From: Lophium mytilinum | Lineage: Eukaryota | DNA length: 64,000 bases | Assembly: GCA_010093605.1 (NCBI GenBank) | Contig: MU004195.1 | Span: 1-64,000, forward strand | Direction: 5' to 3' | Shown: one piece after another, positions 1-64,000 of the stretch | Layout: every line of letters begins with the position of its first letter | How positions within the stretch are numbered: position 1 is the first letter of the stretch | Translations under genes and position numbers: made by a program | Notes under the pieces: model-generated | Database searches by the model: none | The model's input: the letters and a program-made list of their open reading frames with translations, nothing else | What the model was told of the DNA's origin: nothing

Positions 1-2339
1 AGTTACTTACTATATTATAATATTAGCTACTATATTATCTAAATAGAAAGAGTTAAGATATATAGTAAGTATACTAGACTTCTAATACTAATTAGATTAT
101 ACTTACTATATATAGAGTATTTACTAATAGATTATTATACTTATATATATTAGCTTTATATAAACTATAGAGCTTATAATACTTACCTATTAAAGTCTAT
201 CTTATCTATAACTTTATCTATAATCTTACTATTACTTTTACTATTTAAGGCTATATTATCTACCCTACTGCCTTAATTCTCTAGCGTAACTTTATTAAGT
301 AAACCTAGTAATTTATCTATAGTATCTTACTATTCTTATATATATATATCTTCTCTACCCTCTTTAACTCTATTATCTAATACCTTATCTATATCTATAC
401 CTACTTCTACCTTATTTTTAAGTTAGGTAAATTCCTCTTCTATAACCTTAGTTACTAGCGTTAGGCGGAGAGATAATAAGGCAGCGTACTACTCTATCTA
501 AATCTAACTATTATTATACGCTAGTTATATAAACTAACTTATATTAGCTAGCATTTTCTTTTTATTTATTTATTCTATAGTATCTATTCTAGAGAGTACT
601 TCTATAGCCTTATTTTATTACGCTAAGAATAATTCCGCTATAATTTCTTTATTAGTTATTTACGTAAGTATATAGAGTAGTAATATAGTAATAAGGGCTA
701 GTATTTAGTATTATATTATTAGTTCTAGTTATATAGAAGTAGAAGCCGCTATAGTTTATTAAGTATATAAACTTATATATAGTATTATAGCTATCTATAA
801 AGTATTCTAGAGGGTAAAAATAGTATATACGCCTATATATATATATAGTATAGCTATAGGTTTAAAAAACACTTTATAGAGATAGTATATAGTAGATAGA
901 ACCTAGCCCGGAGCTCTATTATTATTATTTGCAGCTTACTAAGGTATATCTATACTAGAAGGTAGTAATAGAGAGAGTAATACCTCTCTAGTATCTAAAG
1001 GTAGTAGTAATGCAGGTATATAAGAAGATAACGCGGAAGATATAGGTAATAGTAACTTTAATACTGCCTCTTCTACTTCTTTATCTACTTAGGCTACTTC
1101 TTTATTTACTTTACTTTCTTTAGCTACTTTTTCTTCTTCTTTAACTACTACTCCCTTAATAGTCTATATAATAGTATACTTACTACTATTACTTTAATTT
1201 TACTCTATAGCTTCTATTAATTCTATATTACTTTAAATTTTAGGTATATATTAGGCCGCTCTTAATTTACTAAAGTATATACTACTACTAGTAGACTACT
1301 AGATATAAGAAAGTTATATTAGTTAAGTAGATTAAGAGGTTAGAGAAGTAAGAGAATAAGTACTACTATAAGTAGCCCGCCCTAGAGTAGAATATTAGGT
1401 AGATTTAGTAGATAGAGAAGAAGTAGTAGAATAGATACTACTATAGATAGACTACTATAGAGAAGTATATTATATAGATTATATAGGTTAGATAGATAGA
1501 GAAGAAATAGTAGAATAGATACTACTATAAGTAGACTACTATAGAGGAGTATATTATATAGATTAAGTAGAGGTAGAAGGTAATAATTCTTCTATTAAGA
1601 TAGGTTCTACTTAAGTTTATTAGAACCTAACTATAAATACTAGAAGATTATAAAAGATATACTAATTATAAGTTATATAATAGTTTCCTCTAAAGGCTTC
1701 TAAGATATAATTAGTTATTAAAAGGGTGTAGGCGCAGGGCGGGTAGAATAAGAGGCCCTAATATTTATACTAGAAAGACCTCTAGGGTTTTTAAAAATAA
1801 TTAGAAATAGATCTAGAATAGAAGTAGAAGTAGGCTTACTAGCCTCTTTTACTATAGCTATTTAGTCTATAGCCCTCTTCTTTTTATCTCTTTTATATTA
1901 GTTTAAATCTACTATTAAACGTAATTTAGCTACTTTTTACTTTTTTTTATTCTAGTACTTTTAGGGGCGTTCTATACTAACTACTAGGTATAGTAGTAAG
2001 GGGGATAATAGTTTAGAATATAGAGCTAAGAAGCGGAAAGTAGTTAGAGAGTATAATTAGTTAAAAATAAGAATTTATTAATATTCTTATTATAGGGCTT
2101 ACTTTATCTAACCTATTTTAATACCCCTTATAAATACAGCTACTTAGTTAAGGTTACTAGAGAAGAGCCCTAGTAGAAAGGCTTTCTATAGTAGCCCTAT
2201 TAATTACTTTATTTATAAATATTATATAAACTATATTCTACCCTTTACTTTATATATTTTATTTAATACGGCTAAAATTTCTATTATATAAGAATACTAT
2301 CTAGTAGTAACCTATACTAAGGTAAGGCTATTATAATAT
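1..2339. mobile_element. AT-rich RIP-degraded repeat DNA, family not identified
   Basis: Extreme TpA excess with almost no CpA/TpG and no ORFs, the typical RIP signature. I could not recover a diagnostic protein motif. Confidence 0.7.
1411..1565. repeat. Two-copy direct repeat, 84-bp period
   Basis: gatagagaagaagtagtagaatagatactactatag...gtatattatatagatta starts at 1411 and recurs at 1495 with few differences. Confidence 0.8.
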
Positions 2340-2707
2340 NNNNNNNNNNNNNNNNNNNNNNNNNNNNNNNNNNNNNNNNNNNNNNNNNNNNNNNNNNNNN
2401 NNNNNNNNNNNNNNNNNNNNNNNNNNNNNNNNNNNNNNNNNNNNNNNNNNNNNNNNNNNNNNNNNNNNNNNNNNNNNNNNNNNNNNNNNNNNNNNNNNNN
2501 NNNNNNNNNNNNNNNNNNNNNNNNNNNNNNNNNNNNNNNNNNNNNNNNNNNNNNNNNNNNNNNNNNNNNNNNNNNNNNNNNNNNNNNNNNNNNNNNNNNN
2601 NNNNNNNNNNNNNNNNNNNNNNNNNNNNNNNNNNNNNNNNNNNNNNNNNNNNNNNNNNNNNNNNNNNNNNNNNNNNNNNNNNNNNNNNNNNNNNNNNNNN
2701 NNNNNNN
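2340..2707. other. Assembly gap (run of N)
   Basis: Seen directly. Confidence 1.
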
Positions 2708-5700
2708 CTTTATATATTTCTTCTATACTATATTATAGTAGTTATATATAGTAGTAGTTATACTAATTCTTAAGTATAAGGCTATTTTTATACTAAACTC
2801 TTTAAGTAATTTCTATTCTATATCTATATACCCTACAGCCTCTCTATATCTACCTTAAGCTACTACTACAGCTTATAAATTAAATTAAAGTTAATAGAAC
2901 GCTATTATATTGCGTTTTAAGCATTATTCTTTATATATATACTCTATTTTATATTATAGTAGTTAAATGCAGTAGTATAAGGTTATACTATATATAATTC
3001 TTAAAGGTTAATTTTCTCTATATTAAACTTGCTTCTCTCTACCTAACTTTAACTCTCTAGTAATCTTTAGCTTATATAATGCCCTAGTAATATTTTAAGC
3101 CTTTATTAATAATATTTTCTTAGAATATTTAGATAACTTCTATATAGCCTACCTTAATAATATTTTTATCTTTAGTAAAATACTTAAAAAATACGTTAGT
3201 TATATTAAAAAGGTTCTTTAATAACTTTATAAAGCTAGCCTATTTCTTAATATTATAAAATATAAGTTCTATAAATAGAAGGTTAAGTATCTAGGCATTA
3301 TTATTAGCGTTAATAGCCTTAAGATAGATCTAGCTAAAGTTAATATAGTTATTAACTAGCTATAACTATAGAACCTTTATAATATATAGATATTTTTAGG
3401 TTTCTATAACTTCTACTAGTAATTTATTATCGCCTATTTTAATATTATAGGGCCGCTTACTAGACTTATAAGAGTAGAGGTCTATAAGTAGTTTATCTTT
3501 CTATAGTAGAAAGGTAGCTTAGAGGACTTCTTCTTTAAGTAGATAAAATAAGTATTTATTAATACTTCTTAGATAGCCTACTTTAATCTAGATTTAGAAA
3601 CTTAGGTAGAATATAATATATCTAATACTATTATAGCTACTATACTATCTTAAATATAAACTAATAGCGTTTTCTAGCCTATTATATTTATATCTTACTA
3701 AATAAGCGCAGCCTAACTTAATTATTAAATCTATAATAAAGAACTTCTAGTAATTATCTATATACTTAAAGAATAGTATATAGAACTTACTAGTTATAGC
3801 TATAGTAACTCTATTAAAGTCCTTTTAGACTACTAGATATTATAGTACTTTATAGAAACTAAGTAGCTTAATTAAAGATAAGCTAGATAGGCTAAATTTC
3901 TCTCTAAGTTTAACTTCTAGATAACTTATAGGCCGGGTAAGAATAATAGCAAGGCTAATTTACTAACTAGACGCCCAGGTAATATACTAGATAAAGATAA
4001 TAAATGCTATAAGATTTAGTAATAGACTATTCTTAAGAACTATAACTTAGAACTAGAAATATATTATATAATTAAACTAGTCTATATTATAACTAATAGC
4101 GTTACTTATAATATAGTCTTTCTTATAGTAATAATATATAACTTTAGTAAAGTAGAACTTAATTAGGGGGAGTCTTAGAGTAACTCTAATAAAGAACTAC
4201 TAAAGCTACTAAGTAGGTAGGGGGAGTTATAGAGTAACCCTACTAAAGATATAGTAGAATAAGATATTATAGATTATATATAAAAGGCTCTTACTAATAA
4301 TATTATTACTAACGCTATTAAGGACGCTATTAGAGCTAAACTACGCTACTTATCTACTAATATTATTAAGAACTATAGCGTTAAGCTTAAACTTTATAAC
4401 TATATAATCTATAATAGCCTTATCTTTATTTAAAAGAACTATCTATATATTTCTACTAAGAAGAAACTCTAGTTAGCTATTATTAAGAGCCTTTATAAAC
4501 TACTACTAGTTAGTTATAGTAGTACTATATCTACTTATAACCGCGTTTTAATATACTACTTCTAGCTATAAATAACCTCTAATATTAACTACTATATTAA
4601 GGCTTACTAGCTATATAATTATATTAAGTATATATATAATATAAAGCAAGGCTTTCTTAAACTACTTTCTATTTTTAAAAGGTACTAGACTAAGTTTATA
4701 GTTAATTTTATTAGTTCCCTACTAATATACTTATAATTTAGATAAGATTACTAATATATTATAGTTATTATTAATAAACTATCTAAAATGCGCAAGTTTA
4801 TCCCTATAGTAATAATAGACGCTAAGAAGGTTACCTAAGTATTTCTAAAATAGATCTAGTATATAGAAGGATACCTAGAATTAATTATTTCTAATTAAGA
4901 TTCTTAATTTATTTCTACCTTTTAGTCTCGCCTATATAAACGTATTAGTATAAAACTAAAGCTATCTACTATATTTTACTCTAAAATAGATAGATAGACT
5001 AAAATTACTAATATAGGTCTAAAGTAGTTTCTCTAAGTATATATTAACTACTAATAAGATAACTAGATTAATTACCTTACTATAGCTAAATTTAAAGCTA
5101 ACTCTATAAAGAACGCCTCTACTAGTATAGCCCCTTTTATAGCTACTAAAGGCTATATTCTAAGCGCTAGCACTATACTAGCTATATAACTACTCCCTAA
5201 TATAAATATACTAATAGTTTAACTTATAGAATAAGTAGATAGGCTAGTAGATAGACTTAATAAGTTATACACCTTTCTCTATTAAGAACTTAAATAGGCC
5301 TAAGCTAAATAGAAGAAATATACTAATACTAGATAATAGGTAGCTTATATCTATTATCTAGGTAATATAGTTATACTTAATATATACTTTATTAAAATAA
5401 CTTACCTAAATAAGAAACTTAATTTTAAGAAACTTAGCCCCTTTAAAGTTCTAACTAGCTATAAAAATAGTAGCGTATATAAACTTAAGCTACTTAAGAG
5501 TATAGAAAACCTATACTCTATCTTTTATTCTTAGCTACTCTACCCGGCCGACGCAGTCTCTATAAAAGAATAGTATAATCCTAACTCTAATATAAATAAC
5601 ACTAATATATTAAAAAGGTAATACTAAGAAGATTATTAACTACTATTTTAATAGAAGATAACTTAACTCTACTATAGGTAAAAGGGGCATGCTTTAGTAT

Positions 5701-6609
5701 AAAATTAAGTTTATTAGCTATAATAAACTCTAATAGGATAACTATAAATATACTAATAGCTACCCCCGCCTTATTATAGACTTTTACTACTGCTATCTAT
5801 ACTCTAAGAAACTAAAACCTTATTTATTATTTAAACTACTATTAAACTAGAAACTAACTTTAGCTACTATTCTTACCGCTATAGACCTCTATATAACTAA
5901 TACTATAGAAGCTATATAATTTAATTACTAAACTAGTAGTTAAATTAATTTATTAAAAAGGCCTAACTATAGATATATATAATAATTAATATAATATAAT
6001 ATAGATTATTATAAGTATCTAGTAGTAGGCTAGTAGCTATAAAGGCTATATAGCTTCTAATAGCTCTATTATAGCTAGCTCTAGTCTAAATAAATAAGAA
6101 AATAGTAATACTATATATAGTAATACTATATATAGTAATACTACTATACTAAAATAGTAAGGCTATAGTAGGCTATATAAAAATAGAAAGAATAAATAAT
6201 CCTCTATAAATTAATTTATTTTCTTTATTTACTTATAGCTAAAATATAATTAGGTACTTTCTTTAATAGATATTTAAGTAGTTATAGATACTCTAGTATA
6301 AAAAAAACTCTCTCTTATAAAAGCTTTAATTAGGAGGCTTCTTTAGAGGGGGAAGATATATTATAGCTATATAATTGCGTATAATATATAACTAGAGGTT
6401 ATATAATAGAGGCTCTATAGAATAGGTAAATATTACTCCGCCCTTTAGGTTATTATAATATCTATTCTAGGAACCTCTTTCTCTCTTATATTTATCTTTT
6501 ATTAATATTAATACTATTTAATTTAATAATTCTAATATTCTAACCTTAAGCTCTAATAAATATATAAGTTTAATAGTAAGTTTTTCTCTCTATATCTATA
6601 GTTCTTATA
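2708..6609 (+). mobile_element. RIP-inactivated Ty3/gypsy LTR retrotransposon (RT-RNaseH-integrase, probable chromodomain, probable 3' LTR)
   Basis: Reversing transitions restores motifs in gypsy order: NAPxxFQ (~3078), YLDDIxIFS read as YLNNIFIFS (~3150), NYxIYDKELL (~3720), integrase IISDRDSQF (~4885) and KLSTxFHPxTDGQTE (~4959), GPF-like (~5436), chromo-like LQYKIKFIGY (~5692). A polypurine tract agagggggaaga (~6346-6357) precedes a putative LTR at ~6359-6609. Confidence 0.85.
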
Positions 6610-7640
6610 AAAGCTTAGTTTTTAAAAGAAGGGGTATATATTATATTATTTCTTAGTATTCTCTTAATAGTTATTAAGGTTAAAGGTTATTATAAGTATA
6701 AATATTATATAATTTCTAGACTAAGAGTTCTTCTAGCGCCTAGGGTTCTACTAGTATCTAGAGTTCTACTAGTATATATATAACTATATAGTAGACTTAT
6801 AGCTAAAGTCTTTTTTCTTTCTATATAACCTTATTAATAGTAATATAACTCTTTTTTTAGCTATAAACCTAATACTATATAGGTAATTTAAAGTAGAATA
6901 TTAATAAATAGAAGCTAATAATAGGCTTTAGATTAATTTATATAGCCTACTTATAGTACTTAAGAATAAATATAATAATAAATATAATAATAGAAATAAT
7001 AGAAATAATAAATATAATAAAACTATAAATAATAGTAAGTATATAACTAGTAAGGCTATATAAGTAGCTTAATAGAAATAGAATAGAAAAAATAGAAAAG
7101 CTATAATATATTATAAGTTTTATAGAATTTTAGCTTTTAGAAAAAAAAGTAGTATTATAGTATAAATCTAAAATTATAATAATTATATATTAAAATTATA
7201 TACTACCCCTTATATAACCTAAGTAAGATACTAGCCTAAGGCGCTAGGCTATAGCCTATACGCCGGCGTTAAACTATAACCTCTTAAAAGCTTCTAGCTC
7301 TCTCTCTTTTTTTTAGCTTAGATTTTTATAATAGTTAATATACCTTATTACTTATATTATATCGGCCTTCTATACCTCTATATCTTACTACCTATAATAA
7401 CTATCTAGAGAAGTCCGGGCCGTTAAGGGTTTATAAGATAGTTAAAGCCACCTTTAATTAGTTTTAGCTTACTATTATAAGGGGAAATATATATTAAGGT
7501 AAAGTTTTTTAGGTTGTAGTAGTACTCTAAGAAAAGAAGTAGGTCGGATTAGCGGCTTAGACTGCTTTAAAAGGGGGCTTGTTAGAGACCGGAGCTATTA
7601 GAGGCCTGCTTATTTTAAGCTTAGGCTCTATTTGCTTAAC
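6610..7640. repeat. AT-rich RIP-degraded and low-complexity DNA grading into the GC island
   Basis: TpA-rich, with aataat/agaaataat runs at ~6965-7100. CpA/TpG reappear only near 7500-7680. Confidence 0.65.
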
Positions 7641-7681
7641 GCTGCGGTTTCGATGCCTCCTACATGCTAGGCTAAGGGGGT

Positions 7682-8656
7682 TCAATCATTAACGGGCGAG
7701 TCTCCATCATCATAGTCCATGAAGTCCATGAAGAGTGCCCCTGCGGTATATTCGTCGAGTTTCATTTCATGCATAAGCGCGTCCTGGAGATTGTTCAGGT
7801 CATCGTTGAGTGACTGGAGGCTGTCTCCAACCATCATGTATTCCTCGCTTCGAGGAAGATCAGTGGAGACCTCGAGCAGAACGCGATCGCTAGACTGTTC
7901 TAGAGTCGCGGCCACGGTGAAAACTCGCTCAATGTTCTTGATGATTGCTTGAGCTTCTGTCGAGAACATGGCAACGATATCAGCATAGTCAGCAGAGGGG
8001 TCAGCAGTGCCGGGTCGACGATGAATTGGCATCATCGCCTCAAAGTCTTGCCTACACACCGGGCACGACGTTTGATTAGCCTGGCCGGATTGAAGCCACG
8101 ACTCGAAGCACTCTCGACCCAGAATGTGGCCGCAAAAGGTCTTGACGGGGGGATCATCAGCGGAGAATGGCTCTCGGCAGATGCTGCACTCAGCATCGGC
8201 AGGCTCCAGTTCCGCGACAATCACTGGGAGGCTGCTCGTGTCCGCTGTCACAGGATCAATCCATGGCTCGTTGTACAGCCTACACAGCTGACGCTTCCAC
8301 GTCAGGATCTGCATGGACATGGCAAACATCTCGCAGAGAGTCTCATCGCAATAAGTGTGTATCAGTTGTTCATCTCCCTCTAATAGATCGAAGAGGGGCT
8401 GATACTGGTCAGGCAGATGAGTGCGAAGGTGGTCCTTCTTGTAGACCCAGAGAGCATCGGGGCTCAGAGAAGGATCATATCCTCGTTCGACGTAGGCCTG
8501 CCATTCGGATCGATCAACCTTGTTGACAAGATGAAGGATCTTGGTGAAACAGAACAGGCGCCCAATGGTGAAGTACGATTCGAAGCTGTCGATGTCATCG
8601 TCTCCTGTATCAGCTGCGAAATCACGCAGGTGATGTTGGTTTGCCCGGTCGGACAT
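7682..8656 (-). CDS. RING-finger protein (C3HGC3-type modified RING), putative E3 ubiquitin ligase
   Basis: 324-aa intronless ORF containing CSICR...CGHILGREC..W...CPVCR (8054-8188); acidic C-terminus. Confidence 0.8.
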   Translation of the reverse strand: MSDRANQHHLRDFAADTGDDDIDSFESYFTIGRLFCFTKILHLVNKVDRSEWQAYVERGYDPSLSPDALWVYKKDHLRTHLPDQYQPLFDLLEGDEQLIHTYCDETLCEMFAMSMQILTWKRQLCRLYNEPWIDPVTADTSSLPVIVAELEPADAECSICREPFSADDPPVKTFCGHILGRECFESWLQSGQANQTSCPVCRQDFEAMMPIHRRPGTADPSADYADIVAMFSTEAQAIIKNIERVFTVAATLEQSSDRVLLEVSTDLPRSEEYMMVGDSLQSLNDDLNNLQDALMHEMKLDEYTAGALFMDFMDYDDGDSPVND

Positions 8657-9191
8657 GTTGAAGATTGCTGGTGTTAAGGGCTGCGGGTGCTGAATGTTTA
8701 GTGTGGCCGAAAGCTGTAGGTGTGCTAATAGCTGTGAGTGTGCGAACAGTGGGAAGCGATGTGTGGAGAGCGTTGACTGGGAGGGTTGCTAAGAAATTAT
8801 ATACCCAGTTATGGGGTTGTGCGTATACAATATGTCACGACATTGTGAGATTATAGCGTGAATAAGCAATGTGCAGTTGATTGAAAACGGACTCTTCCGA
8901 GGACATGACGCACAATGCGCACTCGTGTTATGGCTTCATTACATCGGCCGATGATGCGGACAGGGCTAGCGTTGAAGCTTTCCATGTCCCTTATCTCAAA
9001 TCGCACACAAGGTAAACGATTGCTGAAAGCTGTATCGACTGTTTGATTGCTGAGATTGTAGAAGTGAGAGAAGTTCTCAGGGAAAAGAGGCTATATACAA
9101 GAAATACGTGCCCTGCCGTGTTCCGTTCGAATTGACTAAGTCCACCGAAGACGGATGCCGTTCAAAGCAGACCGCTCGCTGCTCGCAAGCT

Positions 9192-11093
9192 TTACTCGTT
9201 CTCTGTAACATCAATGACAGTCGACTTGAACTTCCTCGCGCTGACCTTGCGATTAAACAAGATATCAAGCTCACGATAACTCCGGTCCTTGAGTTCTGGC
9301 AAGCCAAAGTATGCGCTCACAAAGCAGACGCATGCAGTGCCACCCCAAACATAGCCGCACTTGCCAGCAAGGTTCCATCCCGTCGGGTTGAGCATGCGCG
9401 AGGCGAGGTAGATCATGGGAATCTCAGCGGCGTAGTACGCGGCACGCCCGACACCAGTGCTTAGCGCGCGCAGTCGGATAGAGGACGTCTCGGCAATGAT
9501 GGAGTATGAGATCGGGCCCATGGCGCCGGCGAACACGAAGCTAATGATGACGCCGAGACAAGCTTGGGCATAGTTGGTGGATGTGTTTTGGGGGATGGAG
9601 GCGCAGATGCCGAGGAGGAAGAGGAGGGTGATGTTTATGGCTGTGCCGCCAAGGTAAATGGTTCGGCGACCTAGCCAGCCGCTAAGAGGCCAGGACAGGA
9701 TGTTGGCGACTAGTTGCAGACACGAGTTGATGAGATTGAGTTTGAAAGAGAAGTCGGTTGACATTCCAGCCTCTGCGAAGGGTTAATTCTTCGTCCTTGC
9801 AGCGTATTGTTGGGCTAGGAAGCTACTCACGCTCGAAGAAGAAGGTTGCCTGGTTGGCAATCAGATTGCCGGCAAAGTTCTGGGAGGCGTACATCAGGCA
9901 GGTGATGATTGTCCGCCTCAAATCGGTGCCCTTGACCAGGTCGAGAAGGGTAGGCTCGCCGCCATTGTGGACTTCAATCTGCACGGTTCGTTCCATCATG
10001 GCGAGTGTGTCCTCAGCGCTGGCTTGGGTTCCGTTCTTGCGAGCGAGGCGCTTGATGGAGCGGAGGGCTTGGTCTTTACGTCCGCGGCGAACAAGCCACC
10101 ATGGAGACTCGGGGGCCAAAAAGATGAGGACCATAAGGGGGAGCTGAAGCAGTCAGCTCTTGTACGTCAGCATCAGGAAGTGAGTACTCACAGGGAAGAT
10201 CCATTGCAAGGCAAGAGGTCCTCGCCAAGCCCACTCATCGGTCCTGTTGTTGAAACCCAAGGTGGCGGCGGCGACAATGATCATACCAATGGACCACGAC
10301 ATCTGGAGAGTGGCTGTGCAGGCGCCACGAAGCACGAGCGGGACAACCTCACTGGCGTAGGCGGGCGAGTTCGCAATGAACAATCCCCATGGGACACCTT
10401 CAAAGGCTTGTCCAATGACAAGCACAGCAAGGGAATCGGCCTAGGTGGATGCTGTCAGGTTGGAAGCTCAGCGTCAGGGCCTGCGGTACTCACAAAAAAG
10501 GATATGAAGATGGTCGCGTTCATCAGGACAAGACCCAAGAGTGTGGTCCAGCGATAACCGAGAACATTGGTGATGGGTCCGGCCATGAAGACACCGACAA
10601 AGGCGCCACATTGCCCGGCTTGGAAGAGGGAACTCTGCCATTTCGTGGGGATGGATTTGCCAACAGATCCCTCGACGACGACACCGTATCGTTCCTTGAA
10701 GGCTGTAAGTGCCACAAAATTTCCGTTCAAGAACATGTCGAATGATTCCATAACCTAGTAGACGTCAGCTTAGTTCAAGCAATTAGATGCATTGACGCTA
10801 AAGCAGCTAAAACAAAATGCAATACGCAGGATAGGTGGGTGTTGGGTGGCGGGAAGAGAACTCACAATGGTGAAGCAGAAGCAGAAGGCCCAAAAGCAAG
10901 CCATAGGATGGTCCTTGGCGGCCTGCCAGAGGGTCATCTCATGCTCGCGATTTTCAGCATTCTGGGCATCGGTCATGAGCACTTTGTCGTCCAAGACCTC
11001 GGATTGCTCATGGACGTTCTTCTCGTGGTCTCCCTTCTCGACAGCGTCGACGTAGCTCGACTGGGCCTTTGGTTCGGCCATGTGCGACGACAT
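9192..11093 (-). CDS. MFS sugar porter, maltose/alpha-glucoside permease type
   Basis: Five exons (11093-10866, 10754-10494, 10440-10192, 10143-9831, 9772-9192) joined by GT-AG introns. Motifs YASEVVP..LRG, PESPWWL, GRRTIYL and LPELKDRSYRELD. Confidence 0.9.
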
Positions 11094-11179
11094 GTTGACT
11101 CAGTTTGCAGGCTCGGTGGTTCAGGGCAAAGAAGCAATGCGATGCAACAGCTGAGCAGGGGAGGAGGACCTGGCATCTT

Positions 11180-11700
11180 ATATATATCTGAAAGGCCGCA
11201 TAGTACGTGCCACAGTGTTGCTCGGCGTGTCGATGAGCTACGATACGGCAAGGTTACCCCAATGGGCAGGCCTAGTTTTTGCATCAATAGCAAGGCTCAG
11301 AGGCAGGTTGCGTGTGGGGCCGCTGCGCCGTTCCTCGGGTCACGGCAGAAAGCCTCCCCAGATGTCCCACCAATGAGGGGAAGAATCCGGGGATATGGAC
11401 AAGGGAGCCCTGAAAAGCTTGTGCGGGGCCCCATGGGCCAACCCGGGGATGGGCGGAAGCGTTCCCTATCCGGTGTTAGTGGCGGCTATTACCACGTTAT
11501 CACCCACATTTGGTGGAGGGAGGGAGAACCCAGGAGTCCCCGGGACTTATCCCGATTGCGTTGATATCCATCTTCAGCACGTCGGGCACCATTGTTCTCG
11601 CGTTGGAGTGGCGAATGGGCTTCGTCGTCACCCTCATCTGGTCTTTGGAGGGGAGAGCCCATAGATCGCCGGGGCTTTCGCCGGTTGTATTTACACTATC
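11180..11700 (-). promoter_or_regulatory. Permease promoter: TATA box, CGG-N8-CCG pairs and SYGGRG (CreA/Mig1-like) sites
   Basis: TATATATA at ~11180-11188; CGG-N8-CCG at 11541-11554 and 11670-11683; several GTGGGG/GCGGGG/GTGGAG hexamers. Confidence 0.4.
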
Positions 11701-11823
11701 CCCGGGCGTTTGGCACTACTATTGTGCGCGCTTTTGGAGTGGCCGAGCAGAGTATCCAAGCGATGCGCACCCGGGCGGGCGGGGATAGAGAGCAGAAGTG
11801 CCATACCCTGTTCATGAGGCGAA

Positions 11824-12284
11824 TCACGCGCGGACCGTATCATTGGACGGTCTAGCAATATCCGACATGGTCAGGATGATCCAACCCGCAAGAGGGATTT
11901 TCCAGCACGAGTACGAGCTCGACCCCGATTGATGGAGCTGCAAATCGAATTGGCAGGAAAGCCGTCGTGCTACCTACCGCGAGCACAAGGATTGTTCACC
12001 TCCCCCTCCCGATGCGTACTAAAGGCTGCCAACACCGTTGCGTACTCGCCATCTGCATGCTCGACTTCGTCCCAAGTGACTTCCAGAAATCCTGTCCAGC
12101 TTGCCCAAGCGCATCTATAGCCTCAGTGAGGAGCTTCAAGCGTGGCTCGTTCTCGCGGATTAGACACGCAGTGGCCTTTGGATGGATCATCTTGCGCATC
12201 GATTCGACGTCTTTCGTTCTGATACAAGCAATGAAAGCCTTGACGGACATTCACTGGACTTGAATTTTCGATGAAAGATGCCAT
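11824..12284 (-). pseudogene. Frameshifted NTF2/SnoaL-like protein gene
   Basis: Stitched translation VKAFIACIRTKDVESMRKMIHPKAT...GQD/LEVTWDEVEHADGEYATVLAAFSTHREGE|LHQSGSSSYSCWKIPLAGWIILTMSDIAR looks like an NTF2 fold. It needs a frameshift at ~12088 and an intron at 11999-11938. Confidence 0.6.
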
Positions 12285-13330
12285 GGCGACAGATGAGATG
12301 CACCAAGTAGTAGAGAAGGCGGCTGTTAGAGAAAAAAGTAAGACTGTGCGTCTTGAACAGTAAGTTGTTTCCACAGGTGCTGCTTGTACTGCCTGGCGGG
12401 TCTTGCTCCGCCGTAACAAAGCGGTACTGATACGTATAGGCCCACTTTATTAGCCGTGAGCCGGCGACGAGGGACACTAGAATATGTCGAAGATTCTAAC
12501 AGCGCAGCGCCAGGAGTTCTCATCCCCAATGTGGTGACGGTTCATGGTGAAAGTGTAGGGGAGACGTCTGGAGTGTGGTTCACGCCACGGAAGCCGAAAA
12601 GCCCGACTTGGCAGCCGCCACGGATCTCTCCTCAACCTTTCTAAGCCATCAACACCAACAATCCCGCAGCTAACAATGTTAAACACTGATTTGAGAGTGA
12701 CAGCCCTAGGAACTCATCCTGTATGCCCACCCACAGCTCGTCGGCTATCTCTCGAACCTGCGCGTACTTCAACTAGCCTCAGGCCCGAAACATACACCCT
12801 CGTTTCCTCCTACGAACCAATAATAACCCCTCGCGAAGCTAGCTCGTATGCGCCAACACTGGAGATCGTGGTCGGACAAGAAGAAGCTTCAAAGCGGGAT
12901 GCTGAGCAATGGAACATAGTTGCGGTCTTGCGGGAGACCGCGCACCCAAATTGGACGATGCATACCGGAATAGCTTGGAAAAGAGCAAGTGGAAGCTAAG
13001 GAGCTCTGAATACAGGTTGGTGCAGATCGCTTGCGAAATGCTCTTCGGTCTTGCTTGGACTTTGCTCGAAAGAGCCGCGAATGGCGTATGAAGTGGTAAT
13101 ACCCTCTTGAAACCTATCTCGTAGGCTTATAAGTTCTCCCACGCGTCTTGGGAACTCGAGAGTCTCTTCAGCATCCAGTTTTGCAACAGCTCATACTTCT
13201 TTGCTTGCTCTTCCCGTTCGTTATATCGCTCTCGTTAGGCTTCCTGGATACGTTGCCACATGAGATGACACATGAGACACATTGCAAGGCCCCAAAACTT
13301 GTTTGCTACATTAGAAGGAAGTTTTGTTGG

Positions 13331-14422
13331 CTATGCGATACTGTACACCAACTTTTGGCCAGACACAGCATTGTCTCTATACAATTGGAAACCGTGAACA
13401 ACGCCTTCCAATCCCCCCTCGACTACGCGGACACGGTTGGGCTTGATTATCCCACTCGAAAGCATGCCCGGGAGTTGTTGATATAACTCAGTCGCCAGAA
13501 CCCGGTCTTCCTTTCTTTTCTATTGCTTATCAGTTGACATCCTCATTAGAGCAATGCAGTCTAATAATCATACCGGAATTTTGACAGGGCCAAGAACGAG
13601 ATCATCGAAGAACGCCGTGAAGACGACGACATCCGTTACTTTGACTCTCTTTTCCACATTCTGCGTATTCACTTTCATTGGCTGAATAGTGCATAAGGCT
13701 CCTCCGCTATCGCAGACCGCGCTTGATGCTTGCGCAGACGAGGTTTCGTTTCCCACGCAGTCCAGGACGTAGGTAATGCCAGGAAGCGCCGTTTTGATAT
13801 CCCCAATTACGGTAGGGCTTCGGTAATCGTACACAAACTTTGCGCCCAGTGCTTCTACGATATCTTTGTTTCTACACGTGGTGGCGAATCGAAATCCAAA
13901 ACGGCGGGCAATCTGAATAGCGTACTGCCCGACGCTGGTGCTTCCACCCCATATCAGCAGCTGGATCTGGTCCGCCGCAGTGCGATCGATACCCAGGCTA
14001 TAAGGCGATAGCAACGCGAGCCATGCGGTTGCAAGGGCCAATGGAACCGTTGCAGCGGCCGTCGAAGAGATACTGCCCGGGACTTTGAAGCAGAAGGCCT
14101 GTTTAACGATGGTATGGGTTGCGTAGGCACCTAAACACCAGGGCCGTCCGCCTTGCACGAGTCCAGCAACGCGGTCTCCATCCTTCACTTCAATTACATC
14201 TCCACCGACACTCTCCACATGCCCACAGAAGTCGCAGCCAAGTAATGCACCATCGCCGAAGCGGTTTTGGTCGAAACTCTTGATATCGGTGGGGTTCTGG
14301 GCAGTGGCGCTGATGCGGACGAGGACTTCCTGAGGCTGCAGGGCTGGGATAGGGACGTCTTCCAGGGCAAGATGGTTCTGCCCATCCAATGGGCGACAAA
14401 CCAGCGCTTTTGCCACAGACAT
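13331..14422 (-). CDS. Zinc-free medium-chain reductase, trans-enoyl-reductase (LovC/ToxD)-like
   Basis: Start MSVAKALV; motifs NPTD, LGCDFCG, IWGGSTSVG. Intron 13573-13520; exon 2 reads KPNRVRVVEGGLEGVVHGFQLYRDNAVSGQKLVY to stop. Confidence 0.88.
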
Positions 14423-14633
14423 TTCGTCAACGCCGAAGCAATAACGTCCAGATGTCTCGAACTTCGCCTGACGTTCTGATTTATTTCGTGGTATGATTTC
14501 TGCTTCGATTCCGTTTAGACTCCCATTCTTCTTTGTCTCTTTGTTCAGCGAATTAGGTCCGCCGTCGACTTGCTCCCGTTTTTTCTGAAGTCGCGTGGCA
14601 AGGCCAAGAGCGCGTAGGCCTGTTGATTTGGTC

Positions 14634-14672
14634 CTCCGGCGCTCGGAGTGAAATCTCGGAGAAATACCTCCG
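14634..14672. promoter_or_regulatory. Four CTCCG/CGGAG sites upstream of the MDR gene
   Basis: Sites at 14634, 14644, 14657 and 14668; CGG triplets are typical Zn2Cys6 half-sites. Confidence 0.45.
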
Positions 14673-15765
14673 AAATGCGCTCCACTCCTACGTTGCGGGG
14701 GTGCAAATTTTGTTCTACGGCCCACGTGCCCACATTTGTTGCTTCTCCTATTGTCTCTTACACTGTACGTCTCCACGTGCCGAGAGCAAGCCTATTTTCA
14801 GTCCGCTTTACCCCATGGGAGATTCATCTGCACTATTCTCCATCCAAAGTTCATTGCCGACGAGGAGAATCCCCTCTGACGAAGGAACCGACCTATTAGG
14901 TTTGCGGAGACTCAAGATGCTCCCAATATGTGTTCCAGAGTACAGCGAAGATCAGACCGCTCGCTGTAGTCGCGATTTTTCTCATGGTCATAGTCTCAGG
15001 TTGAAGCAAGTGGTTGAAGAACTTCGAAATGAGCGTCGCGCTTAGCTCGCCTATTGAAGGAAAGCGAGGAAGAGCTTGAACGGGTCATAGGGAATCGTCG
15101 ACTGTCGACTCTAGTGGACGGCCCGCATCTGTAGGACATCATCGAAGAAACGCCCCGAGCGCAGCCTTTTTTACTAGGATTCAAACGCCGGCGAGTCCAA
15201 TGGGCCCTCGTCAAGCAGCAATACCAGCTAAAGGGATATACAGGCTCCGGTCATAACACCGCACGGGGTGCCGTAGAACTGAGCCCTTCATCACTACAAA
15301 TCACAGCCATCGCGATTCGCTACGTGAGCCGCTACAAAGACTTCCGCACATGGAAATCTTCACGACTCGACTAAAGTATAGTCTAGGTCATGCCATGCAC
15401 TCGCATATGGAGCATAATATCTTTGAGTTCTAAATGACTTGGGCACAACCGATGTTCCGGTGGTCAGAAAAAGACTTGATCTAATACTCGGACCATCCTT
15501 GACAACGACCACGTGGTTAAACACTGGGGCAGATGCGGGGAAACAGCCACTTGTTCATCGCTCTTCCGCTCCGAGTCGGATCTCTGCGTCCGGATCCTCT
15601 TCAAGGCGTCTAGACACTTTCCTAGCCGTTCATTGGTTTACGCGAACTTTTTAATTTACAGCATAGCTGTTATACTCACACTCTTCCCTTGCTTCATCGA
15701 AATCCTCCAACACTCCAGCTACACCTAACGCTAGACCCCTGCCGCCTTCCTCTCCAATAGCAAAC

Positions 15766-16560
15766 ATGGGAAACGGCTCTCTAGACGGCAAAGTCATCGC
15801 CGTGACGGGGGGCTGCTCCGGGATCGGCCTCGCCATCGTCACCAAACTCATCTCCATGAAGGCCAAAGTCGCGGTCGCAGATATCGGTCCCTTACCCACA
15901 GAATTAGCTTCCGCTCCCAACCTCATATACACGACGGTGGACGTCACATCGCGCGAGCAAATCAAAGCTTGGATCGCCGAGCTGGTCGAGAAGTTCGGCC
16001 GCTTGGACGGCATGTGCGCCAATGCTGGCATCACGCCGTGGGAAGGCGGCGAGGGCACCACCTCGGAAGCGCTGTACGACAAGATATTTGCGGTGTGCAC
16101 GCTTGGGGTCTGGAACTGCGGGACGGAGGCGTATTTCCAATTCGAGAGACAGGGCGGCGGTGGCGTCCTTGTGAATACGGCGAGTGCGGCTGGGGTGTCG
16201 GGGTTCCCGGGTATGCCTGTGTATTGCGGGGCGAAACATGCGGTTGTAGGGTTTACGAGATCTTGGGCGACGACGTGGGGCGGGAAGGGAATTAGAGTAA
16301 ATGCTGTTGCGCCTGGTAGGCTGACGGTCGCGTTGGTGTGAAGCGCGGGTTGCTGATGAAAAACAGGCTTCATTGAGACGCCAGCGCAAAAGAGCCTTTT
16401 CAAGGACCATACGGCGCTTGAGCCCTTCCCGGCTGCGGTACCCCTTGGGAGGATAGGCCAGCCTGGAGAAATCGCTGATACTGTGATCTTTCTGCTCGGA
16501 GATACGTCGAGTTTCATGACGGGTCAGGTGTTGAGCGTTAATGGAGGGCATGGGGTGTAA
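15766..16560 (+). CDS. Classical short-chain dehydrogenase/reductase
   Basis: TGGCSGIG, NAG, YCGAK, IRVNAVAPG. Intron 16316-16366; exon 2 has PLGRIGQP..IA...FL...SFMTGQVLSVNGG. Confidence 0.92.
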
Positions 16561-17684
16561 AGAGCTTCATTTTGCAAGCCTAAAAACTGATAAAATATGT
16601 GTAGGTTGTCTTAGTAGAAATCATAAGTGCGAAGGAAGTCCAGAAAGGCTTCCAACAAGTCCCAGTACTGTGCAAATGAGATCGCAACATTACCTGGTAA
16701 GGGCGCGATAGTAGTTTGGCATTTAACTTCTCAGGTGGGGCATACGGGATTTGAGTCTTTGCGTCCTCCTTCCGTATATACCAACCAGACCGACCGGATT
16801 CAACGTGATACTTGAGCCCTTGTCGTTTGCTTTTTCTCACGTCTGAAAATTGCGCTGCTATCTTTACGAGCATTCGTCGCCTCCTTACTATCAATCTTTC
16901 ATATTCAGAGTGCAGGCAAAGGAAACTTGTACCGCATTTGCGCTTTCTTCAAGTTGCCGTGTTGAATTCGCTGAACACAATGCTGGTCGTTGCCAGTGAA
17001 GTCACTTGGTACGTAAAGCAAAAGGACTCGTCCAATACCGGACGTAGCGCTGATCAGTAACGGGAAAGAGCTTGCCATTCTCTGTGAGAATCGCGATTTC
17101 AACAGCTTCAAGTGGTGAGCTGCCGATGGAATCGATACTCGCCCAGCACTACGACACAGCTTCACGATACTACTTCAACGTTCGTCTTCTGAAATTCGAA
17201 ATGAGGACATAGGACGCTATCAGCTTACATCTACAGTAAGGCTAGGTAATATCAATGCTAGCAGCTAGTTTCGTGGTACTCCGCGTCCCAGTAGGTGGAT
17301 ACCGAATAAGATGCAAAAGCTGGAGGGAAGCATCCGCGAACCTTGCGTTGTTCAAAAGGAAGAACGGCATGAGCTCATGTATCGGATGTTGGCTAATCCG
17401 CGTACCGGAATGTATGACTTGGCATGGCCCAGCTGCTCATATATCCAGGTTCCCCGCAACAATTCTCCCCACATCTTTTCAAAATCTGGGGTAGCTTCAC
17501 GTGCCTCGGGGGAACTATCACTAGTAAGAATTCCTCTCTTTTTTGTCTTGAATCGGCAGGAGTTTAGCTAATGATCAGTTCAAAGCCAGAAAGACCAGTT
17601 GAAGCAAGAGAAATTCCACCTCGAATATTACAACGATCTTTCCGCAAATCTCTTAGTCAGCAGACCAATCCCGAGACCATAACT

Positions 17685-18125
17685 ATGGGCCGCACGCTCG
17701 TCAACGAAGTCATTCAGACATTCAACTGCTCTCCCGATGAACTATGGCCTATCTTCGGTCCCGGCTGGGCTAGTCTCAAGCTCTGGATGCCTGGCGTAAA
17801 GTCCTGCTCGCTATCCCCTCCAAACGTCGAGGTCGGTGCAGTGCGGTCGGTCATTATAAACGGCGGCCTATTGAATGAGAAGATGATACGTTATGATCCA
17901 GAAGACTATTTCACTGAATATCTTGTTGTTGAGCCCCATTCTTATCCAGTCAAGGGCTTGTACGGGAACACGAGGTTGGAGAAAACGGGAGAGAATGGGA
18001 CAAAGATTACATGGTGGGCGGATGCTGACGAGGTAGATGAGGAGAGCTTAAAGGTTGTGGGTCCATATCTTACCACGCTCTTTGAATCAGGGCTTAACGC
18101 GTTGCATAAGTTGCTAGACGCTTGA
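17685..18125 (+). CDS. SRPBCC / polyketide cyclase-dehydrase (Bet v1-like) family protein
   Basis: 146-aa intronless ORF from MGRTLV: SPDELW...WMPGVKSC...VGAVR...E.....D...TKITW..D plus a C-terminal amphipathic helix GLNALHKLL. Confidence 0.8.
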   Translation: MGRTLVNEVIQTFNCSPDELWPIFGPGWASLKLWMPGVKSCSLSPPNVEVGAVRSVIINGGLLNEKMIRYDPEDYFTEYLVVEPHSYPVKGLYGNTRLEKTGENGTKITWWADADEVDEESLKVVGPYLTTLFESGLNALHKLLDA

Positions 18126-18673
18126 AGAGGTGGGGGATCTGAAAGCAATGGCAACTTCATTTTCTAATCTTGTCATTATTTGCAATGTTTTCTAGCAGCA
18201 TTCTTCCAAATAAAAATATAAGCTCTGCGGGGAATTTGAACGAGGCAAGCGGCAAATGTTTGAAGCTGCAGCGCATTTCCTACTGCACTACCCACAGGAG
18301 ATCACCAGGTCAGGGCACAGAGGGCTCACGTCAACAAAAGCGGACCGTGGAGAGAGCAGTCCTGGCCCTCCGGATGGTTCGGTGGTGGGTGCTGGACCGG
18401 ACCGGTGAAAAATCTCCGACTCACCCACGGCGATCGCGACACAGCATCCGAGACCAGGGAGTCAACCCCTACTCCCAGGATATTCATAGTAGCTGGGTGC
18501 AGATCATAAGGAAAGAAGATCGCATGGGTCAGCCGACATTTGCGGCGCATACGGCCCCTAAAGCTCTTATTCACTGGAGAAACCTTTAAAATGCTGCTCA
18601 AGAAGAACACTATATTTGAGTTCAACAACCATCCCCTAAAAGGACGTTCAACACTCCATACATCACAGCCAAA

Positions 18674-19258
18674 ATGACGGTGACAGTGGACTTCGACGCC
18701 CCGGCCGACCAAGTCAAGTCTCCTGCAATCCTCGCACACGTCGTCCTACGCACCGCAAACTTCAAAGAAATGGTCAACTTTTACAAAACTTTCCTCGGCG
18801 CGTCTGCCGCCTACGAGAACGACTTCCTCTCTTTCCTCACTTACGACGAGGAGCATCACCGCATTGCGCTTCTTTGTGTACCAGGAACCGGCCCAAAGGT
18901 ACCAACGAGCTCGGGCCTAGAGCACATTGCTTTCGCCTACGAGAAGCTGGAAGACCTAGCTCTAGCATATCGCCAGCGTAAAGCTAAGGGTATCTTGCCG
19001 GTGTGGAGTGTAAACCACGGCCCCACGACATCGATATACTACAAAGATCCCGATGGGAACATGCTTGAGACTCAAGTCGACAACTTCGATGTTCCCGACG
19101 ATGCCACTAAGTTCATGATGTCGAAGGATTTTGAGGTGAACCCGTTTGGTACAGACTTTGAGCCGGAAGACTTGATTAAGAGGCTGAGGGCGGGCGAGGA
19201 TGAGAAGTCAATTAAGAAGAGGATTGAAAGTGGTCCGAGGGGTATTCCAGATCTCTGA
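18674..19258 (+). CDS. VOC/glyoxalase-family protein, single-domain extradiol dioxygenase (BphC-III)-like
   Basis: LAHVVLRT, YDEEHHRIAL, GLEHIAF, NHGPTTSIYYKDPDGNMLETQ; intronless. Confidence 0.88.
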   Translation: MTVTVDFDAPADQVKSPAILAHVVLRTANFKEMVNFYKTFLGASAAYENDFLSFLTYDEEHHRIALLCVPGTGPKVPTSSGLEHIAFAYEKLEDLALAYRQRKAKGILPVWSVNHGPTTSIYYKDPDGNMLETQVDNFDVPDDATKFMMSKDFEVNPFGTDFEPEDLIKRLRAGEDEKSIKKRIESGPRGIPDL

Positions 19259-19567
19259 GCCTGACGGATGGATGGTGCTCTCTTTGTAGCATAGCCGCGC
19301 GATGATAGGAAGATAGAATAGTGGCTAGGAATGTCACAAAACTCCAACCTTCGGGATGGGCCTCCATAGTCGCTATGAGCACTCAATTCTTCCAAACGAT
19401 GCGCCAAGCAGCTGTACCATGGCTTCAGCTCCCCCGCCTTACCAGTCACCTTCTGATTCTTCGCTTACAGTGACGAAAACGATTTAGTTAGTATAAACAA
19501 GCTCATAGCCACGAACTCGCTACCAGCCTGGCGGGTCTTCCGAAACCCGACCACGTGCAGACCTTAG

Positions 19568-19726
19568 CTCCGGCTCTCGTGGCTCCGAAAGCTCTTCGCC
19601 GATTGGCCACTCCGGAAGCAGATGGTAAATGCTCCGGACGAGACGCTCCGGGCGGACAGACCTCAGACTTCACAAATCACAATTCCTCCGCACGATCATC
19701 GTTCCCCGCAACTCGCGGAGCCGGAG
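19568..19726. promoter_or_regulatory. Eight CTCCG/CGGAG sites upstream of the SnoaL-like gene
   Basis: Sites at 19568, 19583, 19610, 19632, 19646, 19686, 19716 and 19722. Confidence 0.55.
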
Positions 19727-19959
19727 AGACTCTTGACACTAGGCTTGACAACATGAGGGGCAGGCAGTGGGGAGACCGCAAGCTCTCTCCCAGGGTCCAA
19801 CTTCCCGTGATTTCGTGCTTTCTACCCTTTCTTCTGCTATCTAACGTCATCGAGTCTTCGTCGCTTTGCATGTTTCTACTTCTACGAGACAGACCCCAGT
19901 CCCTCTTCGCCATTGAAACTTCTCTTCCATTAGTACGTCTCGAATCGTAGCAATAGAAA

Positions 19960-20587
19960 ATGGGTTACAACACCGAAAACACCGAGTGGCCAACTGCAAC
20001 ACCGGTCCCCGAGGTCCAGAAGACCATAATCGACACGCTATTCAACTTGCTAGACGACAAAAGCGCGGGCGTGGGCGACAAGCTTGCGGACGAGATCTTC
20101 ACAAGTGATGGAATCTTGCATGGAGGCGCTGGAACGGCTAAAGGCACCGATGGTATATTCCCAGTTCTCAACTTCAAAAAGTCTTTCCCTCCTAGTAACT
20201 GACTCGGGATGCTGTAACATAGCCATCCGCCACGCCCGCGACAATGCCTGGAAGATAATCCATACTCGCCGCCACAAAGTCCTCCGCGTCTACGTACACG
20301 ATGCTGAAGCAAAAGATCTCCTGATCGTCGGGCATGTGACTATGGGCTTCCCGAATGGTAAAGAGAATGCGGGGGAGTTTACGGCAAGAATATTGTTCGT
20401 GGCGCCTGAGACTGAGGGTGGAAAGCCGAAAATCAAGGACTACAACGTGTGGGCGGTATGTTTCCCTCTTCGCTCATTGACGAACTCTTGCAAACTTAGG
20501 GGATGCGAGAGCTGACAACTGGGTACTTTCCAGGACACTGCGCCATTGAGTAAAGCGATTCAAGAGGCGCTAGCAGATGCGAAGTAG
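19960..20587 (+). CDS. SnoaL/NTF2-like small protein
   Basis: Exons 19960-20152, 20223-20455 and 20534-20587. Pattern LFNLLDD...LADEIFTSDG...GTDAIR...RRHKV...GEFTARI...IKDYNVWAD. Confidence 0.75.
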
Positions 20588-21141
20588 AGGGTGTAGCGGA
20601 CGTTGAGGCGCCGGATAAGTTCATAGCTTAAGTATGTATAGGATATGATATCTATCTGTGCATACCATGATCCATGAAGGTCATTCCGTGCCTTCCGGGA
20701 CTTTCTTCTATCAGTATTGATCGTGGCCTGCGAAGTAGTAGCGCTTTGAGGAAAGGTACTTTTCTGTGATCTCGGACCAACGAAAATGCATGTGCCGAAG
20801 ATCATAATTACCGGGGAAATCTATAGACACTCCGTTGCACAAGGGTAGAGTTGTGGACGTGTGCATTAGGCGAGGTATAGAGGAGTCTTCGGGCCTGTGA
20901 TTTGGCCCCGAAAATGATCTCGCAGCTGTCTGGTCCCACTTCCATGCGGAAAGACGCCACAAATCAAGCATACGCATGAGATGAGTGTGGGGAAAAAAGT
21001 ACGTAGTGAGGAAATACTGCGGGGTCCCCGCGAGTTCGGGCTCATTGTCCGCTGTCTTCTACCCGACTGCTCCTGCTTACTCCCGGAACCTCGAAACATC
21101 TTCCCAATTTTCTATGCCAGCTCCAAATCGCATGTGCTGAA

Positions 21142-23891
21142 ATGACAAGCCAACGGGAGAATCCAAAGTGCGCGCGAGCGTGCGAGTATTGTCGTCTCAA
21201 GAAAATCAAATGTTAGTCATCTGCAGCGTCATTGCGAAGAACTTAGCTGATGGAACGCGCTCACAGGCGACGCGAAGCAACCATGCAAGAACTGCGTCCT
21301 GCGTCACGAAGAATGCATCACTATTCCCCTGGTGCGCAAAAATACGCGTGAACGACACCGATTGCTCCAACTTCGAGCAGAACGCGCTGAAGCCCGTCTC
21401 GCTGCTGCTGGCATTGCCAATCTTGATGAACCTGACAGCATCATTCAAAGCCCTCCAGCCAGTAATGGGGAGCTGTTCCTGCCATCGCCTCTAGGTGAGA
21501 GTGCTAGGGATAGTGCCGCAACTATCACTACGCAGGTGTCCGCAATCGAATCGCCCCGATCAGCTTTTGTAGCGCTTCCGCGACATCCCTCCTTTGCGTC
21601 CTCTCATCGGCCTCAGGCCTCGATGAACGATAAACAGTTCATCTGCAACGGAGATCCCGTCGTTCGGTCTATCACGCCGCTCACCTGGCGGCAAGATTTC
21701 CAGAATCTTTCACGTCCTCCGTATTCCGACCTTGATGACAGCGGCCAATCGCAAGCTCGTACTTCGATGATATCTCCAACCGAAACAGTATGTATTGAGG
21801 TCGTATTTTTAAAGTTGATACTGATATATCGTTGCTAGAGTACTACCATAGAGCATCATGGTGGGTTACATCTCATACCGGATTCATTATGAAGCTAGAA
21901 TCGTATTGATTAAATGTAGGGCCGCAGTCGTGGTTGTCCATCTGCTCCGATTCGGGAGTCCGATGGGTTTCTCAAAAGATCGGAATCCCCGATTTCAACA
22001 ATAGCGCGTCTTCACTAACGAATGTCATTTCTCGCGGACTGAAAATGCAACAAATGAATAAGCACCAGAGACCCGAGCCAGATCGCGAGACTGCTTGGTC
22101 ATACACCAAAGGTTTGCTGCCCGACAGCCTTATCCTTGCCGGGCTAATCGTGGAGGTTTTCAGCTTACTTTGAACACACCGTGGAAGCAGACATTGGAAG
22201 CATCAATCGCCGCACTTTTGAAGCTCGGCTGCAAGTTTACATGGATAGAAGCGAGATGTCAGATCCGGACGAAGATCCGGCCTGGTATGCGCTTCGAAAC
22301 ATAGTTTACGCGTTTGGATGTAGATTCCTGCTTTGTCAGAAGATATCGAGAGATGCATGGGCAGAAGCCCAGAATGAATCGTGGAGATTCTTCGAGAACG
22401 CTCTGTTGGTACATACCGAGCTTGTGTATTTTCCCTCAAGTTCTTCTGCTGTCCAGGCTTTGTTGGTTATGGTCAGTTCTTTCATCACTATCTACATGTC
22501 GTACATTGACACTTGTCGCGCAGGCACTCTTCGTCGAAGGGATGGGCGTGCCCAAGCTTGAGTACATGCTCATCAGCAATGCCTTGCGACTAGCCCATTC
22601 AAAGGCACTTCACCTACAGCCACCGGCGTCCAGTAGGATCCCCCTAGCCGAGATAGCATATCGTAGTTGGCTTTGGTGGTCTATCTATATTTACGAGAAA
22701 CACATTGCGTATAGATCTGGACGACCCTCTGTACGTTTTCTGCCTGAATGTCATGCAACCCTGGCGCCCTCTTACACTGATTTGCTCGCAGGCGATAGAT
22801 GACGATGAGATCACATGTGAATTTCCCACAATAGCGCCAAATGGGAAGGAAATACATGTCAAACTGTTCACTTCTCTCATCGAGCATGCGCAGATTTCGT
22901 CATCAACCATGCGATCTTTGTCCCGAACTAAGGCTGCGCAGAGGTCTCCTGCTGAGTTAATCAGTACGGTAGAAAAGCTTGATAGGCGACTGTATTCCTG
23001 GTATCAGAGTATTCCAGAATCTCTTCGCTTGGACCTAACCGTCAAGAAGTCTAATTTACCGGAAGGGATCCAACTCGAGCACCTACTGTACATCCACCTC
23101 GCCTATCATGGGAGCTTAATTTCAATTCATTCATTTCTCGGTTACCCTTGGAATCTGATAGGTTTCGCATCCGACTCAAGCAGGGACCTAACGGAGAGAA
23201 TGGAATCAAGCACTAGAATTGTCGCGGAAGCGTCCCGTAACTTGATCTTGGCAACAAGAGATATCAGCATCGACGCCGAGGCTCCTGCATGGTACGAGCC
23301 AAGATTACTACGTGACGATGTGAAGTCTGCAAAATGGCATGGCTGACCCTAATTCAGGCTCATCTTTTATTACCCCCTTCTCGGCATGATCAACCTATTC
23401 ATCCACATTCTCCGATTTCCTGCGCTACCCACGGTTTCCTCAGACATTCAACTGATGGACATGATCGCGGCATATTTTGGATATATTGACTTTTCAACGG
23501 CGTCACGACTCTCGTTTCCGTTCACCAGAGACATCGCCCACTGGGCCCGTATGGTCTCTGAAAAGGCTCGATCAACACAGGCGACCCTTGAGCCCAGTAT
23601 ACGAGCTATCACGCCTCCCGAGAGCACCGTGGAGACGTTCGGAAATGTCGTAGAGGATGACTTCATGGCCCAGGTATACATCCCCTTCGATTTCTTCAAT
23701 GTACGCCTTCAGGTCTATCTTCCTCGCTTATATGGAGACTGATGGTGTGTACTCAGCTTGCGAACTTTGATCCTATCGAATTCGGAGGAGTCGAAGATTG
23801 GCCGAACTTTTTGTCCTCCATGTCACAGGTTCCGCTCATGGCTTGGAATGATTTTTCAGGGAATGGGGAGTCCAACGGGAGATGGCAATGA
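21142..23891 (+). CDS. Zn(II)2Cys6 transcription factor with fungal-specific TF domain
   Basis: Spliced N-terminus ACEYCRLKKIKC-DAKQPCKNCVLRHEEC; middle homology region with WLWWSIYIYEKHIAYRSGRPS; many GT-AG introns; stop at 23889-23891. Confidence 0.88.
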
Positions 23892-25082
23892 CAGTCTCCT
23901 AGGTGACCTACTCCTTGAAGTCTTTCCAGAAGACTACTTCTATTACAATCTCTTTTTGGTCTTGGGTATGCGTGGGAAAGCGTCAACGACCTCGATATTC
24001 CAATCAACTCAGTATTGATAGTATTGATGCAATCAGTTCAGTCAACATGACCTACCTTTGCTGACTAACTGACAACTCAATCATTATCGAGAGGCCAGAC
24101 TGATTGATTAAATTGACGCCAGCCAGGGGAGCTTGTCGGTGACGCTATCGTTCTGCATGATGCCGTCGTCTTTGGCTAGATTCTTAGGCTGAGCGTCAGC
24201 CATGCATTCCGTGTAACTGAGCATGACACGGTGAAGGACGTCCCGCATAGCCCAAGAGCCCTAGTTGAAGCTTATAAGCCTACCCGCAGAGGTGGGTGAG
24301 TGGCAGATGTCCGAAAAGCAGCCGGAGTCCGCACGCGATGCTGACCAGCGTAGGAAAGTTACGTAGACATTCAAGAGGAGCGACAGATACGTGTAAATTG
24401 CGGGAAGCACAGTGATGGTTGTCACTTGCAAGCCATGGAGAGCAGATGGAAGCGTGAAGCGTGAGGTAAGGTGTGTCGTCGGCGATGGTGTTGAGTGCAG
24501 GGGCGCTCCCGACACCGGCCCACCGGTCTTCGGCATGCTTGGCCTAGGAAAACGCTCGGTCCAGGCCCGAGACCCTGCATTAGATAGTCCCGCTATCAGC
24601 CTTCTCACCCTACAGATCCTTTTTGCTGCTCAACATTACTCCTCGACGCCCGCCCTCCTTTTCCTGTCTGCAACACCACAACCATCTGCATATCCATCGC
24701 TCAATCTCGCCTACAGGACCTCAAGCAGTGCGGTCGTTCTTACTGGTCTATCTTATGGTGAGAACCGCTTTTGGGCAACAACATCCCTCGGTTAGACCAG
24801 TCCCGTGATACGAGGTCCAGGTCTAGTCTGCTTGGCCATCGGGTCCCGACATCTCGTTCTTTCCCAAGATCGGATCGCAATCGTTGCAGACATTCGTCTA
24901 GGGCAGCCAGAAAAAGGCCTGAAGTGCATCTGAGCGAAAATCTGGATCTGGGCCGACTCGGCCGCCTTTTTTTCTTGCCGCTCCGACCATACCCGTCAGA
25001 TAACCAGACGCGTCGACGCCGGTGATCTCGGAAAACTCTCAAATAGCACGCATCAAGCAGATTTCTTATTCATTTCCGTAGA

Positions 25083-28028
25083 ATGGCACCCGGTATCACA
25101 GCAGTGCCAACCCCGGCTCGCATTCTTTTCCTGGACGCCTATGACTCCTTCACCAACAACATTGTCACTCAAGCCCGCGAGACTCTCGGAGCGGACGTTA
25201 CTGTAATACATATTGATGACGAGAGATATATCGGCGCCGGCCACGACGACTTCTTGGAATTACTGTCTGCATTTGATGCCGTTATCGCTGGCCCTGGACC
25301 GGGAGATCCATCGCGTGAACAGGACGTTGGCCTGCTCGGAAAGCTATGGAGCGTCGACGAGAAAGATATGTTGCCTGTTCTCGGGATCTGTTTAGGATAT
25401 CAGAGCCTAGCGTTAGCCTTCGGAGCGAGCATTGAGCGACTCCCAGAGCCCCGACACGGTGTCATGACTAACGATTTCCTGCATGACGATCGCTCAATCT
25501 TCAAAGGCATCGGCGAAGTCAAGGCGACCCAGTATCATTCTTTACGTGTCAACATCGGTCACTCGATTCAGACCCAGAACTCGGTTAGCTATCCGAAACA
25601 GCTGTGGGAACCTACAGAGCAGTGTCCTGATCTAGAGCCTTTAGCGTGGGACTGGGACGTGCCGCCAAACAAAGCAGTCCTCATGGCTACTAGGCACTTG
25701 CATAAACCGTTTTGGGGCGTTCAGTATCACCCAGAATCGATATGCACCAACGAGGAGGGCGCGAGAGTTGTTGGTAACTGGTGGAGAGAGGCTCAGGGCT
25801 GGATCGCGGAGAACAAGATACTCCGACTAAGACAACTCGAACTGACCTCACGTGTGCCTGTCCTGGCGCAGACGATACAACGCAAAGAGGAGCAGGCCAG
25901 AGAGGGCAAAGAAGGCGACCCAATGACTAGCTCCCGCATGATGCTGAAGCTGGATAAGTGCGGCGACGCGGTGCAGTCAAGAACTGGCCCTGGCAGTACT
26001 TTCTTATCGACGAGGAAGGTTCAGGGGGTGGACTTGCTGCGTCTTGACGCACTCGAGAGGGCATTGCATCAAGAGTGGGAGAAAGAAACCGTCAACACTA
26101 AATTAGTGCCAAAATACCCGTCCATGTCGAAGCTGGATGTCCTCAAAAAGGGGTACGAGATTTCTAGGGAGAACTCCGAGTTCTCACAGCAAGCTTTCGG
26201 AGAAGATATCATGGCTCGTAATGGCACCAAGTCAACGATGCCATGGCTCCGGCCTGATACCGTCCATGTCAAGACGTGCGGAAGCGGACAACTTCGAGTC
26301 TCTGAAGTCTGTGGTATGGTCCGTATGCACGATCCGCTGAGTCAGGCGGTGGTTTTCGAATCTGGGTTGAAGCCTGGACTCCTACCATCAGAGGTCGGCA
26401 CTGGCCGATACAGCATCGTCGGCATCTTCGTCCCCAACGAGACACTCCGGTTGAGCTACTCAGTCTACAGCAGAACCTTGTATTGGAAGACAGGCCAGGG
26501 GAAAACCTACTATCATCGCCGGGTCGAAGATATCTGGGAGTACCTACGAGAACTAATGGATGACTTGAGACCCATTAAAGAACCTGCTGGACCTCGATTT
26601 GCGCCTTTTTGGGGCGGTCTCATGGGTTATGCATCGTACGAAGCTGGCCTCGATACTATAGGCGTCAAACCATCGCCACGCCAAAACACAAACCCCGACC
26701 TCCAATTTGCTTTCATTACACGCAGCATTGTCATCGACCACACCATGAAGAAGGTCTACGTTCAGAGCATCCGCTCGGCTGACGACATGCGCTGGGTTGT
26801 CGCCACTCAAGAGAGTCTTTTCAACCGGTTTATCTCCCCAAATCGTATCAGGCCGCTAGCGGAATCATACCCTCTTGTGCCCAAACATCAGCTCTATGGT
26901 TTGGGATTACACGCCGTAGTGTCGGACATTAGCAGGCTATATCCAGCTGATGTCCAGGTCAAGCACCTTCACCACCTCCTACTCCGAGAAAAAATCAAAG
27001 ACGGGATGTGCTCTCCACCATTGCGCAAGGGCTATGAATCGATGGTCGAAAGCTGCCAGGAAGAGATCGCAGCGGGTAACTCATACGAGCTGTGTCTGAC
27101 CCAGCAGACGACGTTCTTGCTCCCACCCACCGATATTCAAAGCTGGAAGAATCAAACCAATCCGATTTTCGCCCCTGGTAACGTCCCATGGACGCTCTTC
27201 CGCAACATCATGGACCGCAACCCCGCCCCCTTCGGCGCCTACATCCGCTTCGGAAACTGCGACATGGGAAGCGGCGTGAGTATCGTGAGCAGCAGCCCGG
27301 AGCGCTTCATGTCTTGGGACCGCAAGGGGCGCACGCAATGCCGGCCCATCAAGGGTACCGTCCGCAAAGGGCCGAACGTCACCCGCGCCGACGCCGACGA
27401 GATCCTGCAGTCCTCTAAAGAGCGTGCAGAGAATCTCATGATCGTCGACCTTACGCGTCACCAATTGCACGGCGTGTTTGGTTCTAACGTCACCGTTCCG
27501 CATCTTATGGAGGTAGAAGAGTACGAGACGGTGTACCAACTCGTTTCTGTGGTCGAAGGCGTGCCTCCCGGCGTCGACCATGCCCGTACGCCAGAGGACT
27601 GGGAAGAGCCGTCGGATTACGTGTCGGTCAAGACAAGGGCTAATACCAGTGCATACGGTATTCGTGCCCTGGCTGCTTCACTACCTCCGGGTTCGATGAC
27701 TGGGGCTCCGAAGAAGCGGTCTTGTGAGTTGTTGAAAGAAATTGAGGAAGATGAGCCCCGTGGGATATACGCTGGGGTCCTTGGCTACCTAGACGTGGGC
27801 GGCGGAGGGGACTTTTCGGTGGTTATTCGCACCGCAGTGTGCTGGGAGGAGGACAGAGTGGAAAGAGAGGGTAAAGAAGCCCGAGAGGTGTGGAGGATTG
27901 GCGCGGGGGGTGCAGTCACCTCGCAGAGTACCGCTTCGGGGGAGTATGACGAGATGTTCGTCAAACTTGGGGCCACACTGGGGGCGTTTACGGCCGATCC
28001 TGGCCACCCTGCGTACCCCATGGAGTAG
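25083..28028 (+). CDS. ABZ1: Aminodeoxychorismate (PABA) synthase, fused glutamine amidotransferase and chorismate-binding domains
   Basis: LFLDAYDSFTNN, GPGPG, LGICLG, QYHPES; SYELCLT, SSPERF, PIKGT, KERAENLMIVDL, PPGSMTGAPK, GAGGAVT. Confidence 0.93.
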   Translation: MAPGITAVPTPARILFLDAYDSFTNNIVTQARETLGADVTVIHIDDERYIGAGHDDFLELLSAFDAVIAGPGPGDPSREQDVGLLGKLWSVDEKDMLPVLGICLGYQSLALAFGASIERLPEPRHGVMTNDFLHDDRSIFKGIGEVKATQYHSLRVNIGHSIQTQNSVSYPKQLWEPTEQCPDLEPLAWDWDVPPNKAVLMATRHLHKPFWGVQYHPESICTNEEGARVVGNWWREAQGWIAENKILRLRQLELTSRVPVLAQTIQRKEEQAREGKEGDPMTSSRMMLKLDKCGDAVQSRTGPGSTFLSTRKVQGVDLLRLDALERALHQEWEKETVNTKLVPKYPSMSKLDVLKKGYEISRENSEFSQQAFGEDIMARNGTKSTMPWLRPDTVHVKTCGSGQLRVSEVCGMVRMHDPLSQAVVFESGLKPGLLPSEVGTGRYSIVGIFVPNETLRLSYSVYSRTLYWKTGQGKTYYHRRVEDIWEYLRELMDDLRPIKEPAGPRFAPFWGGLMGYASYEAGLDTIGVKPSPRQNTNPDLQFAFITRSIVIDHTMKKVYVQSIRSADDMRWVVATQESLFNRFISPNRIRPLAESYPLVPKHQLYGLGLHAVVSDISRLYPADVQVKHLHHLLLREKIKDGMCSPPLRKGYESMVESCQEEIAAGNSYELCLTQQTTFLLPPTDIQSWKNQTNPIFAPGNVPWTLFRNIMDRNPAPFGAYIRFGNCDMGSGVSIVSSSPERFMSWDRKGRTQCRPIKGTVRKGPNVTRADADEILQSSKERAENLMIVDLTRHQLHGVFGSNVTVPHLMEVEEYETVYQLVSVVEGVPPGVDHARTPEDWEEPSDYVSVKTRANTSAYGIRALAASLPPGSMTGAPKKRSCELLKEIEEDEPRGIYAGVLGYLDVGGGGDFSVVIRTAVCWEEDRVEREGKEAREVWRIGAGGAVTSQSTASGEYDEMFVKLGATLGAFTADPGHPAYPME

Positions 28029-28621
28029 GACGATGTTTGCATAGCGTGGGTCTGGGTTTGATTGGGAGTTTTGGGTATATCAGGCTGCATTGGTGGTCAC
28101 TATGGACTGGTTCAACATGGGATATAGATTTCTGGCTCAACGCCACCGTTTGAAGCACCTCAACTACATTGCTTCACAATATATATTTTCAACATTCCGA
28201 GTACAGATATGAAGCTTGCTTTTAGTCTTAACCAGAGTGAATTATGAATCTACTCTTACTCTGCCAAGCTCTACAGATCAGCCTTCCTCGCCGTTCATTT
28301 TGAAAATGTAGAAAACATACGAACCGTCCCCCGGGCGAATGAGTCGAAAATGTGCCGATACGCTTTCACCTGATGCGGATTTGAAACGTGTGGTGTTGAG
28401 TTATGAGAGCGGTGCAGGGGTCGAGAGGCTCCGCTTTTCGCTTGCAAGTTCCCTGGCCATTTCAACCAGCCATCTTCCTTCAGGCCTTCATCTTCACCTG
28501 CAACCCCACCGCCACGTCCTTAATCACCCACGCAACGCACACCTCTCGCTGCGAGAGCCTAAACTACCAACAGAAGAGTTCAATCCTTCCGATCGCGAGG
28601 AGTCGGCCCTCAGCATCCAAC

Positions 28622-29530
28622 ATGTCGTCGTACCTCTCGAACCTCCTCACGACCACGACATCACGATACACCTCCCTGCGACGGAACCTCCTCGACAGCG
28701 AAGGCGACGGCGATACCGAAGACGACTCCCACATCTCACGAGTACTAAGGGCATACTACATTGAGAAGGGCAGGCCTTTCCCGCCATGGCTGCCCCCAGA
28801 CCCAAAGACACCGCAACAGGCGCCCACACAATTCGTTTCCTCGCTGGGTAGGCAGCCCGGACAGCAGCCCGTCATGGGCCGCGGCGGCGGTTTGAGTGGT
28901 CTATGGGACGAGTCACCACAGCAGCCGCCACCCCAGCAGGAGCCGCTTTCGCTGCGACGAGCCCAGGGACGGGGTGGCGGAGGACGCGGCATGCCCGGAC
29001 GACCAGGCGCTGTCGAATCGTATTCTGCAGAGTCGCAGCTGGCACCGCGACCTCTCCCAAGCCAGCGGGCAGGAAGCTATCAACCGGCAAGCGCATTCGG
29101 ACGACCAGCCGCTGAACCATCGCCGCCGCCAAGCAGTGGATCTGGAGCGACGGCACAGGAAAGACTCAAGCAGCGGCTGTGGGGATCTGGACGGTCGAAC
29201 AGCCCGTTGCAAAGTGCTTCTGCCAACTCCAGTCCTGCGTCAACGCCGGGCGTAGGCTCGGCGGGAATGCGCAATCCATACGATCGAAGCAATAGCGGCG
29301 GGTCGGCTAGACAGGCTGCGCCAGCACCATACCCAGAGGATCGAGGGGGATACGGCGGGGGCAGGGCGAACCAGAACCAGAGCTCAAACGCGTCTGCCAA
29401 CTCGCCATGGTCGAACCCGGCTGATGACGAGTTCGGGGGTGGAGCTTACGACACGGGGAGGCAGTATGGAGGGCCACGGGGTGGAGGCCGCGAGAGGATT
29501 GGGCTGCCGAATGGGCCACGGCCGCGATAA
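28622..29530 (+). CDS. MSO1: Mso1-like Sec1-binding exocytosis protein
   Basis: N-terminal EGDGDTEDDSHISRVLRAYYIEKGRPFPPWL motif followed by a disordered G/P/S-rich tail. Confidence 0.75.
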   Translation: MSSYLSNLLTTTTSRYTSLRRNLLDSEGDGDTEDDSHISRVLRAYYIEKGRPFPPWLPPDPKTPQQAPTQFVSSLGRQPGQQPVMGRGGGLSGLWDESPQQPPPQQEPLSLRRAQGRGGGGRGMPGRPGAVESYSAESQLAPRPLPSQRAGSYQPASAFGRPAAEPSPPPSSGSGATAQERLKQRLWGSGRSNSPLQSASANSSPASTPGVGSAGMRNPYDRSNSGGSARQAAPAPYPEDRGGYGGGRANQNQSSNASANSPWSNPADDEFGGGAYDTGRQYGGPRGGGRERIGLPNGPRPR

Positions 29531-30012
29531 ACTGCTCTTCCGGTTTTCTCATGGGATTTGGGCTTTCATGGAGCGTTCAGCATATTCACTCAAGGCGTTT
29601 TGGAGGCGTTTGGACAGTTTTGGGGTTTCTTTGAATGTAGCTTGTTCACAGCTGGACGCTTCAGGTGCTCATTCGGCGCATTCGAGGCTCTGCATATTTG
29701 TCCTATGGATGCTAATAAGAGCTATACTATACCCTATCGCTTTGACTATTTTCCCTTATATGATATGACATAGCAATTGCGGGAGCCTCGATATTGAGGG
29801 GCAGGCCACGCACCTTGCTTCGCCCCGCGTCACGAGCCAACGTCATCCCGCCTCCCAGCTCTCACCACCATCCTCCCACATCGCCAATCATACGAGTTGC
29901 ATTCGAGGCAGCTCGCAACCTTCTCTGCCTGTAGCTACATTCGCTCTAGCTGCCAGGCCCTCGTTCCTGACTTCACCAGTCCATCTCGCGCCTTCTAGCT
30001 GCTCCATTCACC

Positions 30013-32771
30013 ATGACCTCCCCAACACCGCCGCACAGCCCGCCGTCTCCCACGGCATCCTTCTACGACATGAGCGACGACGAGGAGGGCGAGTACAACA
30101 CCATCCGACACACCAGCAGCGGCAGGGGCGTGAAGCTGCTGTATACTAAGAGCAAGGTAAGCTTCGGACGGGTGGCGAGAGACGCATACACCACAGCTCT
30201 CTCACCAAACTAACCATCATCCACCAGGTCTACGTCCACCCCACGCCCTCCGCCAAAGACAACATCCCCGGCTTTGTCGCTCTCGTCCAGCAAAAAGGCC
30301 CGACCTCCCCCGACGACGCCCGGCCCACCTCCTCGTCCTCCGCCCGCAGCGTGCACGCCTCCTCCCTCCTCCTCGCCTGGGTCCCAGAGTCCTCACTCGG
30401 CGACTCCTACGACACCTATGTGAAAGTCGACCTATCGGACTCGTCGTCGCCGCCGCGGCAATCCTACCTCGTGCCGCCCCCGCCGACGACGACGACGCAC
30501 GCGAACTCGATCGGCACCTATGCGTTCGCGGTGCCGGTTAGCGAGATCTACTCGTTGCTAGTGCGCCCGCCGAGCATCGGGTGGTGGTTTGGGAGTTTGG
30601 TGGTGAACACGAAGGCTGGAGAGAGCTTCCCGGCGCTGTTTTTCCATGATAGCGAGTGCCAGTCGACCATTTTGCAGCGGAAGAAGCTGGCACGGGAGAG
30701 TTTTGATCCGTTTGGGGATGGCGGGGGGATGTTTTGGGGCGGAGACGAGGTGCTGAGGTGGTTGAAGCGGTATGTGAATGTGGAGAGGTCCGGGGCCGAG
30801 CCGAGTATTTATCTTATCGATCCGAGCGAGGAGGATAAGATGTCGTTTGGGCGGAAGGCGACGACGTCGAAGGAGCCGAGGAATAGTAGTGATGGCGGGG
30901 CGTCGTCGTCGGCGGGTCCGCCGGCGACGAGGAGGGATGGCGGGATGGACCCGATTACGAAGACGTTGAAGGAGGCGAGGTGGAACTTCTTGGAGAAGCT
31001 GAGCCAGGTTACAACGTTTACGAGGAGGACGGCGCAGGCGGTGGCGGAGAATCCGAAGGTTCCGCCGCAGGTTCGGAGGTTGATTCAGAATCCGGAGGTT
31101 CAGGTGTTGCAAGAGGAGTTTGACAGTGCGAAGATTTACTTGGCGAGATGGGCCATGGGGATTCAGGAGCAGAGTGAAAGAGAACGGAATCAACGAATCT
31201 GGACGGCGAATGATGTGCTGGAGATGGAGGAGAGTTCGGTCGGGGAGTTCGAGATTCTCGATATGGAGGCTGGAAAGCTGTCGTTGAGTGATCTCAGGAA
31301 GCCAGTGACTATGAAAGAGTGGCAGGGCTTTTTCGATGCACGTACGGGAAGGCTGCAGATTACGCCGGATGAAGTCAAGGAACGGATCTTCCATGGTGGC
31401 TTACATCCGGATGACGGTGTTCGAAAAGAAGCATGGATGTTCCTACTTGGTGTCTATGAATGGGATAGCTCAACCGAGGAACGCCATGCAAGCATGAACA
31501 GCCGCCGGGACGAGTACATCAGGCTCAAGGGCGCCTGGTGGGAGCGAATGATTGAAGGGCACAGCACGGCGGAAGAAGAGGAGTGGTGGAAAGAGCAGAA
31601 GAACAGGATAGGTACACATTCCCAAATCCCTTTTCAAATTTCACGAGACTGACTTTTCCCATTCTATGGGATCCGTGCTATAGAGAAAGATGTGCACCGA
31701 ACCGATCGTACTATCCCCATCTTCATGGGAGAAGACATCCCACATCCAGACCCCGATTCACCCTTCGCAGACGTCGGCACCAACGTGCATCTCGAGCAGA
31801 TGAAAGACATGCTCTTGACGTACAATGAGTACAACAAGGATCTCGGTTACGTGCAAGGCATGAGCGACCTTCTCTCGCCTATCTACGCCGTAATGCAAGA
31901 CGACGCCGCCGCATTTTGGGGCTTTGTCGGCTTCATGGAACGAATGGTAATCAACACTCTCACTCCCCTCATATATCGCAGTACTAACAACCTCAAGGAA
32001 CGAAACTTCCTCCGCGATCAATCCGGCATGCGCAAGCAACTCCTGACCCTCGACCACCTCGTGCAGCTAATGGACCCAAAACTCTACCTCCACCTCCAAT
32101 CCGCCGACTCCACCAACTTCTTCTTCTTCTTCCGCATGCTGCTCGTGTGGTACAAGCGGGAGTTCGAATGGGTCGACGTGCTCCGCTTATGGGAGGGGCT
32201 GTGGACCGACTACCTCTCATCCAACTACCACATCTTCATCGCATTGGCGATCCTGGAAAGACATCGAGATGTCATCATGGAGCATTTGAAGCACTTTGAC
32301 GAGGTGCTAAAGTATAGTAAGTCGGAACCACAACGATTGTTGAAGAAGATGTGATGGGTAGAAAACTAATGTATTGTAGTTAATGAACTCTCCGGCACCA
32401 TCGAGCTCCAGTCCACCCTCGTCCGCGCCGAATCTCTCTTCCGCCGCTTCCAGCGCACTGTCGAGACTATCGATAAGAAAGATAATTTCCCATTGCCCCC
32501 GACCGCGCACCGCCGCATCTCGTCCACCGAGTCTGCGTCGTCGTCCCCGCCGCCCAAAACGACGTGGAGTGCGTCCGGCGCGGCGTCGTCGGCTACGGGC
32601 ACTGATAGGGGCAAGCAGAGGCAGAGTGTTGGCGATGCGGTGGCGAAGGGGATTGGGGCGGATAAGGAGAAGGTCATTTCGCCCGAGTTAAGGCAGTTGC
32701 TTAGTCGCGAGGTCGAGAAGGTGAGTAAGAAGGAGCTTAAGGAGCATGGGGGTGGGGTTGGGAGTGCTTGA
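30013..32771 (+). CDS. GYP7: TBC-domain Rab GTPase-activating protein
   Basis: Exons 30013-30156, 30228-31611, 31684-31946, 31998-32316 and 32380-32771. KLLYTKSKVYVHPT, LFFHDSEC, IEKDVHRTDR (Arg finger), YVQGMSD (Gln finger), FFFRMLLVWYKREF. Confidence 0.92.
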
Positions 32772-33084
32772 TGAGATCGAAGTCTTAGGCAAATGGTGGG
32801 CCGGATTTGGGATGGTGTTTGGCGTTTGGGGGAAATACGGAAAGGGTTTGTTAGGAGGTACATCACTCAACTTTATAAGGACGAATTGAATTTTCAGCAG
32901 CATAACCCCCCTTTTACCCTTTCATCCCAGCAACTCCACTTTAAGGTTCCCCGGTCGTTACTCAACAGATGTAGAAAAGTGTTTCAAAAGAACAGTCCAC
33001 TCTTCCCTTCTACCTCGTCAACCCTCCATCAACCATCAATCGACTCCTCCGCCAAACCCTCAAACACCACGCAATTCTCACCAC

Positions 33085-33777
33085 TCATTCCCTTCCGCTA
33101 CCCCACCCCACCCACCCCCTCCCCAACCTCTCCACCGCCTCGCCCTCGTCCACCACATCCGCAAACAACATCTCCAAATCAAATAGCGTCGCCTGCTGAA
33201 TCTCGCGACTCCGATCCCCACTCCCCTCATCCACCACGATACTCCGAAACCCGTATCCCAGCGCATCCACCGCCGTCGCCCGCACACACCCACTCGTACT
33301 AACCCCACACACCACCACCGTATCCACTTCCATCCCGCCCAAAACCCCCGCCAAATTCGTGCCAAAAAACGCACTCGGGTTCTTCTTCAAAATTACCACG
33401 TCCTCTGGCCCTGGCGTCAGGCCCTCGAGCCACGCGTCCATGCCCCGCGTGTCGCCGTCCTGCCAGATACTGATGCCGGGCGCTTTGACGGCTTGGATGG
33501 CGCCGTCGAGCATTTTGGGGTGGTTGTAGCGGACTTGAGCCCACAGCACGGGGGTGGAGCCGGCGCGGGCGGCAGCGAGGAGCCGGCGCATGGAAGCGGG
33601 GGAGTTGGAGCCGGCGGGGTCGGCGAGGAAGGAGAGGGGGGAGGTGGGGGACCAGTAGGCGCTGCAGACGTCGATGAGGAGGAGGGCGGGCTTGGAGCCC
33701 CAGCCGAGGCGCGTGTGGAGGTTGGAGGCGAGGGATGAGGCGTATGAGGGATGGGAGATTACGAGTGGAGTTGTCAT
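33085..33777 (-). CDS. Isochorismatase-family cysteine amidohydrolase (N-carbamoylsarcosine amidase / maleamate amidohydrolase-like)
   Basis: LGWGSKPALLLID, KKNPSAFFGT and GVSTSGCVRATAVD give an intact Asp-Lys-Cys triad. Confidence 0.9.
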   Translation of the reverse strand: MTTPLVISHPSYASSLASNLHTRLGWGSKPALLLIDVCSAYWSPTSPLSFLADPAGSNSPASMRRLLAAARAGSTPVLWAQVRYNHPKMLDGAIQAVKAPGISIWQDGDTRGMDAWLEGLTPGPEDVVILKKNPSAFFGTNLAGVLGGMEVDTVVVCGVSTSGCVRATAVDALGYGFRSIVVDEGSGDRSREIQQATLFDLEMLFADVVDEGEAVERLGRGWVGWGSGRE

Positions 33778-34071
33778 TTTGGGGATTGGCGTTGTTGGGT
33801 TAGTGAGCGATGAAGAATGGGAAAGGTGTAAGATGTAGGTAGATGTGGTGAGCTGGGATGTACTGTATATGCATGTGTAGATGCCGGCCGGCATCTGGAG
33901 AGTTTTGCCGGGATACTTGAGAGGGAGTCACTAATAACGTGCAGGAAGGTTTGGAGATTTGGTGGACTAAACCCAGATCGCTAGGTCATCTATTACTGGA
34001 TATCAAAGCTAAAATACGCACCCTCCCAGGCTCATTGCTCTATGACGACAGGCGAGACTCTTCGGACGTGT

Positions 34072-35777
34072 TTACAGCTTCCCCCTGATCTTTATCTCTA
34101 GCATCCTCGCAGGAATGTAGATCAAAGTCCCGAGGACGAGTGCAAATTCGAAGCCCAAATCTCCTGCTTTCTCTGCTATCGGGCCTGTATACCAGGTTTG
34201 CGCCATGCTGGGCACGACCAGGGCAAAAGGGATTATCAGCGCGGCGAGGGCTGCAAGTCCGCTTGGAAGGTCGCTGGCCACATTCCAGATCTTGTGGTCG
34301 TATGCTGCCGGGTTGGCTTTGCGGAAGATGAACCACTCGCTCAGCAGAATGCCCGTGAAGGCAGCAGCCCAATAAGCGATGACTCCTAGGAAGCTCTCAA
34401 GAGATTCGAAAAACGATTCCGCGGCCTTGATACCGACACCAAGATCAATAGCGGTGATGAGGATGACGAAGAGAACGCGCGGCACTTTGACGAACTGCGG
34501 CCAGATGATCTGGAAGTTCAGCGAGACGGAGTAGAAGCCTGGCGAGATTTGGGCTACGACGGAAAGAGCGAGAAGGACTGCGATGAATTTGCCGAAGCCG
34601 CCCGCTGGGTGCAACATCACTTCGAGAACGCCGCCGACGGAGTCGCGGTCGTATGCGTCAGCCCAGGCTGGGACGTTTGGAACTGCACCGCCGATGGCTG
34701 CGCCGAGACACATGAGAAGAACGGAGGGTAGGCAAATGCCCATCCAGCAGTACATGAAGATGCGCCATCTACAGTGACACAAGTTAGATCAGGTCACCAG
34801 ATGATACGGACTGGAAGTGCTTACTTTGGTGCCTTGGGAGAGAAGTAGACGGCAATATCTCCAACCGTCGAGCTATATGGAAGCATGTACCCGGCGATAA
34901 AGCTGATAAATATCATGACAGTCTGTCCACTTGGCGCTACTGGCGGTGCCTGCTCCTTCAACTTATTGCCGCCGCATCCTACTGCTACGAGAATGGCAAT
35001 CAGTGCGGGTATCCAGGCATATCTTTCATATTGATGGATGAAGTTGAAGCCGAAGAACGCAGGAACCATGGCACAGATGCCAACAACAACAATACCAACG
35101 ATCTGGCTGATGGAATCGTTCGATACAGCCGCTAGAGTTTGTCCAGCGGTGACTAGGCAGATGATTTGGTAACCGCAGAGAGAGCACATGTTCAGAATGA
35201 CGACGAGAATATTTGGATACATGCTATGTCGCGTTAGAAATGGGCCCAGTTTATTTGATGCAGGGGACTCACCCAAAGCTATACCGCGCCTGAATCATTT
35301 GACGCATGCCTGTGCGCGGCGATATGGTCTCAATGTATGCAGGAGGTATACAAAGCAGAAAAGAGAAGAAGAAGATGAGTAGACTGCAGTCCCTCAAACT
35401 CAGTCCGAATGCCAACGTTCCGAGCATGCCGGTGACAAGGCTGACGTTGATATTAGCTTGAACCTTGATGCATTTCGAGAGATGCAGGCTTACGGTAGAG
35501 GGCAAATCAGACTGGTAAACCACACAGTAAAAATCTTATTGTACTGCAAATCGGTTCGCTGCTCTTCAGGCACAGGCTGCACACCACGAAGCTCAACACC
35601 AGTGGCGGAGAGCAGTTTCCAGAGCTTAGAAAATATCCCTTTGCTCATGAGAGGGGATTCGCTTTCGATGATCTCCACATCGCCAGCGATAGGAGTGGAG
35701 GTATCGACAACATGTCCCTTTTCGATATCGGAGTCCGACTTCTCATTAGGAGGCGTGTTTGTTGATGCTCGTTCCAT
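34072..35777 (-). CDS. NCS1 purine-cytosine permease family transporter (Fcy2/Tpn1-like)
   Basis: GVELRGVQPVP, GMRQMIQARYSFG, IHQYERYAWIP, GGFGKF, FLGVIAYW, MAQTWYTGPIA, GDLGFE; three GT-AG introns. Confidence 0.9.
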
Positions 35778-36394
35778 GGCGCCTTGTGTGTAAAGATTGA
35801 CCAAAAAGGGTCCCGATGGATATGGAAAGGATGGTCCCAGTTACCAGTTCGTTGGGTTGCAAAGCGAGGGATGGCTTCTGCAAGACCTTATTTTATGTTC
35901 TCGCTTATAGGCCAGCTCGGATGCAATGGCAGCTGTCGGAAACCGCTATCAGATATGGGGTATCGTGTTTTGCCGGCCGCTACCTGATATACATGATAGG
36001 ACCCTGGAACTTTATCGGCAGTTCCACGTGTAGCACAACGCTAAGAGAATCTCGACTAGCATAGACCTGGAGGCGACTATCGAATTAGCGTAACGTTGCG
36101 AACATTGCCATTCCTGTTATCTCGGTTACTTACTCCGTCGGACCGTTTTGACTCGCAACACTATTTGGGGCGTTGTGGAACATTGAGGTGTTGCAGCATA
36201 AGACAACTCGGAACTGTGACGCCAAGTCGTTATCGTAGCTCGGCCCTATCCACGGTGATCTAAATAATCGCAAAATCGAGGCAGTCGATCTTATGTAACA
36301 CGTGATCATCTGCTTCATTGAATGATTTGGAAGACGTGGCATATAATATTGTGGCGTAAAGACGACCGAAAAACGCGACATCTCTAGTCACCGA

Positions 36395-38046
36395 CTACGC
36401 TGGGCGGGTTCCCAGAGCCGGTAAACCGCTCTCCACGAGTACTTTGTTTACTTCGGCAAGATTCTCCAGAAAGTGCCCCTTCATGTTATCCCAGAACTCC
36501 GGTTTTTGGAGTTTGATCGTGTTGTGCCTTTCCATGGCGAACTTGGTAACAGAGAAATGAGAGCTGAGGTGTAGCATAAAACCAATGCTGCCAACTCCAA
36601 CCAGCATGGGCTCCAAAGGCGTAGTGGTAGCTTTCACCCAGGCTTCATACGACTCTCCATGTGGCATGTAGCTGTGCTCTAGAGTGAGTCCGCCAGCTTC
36701 TTGCTCTCGGGCGCTGCCACCGTATTTTCCGCAAATGAGACCACCAATCTCGGTGGCCATGTTACGATGGTAATACTAAAAAACGAAGATCAGTATGGCG
36801 TGATTGGTGGGTAGCCTATATACGTACGGGCGGTCTGAAGGTGTTCGTCGCTGTGGCCCACTTCGGAGTGAAAACAGCGAATTCTGTGAGCGATACCCCG
36901 TCCCATTTCGACTTTGCCATCAGAACTGTGTAGATGGTGGGATCGAGTTGTTCTTTCATTGAAGAAGAGAGAGCAACGAACTTCTCGAGCAGGTATTTAT
37001 ATGGGACGTAGCTGAAATGTGATGAGCGTTGTTCCATGTGCGAGATATAATACTTTACTGACTTTCCATGCCACGCCACTACATCGAACGGTGTCCATGC
37101 TTGATCATAGCAATAGAGCTCGCCTGTAAGTTTATGGACAATGGTCCACTTCGATTCGTCAATGTCGAAACTGGCGACTGGCATCTCAAAGTCTCTGGGA
37201 TGTGCCAGACCATTCGTTCCAACGGGTCCCATTTCCGGAAGCTCGTAGTGACTGCCGAATATCTCCTGGATATAACCATGAACTGGTCCATCAGGCAATA
37301 GAACTCGGAATCGGATGCCAGCTTGCATGACAAAGATCTCTCCGGGTCGTACCATTATCCGGCCCAGTTCTGTCTGAATGTCCAGCCGGCCGACCTGTGG
37401 AATGATCAACATATCCCCGTCATTATTGCAAAAGGCCTCGTTGATCATAGATGCATTAGCAGCATACATGTGAACCGCGACACCTTCCCTGATGGTGGGA
37501 TCGCCGCGGCCACCCATGGTCTTGATTCCTTGGTAGAAGTTGATGCTTTGAGAGGCTTCTGGGATGTCGAGTGGGCCCCAAGTATAGGTAAGAGGAGTAT
37601 AATGAACGTTTGGGTTTTGAGGGGCGAAGCATGCTTCAAGGTCTGGTGACAGTGCCATAGGCTGGAGTGGTCGATGAGCGACTGATGGGCGAACCCGGTA
37701 CATCCAGACATGTTGCAATGATTGCCGAGAAGAAATGAAAGAGGTTCCATTGAGCTGCTCAGAATACAAATCGTACCGGCATTTCTGTGGTACGTTCTGA
37801 CCACCTGGTGGGAGAGCGCCAGGTCTATGAACGGCGTTAACGCAAGTCTGATGCAATTGCTCATTGCACTGCTCACACTGCTTCTGTCGCAAATCGATTA
37901 CCAAAGCCCGTCTGGTATCGATACGGATCGCCCGTCCTTGGCTCTGTGGTGAAGGACCCGGCTGCGGATGCTCCAAAGGTAGGGCTGAAGGGTGTGCCTG
38001 CTGCGGTAACAGGAGCTAGATGCTCCAAGCCGCTAATTTCTCCCAT
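36395..38046 (-). CDS. Homogentisate 1,2-dioxygenase-like protein, divergent paralog
   Basis: Exons 38046-37877, 37824-37063, 37011-36828 and 36775-36395. YQTGFGN, LYSEQLNGT, WMYRVRPS, NNDGD, PFDVVAWHGNY, FRPPYYHRN..TE, PHG. Confidence 0.9.
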
Positions 38047-38441
38047 GCTTGCTAATTCAAAACGCAAGAAAACTGGATTCGAGAGCAAGGAAAAGATAAG
38101 AAGACGCTGCAATGGCTACAGTATTGCAGCAGCCGCGTATATAGCCCAGATGGAGCCCCATTTGCCACCAGGCAATAACGTGTGCCGCGGACAATGTTTG
38201 CGGGGACTTGTACCGGGGCCTGCAGTTTGCCGGCCGGCCATACTGTGAGGACAGCTTCTAAGATCTGCATCTATGAAGTCCCTGTGGCACGTTGAGGTGA
38301 GAGTCAGGGAGTCCCGATAAGGGTCCAAACCATGATTCAAACAAGAGTGGGCTGCATTGCAGATAAGACTGATGGTGCCGGGGCTGAATAAAACCATCGG
38401 CCGGCCAGCAGCCGGCAGTTGGAACAGTGGAAGCATCGGGC

Positions 38442-40618
38442 ATGATGGATGAATCTCGTTTGGATGAGCATCGTGCAAGGCTGAGCAGGGCCAGTGTTGC
38501 ATGTCGAAGGTGCGTGAGTTGAATTTGAAGCTTGAGCGAAGTTGGACGGAGAAATGCTCGGGCCGGCTGATCCCTTCTCGCCCAAACAGATGCCGGAGAC
38601 TTCGAGCCAAATGCCATCACGACAATGGAGAGCCGCCGTGTAATGGATGCATCAAGGCAGGGCCCCAGGAGAGGGACTCGTGGTAAGTGCTATATCACGG
38701 AGTGATTACACGACCTTTAGGCCCTGAAGTTGGTTCTAATCGACTCTCTAGCTCATTCCCACCACGAGGGCACAGCCATCGCGATCGAGAGTTTCGAGCC
38801 CCTCGACGGAAATCTAGGACAGATGCCCCTTCTAATCCACAAACACGCCCTCAAGTCGTGTCGAAACGCGCCACACCCCCAATCATCCTCGAAACCCCAC
38901 AGACACTATCTCCAATAGGCTCGAATACAACCAGCAGTCCAGAGGCTCTGCTTTCTTGGGAGCTGCTACCTCCTCATGAAGAGGTTGTCGAGGGATGCAA
39001 GGTATTCTGGACATCTTTGATCCAAGTTGGCTTCATTCCCAAGCGCCTGTTTCTCGAGCGTCTGAGCAAAGACCGCTCGTCGATCAGTCTATTCTTCATA
39101 CTCAGCATCCTGAGCGTGTCTGCCAGGTTCACGCCCAGCCTTATCAGGCGTTATGGAGACTGCTCTAGTGCTGGGGACTACTTCATCCATCATGCCTCGC
39201 GCTTGGTGGGCCAGGTCCTCTATGAGCCTACTCTGGAGAACGTACAAGCACTGTTTCTACTTGCACTAGCGCAGTATGCCCAAGGAGACCGCACGCGCAG
39301 TTCTATGAACATGGGCATTGCTGTCAGAATGGCTGGTATTCTCCGTCTACACCGAGAAGAGACGTATGTGCTCCCAGAGCACGTATCTACGGATGAAGCA
39401 GTGCAATCGGAGATGGCGAGAAGGACTTTCTGGGTGTTGGAAACTCAGGACCATCTCCACTCCGGACATGCTTCACCCTTGCCATTCGCCCCCTCTGACA
39501 TTACTGCCTTGCTTCCGTCGGATGAGAGCGACTTCGCATTCGGGAGGGTCCCAAAGCAACGTGCCGCGCTTGCTGGTACCAAGGCCGCAGAACTAAATCC
39601 ACAACTGACCTCTCTTCCTTCACGCTCATTATTTGCGACTTTATTGGAAGCTCATAGTCACTGGGGCAACGTAGCAAGAAAAGCTTGTCGGACGGATCTT
39701 TCCAACGACTCAGTAAAGCCTTGGGATAGCGGTAGCGACTTTGCACGTATCATTCAGACACTAAATGATTGGGAGGCCGGCCTACCGGACAAGCATTGCT
39801 GGTCAGTCTGGAATCTCCGAGGCTATTGCGCCGAAGAGCTCCATCTGGCGTATATGTCAGTGGTCATGGCCACTAGATTGAACCACGTCGTAATTCGAAG
39901 AATCTACCTGGATGATATTCTTGCTGCCGCTTCTGGGACCTCGCAGGACGATGCTCCACCAAGCTTCTGGCGTAACGTCGCGGAAGACATGTTTACTAAC
40001 GTTTGTGCTCTACACGAGCGTATTGGTACATTCATATCTCTCCGTTCGGAAAACGAAGGATTCCCAGCTATGCTATTATTCTCACTTTATGTGTGCGGGA
40101 CTCTCGCTATTCAACTTCTCAGATGGCCTCATTTGGCCCCGCGTTATGCCTCAAAGGCAGAATCGATCGCAAGCGGCTCCCTGGAGATCTTGGGCGATCT
40201 GCAGCATATATGGCCACTAGCATCACGGTGGACAAATTCTCTCCGCAGATCAGCGGCGTATCTCCAGAGTAGAGATGGTATCGACCTGCCAGCTTTCATA
40301 CCATCCACCCAGTTCGAAGACCGGATAGCGAACTCTGAGGATCTACAGCTCCCAAGCATACATTCGGCCAACTCACCCAGAAATATCGACACCGCCAACC
40401 TTGAAGTGCTCAGCATGGCCGTGTCGTCTCGATCGCAGATGGAAATGATGGGCAGCAACGAAGACTTAATAGATCCGTCCCTCACCTTGACACCCACGAT
40501 TCGCCCCCTTGGTGATGCTTTTGAGACGGAGCTGGCAGAATTTTTGCTTGGAAGAACACACATGGGGATGATGAACGACTGGGTTTCTGAGCGATTCAGC
40601 GTCACGCAGAGCTTTTGA
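38442..40618 (+). CDS. Zn(II)2Cys6 transcription factor, divergent from the dioxygenase
   Basis: Spliced ACRRCRRLRAKCHHDNGEPPCNGC...C; fungal TF domain with AVRMAGILRLH and ARRTFW. Confidence 0.88.
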
Positions 40619-41314
40619 TGCACTGTTTCATCCGCTATTGACAATACATAGGATAGATCTAGCCTGAATGTTACAATGTGGCACAGCACACCTACAGGTG
40701 CTCTGCGAATATACGCTCGTCCTACTGCTTTTTTAGCGATACTTCCTCGTGATATTCTCTAATTGCCGAAATTATCAATTGATCTAAAGCGTTACGTTCT
40801 CCATCGCTACTTATATCTCACTCCTCAAAACAGCCACAGAACGCCATCGATTCGTCTGAGAAAGCGTGGACTCCCAAGAACATGGCCTGAAAGCTACAGT
40901 CTCAACGAACTCTTCTATCGTCGTGGACCGATCCGCGAAGGAAGTTCATCCTGTTGAGTGTGGCCTTGGTATGGGCAAGATGCGCTAGCCAAATTCAGCT
41001 TGTCCGGGATCTTGTTGCGAGCCCAAAACAAGGGGCCAACGAACCTCAGATCTCCACTTGGCACCAGCGCTTTCTCAACGCTCAATATCCAAACCTCTTT
41101 GCAACAAATAAAGGCTTAGGCCGTGACAACTACCGGTCGGCGCTAGTCTGGGGGCGGCACCAGTGCTACTTTCAGTGCACCGTTATGGCCAGCCTCGATT
41201 CTACCTATATGACAGACTCTGATGTGGATATATCGGTCATCAGTACTTCTACCTAGACCACCCCCAATATACCCTGGTAGCCCACGAAGAACACCCTTCG
41301 CAAAAGAAAAAACT

Positions 41315-42562
41315 ATGCCGGCAGTTCCAACAGCAACCTCAGTTCCGCCCATTGGCCCTGCAGTCCCGAAGCTCCGATCCTCTTGTGATAGCTGCGGAAA
41401 TGCCAAAGTTAAATGCGATCGTGATCGACCCAAATGTGGTCGCTGTGCTACTCTCGGCTTGCCCTGTGTCTACGGGCTATCGCGCCATTTTGGCAAACCA
41501 CCGAGGAAGAGGCTTACCACAGATCTTGATGAAGGGACCGCCAGATGCAAAAAACGAACGACACGTGTTGACCAGAGTCGCAGCAATTATATTGCCTTGG
41601 ACTATACCCGGCCCCAAAGTATGAACGATTCCGGACAGCTTGTACTCTCCAATCCAACGACAGATATCCCTTCATCTACTTCCGACCTCTCAAATCCGTT
41701 GCGTTTGGACGAGCAGAGTCAATTCATCTCGGCCTTTTCCCCCTCATTGTTCTTTGATGAATGGCCTCAGCTGGAAAATTTCGAATTTGGCATTGATATT
41801 CCCTCAGTCGCAAAGAGTCCCGCCACAGAGGCCCGACCATCAGCTTCCGCATTAGAGCCCATCAACTCGAGGATAGACTCTACCTCTCGAAAGCCCCACA
41901 GCTGCCCACGGGAGTCGTACGAGATTTTTCGGGATTTGATCTGCCCTGCGCCTGACCTACACGCACCCGAAGCAAATTCGGATCCCGTCTCAGCACGACT
42001 GGACCAGGTACTTTGCTGCACCAGAAATGCCATCGATCGTCTTTCGCAGCTTCTAAGATGTCCATGCGCCAGCTCCGGGCACCGGGTCATGGTACACGCC
42101 TCTTCTATTGCCCGAATACTGATGTGGTACCAACAGGCTGCGGGGTGGACCTGCAGTAATGCCTGGCAGTCTCGGCCGTTAGCACTGGCAAGCTCGCCAA
42201 CGTCGGGCAGTGCGTCTCCATCTTCGCCGCCTTCATATGATACAGGGGCCAGCACAGATACAATAAGCACACCCACACTGGCTCAATGTACTGGGTTTGT
42301 GGTTGAACATGTGCCTGTTTCAATGGGGGCGTTCAGCATCGAAGATCAGAATATGCAGGCTGCATTCAAGACCCGGTTGGTTTTGAGCGAGCTTAAAAGG
42401 ACTGCTAGCTTGATTGAACTCTTTATATCGCAAGGCTCCTGCGAACCCTCCGCCAATGGTATCGCTGGCTTGCATACACATCTAGGAACATGGCTCCGGA
42501 GTGAGCATTCTCGAACTGTCGAAACTTTGACGGCGAAGCTTAGTGCTTTGAACGACATCTAG
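41315..42562 (+). CDS. AflR/GliZ-like Zn(II)2Cys6 transcription factor
   Basis: KLRSSCDSCGNAKVKCDRDRPKCGRCATLGLPCVYGLSR; C-terminal LSQLLRCPC...ILMWY...VSMGAFSIE...LVLSEL, typical of AflR-type regulators. Confidence 0.85.
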   Translation: MPAVPTATSVPPIGPAVPKLRSSCDSCGNAKVKCDRDRPKCGRCATLGLPCVYGLSRHFGKPPRKRLTTDLDEGTARCKKRTTRVDQSRSNYIALDYTRPQSMNDSGQLVLSNPTTDIPSSTSDLSNPLRLDEQSQFISAFSPSLFFDEWPQLENFEFGIDIPSVAKSPATEARPSASALEPINSRIDSTSRKPHSCPRESYEIFRDLICPAPDLHAPEANSDPVSARLDQVLCCTRNAIDRLSQLLRCPCASSGHRVMVHASSIARILMWYQQAAGWTCSNAWQSRPLALASSPTSGSASPSSPPSYDTGASTDTISTPTLAQCTGFVVEHVPVSMGAFSIEDQNMQAAFKTRLVLSELKRTASLIELFISQGSCEPSANGIAGLHTHLGTWLRSEHSRTVETLTAKLSALNDI

Positions 42563-42692
42563 ATCTACTTTAATCTAAATCGGATAAACCGGGCTTGAAG
42601 CCAATATGTCACATAGTCCTCAATTATGGGCCGTTGAATAAGGAATTCGATTTGAGGGAATGAAAAGGCAGTGCGCGCATTGGCCGCAGTTT

Positions 42693-42703
42693 TCGGGAAC
42701 CGA
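42693..42703. promoter_or_regulatory. TCGG-N3-CCGA (= TCG-N5-CGA) AflR/GliZ-type site
   Basis: tcgggaaccga lies ~215 bp upstream of the NmrA-like ATG, with TATAAAA at ~42818. Confidence 0.55.
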
Positions 42704-42918
42704 TGGAGAAACCCCATTGGCTGAGTCGCTGCTATCCAGAACAAGCGATCCTAGATGCTTCAAAACACAACAAGTGATTTTCTGTTCGATTAGACTTGGG
42801 TACTGAGCTGGGTTTTCTATAAAAAGCGGAGGTCAATCCCACTTCTTAATAGTAAATAGATCTCGTCAGCACACATTTTTCCCTTCATTCATTTTTCATA
42901 CCTCACCACTCAAGCACA

Positions 42919-44142
42919 ATGGTCAAGATCGCAATAGCTGGTGGCTCGGGTGGTACGTAACTTTGCATTCCAAACGAGAAAAAATAGAGCTAACTTTACA
43001 TCCAGAAGTTGCCAGTGAGGTCATCGACGCTTTGGTAACCGCGAAGAAGCATGAGATTACTATCCTCAGTAGGAGGGTGAGTATTTACCCTTGGCCTTCG
43101 TTTTTCCACAGCAATCTTACTTAGGCGGCACAGAAAGCTCCTATCGGGGACAAAAGGGAAGGATTGTCATGGCGAGTTGTAAACTACGACGACAAGAGCG
43201 AGCTGATCGAAGCCCTCCAGGGAATTCACACCGTCTTGTCTTTCATTCAGCTCCTGACGGATCCGAATCAACAGGCCCAGAAGAATCTGATCGATGCTGC
43301 CATACTTGCCGACGTGAAGCGATTTGCTCCCAGCGAATATGGAAGGTGAGCCAGCGAGTCTCCCTGGGATAGATCAATACTTACCGTCTGCAAAGCGCAA
43401 CCACAGTAGATATGCCCTGGTGGGCTAGAAAAGATGCCGTCCAAGAGTACCTGAAACAAGTCAACGAGAGTGGGAAGGTAAAACCCAATCCCACATTCTA
43501 TGACGGTCGCATCGTTGCTGATTCCGCCGCTCAGACAATCGAGTATACCCTTTTCCAGCCAGGCATGTTTCTGGACTACCTGGCATTCCCATACAAGACG
43601 GCTAGACATCTTACTCCTCTAAATACGATGATTGATTTTGAGCACCGGCGTGCAGTTATCGTTGAAGGCCACGACGCCATCATGACTTTCACCACAGTCC
43701 AAGATCTTGCTGCAGTTGTAGCGAGAGCAGTTGACTACGATGGAAAGTGGCCCGTCATTGGTGGAATCAGTGGCAACAGAGTCCCCATTTCGCGCATTCT
43801 CGAGATTGGTGAGAAAGTTCGAGGTTGGTCTCATCCCACCCATCTGAAACATCGTCGAGCTGCTCTCATAATGTCACAGGTCATCCATTTACCATTGGAA
43901 AGGTGAAAGTGGAAGATCTTGAGGGCGGAATTCTCAATACTTCGTGGTCGCTCGAAACGAGCCATCCAAGCGTCTCTGGAGAAGAGGCCACGAAATTGTT
44001 GAAAGCTGTCCTCATTGGTACCCTATTAAGCTGCGCAAAGGGTGCCTGGGATGTGTCGGATGACTTCAACCAGCTTTTACCAGATTTCAAGTTCACGCAG
44101 ATCGAGGACTTCCTCGCCAAAGTCTGGGAGGGAAAGCCGTAG
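42919..44142 (+). CDS. NmrA/isoflavone-reductase-like NAD(P)-binding oxidoreductase
   Basis: MVKIAIAGGSG, NLIDAAILADVKRFAPSEYG, EYTLFQPGMFLDY, FTTVQDLA; multiple introns. Confidence 0.88.
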
Positions 44143-44312
44143 TCGTAGATGTGTGATAGGCGAAGTCGCTCGCAGTGCCGGCCGGCGAATTTGCCGTGGC
44201 GGCTACACATGTTACCAACATCAACACATACTTTCTCACATACAACCTCATCAAAGCGTCGGAGTCTCTCACCACCTCTTGTAAAGCAAGCACATTGAAG
44301 TCACACCTAGCT

Positions 44313-45039
44313 ATGGCTGACATCTCCCCTGCTGATTATCCCGAGTACACCGAGAACATTTCCAACAAATCCCAGCCTCCACTCGGCTTCGGGACCCGCC
44401 CAGCCCTGATCATTGTCGATGCTCAAAAAGCTTACTGGAGTCCTGATTCGCCTCTCGATTTCAGCTCTTATGAGAATGCCGCCGCTGCTCCTGCCCACAT
44501 CAAGACCCTCGTTTCCTCCGCTCGCTCTGGAAAGTGTCCCGTGATATGGTCTCGGATACAATACGAGAACGCATCACTGAGGGATGCAGGCTTATGGGCG
44601 AAGAAGAGGAAGCACCTAGACTGTTTCCTGTCCAGTGATTCGAGGGGTCTAGGAGACTGGATTGAAGGACTTGGCCCCGAAGGAGACGATGTCGTTATTA
44701 CGAAGAAGTTCGCGAGCGCATTCTTCGGGACAACACTTGCGACACAATTACAGATGCTCAACGTAGACACCTTAGTGATTTCTGGTGCGAATACGAGCGG
44801 ATCCATCAGACAGACAACACTGGACACCATGCAAAGCGGGTTTAGACCAATCGTAAGCTATGATTCTATCCTCTCAGCTCGTCACGAGGTAGCTAACTTA
44901 CGTTTCAAAGGTTGTAGCAGCGGCTTGTGCTGATCGGTCTCGAGAGACTCACTTCGCGAATCTGTTCGATATTCGGGCAAAGATGGGAGATGTGATTGCT
45001 GTCGATGAAGCTTGCAAACAGCTGGAGAAGGGTTGGTAG
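44313..45039 (+). CDS. Second isochorismatase-family protein, nucleophile Cys replaced by Ser
   Basis: LGFGTRPALIIVD, KKFASAFFGT, GANTSGSIR; intron 44853-44910; exon 2 ends at stop 45037-45039. Confidence 0.88.
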
Positions 45040-45539
45040 CGAGGCTGCAACCAAACTATCTTTGCGAATATACCACTCTTCTGGCACATTTCTGACTTGC
45101 CTCACATTTGTACAACTTGATCGCTGCTCTAAAAGCTCGCCCAGGGACCCTTGTCTGACGCAATCTGTAAGCGAATATACGAATTCACGTACTCCCCAAA
45201 GGTTACAGAAGGCCTCATGCTCTGTCACCTTCGGGTTCGATGACTGACAGACTGTACGCCGAGGGCCTAGCAAACAATTGAATACCCAACCTCTTGGCCC
45301 AATCAACTCTCCATTGAAGTCATCCGCCCCGCTGCCCCACCTTCGTACAGCAGCTTGATGCGCCTTAACGTGCCGTCGGAGATAGGCGCCACCATCCCGA
45401 TCAGGCGGCCAAAGTGCCGGCCGGGAGATACCAAACCATCACTCACATCTATCATCATGCACCGAATGCCTAGAAATACTAGCCAGGTACTATCACACAA
45501 CAGTAAAGACGAATTGGCATTACTCGCTTTTTCTTCAAA

Positions 45540-47478
45540 ATGGTGCTTCCTCTGAACGTGGTGACTTTGACGGCAGCTCTGCTGCTAGTTGGTGTCTGCT
45601 ACAAGCTTTACACCAAGCTTTTCGCGGGCAAATACCCATTACCGCCTGGACCAAAGGCGCAGTTCTTGGTTGGGCACTATGGTATCGTCCCGGCTGAAGG
45701 ACCGCAGTTTCAGTACGCCAAATGGTCGAAGGAGTTGAGTGAGTACATCCATAGTCAGGAGCGAGAAGAGGTCACGTGCTTTCCATATCCTACTCGAACG
45801 ACCGCAAATAGCAACGCTTGAGAACAAAGCGACAGATTGCTTGTGGTGAACATTTAAGGGGCTAACGACAAAACTAGATACCGATATCCTGTACTTCGAG
45901 TCCTTTGGCACAAAATGGATTGTACTCAACAGCCTCCAAGCGTCTATTGACCTTCTAGATAAACGGGGGAATAACTACAGTGATAGACCGCGTTTCATCA
46001 TGAATGATCTGTCAGTCTACTTTTCCTCAACCTTCAAATCGATGCAACCATGTTTTTTTGCATTCAATGAAGGTCGTTCTACCCCCAAACTGACCTCACC
46101 CACAGCATGGGCTGGGCACCAACGCTCACCTGGCTCCGCTGGTCCCCTAAAATGCAGCAACACCGCAAACTCCTCCAGCCTCCATTCTCCAAGTCGAAAG
46201 TCTCCCAATACTGCCCCCTCCAGCGCCGCGAAGCTATCAAAGCCGCCCAATCCATCCTCCGCACAAATGCCGACCCCATGGCCTGGAACAACGCCATCCG
46301 CCGCTTCGCCGTCGCCGTGGTCATAAACATCGGCTTCGGCGTCGAAATCAAAGACGACAAAAGCCCCTATATCAAAATCGCAGACGAGGCCGCGATGGCA
46401 ATCAGCAACGCAGGCGCCCCAGCGAGCAGTATCGTCGACCGATTCCCCGCCAGTGAGCACCCCTATCCCTCAACCCACCCCTTTCCTTTCTATTCCATCT
46501 AACCCTAACGCCCCCCTTCAGCTCGCTTCCTCCCCTCCTTCCTCCCCTTCATGGAGCGCAAACGCTACGCCGAACGCTGGCGCTACGCCATCGAAAACAT
46601 CACCAACATTCCCTTCGCGGCGACCATCGCCGACCTCGCCGCGAACCGCCGCACCAACTGCTTCGCCGCCGACCGCCTCTCGATCCACGCCTCCAACGCC
46701 GAAAAAGGCATCCCAAACGACTTCTCCCTCGCCGACATCAAGGGCGCCGCTGCCGCCATCTACATCGCCGGCAACGACACCACGCAGACCACCATCGCGC
46801 TCTTCGTGCTGTACCTCATGCAGCACCCGGCCGTGCGCGCGAAAGCGGTCGCCGAGATCGACCGCGTGGTCGGGAGCGAGCGGCTGCCGGAGTTTGCGGA
46901 TATCCCGAACCTGCCGTATTTGAATCTCGTGCTGCAGGAGTGCTATCGCATGAATCCGTTGAGTCCGCTGGGGATCCCGCATGCGAGTGTCAAGGATGAT
47001 GTGTATCGGGGGATGCGGATCCCGGCGGGCACGATTGTGTACCAGAATGTGTGGGCGATTACGCACGATCCGGCGGTTTATTCGCGGGCGTTTGAGTTCT
47101 GGCCAGAGCGGTACTTGAGTGTGGAGGAGGGGGGGAAGGGGGAGCCGTTTCCGGTGGGGAATTTTGGGTTTGGGAGGAGGGTGTGCATTGGGCGCAATCT
47201 GGCCGAGAATAGCATGTTTATGATGTTTGCGGTTGTGTTGGCGACGGTGGAGTTTGGGTGGCCGTTGGGGCCGGATGGGGGGGAGGAGGAGTATGAGATT
47301 GAGTGGTCGTTTAAGGGACAGGCGTCAGTACTTCTCTTTTGTCGATTTGACGAGAGGACAGATGCGAGAGAGTAAAGGCTGACGTTAACGCAGACACCCG
47401 CTACCCTTCAAATGTAGGATGGCACCGCGGAGTGCGAAGGCAGAGGCTTTGCTGATGAATGCGGACTTGTCGACTTAG
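45540..47478 (+). CDS. Cytochrome P450 (OrdA/CYP64-clan-like)
   Basis: N-terminal anchor plus PPGP, YSDRP, AGNDTT, ECYR, WPERY, FGFGRRVCIG; last exon ~47394-47478. Confidence 0.92.
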
Positions 47479-47768
47479 ATGATATGGATCATGAAGATAC
47501 GCCGAGAGAAAAGAGAAGATGAACGACATAATGAAAAGCGAGCATAAGACTAGAGAAGAATGGTAAGGTGTCTGCTATGATGCCAGTCGGCGATAGGGTT
47601 CCCTAGACGTATCAATTCAGCCGGCCAATGACTTTATGCTCGGCACGTAGACTACAAAGCCTCTCCGCCTTTGCCACATTACCACTCGCCCCGCCCAATC
47701 CGTTCTCCAATTGGTCTCAACTCATTCGGACCCCGGCCCTCTCTCCCTGTCCAACCGTCATTCGCTCC

Positions 47769-48468
47769 TCAATACGCTCTCCTTTTACTGTCATCCCCTG
47801 CTACAAAACGCACCGGCACGAAGTAGTCATACATCTCCCCAGCAGTGTAGTACCCACTCGTATGATCCAACACCCCAATAGCCCACTGCCCCGTCCTCTG
47901 ACTCCCACTAATGGGGTAAAGCGTCACATTCGTATGGTAACCTACCACCAACAACGTTAGCATTGCTTTCATATAAGATCTGACCACTCACAAGCAATCA
48001 CATTAACAGCAACAGAAACAAAGCTAATAAAGCACAAAGCGGGTGAAATATGAGTGACGAAAAAGAAAAGGGCGACTTACCATACTCATCCTCCGGCTGC
48101 AGCGCATGCACTGCCTCCTCCCCACCAGTGAACTTCCCGCACGGGGTGGTGGTGCACGGGTAGGCGACGATGTCGATGTCGATGGTGTGGGTTTTGAAGT
48201 AGGCGCCGGAGCAAAAGGTTAGGTTGAAGGGCTGGCGGGGTGGGTTAGCTTCTTCTCATCGAGGTACCGTTATACCGGAAGAAAGCGAGTGAGAGGAGGA
48301 GAGAGGGAATGGAGGGACGGGGAAGAGATAGAGATCACCCACCTGGCCAAGCGTGAGAGTAGCATTAGCCGCAGGACTCATGATCCCGCTGCGGCCGACC
48401 TCGCATTGCGTCGCGGCTGTTACGGCGGCGAGGAGGAATGTCGCACATAGCGAGCGTACGGAAAGCAT
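47769..48468 (-). CDS. Small secreted protein (149 aa, 4 Cys in the mature part), effector candidate
   Basis: Exons 48468-48343, 48231-48081 and 47941-47769 splice in frame; signal peptide MLSVRSLCATFLLAAVTAA. Confidence 0.75.
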
Positions 48469-49170
48469 GGTTGCTAGTTGCCAGTATCTGGGTGCCGGGT
48501 GGTGGGTGCTAGTAGCTGGTTGCTAGTTGCTAATCGCAAAGTAGTGTATCTCTCAACCGTAGGTCGTAGGTCGTAGGTTGAGTCACAAAATCCAGCGGAA
48601 GCAAATTTATAAAAGCACGTCCGTCAAGTGAATGCCACACAAACAATCAAAGTCCCCGTTTTCTTTCTTTCTCGGAAACCACTCCGCAGCATCCCTTCCC
48701 TCTTTATCTCTGCAATCAAAACGCATCCGCGGCCCCACCCGCGTCGCGGCGCTGATCTTTGCCGATCCCGCAGGCACGCCCCTGGGCACCGCGTGTCGAT
48801 CGCATGGGTGGAGGGGAGGGATCTTCAGGTACGTCCTGCTGGGGTGTAGCATTGCAGCTGTCCCTTGATGTTTCGTGGGAGGATGGGGCAGGAGCGACCG
48901 GACGGTAATGCGGGTGCGGAGCGGTGTGGGTGGGTTGACGGGGGGTTCTCGGGATCAACGGGCAGGGGGAGGTCTGTGGTGGGACGTGAGCCGAGTGAGT
49001 GCATTGGGGGCTATTTAGGGAGTGAGGAGAGAGGGGCGAGATGTCGGGTGATTTTTGGGTGAGATGGATGAAGGGTTGTATGGGGTGATTGGGTAGTTGG
49101 GTTGGAGTCGGGGTTGTGGGGAATCAAATCTTAGTCTAGAAGCGCGAGAGTGTTTCTATGGGGTCTGCCG

Positions 49171-49741
49171 ATGTATTAGAGGACCTCACACAGCGTTTTA
49201 CGAGCGGAGATGCAATAAAGAGCAAGGTCTAATAATGGATGCGCAACGTAACATGATCTTCGGGATTTCAAAGCTTACCAAAGGACCTCATGCAGCGGTG
49301 TATGAGCGTATTGAGCTTCCGTGTAACTATAGATGTGGAGATAATGATAAATAGGTACTAGTCTCCAGGACTTCAGGAATGTATTGGAGGACCTTATACA
49401 GGGGTCTACGAGTACAGTTTCTGTAGTCATTGAACATACCTCCTAGTGTAAGTATAGAAATAAACTTTTTAGATAATATCGTGATATTTGTAACCCCATT
49501 AGAGGACTCCAAGCAGCGGCCTACTGGTGCACGTAGATCTTTTCTAGGTTACGGTGCGATCAAGGATACGAGAATGTTACTCATGTTACTGATTTAGAAA
49601 CTCCATCGAGGGACCTCAAACAGTGGCCCACGATGGTAGATATACCAATCTCATGGCATCGTTTAATCAAACACATAAAAATGTCAGTTCATTCAGCACA
49701 TTTAAGAACCCATCAGCGGAGGTCAGACAGCGGCAAACGAG
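49171..49741. repeat. Array of six degenerate 34-bp direct repeats separated by unique 68-81-bp spacers
   Basis: Units at 49171, 49273, 49379, 49494, 49601 and 49708 align without gaps around GGACCTCA-NN-CAGCGG-NNN-ACGAG. Confidence 0.8.
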
Positions 49742-49881
49742 TGCAATAGAAGCAGTTCCGATGCATCATTCATTCATTATAAACTACCATAATCCCAATT
49801 AACTCCTCGCTCAGCAATCGCTCGCAGGCGCTCGCTGATGCATGCATTACCATGACCATCATTACCGGTGTTTCCACCCCC

Positions 49882-52161
49882 TCACGGCAACATAAAGCCA
49901 TCCCCACTAAGCTCATTCTCAGTCTCAATGCCGAAAGTCCCCTCGAGTGCCTCCAACACCTTCGCGTCAGCTACACCCCTCTTCTTCAACCCACTGCCCC
50001 CCAGCGTACGCGTAACATCCCGCTTCTCGCGATACCCCTGCTTGCCATACGGCACACACTTCCCCTTGCCGCCCCACTGCGCATCCGCGACCCCCTTCCA
50101 GATCTCCGTCGCATCCACCGTCATTTCCGGCGTGTAGTAGAGCCGGCAGTCCGCCTCCTCATACTGAAACTGCAGCGGCGTGCCACTCTTATCGCCCTCA
50201 CGCAGCCCATCACGGACATTCACCCCCGGCGCCGTTGCGGCGCGTGCAAACGGTGTGTCAGAGTAGTAGTCTTTCAACACGCTCTCGTTATACCGCTGCG
50301 CCTCCTCCGGTGCCGCGAGCATGACCGCTTCCTGCGCGAGCTGCTGGATGTAGCCCCACTGGTAGTTGTTCGTGCCTTTGACGCCGCCGACGGCTTGGAT
50401 AGGGTTGGAGTTAGCGCGGCCGCCCATGGCGATGGCTTTGACGCCGGCTTGCTGCCGCATCAGCTCCGAGAAGATGGTGCAGGTGGAGGCGCAGTAGCCG
50501 TCGTAGACGATGACGATGTCGGCGGCGTCGAAGGACTGCTGCGTGAAGTTGGCGCGGGGGCCGTAGCCGGTGATGTTGATGCCGCCGGAGTTGTAGGTGA
50601 TGAGGACGTCGGAGAGGTTCCAGCGCGCAATGCCGGTGTAGTTATCGCCGTTGTACACGCGGGGGGAGTACTTTTCCGGCCAAGAGGTGAAGGGTTCGTA
50701 GTTGACGTCGGCATCGGTGTGGTAGTCGAAGTAGGAGGACTGCACGTTGAGCACCGTGCTGTTGATTGTGTTCAATGTTCGAGGGTATTTTGAGGCCAAA
50801 GCGCTGTAAGACTGGCCGACGAGATCGGCTGCTTCGTGCGCACGGAAGCGAGTGGCGCCGTATGGCAGAATGTTGGGGAATAACTGCTTGAACAAGTCGT
50901 AGCCCTGCAGGATGGTACCCCCGCCATTGGCTGAAACGTCGACGATCAGCTTCTTCTTGCCGTCTTTAAGGGCTTTGGCGACAAAGTTCTGCGTTGTCTG
51001 TTGGAAGGGAACCTCAGCGGCCTCGTTTCCAACGAAATTGGGAACAGAGAGAACAGCCACGTCTTCGTAGCCTGGCGAATCGATGTAGTAGCCGTTTATG
51101 AGGTTCAATGGGCCCTGGACGACGATAGGGGGGTACCCAGGAGGGGAAACAGTGGTTGCTGCTGCTGCTGCCGCCTCGACAACACTGCTGGGGGTTTCAT
51201 CCCCGGGGCTGGCTTCGATGTTGACATTTCCTCCCGTAGCTTGGCCGGCATTGGCGAAATAGAAGTACGTATCCCGTAGCTTTTCGCCAGAATCTATGCC
51301 CCTCATGCTGACCAACACGCGAGCGTAGTTGTCAATAGTTCTTGATGTGCCGTTCGCAAACGTAAAGGTAGTCGTTGCGCCAGGCCATGCCCATCGACCA
51401 CGACCACCGCCTGTGAAGGTTCCGGTACCACTGCCAGAAGTACCAAGAGAGACTTGGGCGAGTTCGTAGAAAACGTTGTTGTAGAGGGCGTCTCGGTCCT
51501 GGAGAGATCCCCATTGGCTCCAATCCTCAAGGAAAGAGGCTGCGTCTTTGCCGTCAATCTTCACAATAGCAGAGGGAGTGTAGGTAATGTTCTTGAAATG
51601 TTGGCCTAGCACGTCGGCGTAGGCGAAGACTGCGGGCACCTTCAAGCCATCTTCAGAAACAGAGACCAGGGGAACGGTGCGGCCAAAGTTGAAGATGGAG
51701 CCGACAGAGTCCGGAACAAGCGAGAAGTGGCCATCGTGGGCTGATTGGACCAGCTGATACAGCGCAAAGCCGAACTCATACTCGCCCTTGAAGGCTCCGC
51801 TGTTGACTTTGGCCTCGATGTCGTCCAAGCCGGCGAAGATGTCCACGGCTTGCTGAACCTTCTCCTTGTACTCGGCAGGCGGGTTCTTGAGGAAGGCTAG
51901 GGTACTCTGCCAGTTGATATACGGCCGAATGTCTCCTAAGAGCTTCTTGGCGGAGGTGACGTTGAGCGGCACGCTCTTGATGCAGTCGTAGGCCAACTGC
52001 GCTGGGACCGTGGGGACGGGATTAGTCTGGGCGAAATAGGCAGATGACACAGCAGCACATGGGGCTGTGTTGTTGGTGGGAGTCGCCCGAGTGTCAAGGA
52101 TTGGGCTCGCAGAAGCGACGGAGAAGAGCCCAATGACGGCGGAGAAGGTGGTGAAGCGCAT
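49882..52161 (-). CDS. Secreted peptidase S41 family protein (fungal CPAF-like)
   Basis: Signal peptide MRFTTFSAVIGLFSVASA; AHDGHF, QDRDALYN, DVSANGGG, DGYCASTC, QAVGGVKG, PLQFQYEEADCRLYYT. Confidence 0.9.
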   Translation of the reverse strand: MRFTTFSAVIGLFSVASASPILDTRATPTNNTAPCAAVSSAYFAQTNPVPTVPAQLAYDCIKSVPLNVTSAKKLLGDIRPYINWQSTLAFLKNPPAEYKEKVQQAVDIFAGLDDIEAKVNSGAFKGEYEFGFALYQLVQSAHDGHFSLVPDSVGSIFNFGRTVPLVSVSEDGLKVPAVFAYADVLGQHFKNITYTPSAIVKIDGKDAASFLEDWSQWGSLQDRDALYNNVFYELAQVSLGTSGSGTGTFTGGGRGRWAWPGATTTFTFANGTSRTIDNYARVLVSMRGIDSGEKLRDTYFYFANAGQATGGNVNIEASPGDETPSSVVEAAAAAATTVSPPGYPPIVVQGPLNLINGYYIDSPGYEDVAVLSVPNFVGNEAAEVPFQQTTQNFVAKALKDGKKKLIVDVSANGGGTILQGYDLFKQLFPNILPYGATRFRAHEAADLVGQSYSALASKYPRTLNTINSTVLNVQSSYFDYHTDADVNYEPFTSWPEKYSPRVYNGDNYTGIARWNLSDVLITYNSGGINITGYGPRANFTQQSFDAADIVIVYDGYCASTCTIFSELMRQQAGVKAIAMGGRANSNPIQAVGGVKGTNNYQWGYIQQLAQEAVMLAAPEEAQRYNESVLKDYYSDTPFARAATAPGVNVRDGLREGDKSGTPLQFQYEEADCRLYYTPEMTVDATEIWKGVADAQWGGKGKCVPYGKQGYREKRDVTRTLGGSGLKKRGVADAKVLEALEGTFGIETENELSGDGFMLP

Positions 52162-55100
52162 GATGAAAGCGGTAGGAGAAGGAAGAAGGAGCAGAGAGAG
52201 GAAAGGAAGAGGAGACGGAGGTAGAGAGGTCAGCACGCAGCCATGGGCTGTGAGAGACTATATAGAAGGCGGAGCGGAAAAGGCACGCCAAGCACCGTGT
52301 TAGGCAGCCCGGTCAGATCGGTCAGAGCACGGGGCGGGTCTGTGGCAGTGACTTGAGCTCAAGGTTAGGAAGGTGGTGAGGCCGACTGAGGATGTGAGTG
52401 TCTCTAGGTGACGCAGGCGAGTGTCTTATGGAGAAAAAAAAGAGAGAACTAGCTCGTCGATGCACCGCCTCGGCGGGCCGGGCTGGTTGTTTAGGGGACC
52501 AAACCGCCATGTGCACGGCCAATCGGAAGCACAGCGCAGGCTAATCCCACCCCATGACGGTTGGCAACGGTGGAGCCGCCCTCGTAACTGTGGGGAGATG
52601 CCAGCCACCGCCGCCGTGCATGGCAGATGTCATAGGCCAGCTGAGGAGGCCGGGGAAAACTAAGAAGGCCGCATTTTAGGGGGCTTGGGGCAGAGCAGCT
52701 CTACAGGGCAGGACAGAGCCTGTCCCAGCACACCATATCGACGCATGAACAACGTGGACTTGGGTTCCCCGTGCTCGTGGACGCGATTGTTTGGCAGCGA
52801 GGTCGATTCGCGGTTGCGGCGCCGCCACGCCGCATGTCTTGGCGTTTCAGGTGGACACAGTGGAGCCCCTACCAAAGGCTGCCTCTTCCCTGCGAAACGC
52901 CGTCGCTGGACCAACCACAGCTCAACCATGGCACCGCCCATCTTAACGTCCAGCCTGCATCTCAATTCTCAACCCCCTCGGCGTTCGTCGGAGCACGATT
53001 CACGCCGCGTGCGCCTGTTTCAGACACAGCAAACCCAGATTGCCGCCTCTGTGAACCGCTGGCCTGACTTAATCCCAACCACCGGCGCCGAAGAAGAAAT
53101 TGGGAGTCTCGCACAAATTGCACAAGTACCCGTCCGTTCCGACCACGCACCGTGCTGTACTGTCTCCAAGCGCCCGCCGACATCGCCTCGGCCACGCACA
53201 ACTCATCACGCAGTGGCCCGTTGAGCGCATGTCTTGGATACCATCACGGCCGTGCAACATCATACGACTGCTCAAACAGGCAGGTTGAGGCTATCCGCGT
53301 GCGGCTCTAATTACCTAAAGATCGCTGCCTGTGACGTCGTCTGCGCCCTCGTCGATCATCCCCACAGCAATACGAGATGGAAGCGATTGCCAAGCTTCCT
53401 TTGTCAGTTCTCTCTTCTTCAATTGAGAGGGCTGTCTAGATAGAGGTGTACTATGGTATCAGGCGTATCTTTTGTATGTGGAGACTGAGGCACGTCAGCA
53501 ACAGGGGATCAAAACACAGACCAATACAAGGCTTGTCACCAATCAACTCTTCAGCATCTGCTTTACCGCGTAACCGTGCGCGTTCCGAAATTAAAGCGCC
53601 ACAATCCCCACAATCCCCACATACAAAAGATACGCCTGCTACCATAGTATGTTGCGCCGAGCTAAGACGTGGCTGATCCAGCGCCTCTGCATGCCTTAGG
53701 TGTTCTGCGAGCTAAGCTTCAGTATGTACAATCTCTTCAACGTTTCAGATCCGTCAACGACTTTTCGAAAATCTTGACGTCAATTATGTTGGGAAGGCTT
53801 GTCCTAGCTACGATGATAGTTTCACCTTCGTGTGCTGTTACAAAGTACCTTTGCGGGCTGTTTCCTGGTTTGCTCACTTGACCCACGCGCTAAGCGAAAG
53901 GATCAACGAGGTTGAAAATCGGGCCTCCGACACAAGATCCTCAATACGTACACCGTAAAGCATAGCCATCACCGAAGGATCGGGCTGTGCTCCAGATTCT
54001 AAACCTACCACCCACCTCCGACCAGCATGTTAGTGTGTCACCAGGTATACACCAACCTATTACTTTCATTCGCACTGTTCCGCAGCGAAGTCATTCTGTA
54101 GACGCACTAACATTTACAACTTCGAATTTCGAGTACCTGCCTCAAATTCTATGCACAAGCTAATACTCCTCAAGGACTTCAAGTCCCAGCACCATCTTTC
54201 TACCCGCAACTTCAAGATCATCTCAACACCCATCTATAGTATCACTGGATCTACGATAGCCGCCTCGCACACCTACTATCGACGGAAATCGGCATTAGCG
54301 CCTGCTACCTCACCAATAGCGGTAGCCGATCTTCCGCCCCCAAGCTAAGGCTGAATTGAGACACCAGTGTCAGCAGCCTACCTAGTCCGCACACACGTAC
54401 GCTTCGCGGCTATGCACTCAATGTCCGATCTTGTGCTAGACTTTGTACAGCACCTTGCTACGACTGTCTCTGAAATGATGGTTACGTTTTAGTGTGATAT
54501 CGAAAGCATGACTAGGAGGTGTCACGTGCATCGAGCACTAGGTGCGATGGTTCAACACCCAACCTACAAATCTCCCGACTTCTTGCCTCCGCCATGATGG
54601 TTACTGGTGACCAGCCGTACTTACCAATTGCTTTTATCATCCAGATCATCGCCTAGTGCATGTACCCCATCAAGATGAAAAATTCAACCGACGTCGCTGG
54701 CCATCAAGTTCGCTAAGAGGCTGCGCATCTCTGGCTCGATCTCATTAAGTTCAACTTCGAGCATGCTGAACATCTTGACAAGCTGTCTACACTGCCTTAC
54801 GCCGTCATCCAAAAGATTCACTAGGTCTAGGCACGAGGACATACCTAGATTCTTAAGCCAGTCAACGAGCATGACAAGGTGTCTAGTATAGGCTCGCCTA
54901 ATTGATGAAGCATCTGCCTGCTCTGCGCCGGAATTTCGGGCAGTACTTACGCAGGCCCCTCAGAGCGCCACTTCGTGTTACGTGCTCGCAAGCGACATTC
55001 ATGAAGACTTCATAAGATACCTCTACAGTCTGTAATTAGCTTAGGTCTAGAGTTCGCCAGACCCCTCTGCAGAGTTTGCAATTTCGTAGCCTCAGTTTTA

Positions 55101-55985
55101 AGTAAGCTTGTTTTACATCCTATCTGGTGAAAAGGCATAGCTGAGCTCAGTTTCTTTCCCTTTTTGCGACGTTTAGAGCATGACGATTAGTAGGCCAAGG
55201 TCAATATTTTCTTGGGAGGGGCATAATAGGTTTCATCATTCACCTACATTTCAATTGGCTTGTGTTGCGGGTAGAAGTTTCTTCACTCAGATCACGTGCT
55301 GTTTTAACTCTTGTCTTTAGGCAGCTAAGTAGCACCTTGCAAAGGTATAAAGATCACAAAAAACGTCACCACTACGCTCTTGCTGGCTGTTGGCCTTATC
55401 CTCTGTCGAGGGTGGTCCGTGTGCGCGATAATAGGGCCTACTAGTCGGGGACATCGCCTTGGTTTTAATTGGGTAGCTCATGTCCTACAGCGTTTGGCGG
55501 CGTCCAGTAAACTAACGTGGAGATCAAGCCGCAGAACTTGGCTATAAAAATGAAATAATGGAGAAAGTACTTCGCCTCGCGGTACTGCACTCTCAGCAGA
55601 GCTAGCTCGGCATAAGTAAGAAAGTCCAAAAAAACGCTTCCTCCGTTTCACTACCACCTGTTACATCTGTGGCTTCAAGTCTGCGTTAGTTCACCGGACA
55701 CAGCAAGACCCTGTAGGTACTTATAGCTGGAGCCTTCCGCCAGTACCTGGTTGGCTCGGTGCCTTATCCGCCAAGGCGTTATCGTCTGCCTTGACCGGTC
55801 AGATTCTTTGCGCCTCCAATCCGAAGACCCCACGTCATGCAAAGTGTAATGTACAAAAAGTAAGGCTCATACCCGTTGCCCCTTTTTCAGTAAGCCCCGC
55901 TAATCGTATCTCAGGCGTGAGACAACGACAGAGTGCATTCTCTACATTTCAAAAGAAGACCAGACTTTTTCTACCGGGACTTCAA

Positions 55986-58176
55986 ATGGCTTCATACACA
56001 TATCAGAAGCTAGATGTCAGCAACGAAGAGATCCGGTTAATCAGTTTGATACCTGGCAAGGCGGACGATGACATCCTTTCCAGCATCTTCCACGCTCCAC
56101 TCATTCCTCCACAAGCGAAAAGTAACGCGTATCGACCGTCGCTTGAAGAAGTGGAGCAGACGCTTCCAGAAGACTGGACAGTCCAGGAAAATCTAGAAGG
56201 GCGTTATTTGTTCATCCAACTTGGGACCTCCGGAAAACCAAACTCGTGGACGCATCCCGATCCAAGCTTTGACAACAGCTCTGTAGATTTCAAAATACAG
56301 CAGCCGTTGCCAGACTTTGAACCAAAATATGATGCTTTGTCCTATCCGTGGGGCCTTGCGATCAACCCAGTGACGGCGCACATCCTGGATCCGTCTTCGA
56401 AGCAGCACCAAACGGATATTCAGATAGGATCAAACCTCGCCTGCGCCTTGCGGCATCTTCGATATAATGACCAACCACGAACTTTGTGGATAGATGCCGT
56501 TTGTATCAATCAAAGCGACATGGACGAGCGGAATGCGCAGGTGAAGCGTATGGGGATGATATACTCACTTGCTCGAAAAGTTGTAATCTGGCTCGGTCCG
56601 GAAGCCGACGACAGCACACATGCCATATCTACTCTCGTTTACTTTGGAAAGCAGGTCGAATACTTCACAAGTGAGAAAATCGGCGACAGTCCAGGGGCCA
56701 CGGAGCCGAAATGGTGGAACCCGGTATGTCAACTACCATATGACGAAAGAACTTGGTCTAGCCTGGTTGCTCTCTTCCGCAGGCCGTGGTTCAGTCGTGT
56801 TTGGGTTCTCCAAGAAGCGTTGCTCGCGAATCAAAAAGCAGAGATCCAATGCGGCGACGCATTTTGTCCTTGGACCACTGTGCAAAAAGCTATACAGATT
56901 CTTCCTGGGAAGGCTGGTGTTCCTCGTGAAGTGGCCTCTTCAATCACTTCGTACAGAAATGCTCTTCTCGGGGGGGTGAAAAGGAGTTTCACACGTCTCA
57001 TGTTATGGGCGACTTACCGCCATTGCACTGACCCCCGCGACAAAGTTTACGGCGTACTCAGCCTGCTCTCTCCGTTGATTCAAAACAAAATCGAACCGCA
57101 GTACTCGATACCCATGTCCCAGGTCTACATGACTACATTCCTCGTGTATTTGAATCACGTAAAACGCTTGGAGCTACTGGATCAGTGCACTCTTGGGGAT
57201 CGATGCGACGGACTACCTTCTTGGGTACCAAATTGGGCTATCAGCGGTGGTGTTTCCTCTGGTCATATAATACAATACGTAAGGCAGCCATCGGGCCTAT
57301 CAGCTGCTCATGCAAAGCTACTGTCTTCAGATACCTTGGAAGTAGTTGGTAAACGTTGCGCTCGAATCAGCTCAGTCAACAGCAGTACGTCTGATGACAC
57401 GGCCGACATCCTAGCAGCCATCCGTCTGTGGGAACCAGAAGGCCTCCAAACGAAAACGTATGTCTCGGGGGGTTCCTTGCTCGACGCCTTTCTCGAAGTG
57501 GTTGTTCAAGGGCGGACAAGAGAAAGGTGCCCGTACGCCCGCAATTTCCCAACCCTCGCGGAGCTTCGAAAAGAGTATCAGGAGTTGCTTTTGGGAAATC
57601 CAGCTCATGGAGAGGGACTGTCGTATTTGAAGCGTTTCTCGACAGTCCATATGTTGTCACTATTGACTACCCGAGAAGGTTATCTGGGCGTCGGGTCGCA
57701 AGGGGCCAAAGAGGGTGGGTTGTTGCGCGTCGAGAATCACCACGATTGCTAATATCAGCCTAGGTGACTTTGTGTGTGTTTTGCTTGGTTGCAACCGGCC
57801 AAAGCTATTGCGGGAAACAGCCTCTGGCGATTTCTTAGTCGTCGGAGACTGTTTCTTTCACGGTTTGATGGATGCAGAGAGCCTTCTTGGTCCTCTTCCG
57901 GTTCATCTCCGAATGGAATTGCTGTGTCCTGATGGCTTCTATGAAACGGCTTTCTACAACGCTTCGACTAAGGAACGTTCGACTGAAGATGCCCGCCTCC
58001 CATCGCTATCACCCGAGTGGGAGATTACCCAAAGAGAGCGCACTCAAGACGATCCCTTCTTCTTTAGAGAGTTTAAAAATCTAATCACGGGCGAAACTCT
58101 GACGTCAGATCCAAGGATGCTTCCTGGGGCTTTGGAGCAACGAGGTGTCACGCTAGACACATTTCGACTGGTGTAA
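55986..58176 (+). CDS. HET-domain (HET-6-like) heterokaryon incompatibility protein with WW-like modules
   Basis: EIRLISL, YDALSYPWG, LWIDAVCINQ, ERNAQVKRMGMIY, PWFSRVWVLQE, CTDPRDKVYG, LPSWVPNW; intron 57715-57763; GDFVCVLLGC and VVGDCFFHGLMD. Confidence 0.92.
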
Positions 58177-58962
58177 TTTTGACAATAAGTCAGATGAAAG
58201 GCAGCAAGAGCAGCAACAAAAGACTTTTGAACACAATTATCTGCTGTGAAGGTACAATACTCAATCCAATTGTGTTCCATTAATACGAGTGGGGTGAGGA
58301 GCGCAGTCTCCCTTTTGCTGCCTGCAGCGAAGTCTACTAGCAATGGGGAGACTCTCATGTCGCTGTGTTACTTCTAGATAACAGAATAGACGCATTCGAC
58401 CTAAAAGCCTATTGGCTGGCTCTGAAACCAGCATAGGAAGAGAACGGACGGCTTTTTCTTCTGTGGGAGGCTGAAGTGGAAAGAGAGCTGGAAGAGTGCA
58501 CCGCGCGATGAGATCTAGTCGATATAAGCAGTCAATCAGCACGGCTAGACTGCTACGACGAATTATGCACGGAGCGTATCAGTGTTTTGAAATCCCCAGT
58601 ACAATCATGAGGGGTATGTAATCACCTAATAAATCGGAGGCCGGTCTTCGAGCGAACGAGCTAAAGGTGTTTCTTACGAGCTTGGTTGTTGTCTCCAAGT
58701 ACTCTCTTCCCTTTACATGAGAACGCCGTGTGATCGGCCGCGCACCCTACAAAAGTAGCTCAGCCACAGTTTAGTCCCCCAAACACAACAAGAACGCGCT
58801 TATGTGCGGGTTGGGGGTGTGGAACTCGATATTCAAGTCGAAGTCTGACTGGCTAATGGGACACTCACTACTTCCTAGACCTCTCCGATGTGTTCTGGGC
58901 TGCTTGACGATTGTCGTTGAATTCAAACAAGCGTTGTTTCGGATCGGCATAGCGATGCCCTC

Positions 58963-60618
58963 TGTCAGGGAGTAGCGGTGAGGGCTACGGCAGGCACGTG
59001 TTACCTCTTGTATATAGCCTCACCTTCCTCCAGACCTCTCTCTCTCCTACACACATCATCATCTAATACATCACGTACACGGCATACAGCTCCTTGTTCC
59101 ATAACAGTTAGTAGCTGAGCAGTATTAATCTAAAGATCTCTTAGAAAAAAATACCTACCTACCTACACTCTTTATTCTATAGCAGCACTAAGTATAACTA
59201 CTCTTCTAAGACTTTACTCTATAGCAGTATTATCTACTTTTTATACGCTCTATTCTATAGCAGCGCTATAGATAATTCTCTATTAACTACTCTTTTAAGA
59301 CCTTACTCTATAGTAGTATTATCTACCTCTTATATACTCTATTCTATAGTAGCGCTATAGATAACTCTCTATTAACTACTATATACCTAACTACTCTTTT
59401 AAAACCTTACTCTATAGTAGTATTATCTACCTCTTATATACTTTATTCTATAGTAGCACTATAAATAACCTCTTCTAACCTATTACTATTACTATTACTA
59501 TTAATATCGCCTATTCTTAGTTAGTAATAAATAACTTTTATATTATTAATACCTTCTATAGTAAATTTCTCTATTAATACTCTACTAGTATACTATATAC
59601 GCCTTATTTAATTTATATAGTTTCTTTACCTCTATAGTATCTACTTCTCTTTTTCCTACTTTATTTTTATTTTAATAGGTAGTAGATAGAGACGCCTACT
59701 ATTCTTTAGGGCGGTAACTATTAAAGAGTAGTAGTAAGAGCTATAGTAGGTATATATTACCTCTTATATATAGTCTTATCTTTTTCTAGACCTTTCTCTC
59801 TTCTATATATATTATTATCTAATATATTATATATATAGTATATAGCTTCTTATTCTATAATAGTTAGTAGCTAAATAGTATTAATCTAAAGATCTCTTAA
59901 AAAAAAATATCTACCTATCTATACTCTTTATTCTATAGCAGTACTAAGTATAACTACTCTTCTAAGACTTTACTCTATAGTAGTATTATCTACTTCTTAT
60001 ATACTCTATTCTATAGCAGCGCTGTAGATAATTCTCTATTAACTACTCTTTTAAGACCTTACTCTATAGTAGTATTATCTACCTCTTATATACTCTATTC
60101 TATAGTAGTACTATAGATAACTCTCTATTAACTACTATATATCTAACTACTCTTTTAAGACCTTACTCTATAGTAGTATTATCTACCTCTTATATACTTT
60201 ATTCTATAGTAGTACTATAAATAACCTCTTCTAACCTATTACTATTACTATTACTATTAATATTACCTATTTTTAGTTAGTAATAAATAACTTCTATATT
60301 ATTAATACCTTCTATAGTAAATTCCTCTATTAATACTCTACTAGTATACTATATACGCCTTATTTAGCCTATATAGTTTCTTTACCTCTATAGTACCTAC
60401 TTCTTCTTTCCCTACTTTATTTTTATTTTAATAGGTAGTAGATAGGGACGCCTGCTATTCTTTAGGGCGGCAACTATTAGGGAGTAGCGGTAAGAGCTAT
60501 AGTAGGCACGTATTACCTCTTATATATAGCCTTACCTTTCTCTAGACCTCTCTCTCTTCTATATATATTATTATCTAATATATTATATATATAGTATATA
60601 GCTTCTTATTCTATAATA
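58963..60618 (+). mobile_element. Tandem miniature LTR retroelement (TRIM-like): LTR-internal-LTR-internal-LTR
   Basis: 144-bp repeats at 58963-59106 (TGT...ACA), 59719-59862 and 60475-60618; two homologous 612-bp internal segments; flanks ccctc and ctctc resemble a 5-bp target-site duplication; PBS-like tagtagctgagc after LTR1. Confidence 0.85.
59197..59470. repeat. Three ~80-bp subrepeats inside the TRIM internal region (present again at ~59953-60226)
   Basis: actactctt(c/t)taagac(t/c)ttactctatag...tattctatag(c/t)agc(g/a)ctata recurs at ~59197, ~59285 and ~59390. Confidence 0.75.
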
Positions 60619-61817
60619 CTCTCTACCTATATTAAGTTAGTATGCTTCTATATAATTATAGATATATAGATTAAGTATACTAATAATACTTTTCTATATT
60701 AGTTAAGAAATATAGCCCCTTTCTAGTATAAATCTAGACTATATATCTAATACATCGGCGCCCTAGTCTATTCTAGGAGCCCGCTTGTTAAAGAATCTAA
60801 AGAATTGCAGCGACGCCGTCTCCCCCTTTAAATCACGCTAGGAAAGACGCAATTAAGGGTTTTGTAGTTAAAGCCGGCCTTTAACGTAGCTAATGCTAGT
60901 TGCTAGAATACTTTATTAAAGAGCCGTAATAGCGTTAACTATCTATATTTAATTAAACTTATTAAAGTCTTAACTCTAAAAATAAAACTAGTTAGTAATA
61001 GTAGAATAGTTAAGAAGATAGTAATTAAAGTAAATATATAGTACGTAATTACTAGAGTTATATAATTTATCCGCTAGGTACTATATTAACTAAGATTATA
61101 TAAACGCTAGGCTTAGCAGCGCTAGCTATATCTAATTAAGCGCCCGTCGGCTTCTGTCTTTAATCTAAACGTTAGCTTAGTACTATAGTATATTAAAATA
61201 GCCTATAATAGCTAGTAATTATATATACCTTATTATTATAACTACTTCTATAAAAATAAGCGTACCTATAGGGGACTTTAAGGTAATTTATATATAATTT
61301 TCCTTCTTTTTTATATATTACTTTACTAATTCTTATCTTATAGATACTATATATAACTTTATTAATTCTCTATACTTTAAAATAGATAAGAAGTATATCC
61401 TTATCTATTATTAGCCTATAGATTAGACATATAATATATCTAGAGGTTCTAGAATCTCTTTCTAAGATACTAAGGGATAATACTAAGGTTAGGTAAAGAA
61501 AGAGAATCGCGTGCCTATTAATACACGCCTGCAAGCTAGTAGGCGTATTATTAGATGTGTAACACGCCTAGATAGAGGCTATAAGCGTCTAGATAGTTGC
61601 CTTAGTATTAAGTAGAAGATAAAGTTTAGTATAATAGTAGTATATATTTTACTAAGTTTCTAGGTATAGATTTCTACCTCTATAATAGTTGCATAGAGTT
61701 CTACTTTAGATAGTAAATAGATTAGATAAACCTAATTAATTTAGTTCTAGTTTAAATAAAATTAATAGAAATTTAAATAAGTTATAAATTTTTCTGTAAT
61801 AGACCGCATAAAACGGG

Positions 61818-62551
61818 AAGTCTATAGAAGGGCTGCGCAGCCTTACTATAAATCTACTTAAGAGTAATAACTTAGTTAATTATTATAGAATAGTTACGCG
61901 CTTTTAATAGGTTAATAGCGTGTATATAGGCTAACAGCGCGCTTAATTATAGCTAGACTATATTAGTAGATTTAAGAGATTTACAGTTTAAAGGTATATA
62001 TATATTAAATATTTTATAAGTAAATTTATCTAGTTCTAGTATAGCTTAGTAGTTAGTATAGTGCTTCTATAGATTAAATTCTTAATATAATAAGCTTAAG
62101 AAGCTTACATTGCAAGAATTTAATCTACGGAAGTACGGGGAGAAGGGGGTTAGTAGTACTCTTTTTATAGTTTAATTCCTAGCTAAACCGCTATCTTTTT
62201 ACTTAAATATTTATTAATCCTTACGCGCTTTTTATAGGTTAATAGCGTGCATGCGGGCTAATAGCGCGCTTAATTATAGCTAGATTACATTAGTAGATTT
62301 AAGAGATTCGCGTACTAAAGAAAGTATAATAGCTAGAGGCGCGGACTATTTTTATGCTCTAGGCCTATATACCTTATTTAAACCGCGAATCTCTTAAATC
62401 TACTAATGCAATCTAGCTATAATTAGGCACGCTGTCTACCTGTATTTACGCTGTTAACCTGTAAAAAGCATATAAGGATTAATAAATATTTAATTAAGTT
62501 GTTACCCTTAAGTAGATTTATAGTAAGGCTGCGCAGCCCTTCTATAGACTT
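61818..62551. repeat. Nested inverted (fold-back) repeat in RIP-mutated DNA
   Basis: 61818-61880 is the reverse complement of 62491-62551; 62203-62312 is the reverse complement of 62384-62493; 61894-61982 is a direct copy of 62221-62309. Confidence 0.8.
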
Positions 62552-62899
62552 TCTATTTCCTTATAATATACTCTTAGTAGCTACCGCCGGAGGACGTAGA
62601 ATAGCTAATATTAGATAGATTAGAACGCGCTTTTAGATAGAATAAGATAGAATATATTATAATTAATTAGCTATAACTCCAGGTGGTAAATATATAGTAT
62701 ATATATTAAAACTAGTATTTACGGCTAAAATATTAAAAAACCAGCCCCTTAACTCTAGCCCCTCTCGGGCGCCCTCTATTTACTTAGCGCATCTACTCTA
62801 TAATCCTAAACTGCTATAACTCCTTTAAAAAGCGTTATATCTAGATTCTAAGATAATAGGGTTATTACTTAAGCTGCCGGCTATAATACTAGAAGATAG

Positions 62900-64000
62900 A
62901 AAGCTATTATAAGGCGTAATAGTTAAATTAATAGGGTTATCTAGAGTATTTAAATAGCCGCCTAAATTTAATTCTTCTACTCTTTTTATATTATAGGCCA
63001 GGAGCCTCTTAATAAGCTATTACTTTCTAATAGCTATGCTAGGTAGGTTCCTCTTTTTATATAGTTTTAATAGAGTATTCTTTATAGCGCCCTTATATTA
63101 GCTCTAATTATATAGTATATTATCTCTATCTATAAATTTAAGCTTGTTATTATTAATATTAAGCTCCTATTTAATATATAGAGGTACCTCTAGCATATTC
63201 CTCTACCTAGAAAGGTTAAATTCTCTATAGGTAAACATTTTAATATAAATTTTATAGTCCTTACTACTATTAGCTAGTAGTAAGAGGCCTATATTCTTAA
63301 AGGCCTTAATTATAAGCTTAGGCCTAGCTATAAGCTTCTTCTACGCCTCTATAACTACTATAGTAGTAAGAATTCTCTTATTATATAGAACGTTATTCTT
63401 AGTATCCTCTTCTACCTTAATCTTCTTATTAATTCTATTATTAACTTCCTCTATAATCTACTTCTTAAAGGGCTTATTAATAGCCGTATTAAGGGGCTAT
63501 AGATAGTCTATGCAGCCTCCAGGAATTATTAATATAAACACCCGATTTTCTATAAGGAGATTTTTAATAGCCTTAGTCTTATAGAACGCCGCAGCATTAA
63601 GTAAAAAAAGAGACTCTAGCGGCTGCTTATTAGCGTTCTAATTAGCTAGAATATATACTCTCTTTATTTAATTATAGAATAGCGCCTTATTATTATAGGC
63701 GGTCTTATTAATATGCACTTCTACCCCTTTTATATATAAATCTTACTTATTTTTTAATATAGTTCTACCCTCTTTTAATAACCCCTTAAATATAAGTATA
63801 GAGTTATACCTAGCTACTCCATCTATATATATATAGAGGATTAGGGTGGCTTAGCGCTTATTATTACCTAACTTAACTACCTTAGAGGTAACCTTAACGG
63901 AGCCTATAAAGTTATAAGTATAGTAATTAACCTACTTAAAAGGAATAGAAGTTTTATCTATATTTATAATTCTTAAAAAATAAAACTATTACCTATATAT
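62900..64000 (-). mobile_element. RIP-inactivated pogo/Tc1-mariner (DDE_1) transposase, running off the window end
   Basis: Reversing transitions on the minus strand gives KRQATL.....DG (~63820-63860), LDAAAFHKT (~63576-63602) and IPGGCTGYLQPLDTAINKPFK (~63466-63530). The left boundary is approximate. Confidence 0.8.

What the first reader, a model, noticed from the sequence alone, without database searches (positions are those of the whole stretch)
33085..40618. Candidate fungal N-heteroaromatic catabolic cluster: NCS1 permease, altered HGD-like dioxygenase, amidase and regulator
Seen: three co-oriented minus-strand genes (dioxygenase, permease, amidase) and a Zn2Cys6 gene divergent from the dioxygenase across a 395-bp CGG-rich gap. 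No hppD, fumarylacetoacetase or maleylacetoacetate isomerase is in the window. Known: NCS1 Fcy2/Tpn1 carriers import nucleobases and vitamin B6. In the bacterial nicotinate maleamate pathway, 2,5-dihydroxypyridine is ring-cleaved and the isochorismatase-family NicF releases ammonia from maleamate. Inference: this may be an analogous pathway in which an HGD-fold enzyme opens a hydroxylated pyridine or pyrimidine ring and the amidase hydrolyses the amide product, distinct from tyrosine catabolism.
Basis: partly seen in the sequence, partly recalled or inferred. Interest (0 to 1): 0.75.

Follow-up and report, generated by a model that had tools for sequence, protein, structure and literature searches.

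The report
Conserved fungal ring-cleavage gene cluster
This is a real, expressed and widely conserved fungal gene cluster built around an uncharacterised relative of homogentisate dioxygenase, probably used to import and break down a nitrogen-containing aromatic compound whose identity is still unknown.

Summary
The four genes exist as described, and spliced RNA contigs confirm every intron I modelled. The cluster is larger than reported. A 10-bp palindrome, GCCGGCCGGC or a near copy, lies upstream of six genes: amidase, NCS1 permease, dioxygenase, Zn2Cys6 regulator, a second isochorismatase paralogue and a cytochrome P450. It occurs nowhere else in the 64 kb. The same gene set and the same palindrome recur in unrelated environmental fungal contigs. 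Accession or locus-tag order places the genes side by side in many named Pezizomycotina.

The dioxygenase keeps the iron ligands and the lid tyrosine. The histidine that binds homogentisate's ring hydroxyl (human His292) is glutamine here. It is glutamine in 103 of the 104 readable rows of a well-supported 109-row fungal clade. The only characterised fungal homogentisate-dioxygenase-like paralogues cleave methoxyhydroquinones, not homogentisate.

My reading: the cluster handles a nitrogenous para-diol. The compound is imported, hydroxylated by the P450 and ring-cleaved, and the resulting amide or ureide is hydrolysed by the amidase. No whole genome was available to look for a separate canonical hmgA. 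I rate it a new variant of a known kind, of moderate interest.

The parts
33085..33777 (-). ISO1: isochorismatase-family cysteine hydrolase (amidase), 230 aa, single exon
   Evidence: PF00857 E 5.9e-27. Asp/Lys/Cys positions align with N-carbamoylsarcosine amidohydrolase 26st, E 3e-30. 230/230 identical to P0254. Below every NCBIfam equivalog cutoff.
33883..33892 (.). Palindrome GCCGGCCGGC, about 106 bp upstream of the ISO1 ATG
34072..35777 (-). Fcy-type NCS1 permease, 515 aa; exons 35777-35494, 35440-35273, 35223-34825, 34768-34072
   Evidence: PF02133 on exon 2. All three introns confirmed by RNA contig joints. Closest named relatives are 'purine-cytosine permease'.
35972..35979 (.). GCCGGCCG site, about 195 bp upstream of the permease ATG
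36395..38046 (-). HGD-like dioxygenase, 498 aa; exons 38046-37877, 37824-37063, 37011-36828, 36775-36395. Carries Gln332 in place of human His292.
   Evidence: HgmA_N/HgmA_C. PDB alignments. Introns confirmed. Residue table.
38047..38441 (.). 395-bp divergent promoter with two sites: GCCGGCCGGC at 38229-38238, and a GCCGGCCG site at 38398-38405 whose near-palindrome GCCGGCCAGC lies at 38400-38409
38442..40618 (+). Zn2Cys6 regulator, 675 aa; exons 38442-38509, 38590-38682, 38752-40618
   Evidence: Fungal_trans E 4e-13. Partial Zn_clus on exon 2, E 0.007. Introns confirmed. Homologues sit beside the dioxygenase in L003 and L007/L008.
41213..42562 (+). AflR-like Zn2Cys6 gene (ORF bounds) lying between the two halves of the cluster. 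No palindrome upstream; membership doubtful.
   Evidence: PF08493 and PF00172. No motif. No homologue in the related loci.
42807..44142 (+). NmrA-like NAD(P)-binding gene (approximate bounds, 5 introns). No palindrome upstream; membership doubtful.
   Evidence: PF05368 at 29.7 bits. Joints. No homologue in the related loci.
44177..44186 (.). Palindrome GCCGGCCGGC, about 130 bp upstream of the ISO2 ATG
44313..45039 (+). ISO2: second isochorismatase paralogue, 40% identical to ISO1. Ser stands where ISO1 has the nucleophile Cys (TSGSIR against TSGCVR). One intron, 44853-44910.
   Evidence: PF00857 E 2.7e-21. BLASTP against ISO1. Intron joint.
45416..45425 (.). GCCGGCCGGG site, about 115 bp upstream of the P450 ATG
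45540..47478 (+). Cytochrome P450, about 521 aa, 5 exons. Homologue of the P450 that lies head-to-head with the dioxygenase in other fungi.
   Evidence: PF00067 E 4.9e-52. tblastn of P0263. One intron confirmed. Homologues next to HGD in L003, L007/8, L018, L019 and L020 and in named genomes.

Best explanation
This is a six-gene catabolic regulon that is conserved across filamentous ascomycetes. The cluster's own Zn2Cys6 factor probably controls it through GCCGGCCGGC palindromes, which are everted CCG-N2-CGG half-sites.

Proposed flow, with the status of each step:
1. The Fcy-type NCS1 permease imports a nitrogen-containing aromatic or heteroaromatic compound. This is inferred.
2. The P450 adds a hydroxyl to give a para-diol, that is, a hydroquinone-like ring. 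This is inferred from its conserved pairing with the dioxygenase.
3. The HGD-fold dioxygenase opens the ring next to a hydroxyl. The Fe(II) site is shown to be intact. The substrate is inferred not to be homogentisate, because the His that binds the para-hydroxyl is Gln, and because the only characterised paralogues cleave methoxyhydroquinones.
4. The ring substituent or ring nitrogen next to the cut ends up as an amide or ureide. The isochorismatase-family cysteine hydrolase ISO1 hydrolyses it and releases ammonia. This would parallel the esterase OmeA, which removes the methyl ester left after methoxyhydroquinone cleavage in Aspergillus niger. The step is inferred by analogy.

The role of ISO2 (Cys to Ser) is open. 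It could perform a second hydrolytic step or be inactive.
For: Genes and expression: models. All 8 modelled introns of the permease, dioxygenase and regulator appear as joints in spliced contigs of run X1.

Shared cis-element:
- GCCGGCCG gives 10 matches at 7 sites in 64 kb, against 1.48 expected. None of 100 shuffles reached 10.
- All 7 sites lie between 33.8 and 45.5 kb. Six are 44-352 bp upstream of the ATGs of ISO1, permease, HGD, the regulator, ISO2 and P450. One lies inside the HGD coding sequence.
- The exact 10-mer palindrome occurs 3 times, all in these promoters.

Conservation, from the 23 metagenome loci fetched with the dioxygenase:
- Permease homologues lie beside it in 5 loci (L001, L003, L007, L008, L018).
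- The regulator lies beside it in 3 (L003, L007, L008) and the amidase in 3 (L003, L007, L008).
- The P450 lies beside it in 6 (L003, L007, L008, L018, L019, L020), always divergent from HGD.
- L019 adds a P450 reductase. L007 adds a FAD monooxygenase and an Abhydrolase_3 gene.
- The palindrome sits upstream of HGD in L001, L007/L008, L018/L019, L020 and L011. It sits upstream of the amidase in L007. It is absent from L003.

Named genomes, by accession or locus-tag order:
- HGD and amidase are 2 apart in Mytilinidion, 2 apart in Pleurostoma, 3 apart in Lachnellula subtilissima and 6 apart in Podospora aff. communis.
- P450 and HGD are adjacent or nearly so in Stachybotrys, Hirsutella, Anthostomella, Stylonectria (twice) and T. 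marneffei (TMatcc_002489 and _002492).
- Permease and HGD are 2 apart in Meristemomyces.
- One Pseudogymnoascus gene model fuses NCS1 with P450.

Dioxygenase:
- Fe ligands H375/E381/H411, lid Tyr390, and the Pro and Tyr pocket residues are kept.
- Human His292 aligns with Gln332.
- In a 137-row tree, the 109-row clade holding the window has SH-like support of 100 on a branch of 0.32. It reads [DE]Q in 103 of 104 readable rows.
- The basal basidiomycete-type rows read DH in 26 of 26. Human HGD and PDB 9pz4 also read DH.

Published precedent:
- Roles of His292, and of Tyr350 as the contact for the carboxylate: bioRxiv 10.64898/2026.06.02.729205 (passages) and PMC11634970 (section 7).
- A. niger MhdA, annotated as HGD and 50.8% identical to HmgA, and P. 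chrysosporium PcMHQD1/2 cleave methoxyhydroquinones. MhdA's neighbour, the esterase OmeA, hydrolyses the resulting methyl ester (PMC8336404 passages; PMC11634970).

Amidase: Asp/Lys/Cys positions align with N-carbamoylsarcosine amidohydrolase 26st (E 3e-30). The next matches are 4l07 and 3ot4/3uao. The best NCBIfam matches, all far below cutoff, are RutB, a generic hydrolase model (PRK11440) and biuret amidohydrolase; RutB and biuret amidohydrolase both act on C-N bonds of ureides.

No FAH, GST or HPPD domain was found in the window.
Against: - No substrate, induction or enzyme data exist for any member of this clade. I found none in 8 answered paper searches.
- The lid tyrosine said to contact homogentisate's carboxylate is kept. 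Homogentisate, or an analogue carrying a carboxymethyl group, therefore cannot be excluded.
- Gln in place of His292 marks the whole large clade. That clade may include methoxyhydroquinone enzymes, so the substitution does not by itself point to a nitrogenous ring. I could not place MhdA, PcMHQD or A. nidulans HmgA in the tree, because no tool could supply their sequences.
- The amidase and permease are not universal partners.
- L003 has the genes but not the palindrome.
- In this window the P450 is 7.5 kb from the dioxygenase, separated by two genes that lack the motif.
- P450s are unusual hydroxylases for electron-poor N-heterocycles (general knowledge).
- That the cluster's own factor binds the palindrome is inference only.
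- Accession order as a proxy for gene order is a convention, not a measurement.
Confidence: 0.5

Rival explanations
1. This is a methoxyhydroquinone-type pathway for lignin-derived aromatics. The dioxygenase would be a functional equivalent of A. niger MhdA or P. chrysosporium PcMHQD. The P450 would demethylate or hydroxylate a methoxylated phenol. The permease and amidases would serve another purpose or a side branch.
For: The only characterised HGD-like paralogues cleave methoxy- and dimethoxyhydroquinone. The related locus L007 carries a FAD_binding_3 monooxygenase and an Abhydrolase_3 gene beside the dioxygenase. These loosely recall VhyA and the esterase OmeA. The organism's closest relatives are fungi I recall as wood and resin dwellers.
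Against: The window has no esterase and no flavin monooxygenase by Pfam. Instead it has two amidase-family genes and an NCS1 permease, each carrying the shared palindrome. The permease and amidase recur with the dioxygenase in distant lineages. Orthology to MhdA was not tested.
Confidence: 0.17
2. This is a peripheral route into true homogentisate. An imported aryl-acetamide-like compound is deamidated by ISO1 and hydroxylated by the P450 to homogentisate or a close analogue. A dedicated, separately regulated homogentisate dioxygenase then cleaves it, and the housekeeping MaiA and FahA finish the job.
For: The Fe triad, the lid Tyr and the pocket Pro/Tyr residues are conserved. PcMHQD1 still turns over homogentisate. 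From recall, P450s make homogentisate from phenylacetate in A. nidulans (PhacA, PhacB).
Against: His292 is Gln throughout the clade. The P450's named relatives are OrdA-, CYP621- or PsiH-like, and none of the 120 listed hits is named phenylacetate hydroxylase. In T. marneffei the four hmgA paralogues do not rescue a hmgA deletion on tyrosine or phenylalanine. The known relatives of ISO1 act on small aliphatic amides and ureides. No fahA or maiA is nearby.
Confidence: 0.13
3. This is a secondary-metabolite biosynthetic or tailoring cluster governed by the neighbouring AflR-like regulator.
For: An AflR-domain Zn2Cys6 gene and an NmrA-like gene lie between the two halves. The P450's relatives are named after aflatoxin and psilocybin enzymes.
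Against: No PKS, NRPS, terpene synthase or prenyltransferase domain appears anywhere in the window. The AflR-like and NmrA-like genes lack the palindrome. They also have no counterpart in the related loci. A permease, a ring-cleaving dioxygenase and an amidase form a catabolic signature.
Confidence: 0.05
4. The neighbouring genes are unrelated and sit together by chance.
For: Fungal genomes are dense. Each of these families is large.
Against: The palindrome is confined to these promoters, and none of 100 shuffles matched its count. The same gene set and the same palindrome recur in independent lineages.
Confidence: 0.02

Closest known systems
Aspergillus niger MhdA (methoxyhydroquinone 1,2-dioxygenase) with its neighbouring esterase OmeA; Phanerochaete chrysosporium PcMHQD1/2
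   Same: These are HGD-fold, Fe(II)-dependent enzymes annotated as homogentisate dioxygenase. They open a para-diol ring that is not homogentisate. A neighbouring hydrolase then removes the group left on the fission product (PMC8336404; PMC11634970).
   Different: Here the hydrolase partners are isochorismatase-family amidases, not a carboxylesterase. The cluster also adds a P450, an NCS1 permease and a dedicated regulator with a conserved palindrome. Orthology to MhdA is untested. The window's 27-row subclade is separate from the Aspergillus and Penicillium rows in the tree.
Classical homogentisate 1,2-dioxygenase (human HGD, Pseudomonas putida HmgA, A. nidulans HmgA) in tyrosine catabolism
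   Same: Same two Pfam domains. Fe ligands His/Glu/His, the lid Tyr and the pocket Pro/Tyr are kept. E 1.5e-79 to human 1ey2.
   Different: His292 is Gln. Human His365 and Lys353 align with Glu and Ser. There are no hppD, fahA or maiA neighbours. The T. marneffei paralogues do not function in tyrosine use.
Bacterial nicotinate maleamate pathway (NicX, NicD, NicF, NicE) and the Rut pyrimidine pathway (RutA, RutB)
   Same: The logic is the same: an oxygenase opens a hydroxylated N-heterocycle, and an isochorismatase-family hydrolase then releases nitrogen. ISO1 matches 3ot4/3uao and 4l07 (which I recall as maleamate amidases) at E about 1e-23, and RutB at E 5e-10.
   Different: The ring-opening enzyme here has an HGD fold, which differs from NicX and RutA. 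No deformylase or maleate isomerase was seen in the window. ISO1 falls far below the RutB and biuret-hydrolase cutoffs. That the substrate is a heterocycle has not been shown.
Aspergillus nidulans hxn nicotinate cluster (recalled, not read here)
   Same: It is a fungal catabolic cluster for an N-heterocycle, specific to one Zn2Cys6 regulator, and it includes permeases and an amidase.
   Different: As I recall, the hxn route saturates the ring and opens it hydrolytically with a cyclic imidase. It has no HGD-fold dioxygenase and no isochorismatase-family enzyme.

Membership tests
Homogentisate 1,2-dioxygenase (EC 1.13.11.5) | HgmA_N and HgmA_C domains | tested here: met
   PF20510 E 8e-91. PF04209 E 1e-11 and 2e-13 on two exons.
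Homogentisate 1,2-dioxygenase (EC 1.13.11.5) | Fe(II) ligands His335, Glu341, His371 (human numbering) | tested here: met
   H375, E381 and H411 align without gaps to 1ey2.
Homogentisate 1,2-dioxygenase (EC 1.13.11.5) | His292, which hydrogen-bonds the ring hydroxyl para to the metal-bound one | tested here: not met
   Gln332 (KEQLDP against human FDHADP). [DE]Q in 103 of 104 readable rows of the clade. Role of the residue.
Homogentisate 1,2-dioxygenase (EC 1.13.11.5) | Lid tyrosine (human Tyr350) that contacts the substrate carboxylate | tested here: met
   Tyr390. Role of the residue from PMC11634970.
Homogentisate 1,2-dioxygenase (EC 1.13.11.5) | NCBIfam hmgA equivalog score | tested here: inconclusive
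   350 bits against a cutoff of 510.75. Only 332 of the 498 residues could be given as one unspliced reference.
Homogentisate 1,2-dioxygenase (EC 1.13.11.5) | Tyrosine-pathway neighbours (hppD, fahA, maiA) | tested here: not met
   None found by Pfam in 202 ORFs scanned. The Glyoxalase ORF is not an HPPD.
Homogentisate 1,2-dioxygenase (EC 1.13.11.5) | Efficient cleavage of homogentisate | not testable with these tools
   Needs an enzyme assay.
MhdA/PcMHQD-type hydroquinone dioxygenases | Orthology to A. niger NRRL3_10111 or to PcMHQD1/2 | not tested
MhdA/PcMHQD-type hydroquinone dioxygenases | Adjacent esterase for the fission product | tested here: not met
   No esterase domain in the window. 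Isochorismatase-family genes stand there instead.
Isochorismatase-like cysteine hydrolases (N-carbamoylsarcosine amidase / maleamate amidase group) | PF00857 domain with the Asp-Lys-Cys triad | tested here: met
   ISO1: PF00857. The D, K and C columns align with 26st. That these three residues form the triad is recalled knowledge of the family. ISO2 has Ser at the Cys column.
Isochorismatase-like cysteine hydrolases (N-carbamoylsarcosine amidase / maleamate amidase group) | Membership of a specific equivalog (RutB, BiuH, nicotinamidase) | tested here: not met
   43.7 bits against 378, 32.9 against 370, and 22.8 against 174.
NCS1 transporters, Fcy type | PF02133 match and Fcy-type relatives | tested here: met
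   Exon 2 scores 36.4 bits against a cutoff of 23.5. Relatives are named purine-cytosine permease. Only a weak match to the CodB structure, E 0.014. The TM1 stretch differs from more distant relatives.
Zn2Cys6 fungal regulators | Six-cysteine cluster plus the fungal middle-homology domain | tested here: met
   CX2CX6CX8CX2CX10C in the spliced product. Zn_clus partial on exon 2, E 0.007. PF04082 E 4e-13.

The most novel reading that the evidence does not exclude
Filamentous ascomycetes may possess an undescribed oxidative route for opening N-heteroaromatic rings. Candidate substrates are a hydroxypyridine such as 2,5-dihydroxypyridine, or a 5-hydroxylated pyrimidine. A P450 would make the aza-hydroquinone. 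A His-to-Gln variant of the homogentisate dioxygenase fold would cut it, with the Gln amide reading the lactam edge of the ring. Isochorismatase-family hydrolases would strip the nitrogen. One Zn2Cys6 factor would control everything through GCCGGCCGGC.
Probability: 0.22. Interest if true: 0.8.

Novelty: new variant of a known kind. Interest (0 to 1): 0.55.

Why it matters
Most filamentous fungi carry several genes annotated as 'homogentisate dioxygenase'. Only the tyrosine enzyme and the methoxyhydroquinone enzymes have known functions. A 2025 comparative study notes ancient duplication and divergence of this family in Pezizomycotina, without assigning functions (PMC12420386).

This analysis adds several things for one large clade:
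- a diagnostic residue, His292 to Gln;
- a constant P450 partner;
- frequent permease and amidase partners;
- a candidate regulator with a conserved binding-site candidate.

Together these make the function directly testable. One can overexpress the regulator, read out the regulon and assay the enzymes. If the substrate is nitrogenous, this would be a new fungal route for nitrogen scavenging from aromatic or heteroaromatic compounds. It would also supply a new ring-cleaving biocatalyst.

Tried and rejected
- Earlier notes of this scan: nothing by place or by sequence.
- ESM Atlas on the P450: returned only a generic 'cytochrome P450' label.
- RNA runs: one run was listed, labelled only as 'RNA?'. 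Its contigs are spliced, so I used them for intron boundaries only. Contig depths were not used to rank genes, as the tool advises. No induction data exist.
- His365 as a discriminator: rejected. The basidiomycete-type rows lack a His at that column too.
- Bulk CGG richness of the 395-bp gap: not significant, since 13% of windows match it.
- Permease splice model B (alternative donor and acceptor): rejected by the RNA joints and by alignment to P0385.
- Jeoung et al. 2013 (PNAS) could not be read by DOI or by PMC id. Residue roles therefore come from a 2026 preprint and a 2024 review.
- Literature searches for this gene combination found no description of it. Terms tried: homogentisate with isochorismatase; with purine-cytosine permease; with maleamate amidohydrolase; with P450 and Zn2Cys6.
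- Supplementary trees of PMC8336404 and PMC12420386, which might place this clade, were not opened.
- Structure prediction and complex prediction were not run. They could not show ligand contacts.

Full report
**What is in the sequence**

The window is a fungal chromosome segment. Its core has about 50-57% G+C and its flanks are AT-rich. No whole genome is held for it.

I built gene models by hand for the four reported genes:
- A single-exon isochorismatase-family gene, 33085-33777 (-).
- A four-exon NCS1 permease, 34072-35777 (-).
- A four-exon homogentisate-dioxygenase-like gene, 36395-38046 (-).
- A three-exon Zn2Cys6 gene, 38442-40618 (+).

Pfam supports each family.

A public run whose contigs turned out to be spliced reproduces all eight introns of the permease, dioxygenase and regulator at exactly the modelled positions. 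This includes the permease donor that I had been unsure of. The genes are therefore real and transcribed.

Proteins returned by the searches match the window closely. They are named from Lophium mytilinum. Two are identical to the window's products (amidase 230/230; dioxygenase exons 57/57 and 126/126). The third, the P450, is about 96% identical. The next closest species is Mytilinidion resinicola.

**The cluster is larger than reported**

An AflR-like regulator and an NmrA-like gene lie next to the four genes. Beyond them are a second isochorismatase paralogue (44313-45039) and a cytochrome P450 (45540-47478). The paralogue is 40% identical to the first and has Ser where the first has the nucleophile Cys.

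An 8-mer, GCCGGCCG, ties these genes to the four reported ones:
- It gives 10 matches at 7 sites in the 64-kb window, against 1.48 expected. None of 100 shuffles reached 10.
- All 7 sites lie between 33.8 and 45.5 kb.
- Six sites are 44-352 bp upstream of the start codons of the amidase, the permease, the dioxygenase, the regulator, the second paralogue and the P450. The seventh lies inside the dioxygenase coding sequence.
- The full 10-bp palindrome GCCGGCCGGC occurs three times, all in these promoters.
- The AflR-like and NmrA-like genes have no site.

By contrast, the bulk CGG/CCG content of the 395-bp gap is unremarkable. It holds 19 triplets against a mean of 12.4 (sd 5.4), and 13% of comparable windows reach 19.

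**Conservation in environmental contigs**

A scan of metagenome contigs with the Mytilinidion dioxygenase gave 23 loci. I ran local tblastn with the window's products against them.

| Partner | Loci where it lies beside the dioxygenase |
|---|---|
| Permease | 5 (L001, L003, L007, L008, L018) |
| Regulator | 3 (L003, L007, L008) |
| Amidase | 3 (L003, L007, L008) |
| P450 | 6 (L003, L007, L008, L018, L019, L020) |

In all six loci the P450 is transcribed divergently from the dioxygenase. L007 and L008 are near-duplicates of each other, and L018, L019 and L022 overlap. The number of independent lineages is therefore smaller than the number of loci.

L003 packs permease, regulator, P450, dioxygenase and amidase into 9 kb. 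L019 adds a P450 reductase. L007 adds a FAD monooxygenase and an Abhydrolase_3 gene.

The same palindrome lies in the promoter upstream of the dioxygenase in L001, L007/L008, L018/L019, L020 and L011. In L007 it also lies upstream of the amidase. L003 lacks it.

The remaining loci carry basidiomycete-type or non-fungal dioxygenases. They have none of these neighbours.

**Conservation in named genomes**

Consecutive accessions or locus tags show the same picture:
- Dioxygenase and amidase are 2 genes apart in Mytilinidion, 2 apart in Pleurostoma, 3 apart in Lachnellula subtilissima and 6 apart in Podospora aff. communis.
- P450 and dioxygenase are adjacent or nearly so in Stachybotrys, Hirsutella, Anthostomella, Stylonectria (two pairs) and Talaromyces marneffei.
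- Permease and dioxygenase are two apart in Meristemomyces.
- One Pseudogymnoascus gene model fuses NCS1 with P450.

That accession order mirrors gene order is a convention I rely on. I did not measure it.

The association of the amidase is not universal. For Thozetella, Hypoxylon rubiginosum, Cirrosporium, Meristemomyces, three Aspergillus species, Pleomassaria and Clohesyomyces, the best dioxygenase and amidase hits lie on contigs of different length.

**The dioxygenase**

It aligns over its full length with solved homogentisate dioxygenases: E 5e-101 to 9pz4 and 1.5e-79 to human 1ey2. It keeps several features:
- The iron ligands (H375, E381, H411).
- The lid tyrosine (Y390).
- The Pro/Tyr pocket.

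The histidine that hydrogen-bonds the para-hydroxyl of homogentisate (human His292; role as stated in a 2026 preprint) is glutamine here. The window reads KEQLDP where human HGD reads FDHADP.

I built a FastTree from 137 rows. These were the window's product, 119 of the 120 listed hits, and 17 locus-derived pseudo-proteins. I left out one hit shorter than 400 aa, five locus fragments shorter than 300 aa, and L008. The window falls in a 109-row clade, almost all of it ascomycete, with SH-like support of 100 on a branch of 0.32.

That clade reads [DE]Q at this position in 103 of its 104 readable rows; the one exception reads Leu. The basal basidiomycete-type rows read DH in 26 of 26. Seven of the 137 rows could not be read.

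Neighbours of the P450, permease or amidase type are found in several widely separated subclades of the Gln clade. His365 is not a useful discriminator, because the His-type fungal rows lack it too.

**What is known about such paralogues**

- Boyce et al. 2015 (PMC4374905, passages read) report five hmgA homologues in T. marneffei. Deleting the hmgA in the tyrosine cluster abolishes growth on tyrosine, so the four paralogues do not substitute. The T. marneffei protein is 72% identical to the window's and lies three genes from the P450 homologue. I infer that it is one of those paralogues, but I could not map it to a specific locus id.
- Lubbers et al. 2021 (PMC8336404, passages) showed that A. 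niger MhdA is a methoxyhydroquinone 1,2-dioxygenase. It was annotated as homogentisate dioxygenase and is 50.8% identical to HmgA. Its neighbour OmeA hydrolyses the methyl ester derived from the fission product.
- A 2024 review (PMC11634970, section 7) reports the same chemistry for PcMHQD1/2. It names the lid tyrosine as the contact for homogentisate's carboxylate.
- A 2025 study (PMC12420386, passages) notes ancient duplication and functional divergence of this family in Pezizomycotina, with only these enzymes characterised.

I found no description of the gene combination seen here.

**The other parts**

The amidase's Asp, Lys and Cys columns align with N-carbamoylsarcosine amidohydrolase (26st, E 3e-30). 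The next matches are 4l07/4l08 and 3ot4/3uao, which I recall to be maleamate amidases, and then RutB. It is far below the NCBIfam cutoffs for RutB, biuret amidohydrolase and nicotinamidase. It belongs to the amide- and ureide-cleaving part of the family without being any known enzyme.

The permease is Fcy-type NCS1. Its relatives are named purine-cytosine permease. Its first conserved membrane stretch differs from that of more distant relatives.

The P450's named relatives are OrdA-, CYP621- or PsiH-like. None of the 120 listed hits is named as a phenylacetate hydroxylase.

**Interpretation**

Three points are shown by the evidence:
- This is a conserved, transcribed six-gene unit with a shared, conserved palindrome.
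- The dioxygenase belongs to a diverged clade defined by His292 to Gln.
- The constant partner of that clade is a P450.

The rest is inferred:
- The cluster's Zn2Cys6 factor reads the palindrome.
- The P450 creates the para-diol that the dioxygenase cuts.
- The substrate contains nitrogen, because the accessory genes are a nucleobase-type permease and C-N hydrolases rather than the esterase of the methoxyhydroquinone pathway.
- The amidase therefore plays OmeA's part on an amide or ureide.

Theirs is the heteroaromatic special case of it. An aza-hydroquinone such as 2,5-dihydroxypyridine, or a 5-hydroxypyrimidine, would fit the permease, the ureide-type relatives of the amidase and a Gln that could read a lactam edge. 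Nothing here demonstrates it. The retained lid tyrosine also keeps a carboxymethyl-bearing substrate in play.

The rivals cannot be excluded without assays. They are a plain methoxyhydroquinone pathway and a dedicated feeder into true homogentisate. The biosynthetic-cluster and chance readings are unlikely.

**Verdict**

I rate the finding a new variant of a known kind: catabolism based on an HGD-like hydroquinone dioxygenase. Interest is moderate. It would be higher if the substrate proves to be an N-heterocycle.

Noticed in passing
window 44313-45039: The second isochorismatase paralogue has Ser in place of the catalytic Cys (TSGSIR). It still carries the cluster palindrome upstream and is covered by spliced RNA contigs. 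It may be a changed nucleophile or an inactive copy.
   Followed up: partly
window 41213-44142: An AflR-domain Zn2Cys6 gene and an NmrA-like gene sit between the two halves of the regulon. They lack the palindrome. One RNA contig runs across both of them and into ISO2.
   Followed up: partly
window 1-8000 and 58000-64000: The flanks are AT-rich (G+C 0.20-0.30) against a core of 0.50-0.57. This isochore-like structure may reflect repeat-induced point mutation. At 2312-2773, ORFs are open in all six frames.
   Followed up: no
window 25047-28028: A 993-aa open frame fuses a glutamine amidotransferase domain with a chorismate-binding domain. It looks like a para-aminobenzoate synthase and is probably a housekeeping gene.
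   Followed up: no
window 17568-19258: A Polyketide_cyc2 (START-like) ORF lies next to a Glyoxalase/VOC-superfamily ORF. The latter is not an HPPD by PDB matches.
   Followed up: partly
window 37385-37392: One copy of GCCGGCCG lies inside the dioxygenase coding sequence. It may be a chance occurrence or an intragenic site.
   Followed up: no
L007 2649-4017: An Abhydrolase_3 gene has a GCCGGCCGGA site just upstream. The regulon in that fungus may therefore include an esterase-type hydrolase as well as the amidase.
   Followed up: partly
L019 2-1813: A cytochrome P450 reductase-like gene lies next to the P450-dioxygenase pair.
   Followed up: no
P0013 (Meristemomyces) and P0005: Two clade members have lost key residues. 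P0013 has Gly at the Glu341 column and Pro at the Tyr350 column. P0005 has His at the Tyr350 column. They may be decaying copies.
   Followed up: no
window 49882-52257 and 55620-57752: A peptidase S41 gene with a CPAF-like PDZ domain, and a HET-domain gene. Neither is related to the cluster.
   Followed up: no

Follow-up and report, generated by a model that had tools for sequence, protein, structure and literature searches.

A six-unit repeat array in a Lophium mytilinum intergenic region: a probable relic of a MITE family with a genome-wide subterminal motif

The six-unit repeat array at 49171..49741 is probably, at a rough probability of 0.72, a relic of a family of non-autonomous DNA transposons (MITEs) with hundreds of copies in the genome. 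Its core is the subterminal motif of these elements, the length of their end module equals the pitch of the array, and such elements duplicate internally in tandem. The array itself is a derivative of a MITE and not an element: it retains right-end remnants only, no more than a 9-bp trace may remain of its left partner, and neither an intact left end nor a target duplication was found around it. All coordinates refer to the window, i.e., the whole stretch of DNA analysed, which makes up the initial 64 kb of contig C15; the genome searched is the 43.4-Mb assembly in 49 contigs. The sequence-only reading of this region had named a match to a transposon as the finding that would speak against its account, and such a match is largely what we observe, though we found no description of the element.

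The window holds six cores of 34 bp with start-to-start distances of 102, 106, 115, 107 and 107 bp, separated by spacers of 68, 72, 81, 73 and 73 bp, just as the sequence-only reading had placed and measured them. Any two cores are 56-82% identical. Scored with a leave-one-out matrix, the cores attain 22-33 bits each and the best other position 9.3 bits, and besides the six cores none of the 127,934 positions on both strands of the window reaches 22-33 bits; the array is therefore far beyond chance. Tandem Repeats Finder does not report it, and a BLAST search of the genome with the complete array as query, which is too insensitive at such divergence, returns the self match only. When the matrix is trained on loci outside the window only, the motif (positions -12..+34) is found on the plus strand in unit 1 at 49169..49214 (GGACC start 49181; 25.0 bits), unit 2 at 49271..49316 (start 49283; 33.5 bits), unit 3 at 49377..49422 (start 49389; 17.2 bits), unit 4 at 49492..49537 (start 49504; 34.6 bits), unit 5 at 49599..49644 (start 49611; 29.2 bits) and unit 6 at 49706..49751 (start 49718; 23.7 bits), where a weak TIR remnant follows. 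The nearest relative of unit 3 is unit 1, and the two are mutual nearest neighbours among 180 other sites. Outside the array, the best plus-strand site of the window attains 5.1 bits with a matrix trained without the window, compared to 17-35 bits for the cores. A solitary degenerate copy lies on the minus strand at 28125..28170 (14.0 bits); no second copy occurs 95-115 bp from it, and there is no array at this place. A possible 9-bp remnant of an inverted partner motif at 49102..49110 on the minus strand has the canonical 71-bp spacing and is weak, as its first nine positions give 8.3 bits, the full 23-mer gives -31, and the surrounding DNA is G/T-rich and of low complexity.

Further early observations on the array held in part. 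The region is not heavily mutated by RIP (TpA/ApT 0.98 vs 1.7 in RIP blocks), and it contains no credible ORF, its four open frames of 69-85 aa being without a Pfam match. The cores, the spacings and the RIP state were described correctly; the unrelatedness of the spacers and the repeat as a one-off were not, and the weak dyad symmetry noted in some cores is not shared by the units. The consensus fold of the cores has 0 pairs, and 12 single-unit folds have z values from -2.05 to +1.72. As to the repeat being confined to this place, a first core pattern had 59 matches in the genome vs 3 for the reversed control, and a refined pattern has at least 620 vs 0 for the control, so that the proposed scan of the genome with a core profile did find further copies and arrays, and the core is a genome-wide repeat.

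For a closer view of this motif of about 45 bp, 55 loci were scanned with a matrix, which yielded 175 motif sites, 146 of them less than 72% identical to each other; the loci were chosen by pattern matches and are not a random sample. The informative span is approximately -12..+34, with a consensus near AAAcnnnTnGRG GnACCYCARRCRGYGGYRAACNAGTGTAC. Trained on the six window units and nothing else, a covariance model matches MITE-A, MITE-B and other arrays with E values of 9e-8 to 0.097; the search gave 21 matches outside the window in 9 out of 10 loci and nothing else within it. Only 32 of the 175 sites are located inside ORFs of at least 150 aa, compared to a locus coverage by such ORFs of 46%. 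Outward-facing motif pairs show preferred distances: 34 out of 49 are spaced 60-61 or 70-71 bp, the others 79-80, 94, 101-103 or 132-137 bp. The phase concentration of these spacings is R = 0.72 at 10.5 bp (22 clusters), a signal of helical phasing that is suggestive only, since each of the two main spacing classes may stem from one event. At L066:386-1479, five diverged inverted pairs stand in tandem, each spaced 60-61 bp, an arrangement which we take to resemble bacterial REP/BIME clusters. A TA duplication at the end of the motif proper was also considered and rejected, as conservation continues past the TA into the TIR. Exact-pattern scans of metagenome and viral contigs gave 0 matches, and exact scans of this kind show little.

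The motif sits within non-autonomous inverted-repeat elements (MITEs) of about 230 bp, where it adjoins a 28-bp TIR. The source family is shorter than 600 bp, non-coding and of high copy number, and it has TIRs as well as target-site duplications. MITE-A (~230 bp) has 28-bp TIRs starting with CAGT and comprises 383 candidates, 40 of which were scored, at 82-100%; its TIR has 243 matches vs 0 for the control. A 2-bp duplication was seen in 11 of 16 copies examined (9 TA, 2 TC), with 5 unmatched. One motif copy abuts the right TIR of MITE-A; about 93 bp to the left of this copy there is a second one, inverted and degenerate. From TCTAATC in the interior through the motif to the end of the TIR, MITE-A measures 108 bp; this right module of 57 bp interior, motif and TIR has the pitch of the array. 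Family C exhibits a related TA-flanked end and carries three motif copies. MITE-B, again of ~230 bp, has a 28-bp TIR starting with CACGC (154 TIR matches vs 0 for the control) and, in five assessable pairs, a 5-bp duplication that is exact in three, has one mismatch in one and is absent in one. Examples are L082:989-1221, L064:710-942 and L057:5076-5291, which with their CAC termini and 5-bp target duplications are Transib-like; to our knowledge, such a MITE is unexpected in an ascomycete. The TIRs of A and B have only the inner GGCACAC and the terminal CA in common, and the motif pair is present in both.

The array is tied to these elements by the sequence that surrounds its cores. After the motif of unit 4, a decayed 28-bp TIR (49527..49554, plus strand) lies in register with the right end of MITE-A; positions +29..+53 of the unit fall at the 99.9th percentile of the window background, and the best match of the remnant among 68 sites is the MITE-A end (z 4.2). 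A second decayed 28-bp TIR, after the motif of unit 5 (49634..49661, plus strand; 99.8th percentile), is family-C-like, with the family-C left end as its best match (z 5.0). The TIR part of unit 6 reaches only the 86th percentile, and a significant remnant is thus present in two of the six units, with units 1-3 and 6 below significance. Judging by their match to the family matrix, the spacers (49215..49705, plus strand) each combine a decayed TIR with approximately 56 bp from inside the MITE: the stretch of 48 bp that precedes the motif (-60..-13) matches a matrix from other loci only, with a Stouffer z of 4.07 against shifted registers. Four out of five spacers bear a weak resemblance to an array on contig C13, which is nonetheless greater than that of any of 40 control segments, while spacer 2 is unlike the C13 units (mean z 0.15). 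Among themselves, two of ten spacer pairs align above shuffles (1-4 with z 5.0 and 4-5 with z 3.3; mean z 1.27). The claim that the spacers are unrelated to one another is therefore not upheld.

These findings bear directly on the layout that had been called CRISPR-like, or taken for a polycistronic small or guide RNA. Cores of 34 bp with spacers of about 73 bp do superficially give this picture, and yet the repeats are only 56-82% alike rather than near-identical, and the spacers, instead of being foreign, are in part homologous among themselves and with MITE sequence. The core occurs at 620 or more dispersed sites, within MITEs; the array as a whole has, by BLAST, no genomic match other than itself. 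There is no shared fold (0 consensus pairs) and no Rfam family: the sole match in the window (E 0.3) is below threshold and outside the array, and seven related loci gave 0 matches. No cas or nuclease gene is among the seven neighbouring ORFs scanned. We consider a CRISPR-like or small-RNA array very improbable, and the MITE reading removes this false lead. A decayed gene for a repeat protein (ankyrin-like), or an exon/intron repeat, is hardly tenable either. As read from the sequence, differences between cores tend in part to recur every third base in one of the frames, and units 1-2 share one 85-aa open frame; against this, four out of five pitches are not multiples of 3, the four frames have no Pfam match at E values up to 1, and the core is also found in inverted pairs as well as in MITEs that contain stop codons. 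MITE context, frames without a Pfam match and out-of-frame pitches refute this reading.

The window array is not the only one of its kind. Arrays with a pitch of 107/108 bp occur in three places beyond the window. On contig C13, one array (L077) has 12 units with pitches of 97-135 bp, mostly 107/108, and a second one of 5 units in inverted orientation lies 5.1 kb away; contig C7 carries three units of 107/108-bp pitch, and contig C1 has an array of five units with a pitch of 170 bp. A pitch pattern of 108-108-108-97 recurs in both C13 arrays, and these were therefore copied as blocks. Young internal duplications of 100-150 bp are seen in MITE-A copies at L054, L056 and L061, four tandem interior units at L060, and duplications of 111/112 bp within a family-C element at L067. 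By eye, the duplicated MITE interiors at L060:40-720 and L061:250-700 look AT-richer than single copies, as if RIP may act once short repeats become linked.

Within the window, the units share 7.07 non-consensus states per pair, compared to 3.52 +/- 0.71 for random sites (0 of 20,000 draws); their overall motif identity is only marginally above that of random sites (0.571 vs 0.512, p 0.059). Since they share local variants, the six units were most likely amplified at the locus. The same variants argue against a serial insertion, in which independent, already diverged MITE copies would have inserted within or next to one another, each time at the same internal TA and in one direction, and would have lost their left halves, and the cores would be alike because each copy had been selected as a transposon. 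Such a course would give unrelated spacers and conserved cores without selection in place. It would also suit the TA that MITE-A has at the unit boundary, the different ends of unit 4 (family-A-like) and unit 5 (family-C-like), and the existence of whole copies in tandem (three at L055, three pairs at L018, five pairs at L066). On the other hand, the window contains no stack of left halves, five events in the same direction would be needed, and the C13 arrays were copied as blocks. We regard serial insertion as unlikely.

The two C13 arrays (G000:C13:1537919-1545200; L077, L086 and L087), of 12 and 5 units and 67% alike, face outward around 5.1 kb with an alpha/beta hydrolase and a GH76 gene; the block is possibly a composite element or an inverted duplication. 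This arrangement, together with the quantised spacing of inverted pairs, might suggest that the motif is a site for site-specific recombination, with the arrays as cassette stacks or foldback-type termini of gene-carrying elements. Here, the spacers are homologous pieces of a MITE and not cargo, the array has no partner array within the window, and no recombinase is among the seven neighbouring ORFs scanned. Local hopping or inverted duplication also accounts for the C13 block. A recombination site therefore seems improbable.

We propose that a MITE once sat in the gap between a gene for an S41 peptidase and a small gene. Each unit of about 107 bp would be the right module of this element, i.e., about 56 bp of interior, the subterminal motif and the 28-bp TIR, and this module would have been copied head to tail at the locus by slippage in gap repair or by unequal exchange, possibly begun by breaks at the element end. 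Mechanisms of the slippage and unequal-exchange kind have been reviewed for tandem arrays of MITEs (PMC12628747). The left end would then have been lost, and the spacers would have drifted near saturation. The core is a putative binding site, most likely of a transposase or of a TnpA-like accessory protein that pairs the ends. It may have outlived the spacers for one of two reasons: re-copying was confined to units that carried the motif, or binding is still of importance at this locus.

In the window array, identity is 0.71 in the cores and 0.53 in the spacers (gapped), with 0.51 for shuffled spacers; the ungapped comparison of units 4 and 5 gives 0.59 in the core vs 0.44 in the spacer. That the cores are held tighter than the spacers, as had been noted at the outset, also holds when positions are classed by their information in the motif: identity is 0.70 at informative vs 0.47 at uninformative positions (permutation p 0.018). 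The contrast between core and spacer does not merely result from picking the best stretch, since the conserved span coincides with a motif defined elsewhere. In other arrays, the values for informative/uninformative positions are 0.65/0.41 (p 0.006) for L058, 0.67/0.55 (p 0.087) for L077, 0.67/0.51 (p 0.11) for L072 and, register-corrected and without a p value, 0.66/0.45 for L087. Informative positions are thus better conserved in all five arrays, significantly so in two out of four permutation tests. C4, C11, G13 and G15 are invariant in all 12 L077 units; the core vs spacer identity of this C13 array is 0.64 vs 0.63 with gaps, i.e., without contrast, and 0.65 vs 0.49 without gaps. Plain neutral decay does not account for the contrast between cores and spacers.

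The bases of the motif that RIP would target, CpA and TpG, are spared. When columns 11-12 and 14-15 were ignored in the site search, 145 sites showed CA 101, CG 29, TA 4 and TG 3 times at positions 11-12, and TG 79, CG 52, TA 8 and CA 3 times at positions 14-15. At both CG positions, decay runs in one direction (101:3 and 79:3). Conservation after duplication, sparing from RIP, a shared motif and spacing classes together point to a putative protein-binding site under selection, which may act either for the element or for the host. At dispersed sites, selection on transposing copies suffices to explain the conservation; in the arrays, conservation requires repeated motif-dependent re-copying or a present function.

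The latter alternative deserves attention. A MITE origin followed by exaptation shares its starting point with the reading preferred here and differs in the cause that keeps the cores: a host protein, perhaps a domesticated DNA-binding domain of a transposase, would bind the motif, and the array would be a phased promoter or boundary element separating the 3' end of the S41 gene from the gene for the small secreted protein. Of the candidates named by the sequence-only reading, phased protein-binding sites thus stay plausible, informative positions being kept in the array; its interpretation survives in the tighter cores and fails for the CRISPR-like array and the polycistronic RNA. The better-kept informative positions in all five arrays, the spared RIP-target bases, the rarity of motif sites in ORFs of at least 150 aa and spliced contigs that reach to 49119 and start again from 49758 are consistent with exaptation. 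However, the genome-wide pattern is explicable by selection on transposing elements alone, and gene avoidance is expected of any insertion. Relative to the downstream gene, the window array and the one at L077 have the opposite direction and that at L072 has the same one, and two of the four permutation tests are non-significant, where decayed end units would be missed. We therefore regard exaptation as possible and somewhat doubtful. In its widest form, which we put forward tentatively, MITEs of two target-duplication types would have spread a putative site of about 45 bp to many hundreds of intergenic places, in phased inverted pairs and arrays of about ten helical turns, with selection after the death of the element; this would amount either to a network exapted by the host, e.g., for a domesticated transposase, or to the end signal of an undescribed CMCT/RAG-like lineage in Ascomycota able to make gene-carrying composite elements out of paired arrays, as C13 would suggest. 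Should the conservation after duplication reflect real selection, the motif would provide a case, accessible to testing, in which the end signal of a transposon has been retained or recruited throughout the genome of a fungus.

Fungal MITEs and MITE-derived tandem arrays are already known; the motif-centred family described here is apparently not. It is undescribed in the literature searched, with Repbase, Dfam and most subscription journals outside this scope, where it may be catalogued. In the main text of PMC12910237, the words 'MITE' and 'TIR' are absent. The MITEs of Epichloe festucae (Fleetwood et al. 2011, PMC3227409) have TIRs of 10-116 bp, several with TA duplications. In the parts of that paper considered, they are, like the elements here, short, degenerate, high-copy, below the length threshold of RIP, often near genes and mostly with no discernible parent element; unlike those here, they show no internal motif shared across families and no one-end tandem arrays, and the word 'subterminal' is absent from the main text. 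Tandem arrays derived from MITEs, and tandem insertions of DNA transposons, are exemplified by Xstir and miDNA4 of Xenopus (PMC12628747). As here, their repeats come from the MITE interior, and MITE, array and composite forms coexist. Xstir and miDNA4 are animal sequences, and 'fung' occurs 0 times in the review; the present arrays are short and lie between genes, with the motif retained and the spacers near saturation. The genome described here would hold an abundant fungal MITE system that evades RIP by its shortness and repeatedly yields short tandem arrays in promoter gaps.

Regarding function, the motif most likely works like the TNPA sites of CACTA elements. The subterminal repeats of CACTA/EnSpm are bound by TNPA (PMC2613891), and short TIRs with asymmetric direct and inverted subterminal motifs are common to both, those of CACTA/CMCT being protein-bound; the motif here spans about 45 bp vs 12-17 bp in CACTA/EnSpm. 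CA..TG ends and target duplications of 2-5 bp are shared with the CMCT clade (EnSpm, Transib, Plavaka, ESTA) as given in PMC12730594; families A and B both have them, and this is a weak criterion. Two TIR stretches of the MITEs were not found in the supplement of that paper. With Transib/RAG, MITE-B has in common the CAC start and the 5-bp duplications, and the spacing classes of the motif lie roughly a turn of the helix apart, as do those of RAG signals under the 12/23 rule (PMC1131882). Unlike in the Transib/RAG ends described there, the MITE-B TIR has no CACAATG heptamer with a nonamer 23 bp further on, and MITE-A carries the motif and yet has 2-bp duplications. A motif common to 2-bp and 5-bp elements, together with a one-turn spacing, would, if true, suggest the existence of a transposase or accessory factor that merits a search.

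The TA duplication and CAGT start of MITE-A are shared with Tc1/mariner-pogo elements, and local pogo-type relics start with TA|CAGTA; these relics have only the first five bases in common with MITE-A and lack the motif. Unlike the strict TA of Tc1/mariner-pogo, 2 of 16 MITE-A copies duplicate TC, and family B duplicates 5 bp. A plain Tc1/mariner parentage, which was our first reading, is weakened by the 5-bp duplications of family B, and judging from their ends, CA..TG with 2-bp or 5-bp duplications, the elements would fit the CMCT clade as well as Tc1/mariner. No autonomous element with these TIRs or with the motif was found at the 12 DDE_3 loci examined (of 14), at 10 of 10 DDE_1 loci or at 8 loci of Plavaka regions, for which reason the transposase as binder stays putative. 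Near one of the DDE_3 loci lies a MITE-B that seems unrelated to it, and another contains a single weak motif copy. These searches give lower bounds and covered DDE_3, DDE_1, Transposase_21 and Plavaka; PF02992 had 0 matches in the genome, and its control likewise gave none. Sixteen RIP-broken Plavaka matches were obtained, and eight of these loci are without a visible motif, the element ends not being reached.

Several other transposons came to light in the course of these searches. A multi-copy, RIP-broken Plavaka-type element (L088-L095; G000:C12:223100-232900 and others) has copies that are 88-93% alike over more than 3.4 kb. At L033:723-2017, a short Tc1-type element has a perfect inverted repeat of 52 bp (TA included), one stop in DDE_3 and a GC content of 0.57; it is young and little touched by RIP. 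At L045:236-3384 lies a pogo-type element that is possibly an intact transposon: a frame of 426 aa runs over DDE_1 without interruption, and the inverted repeats measure 46 bp.

The array is placed between the 3' end of the S41 gene and the start of a small spliced gene, both on the minus strand. The S41 gene (49882..52158), with its 3' end toward the array, encodes a secreted peptidase with a CPAF-like PDZ domain and Peptidase_S41 (Pfam E 2e-39 and 8e-6), whose best named relatives, in Lepidopterella, Glonium and Mytilinidion, are 65-71% identical, which places the host as a Dothideomycete close to Mytilinidiales. On the downstream side of the array, the small gene (47769..48468) has three exons and, as read from the sequence, a signal-peptide-like N-terminus; exons 2 and 3 have no Pfam match. 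A contig of run X3, which was taken as RNA by guess and in which spliced joints are present, spans 47900-49119 with two CT..AC joints and reaches about 650 bp 5' of the ATG (48469-49119), a leader with five upstream ATGs; a second X3 contig spans 49758-50900 at the S41 gene. Contigs of run X4 from a related species align to coding parts only. Neither run has contig cover at about 49120-49757, and this uncovered stretch says nothing either way.

Further features of the window are a small secondary-metabolism-like cluster at 41213-47375 (an AflR-type Zn2Cys6 regulator, an isochorismatase, a cytochrome P450 and an unassigned ORF) and a HET-domain gene at 55620-57752. AT-rich blocks of RIP type occupy 1-7.5 kb and 59.2-64 kb; in the latter, the RIP-mutated part at 59195-60299 contains tandem repeats of 89 and 104 bp and is duplicated as a block at an offset of 756 bp.
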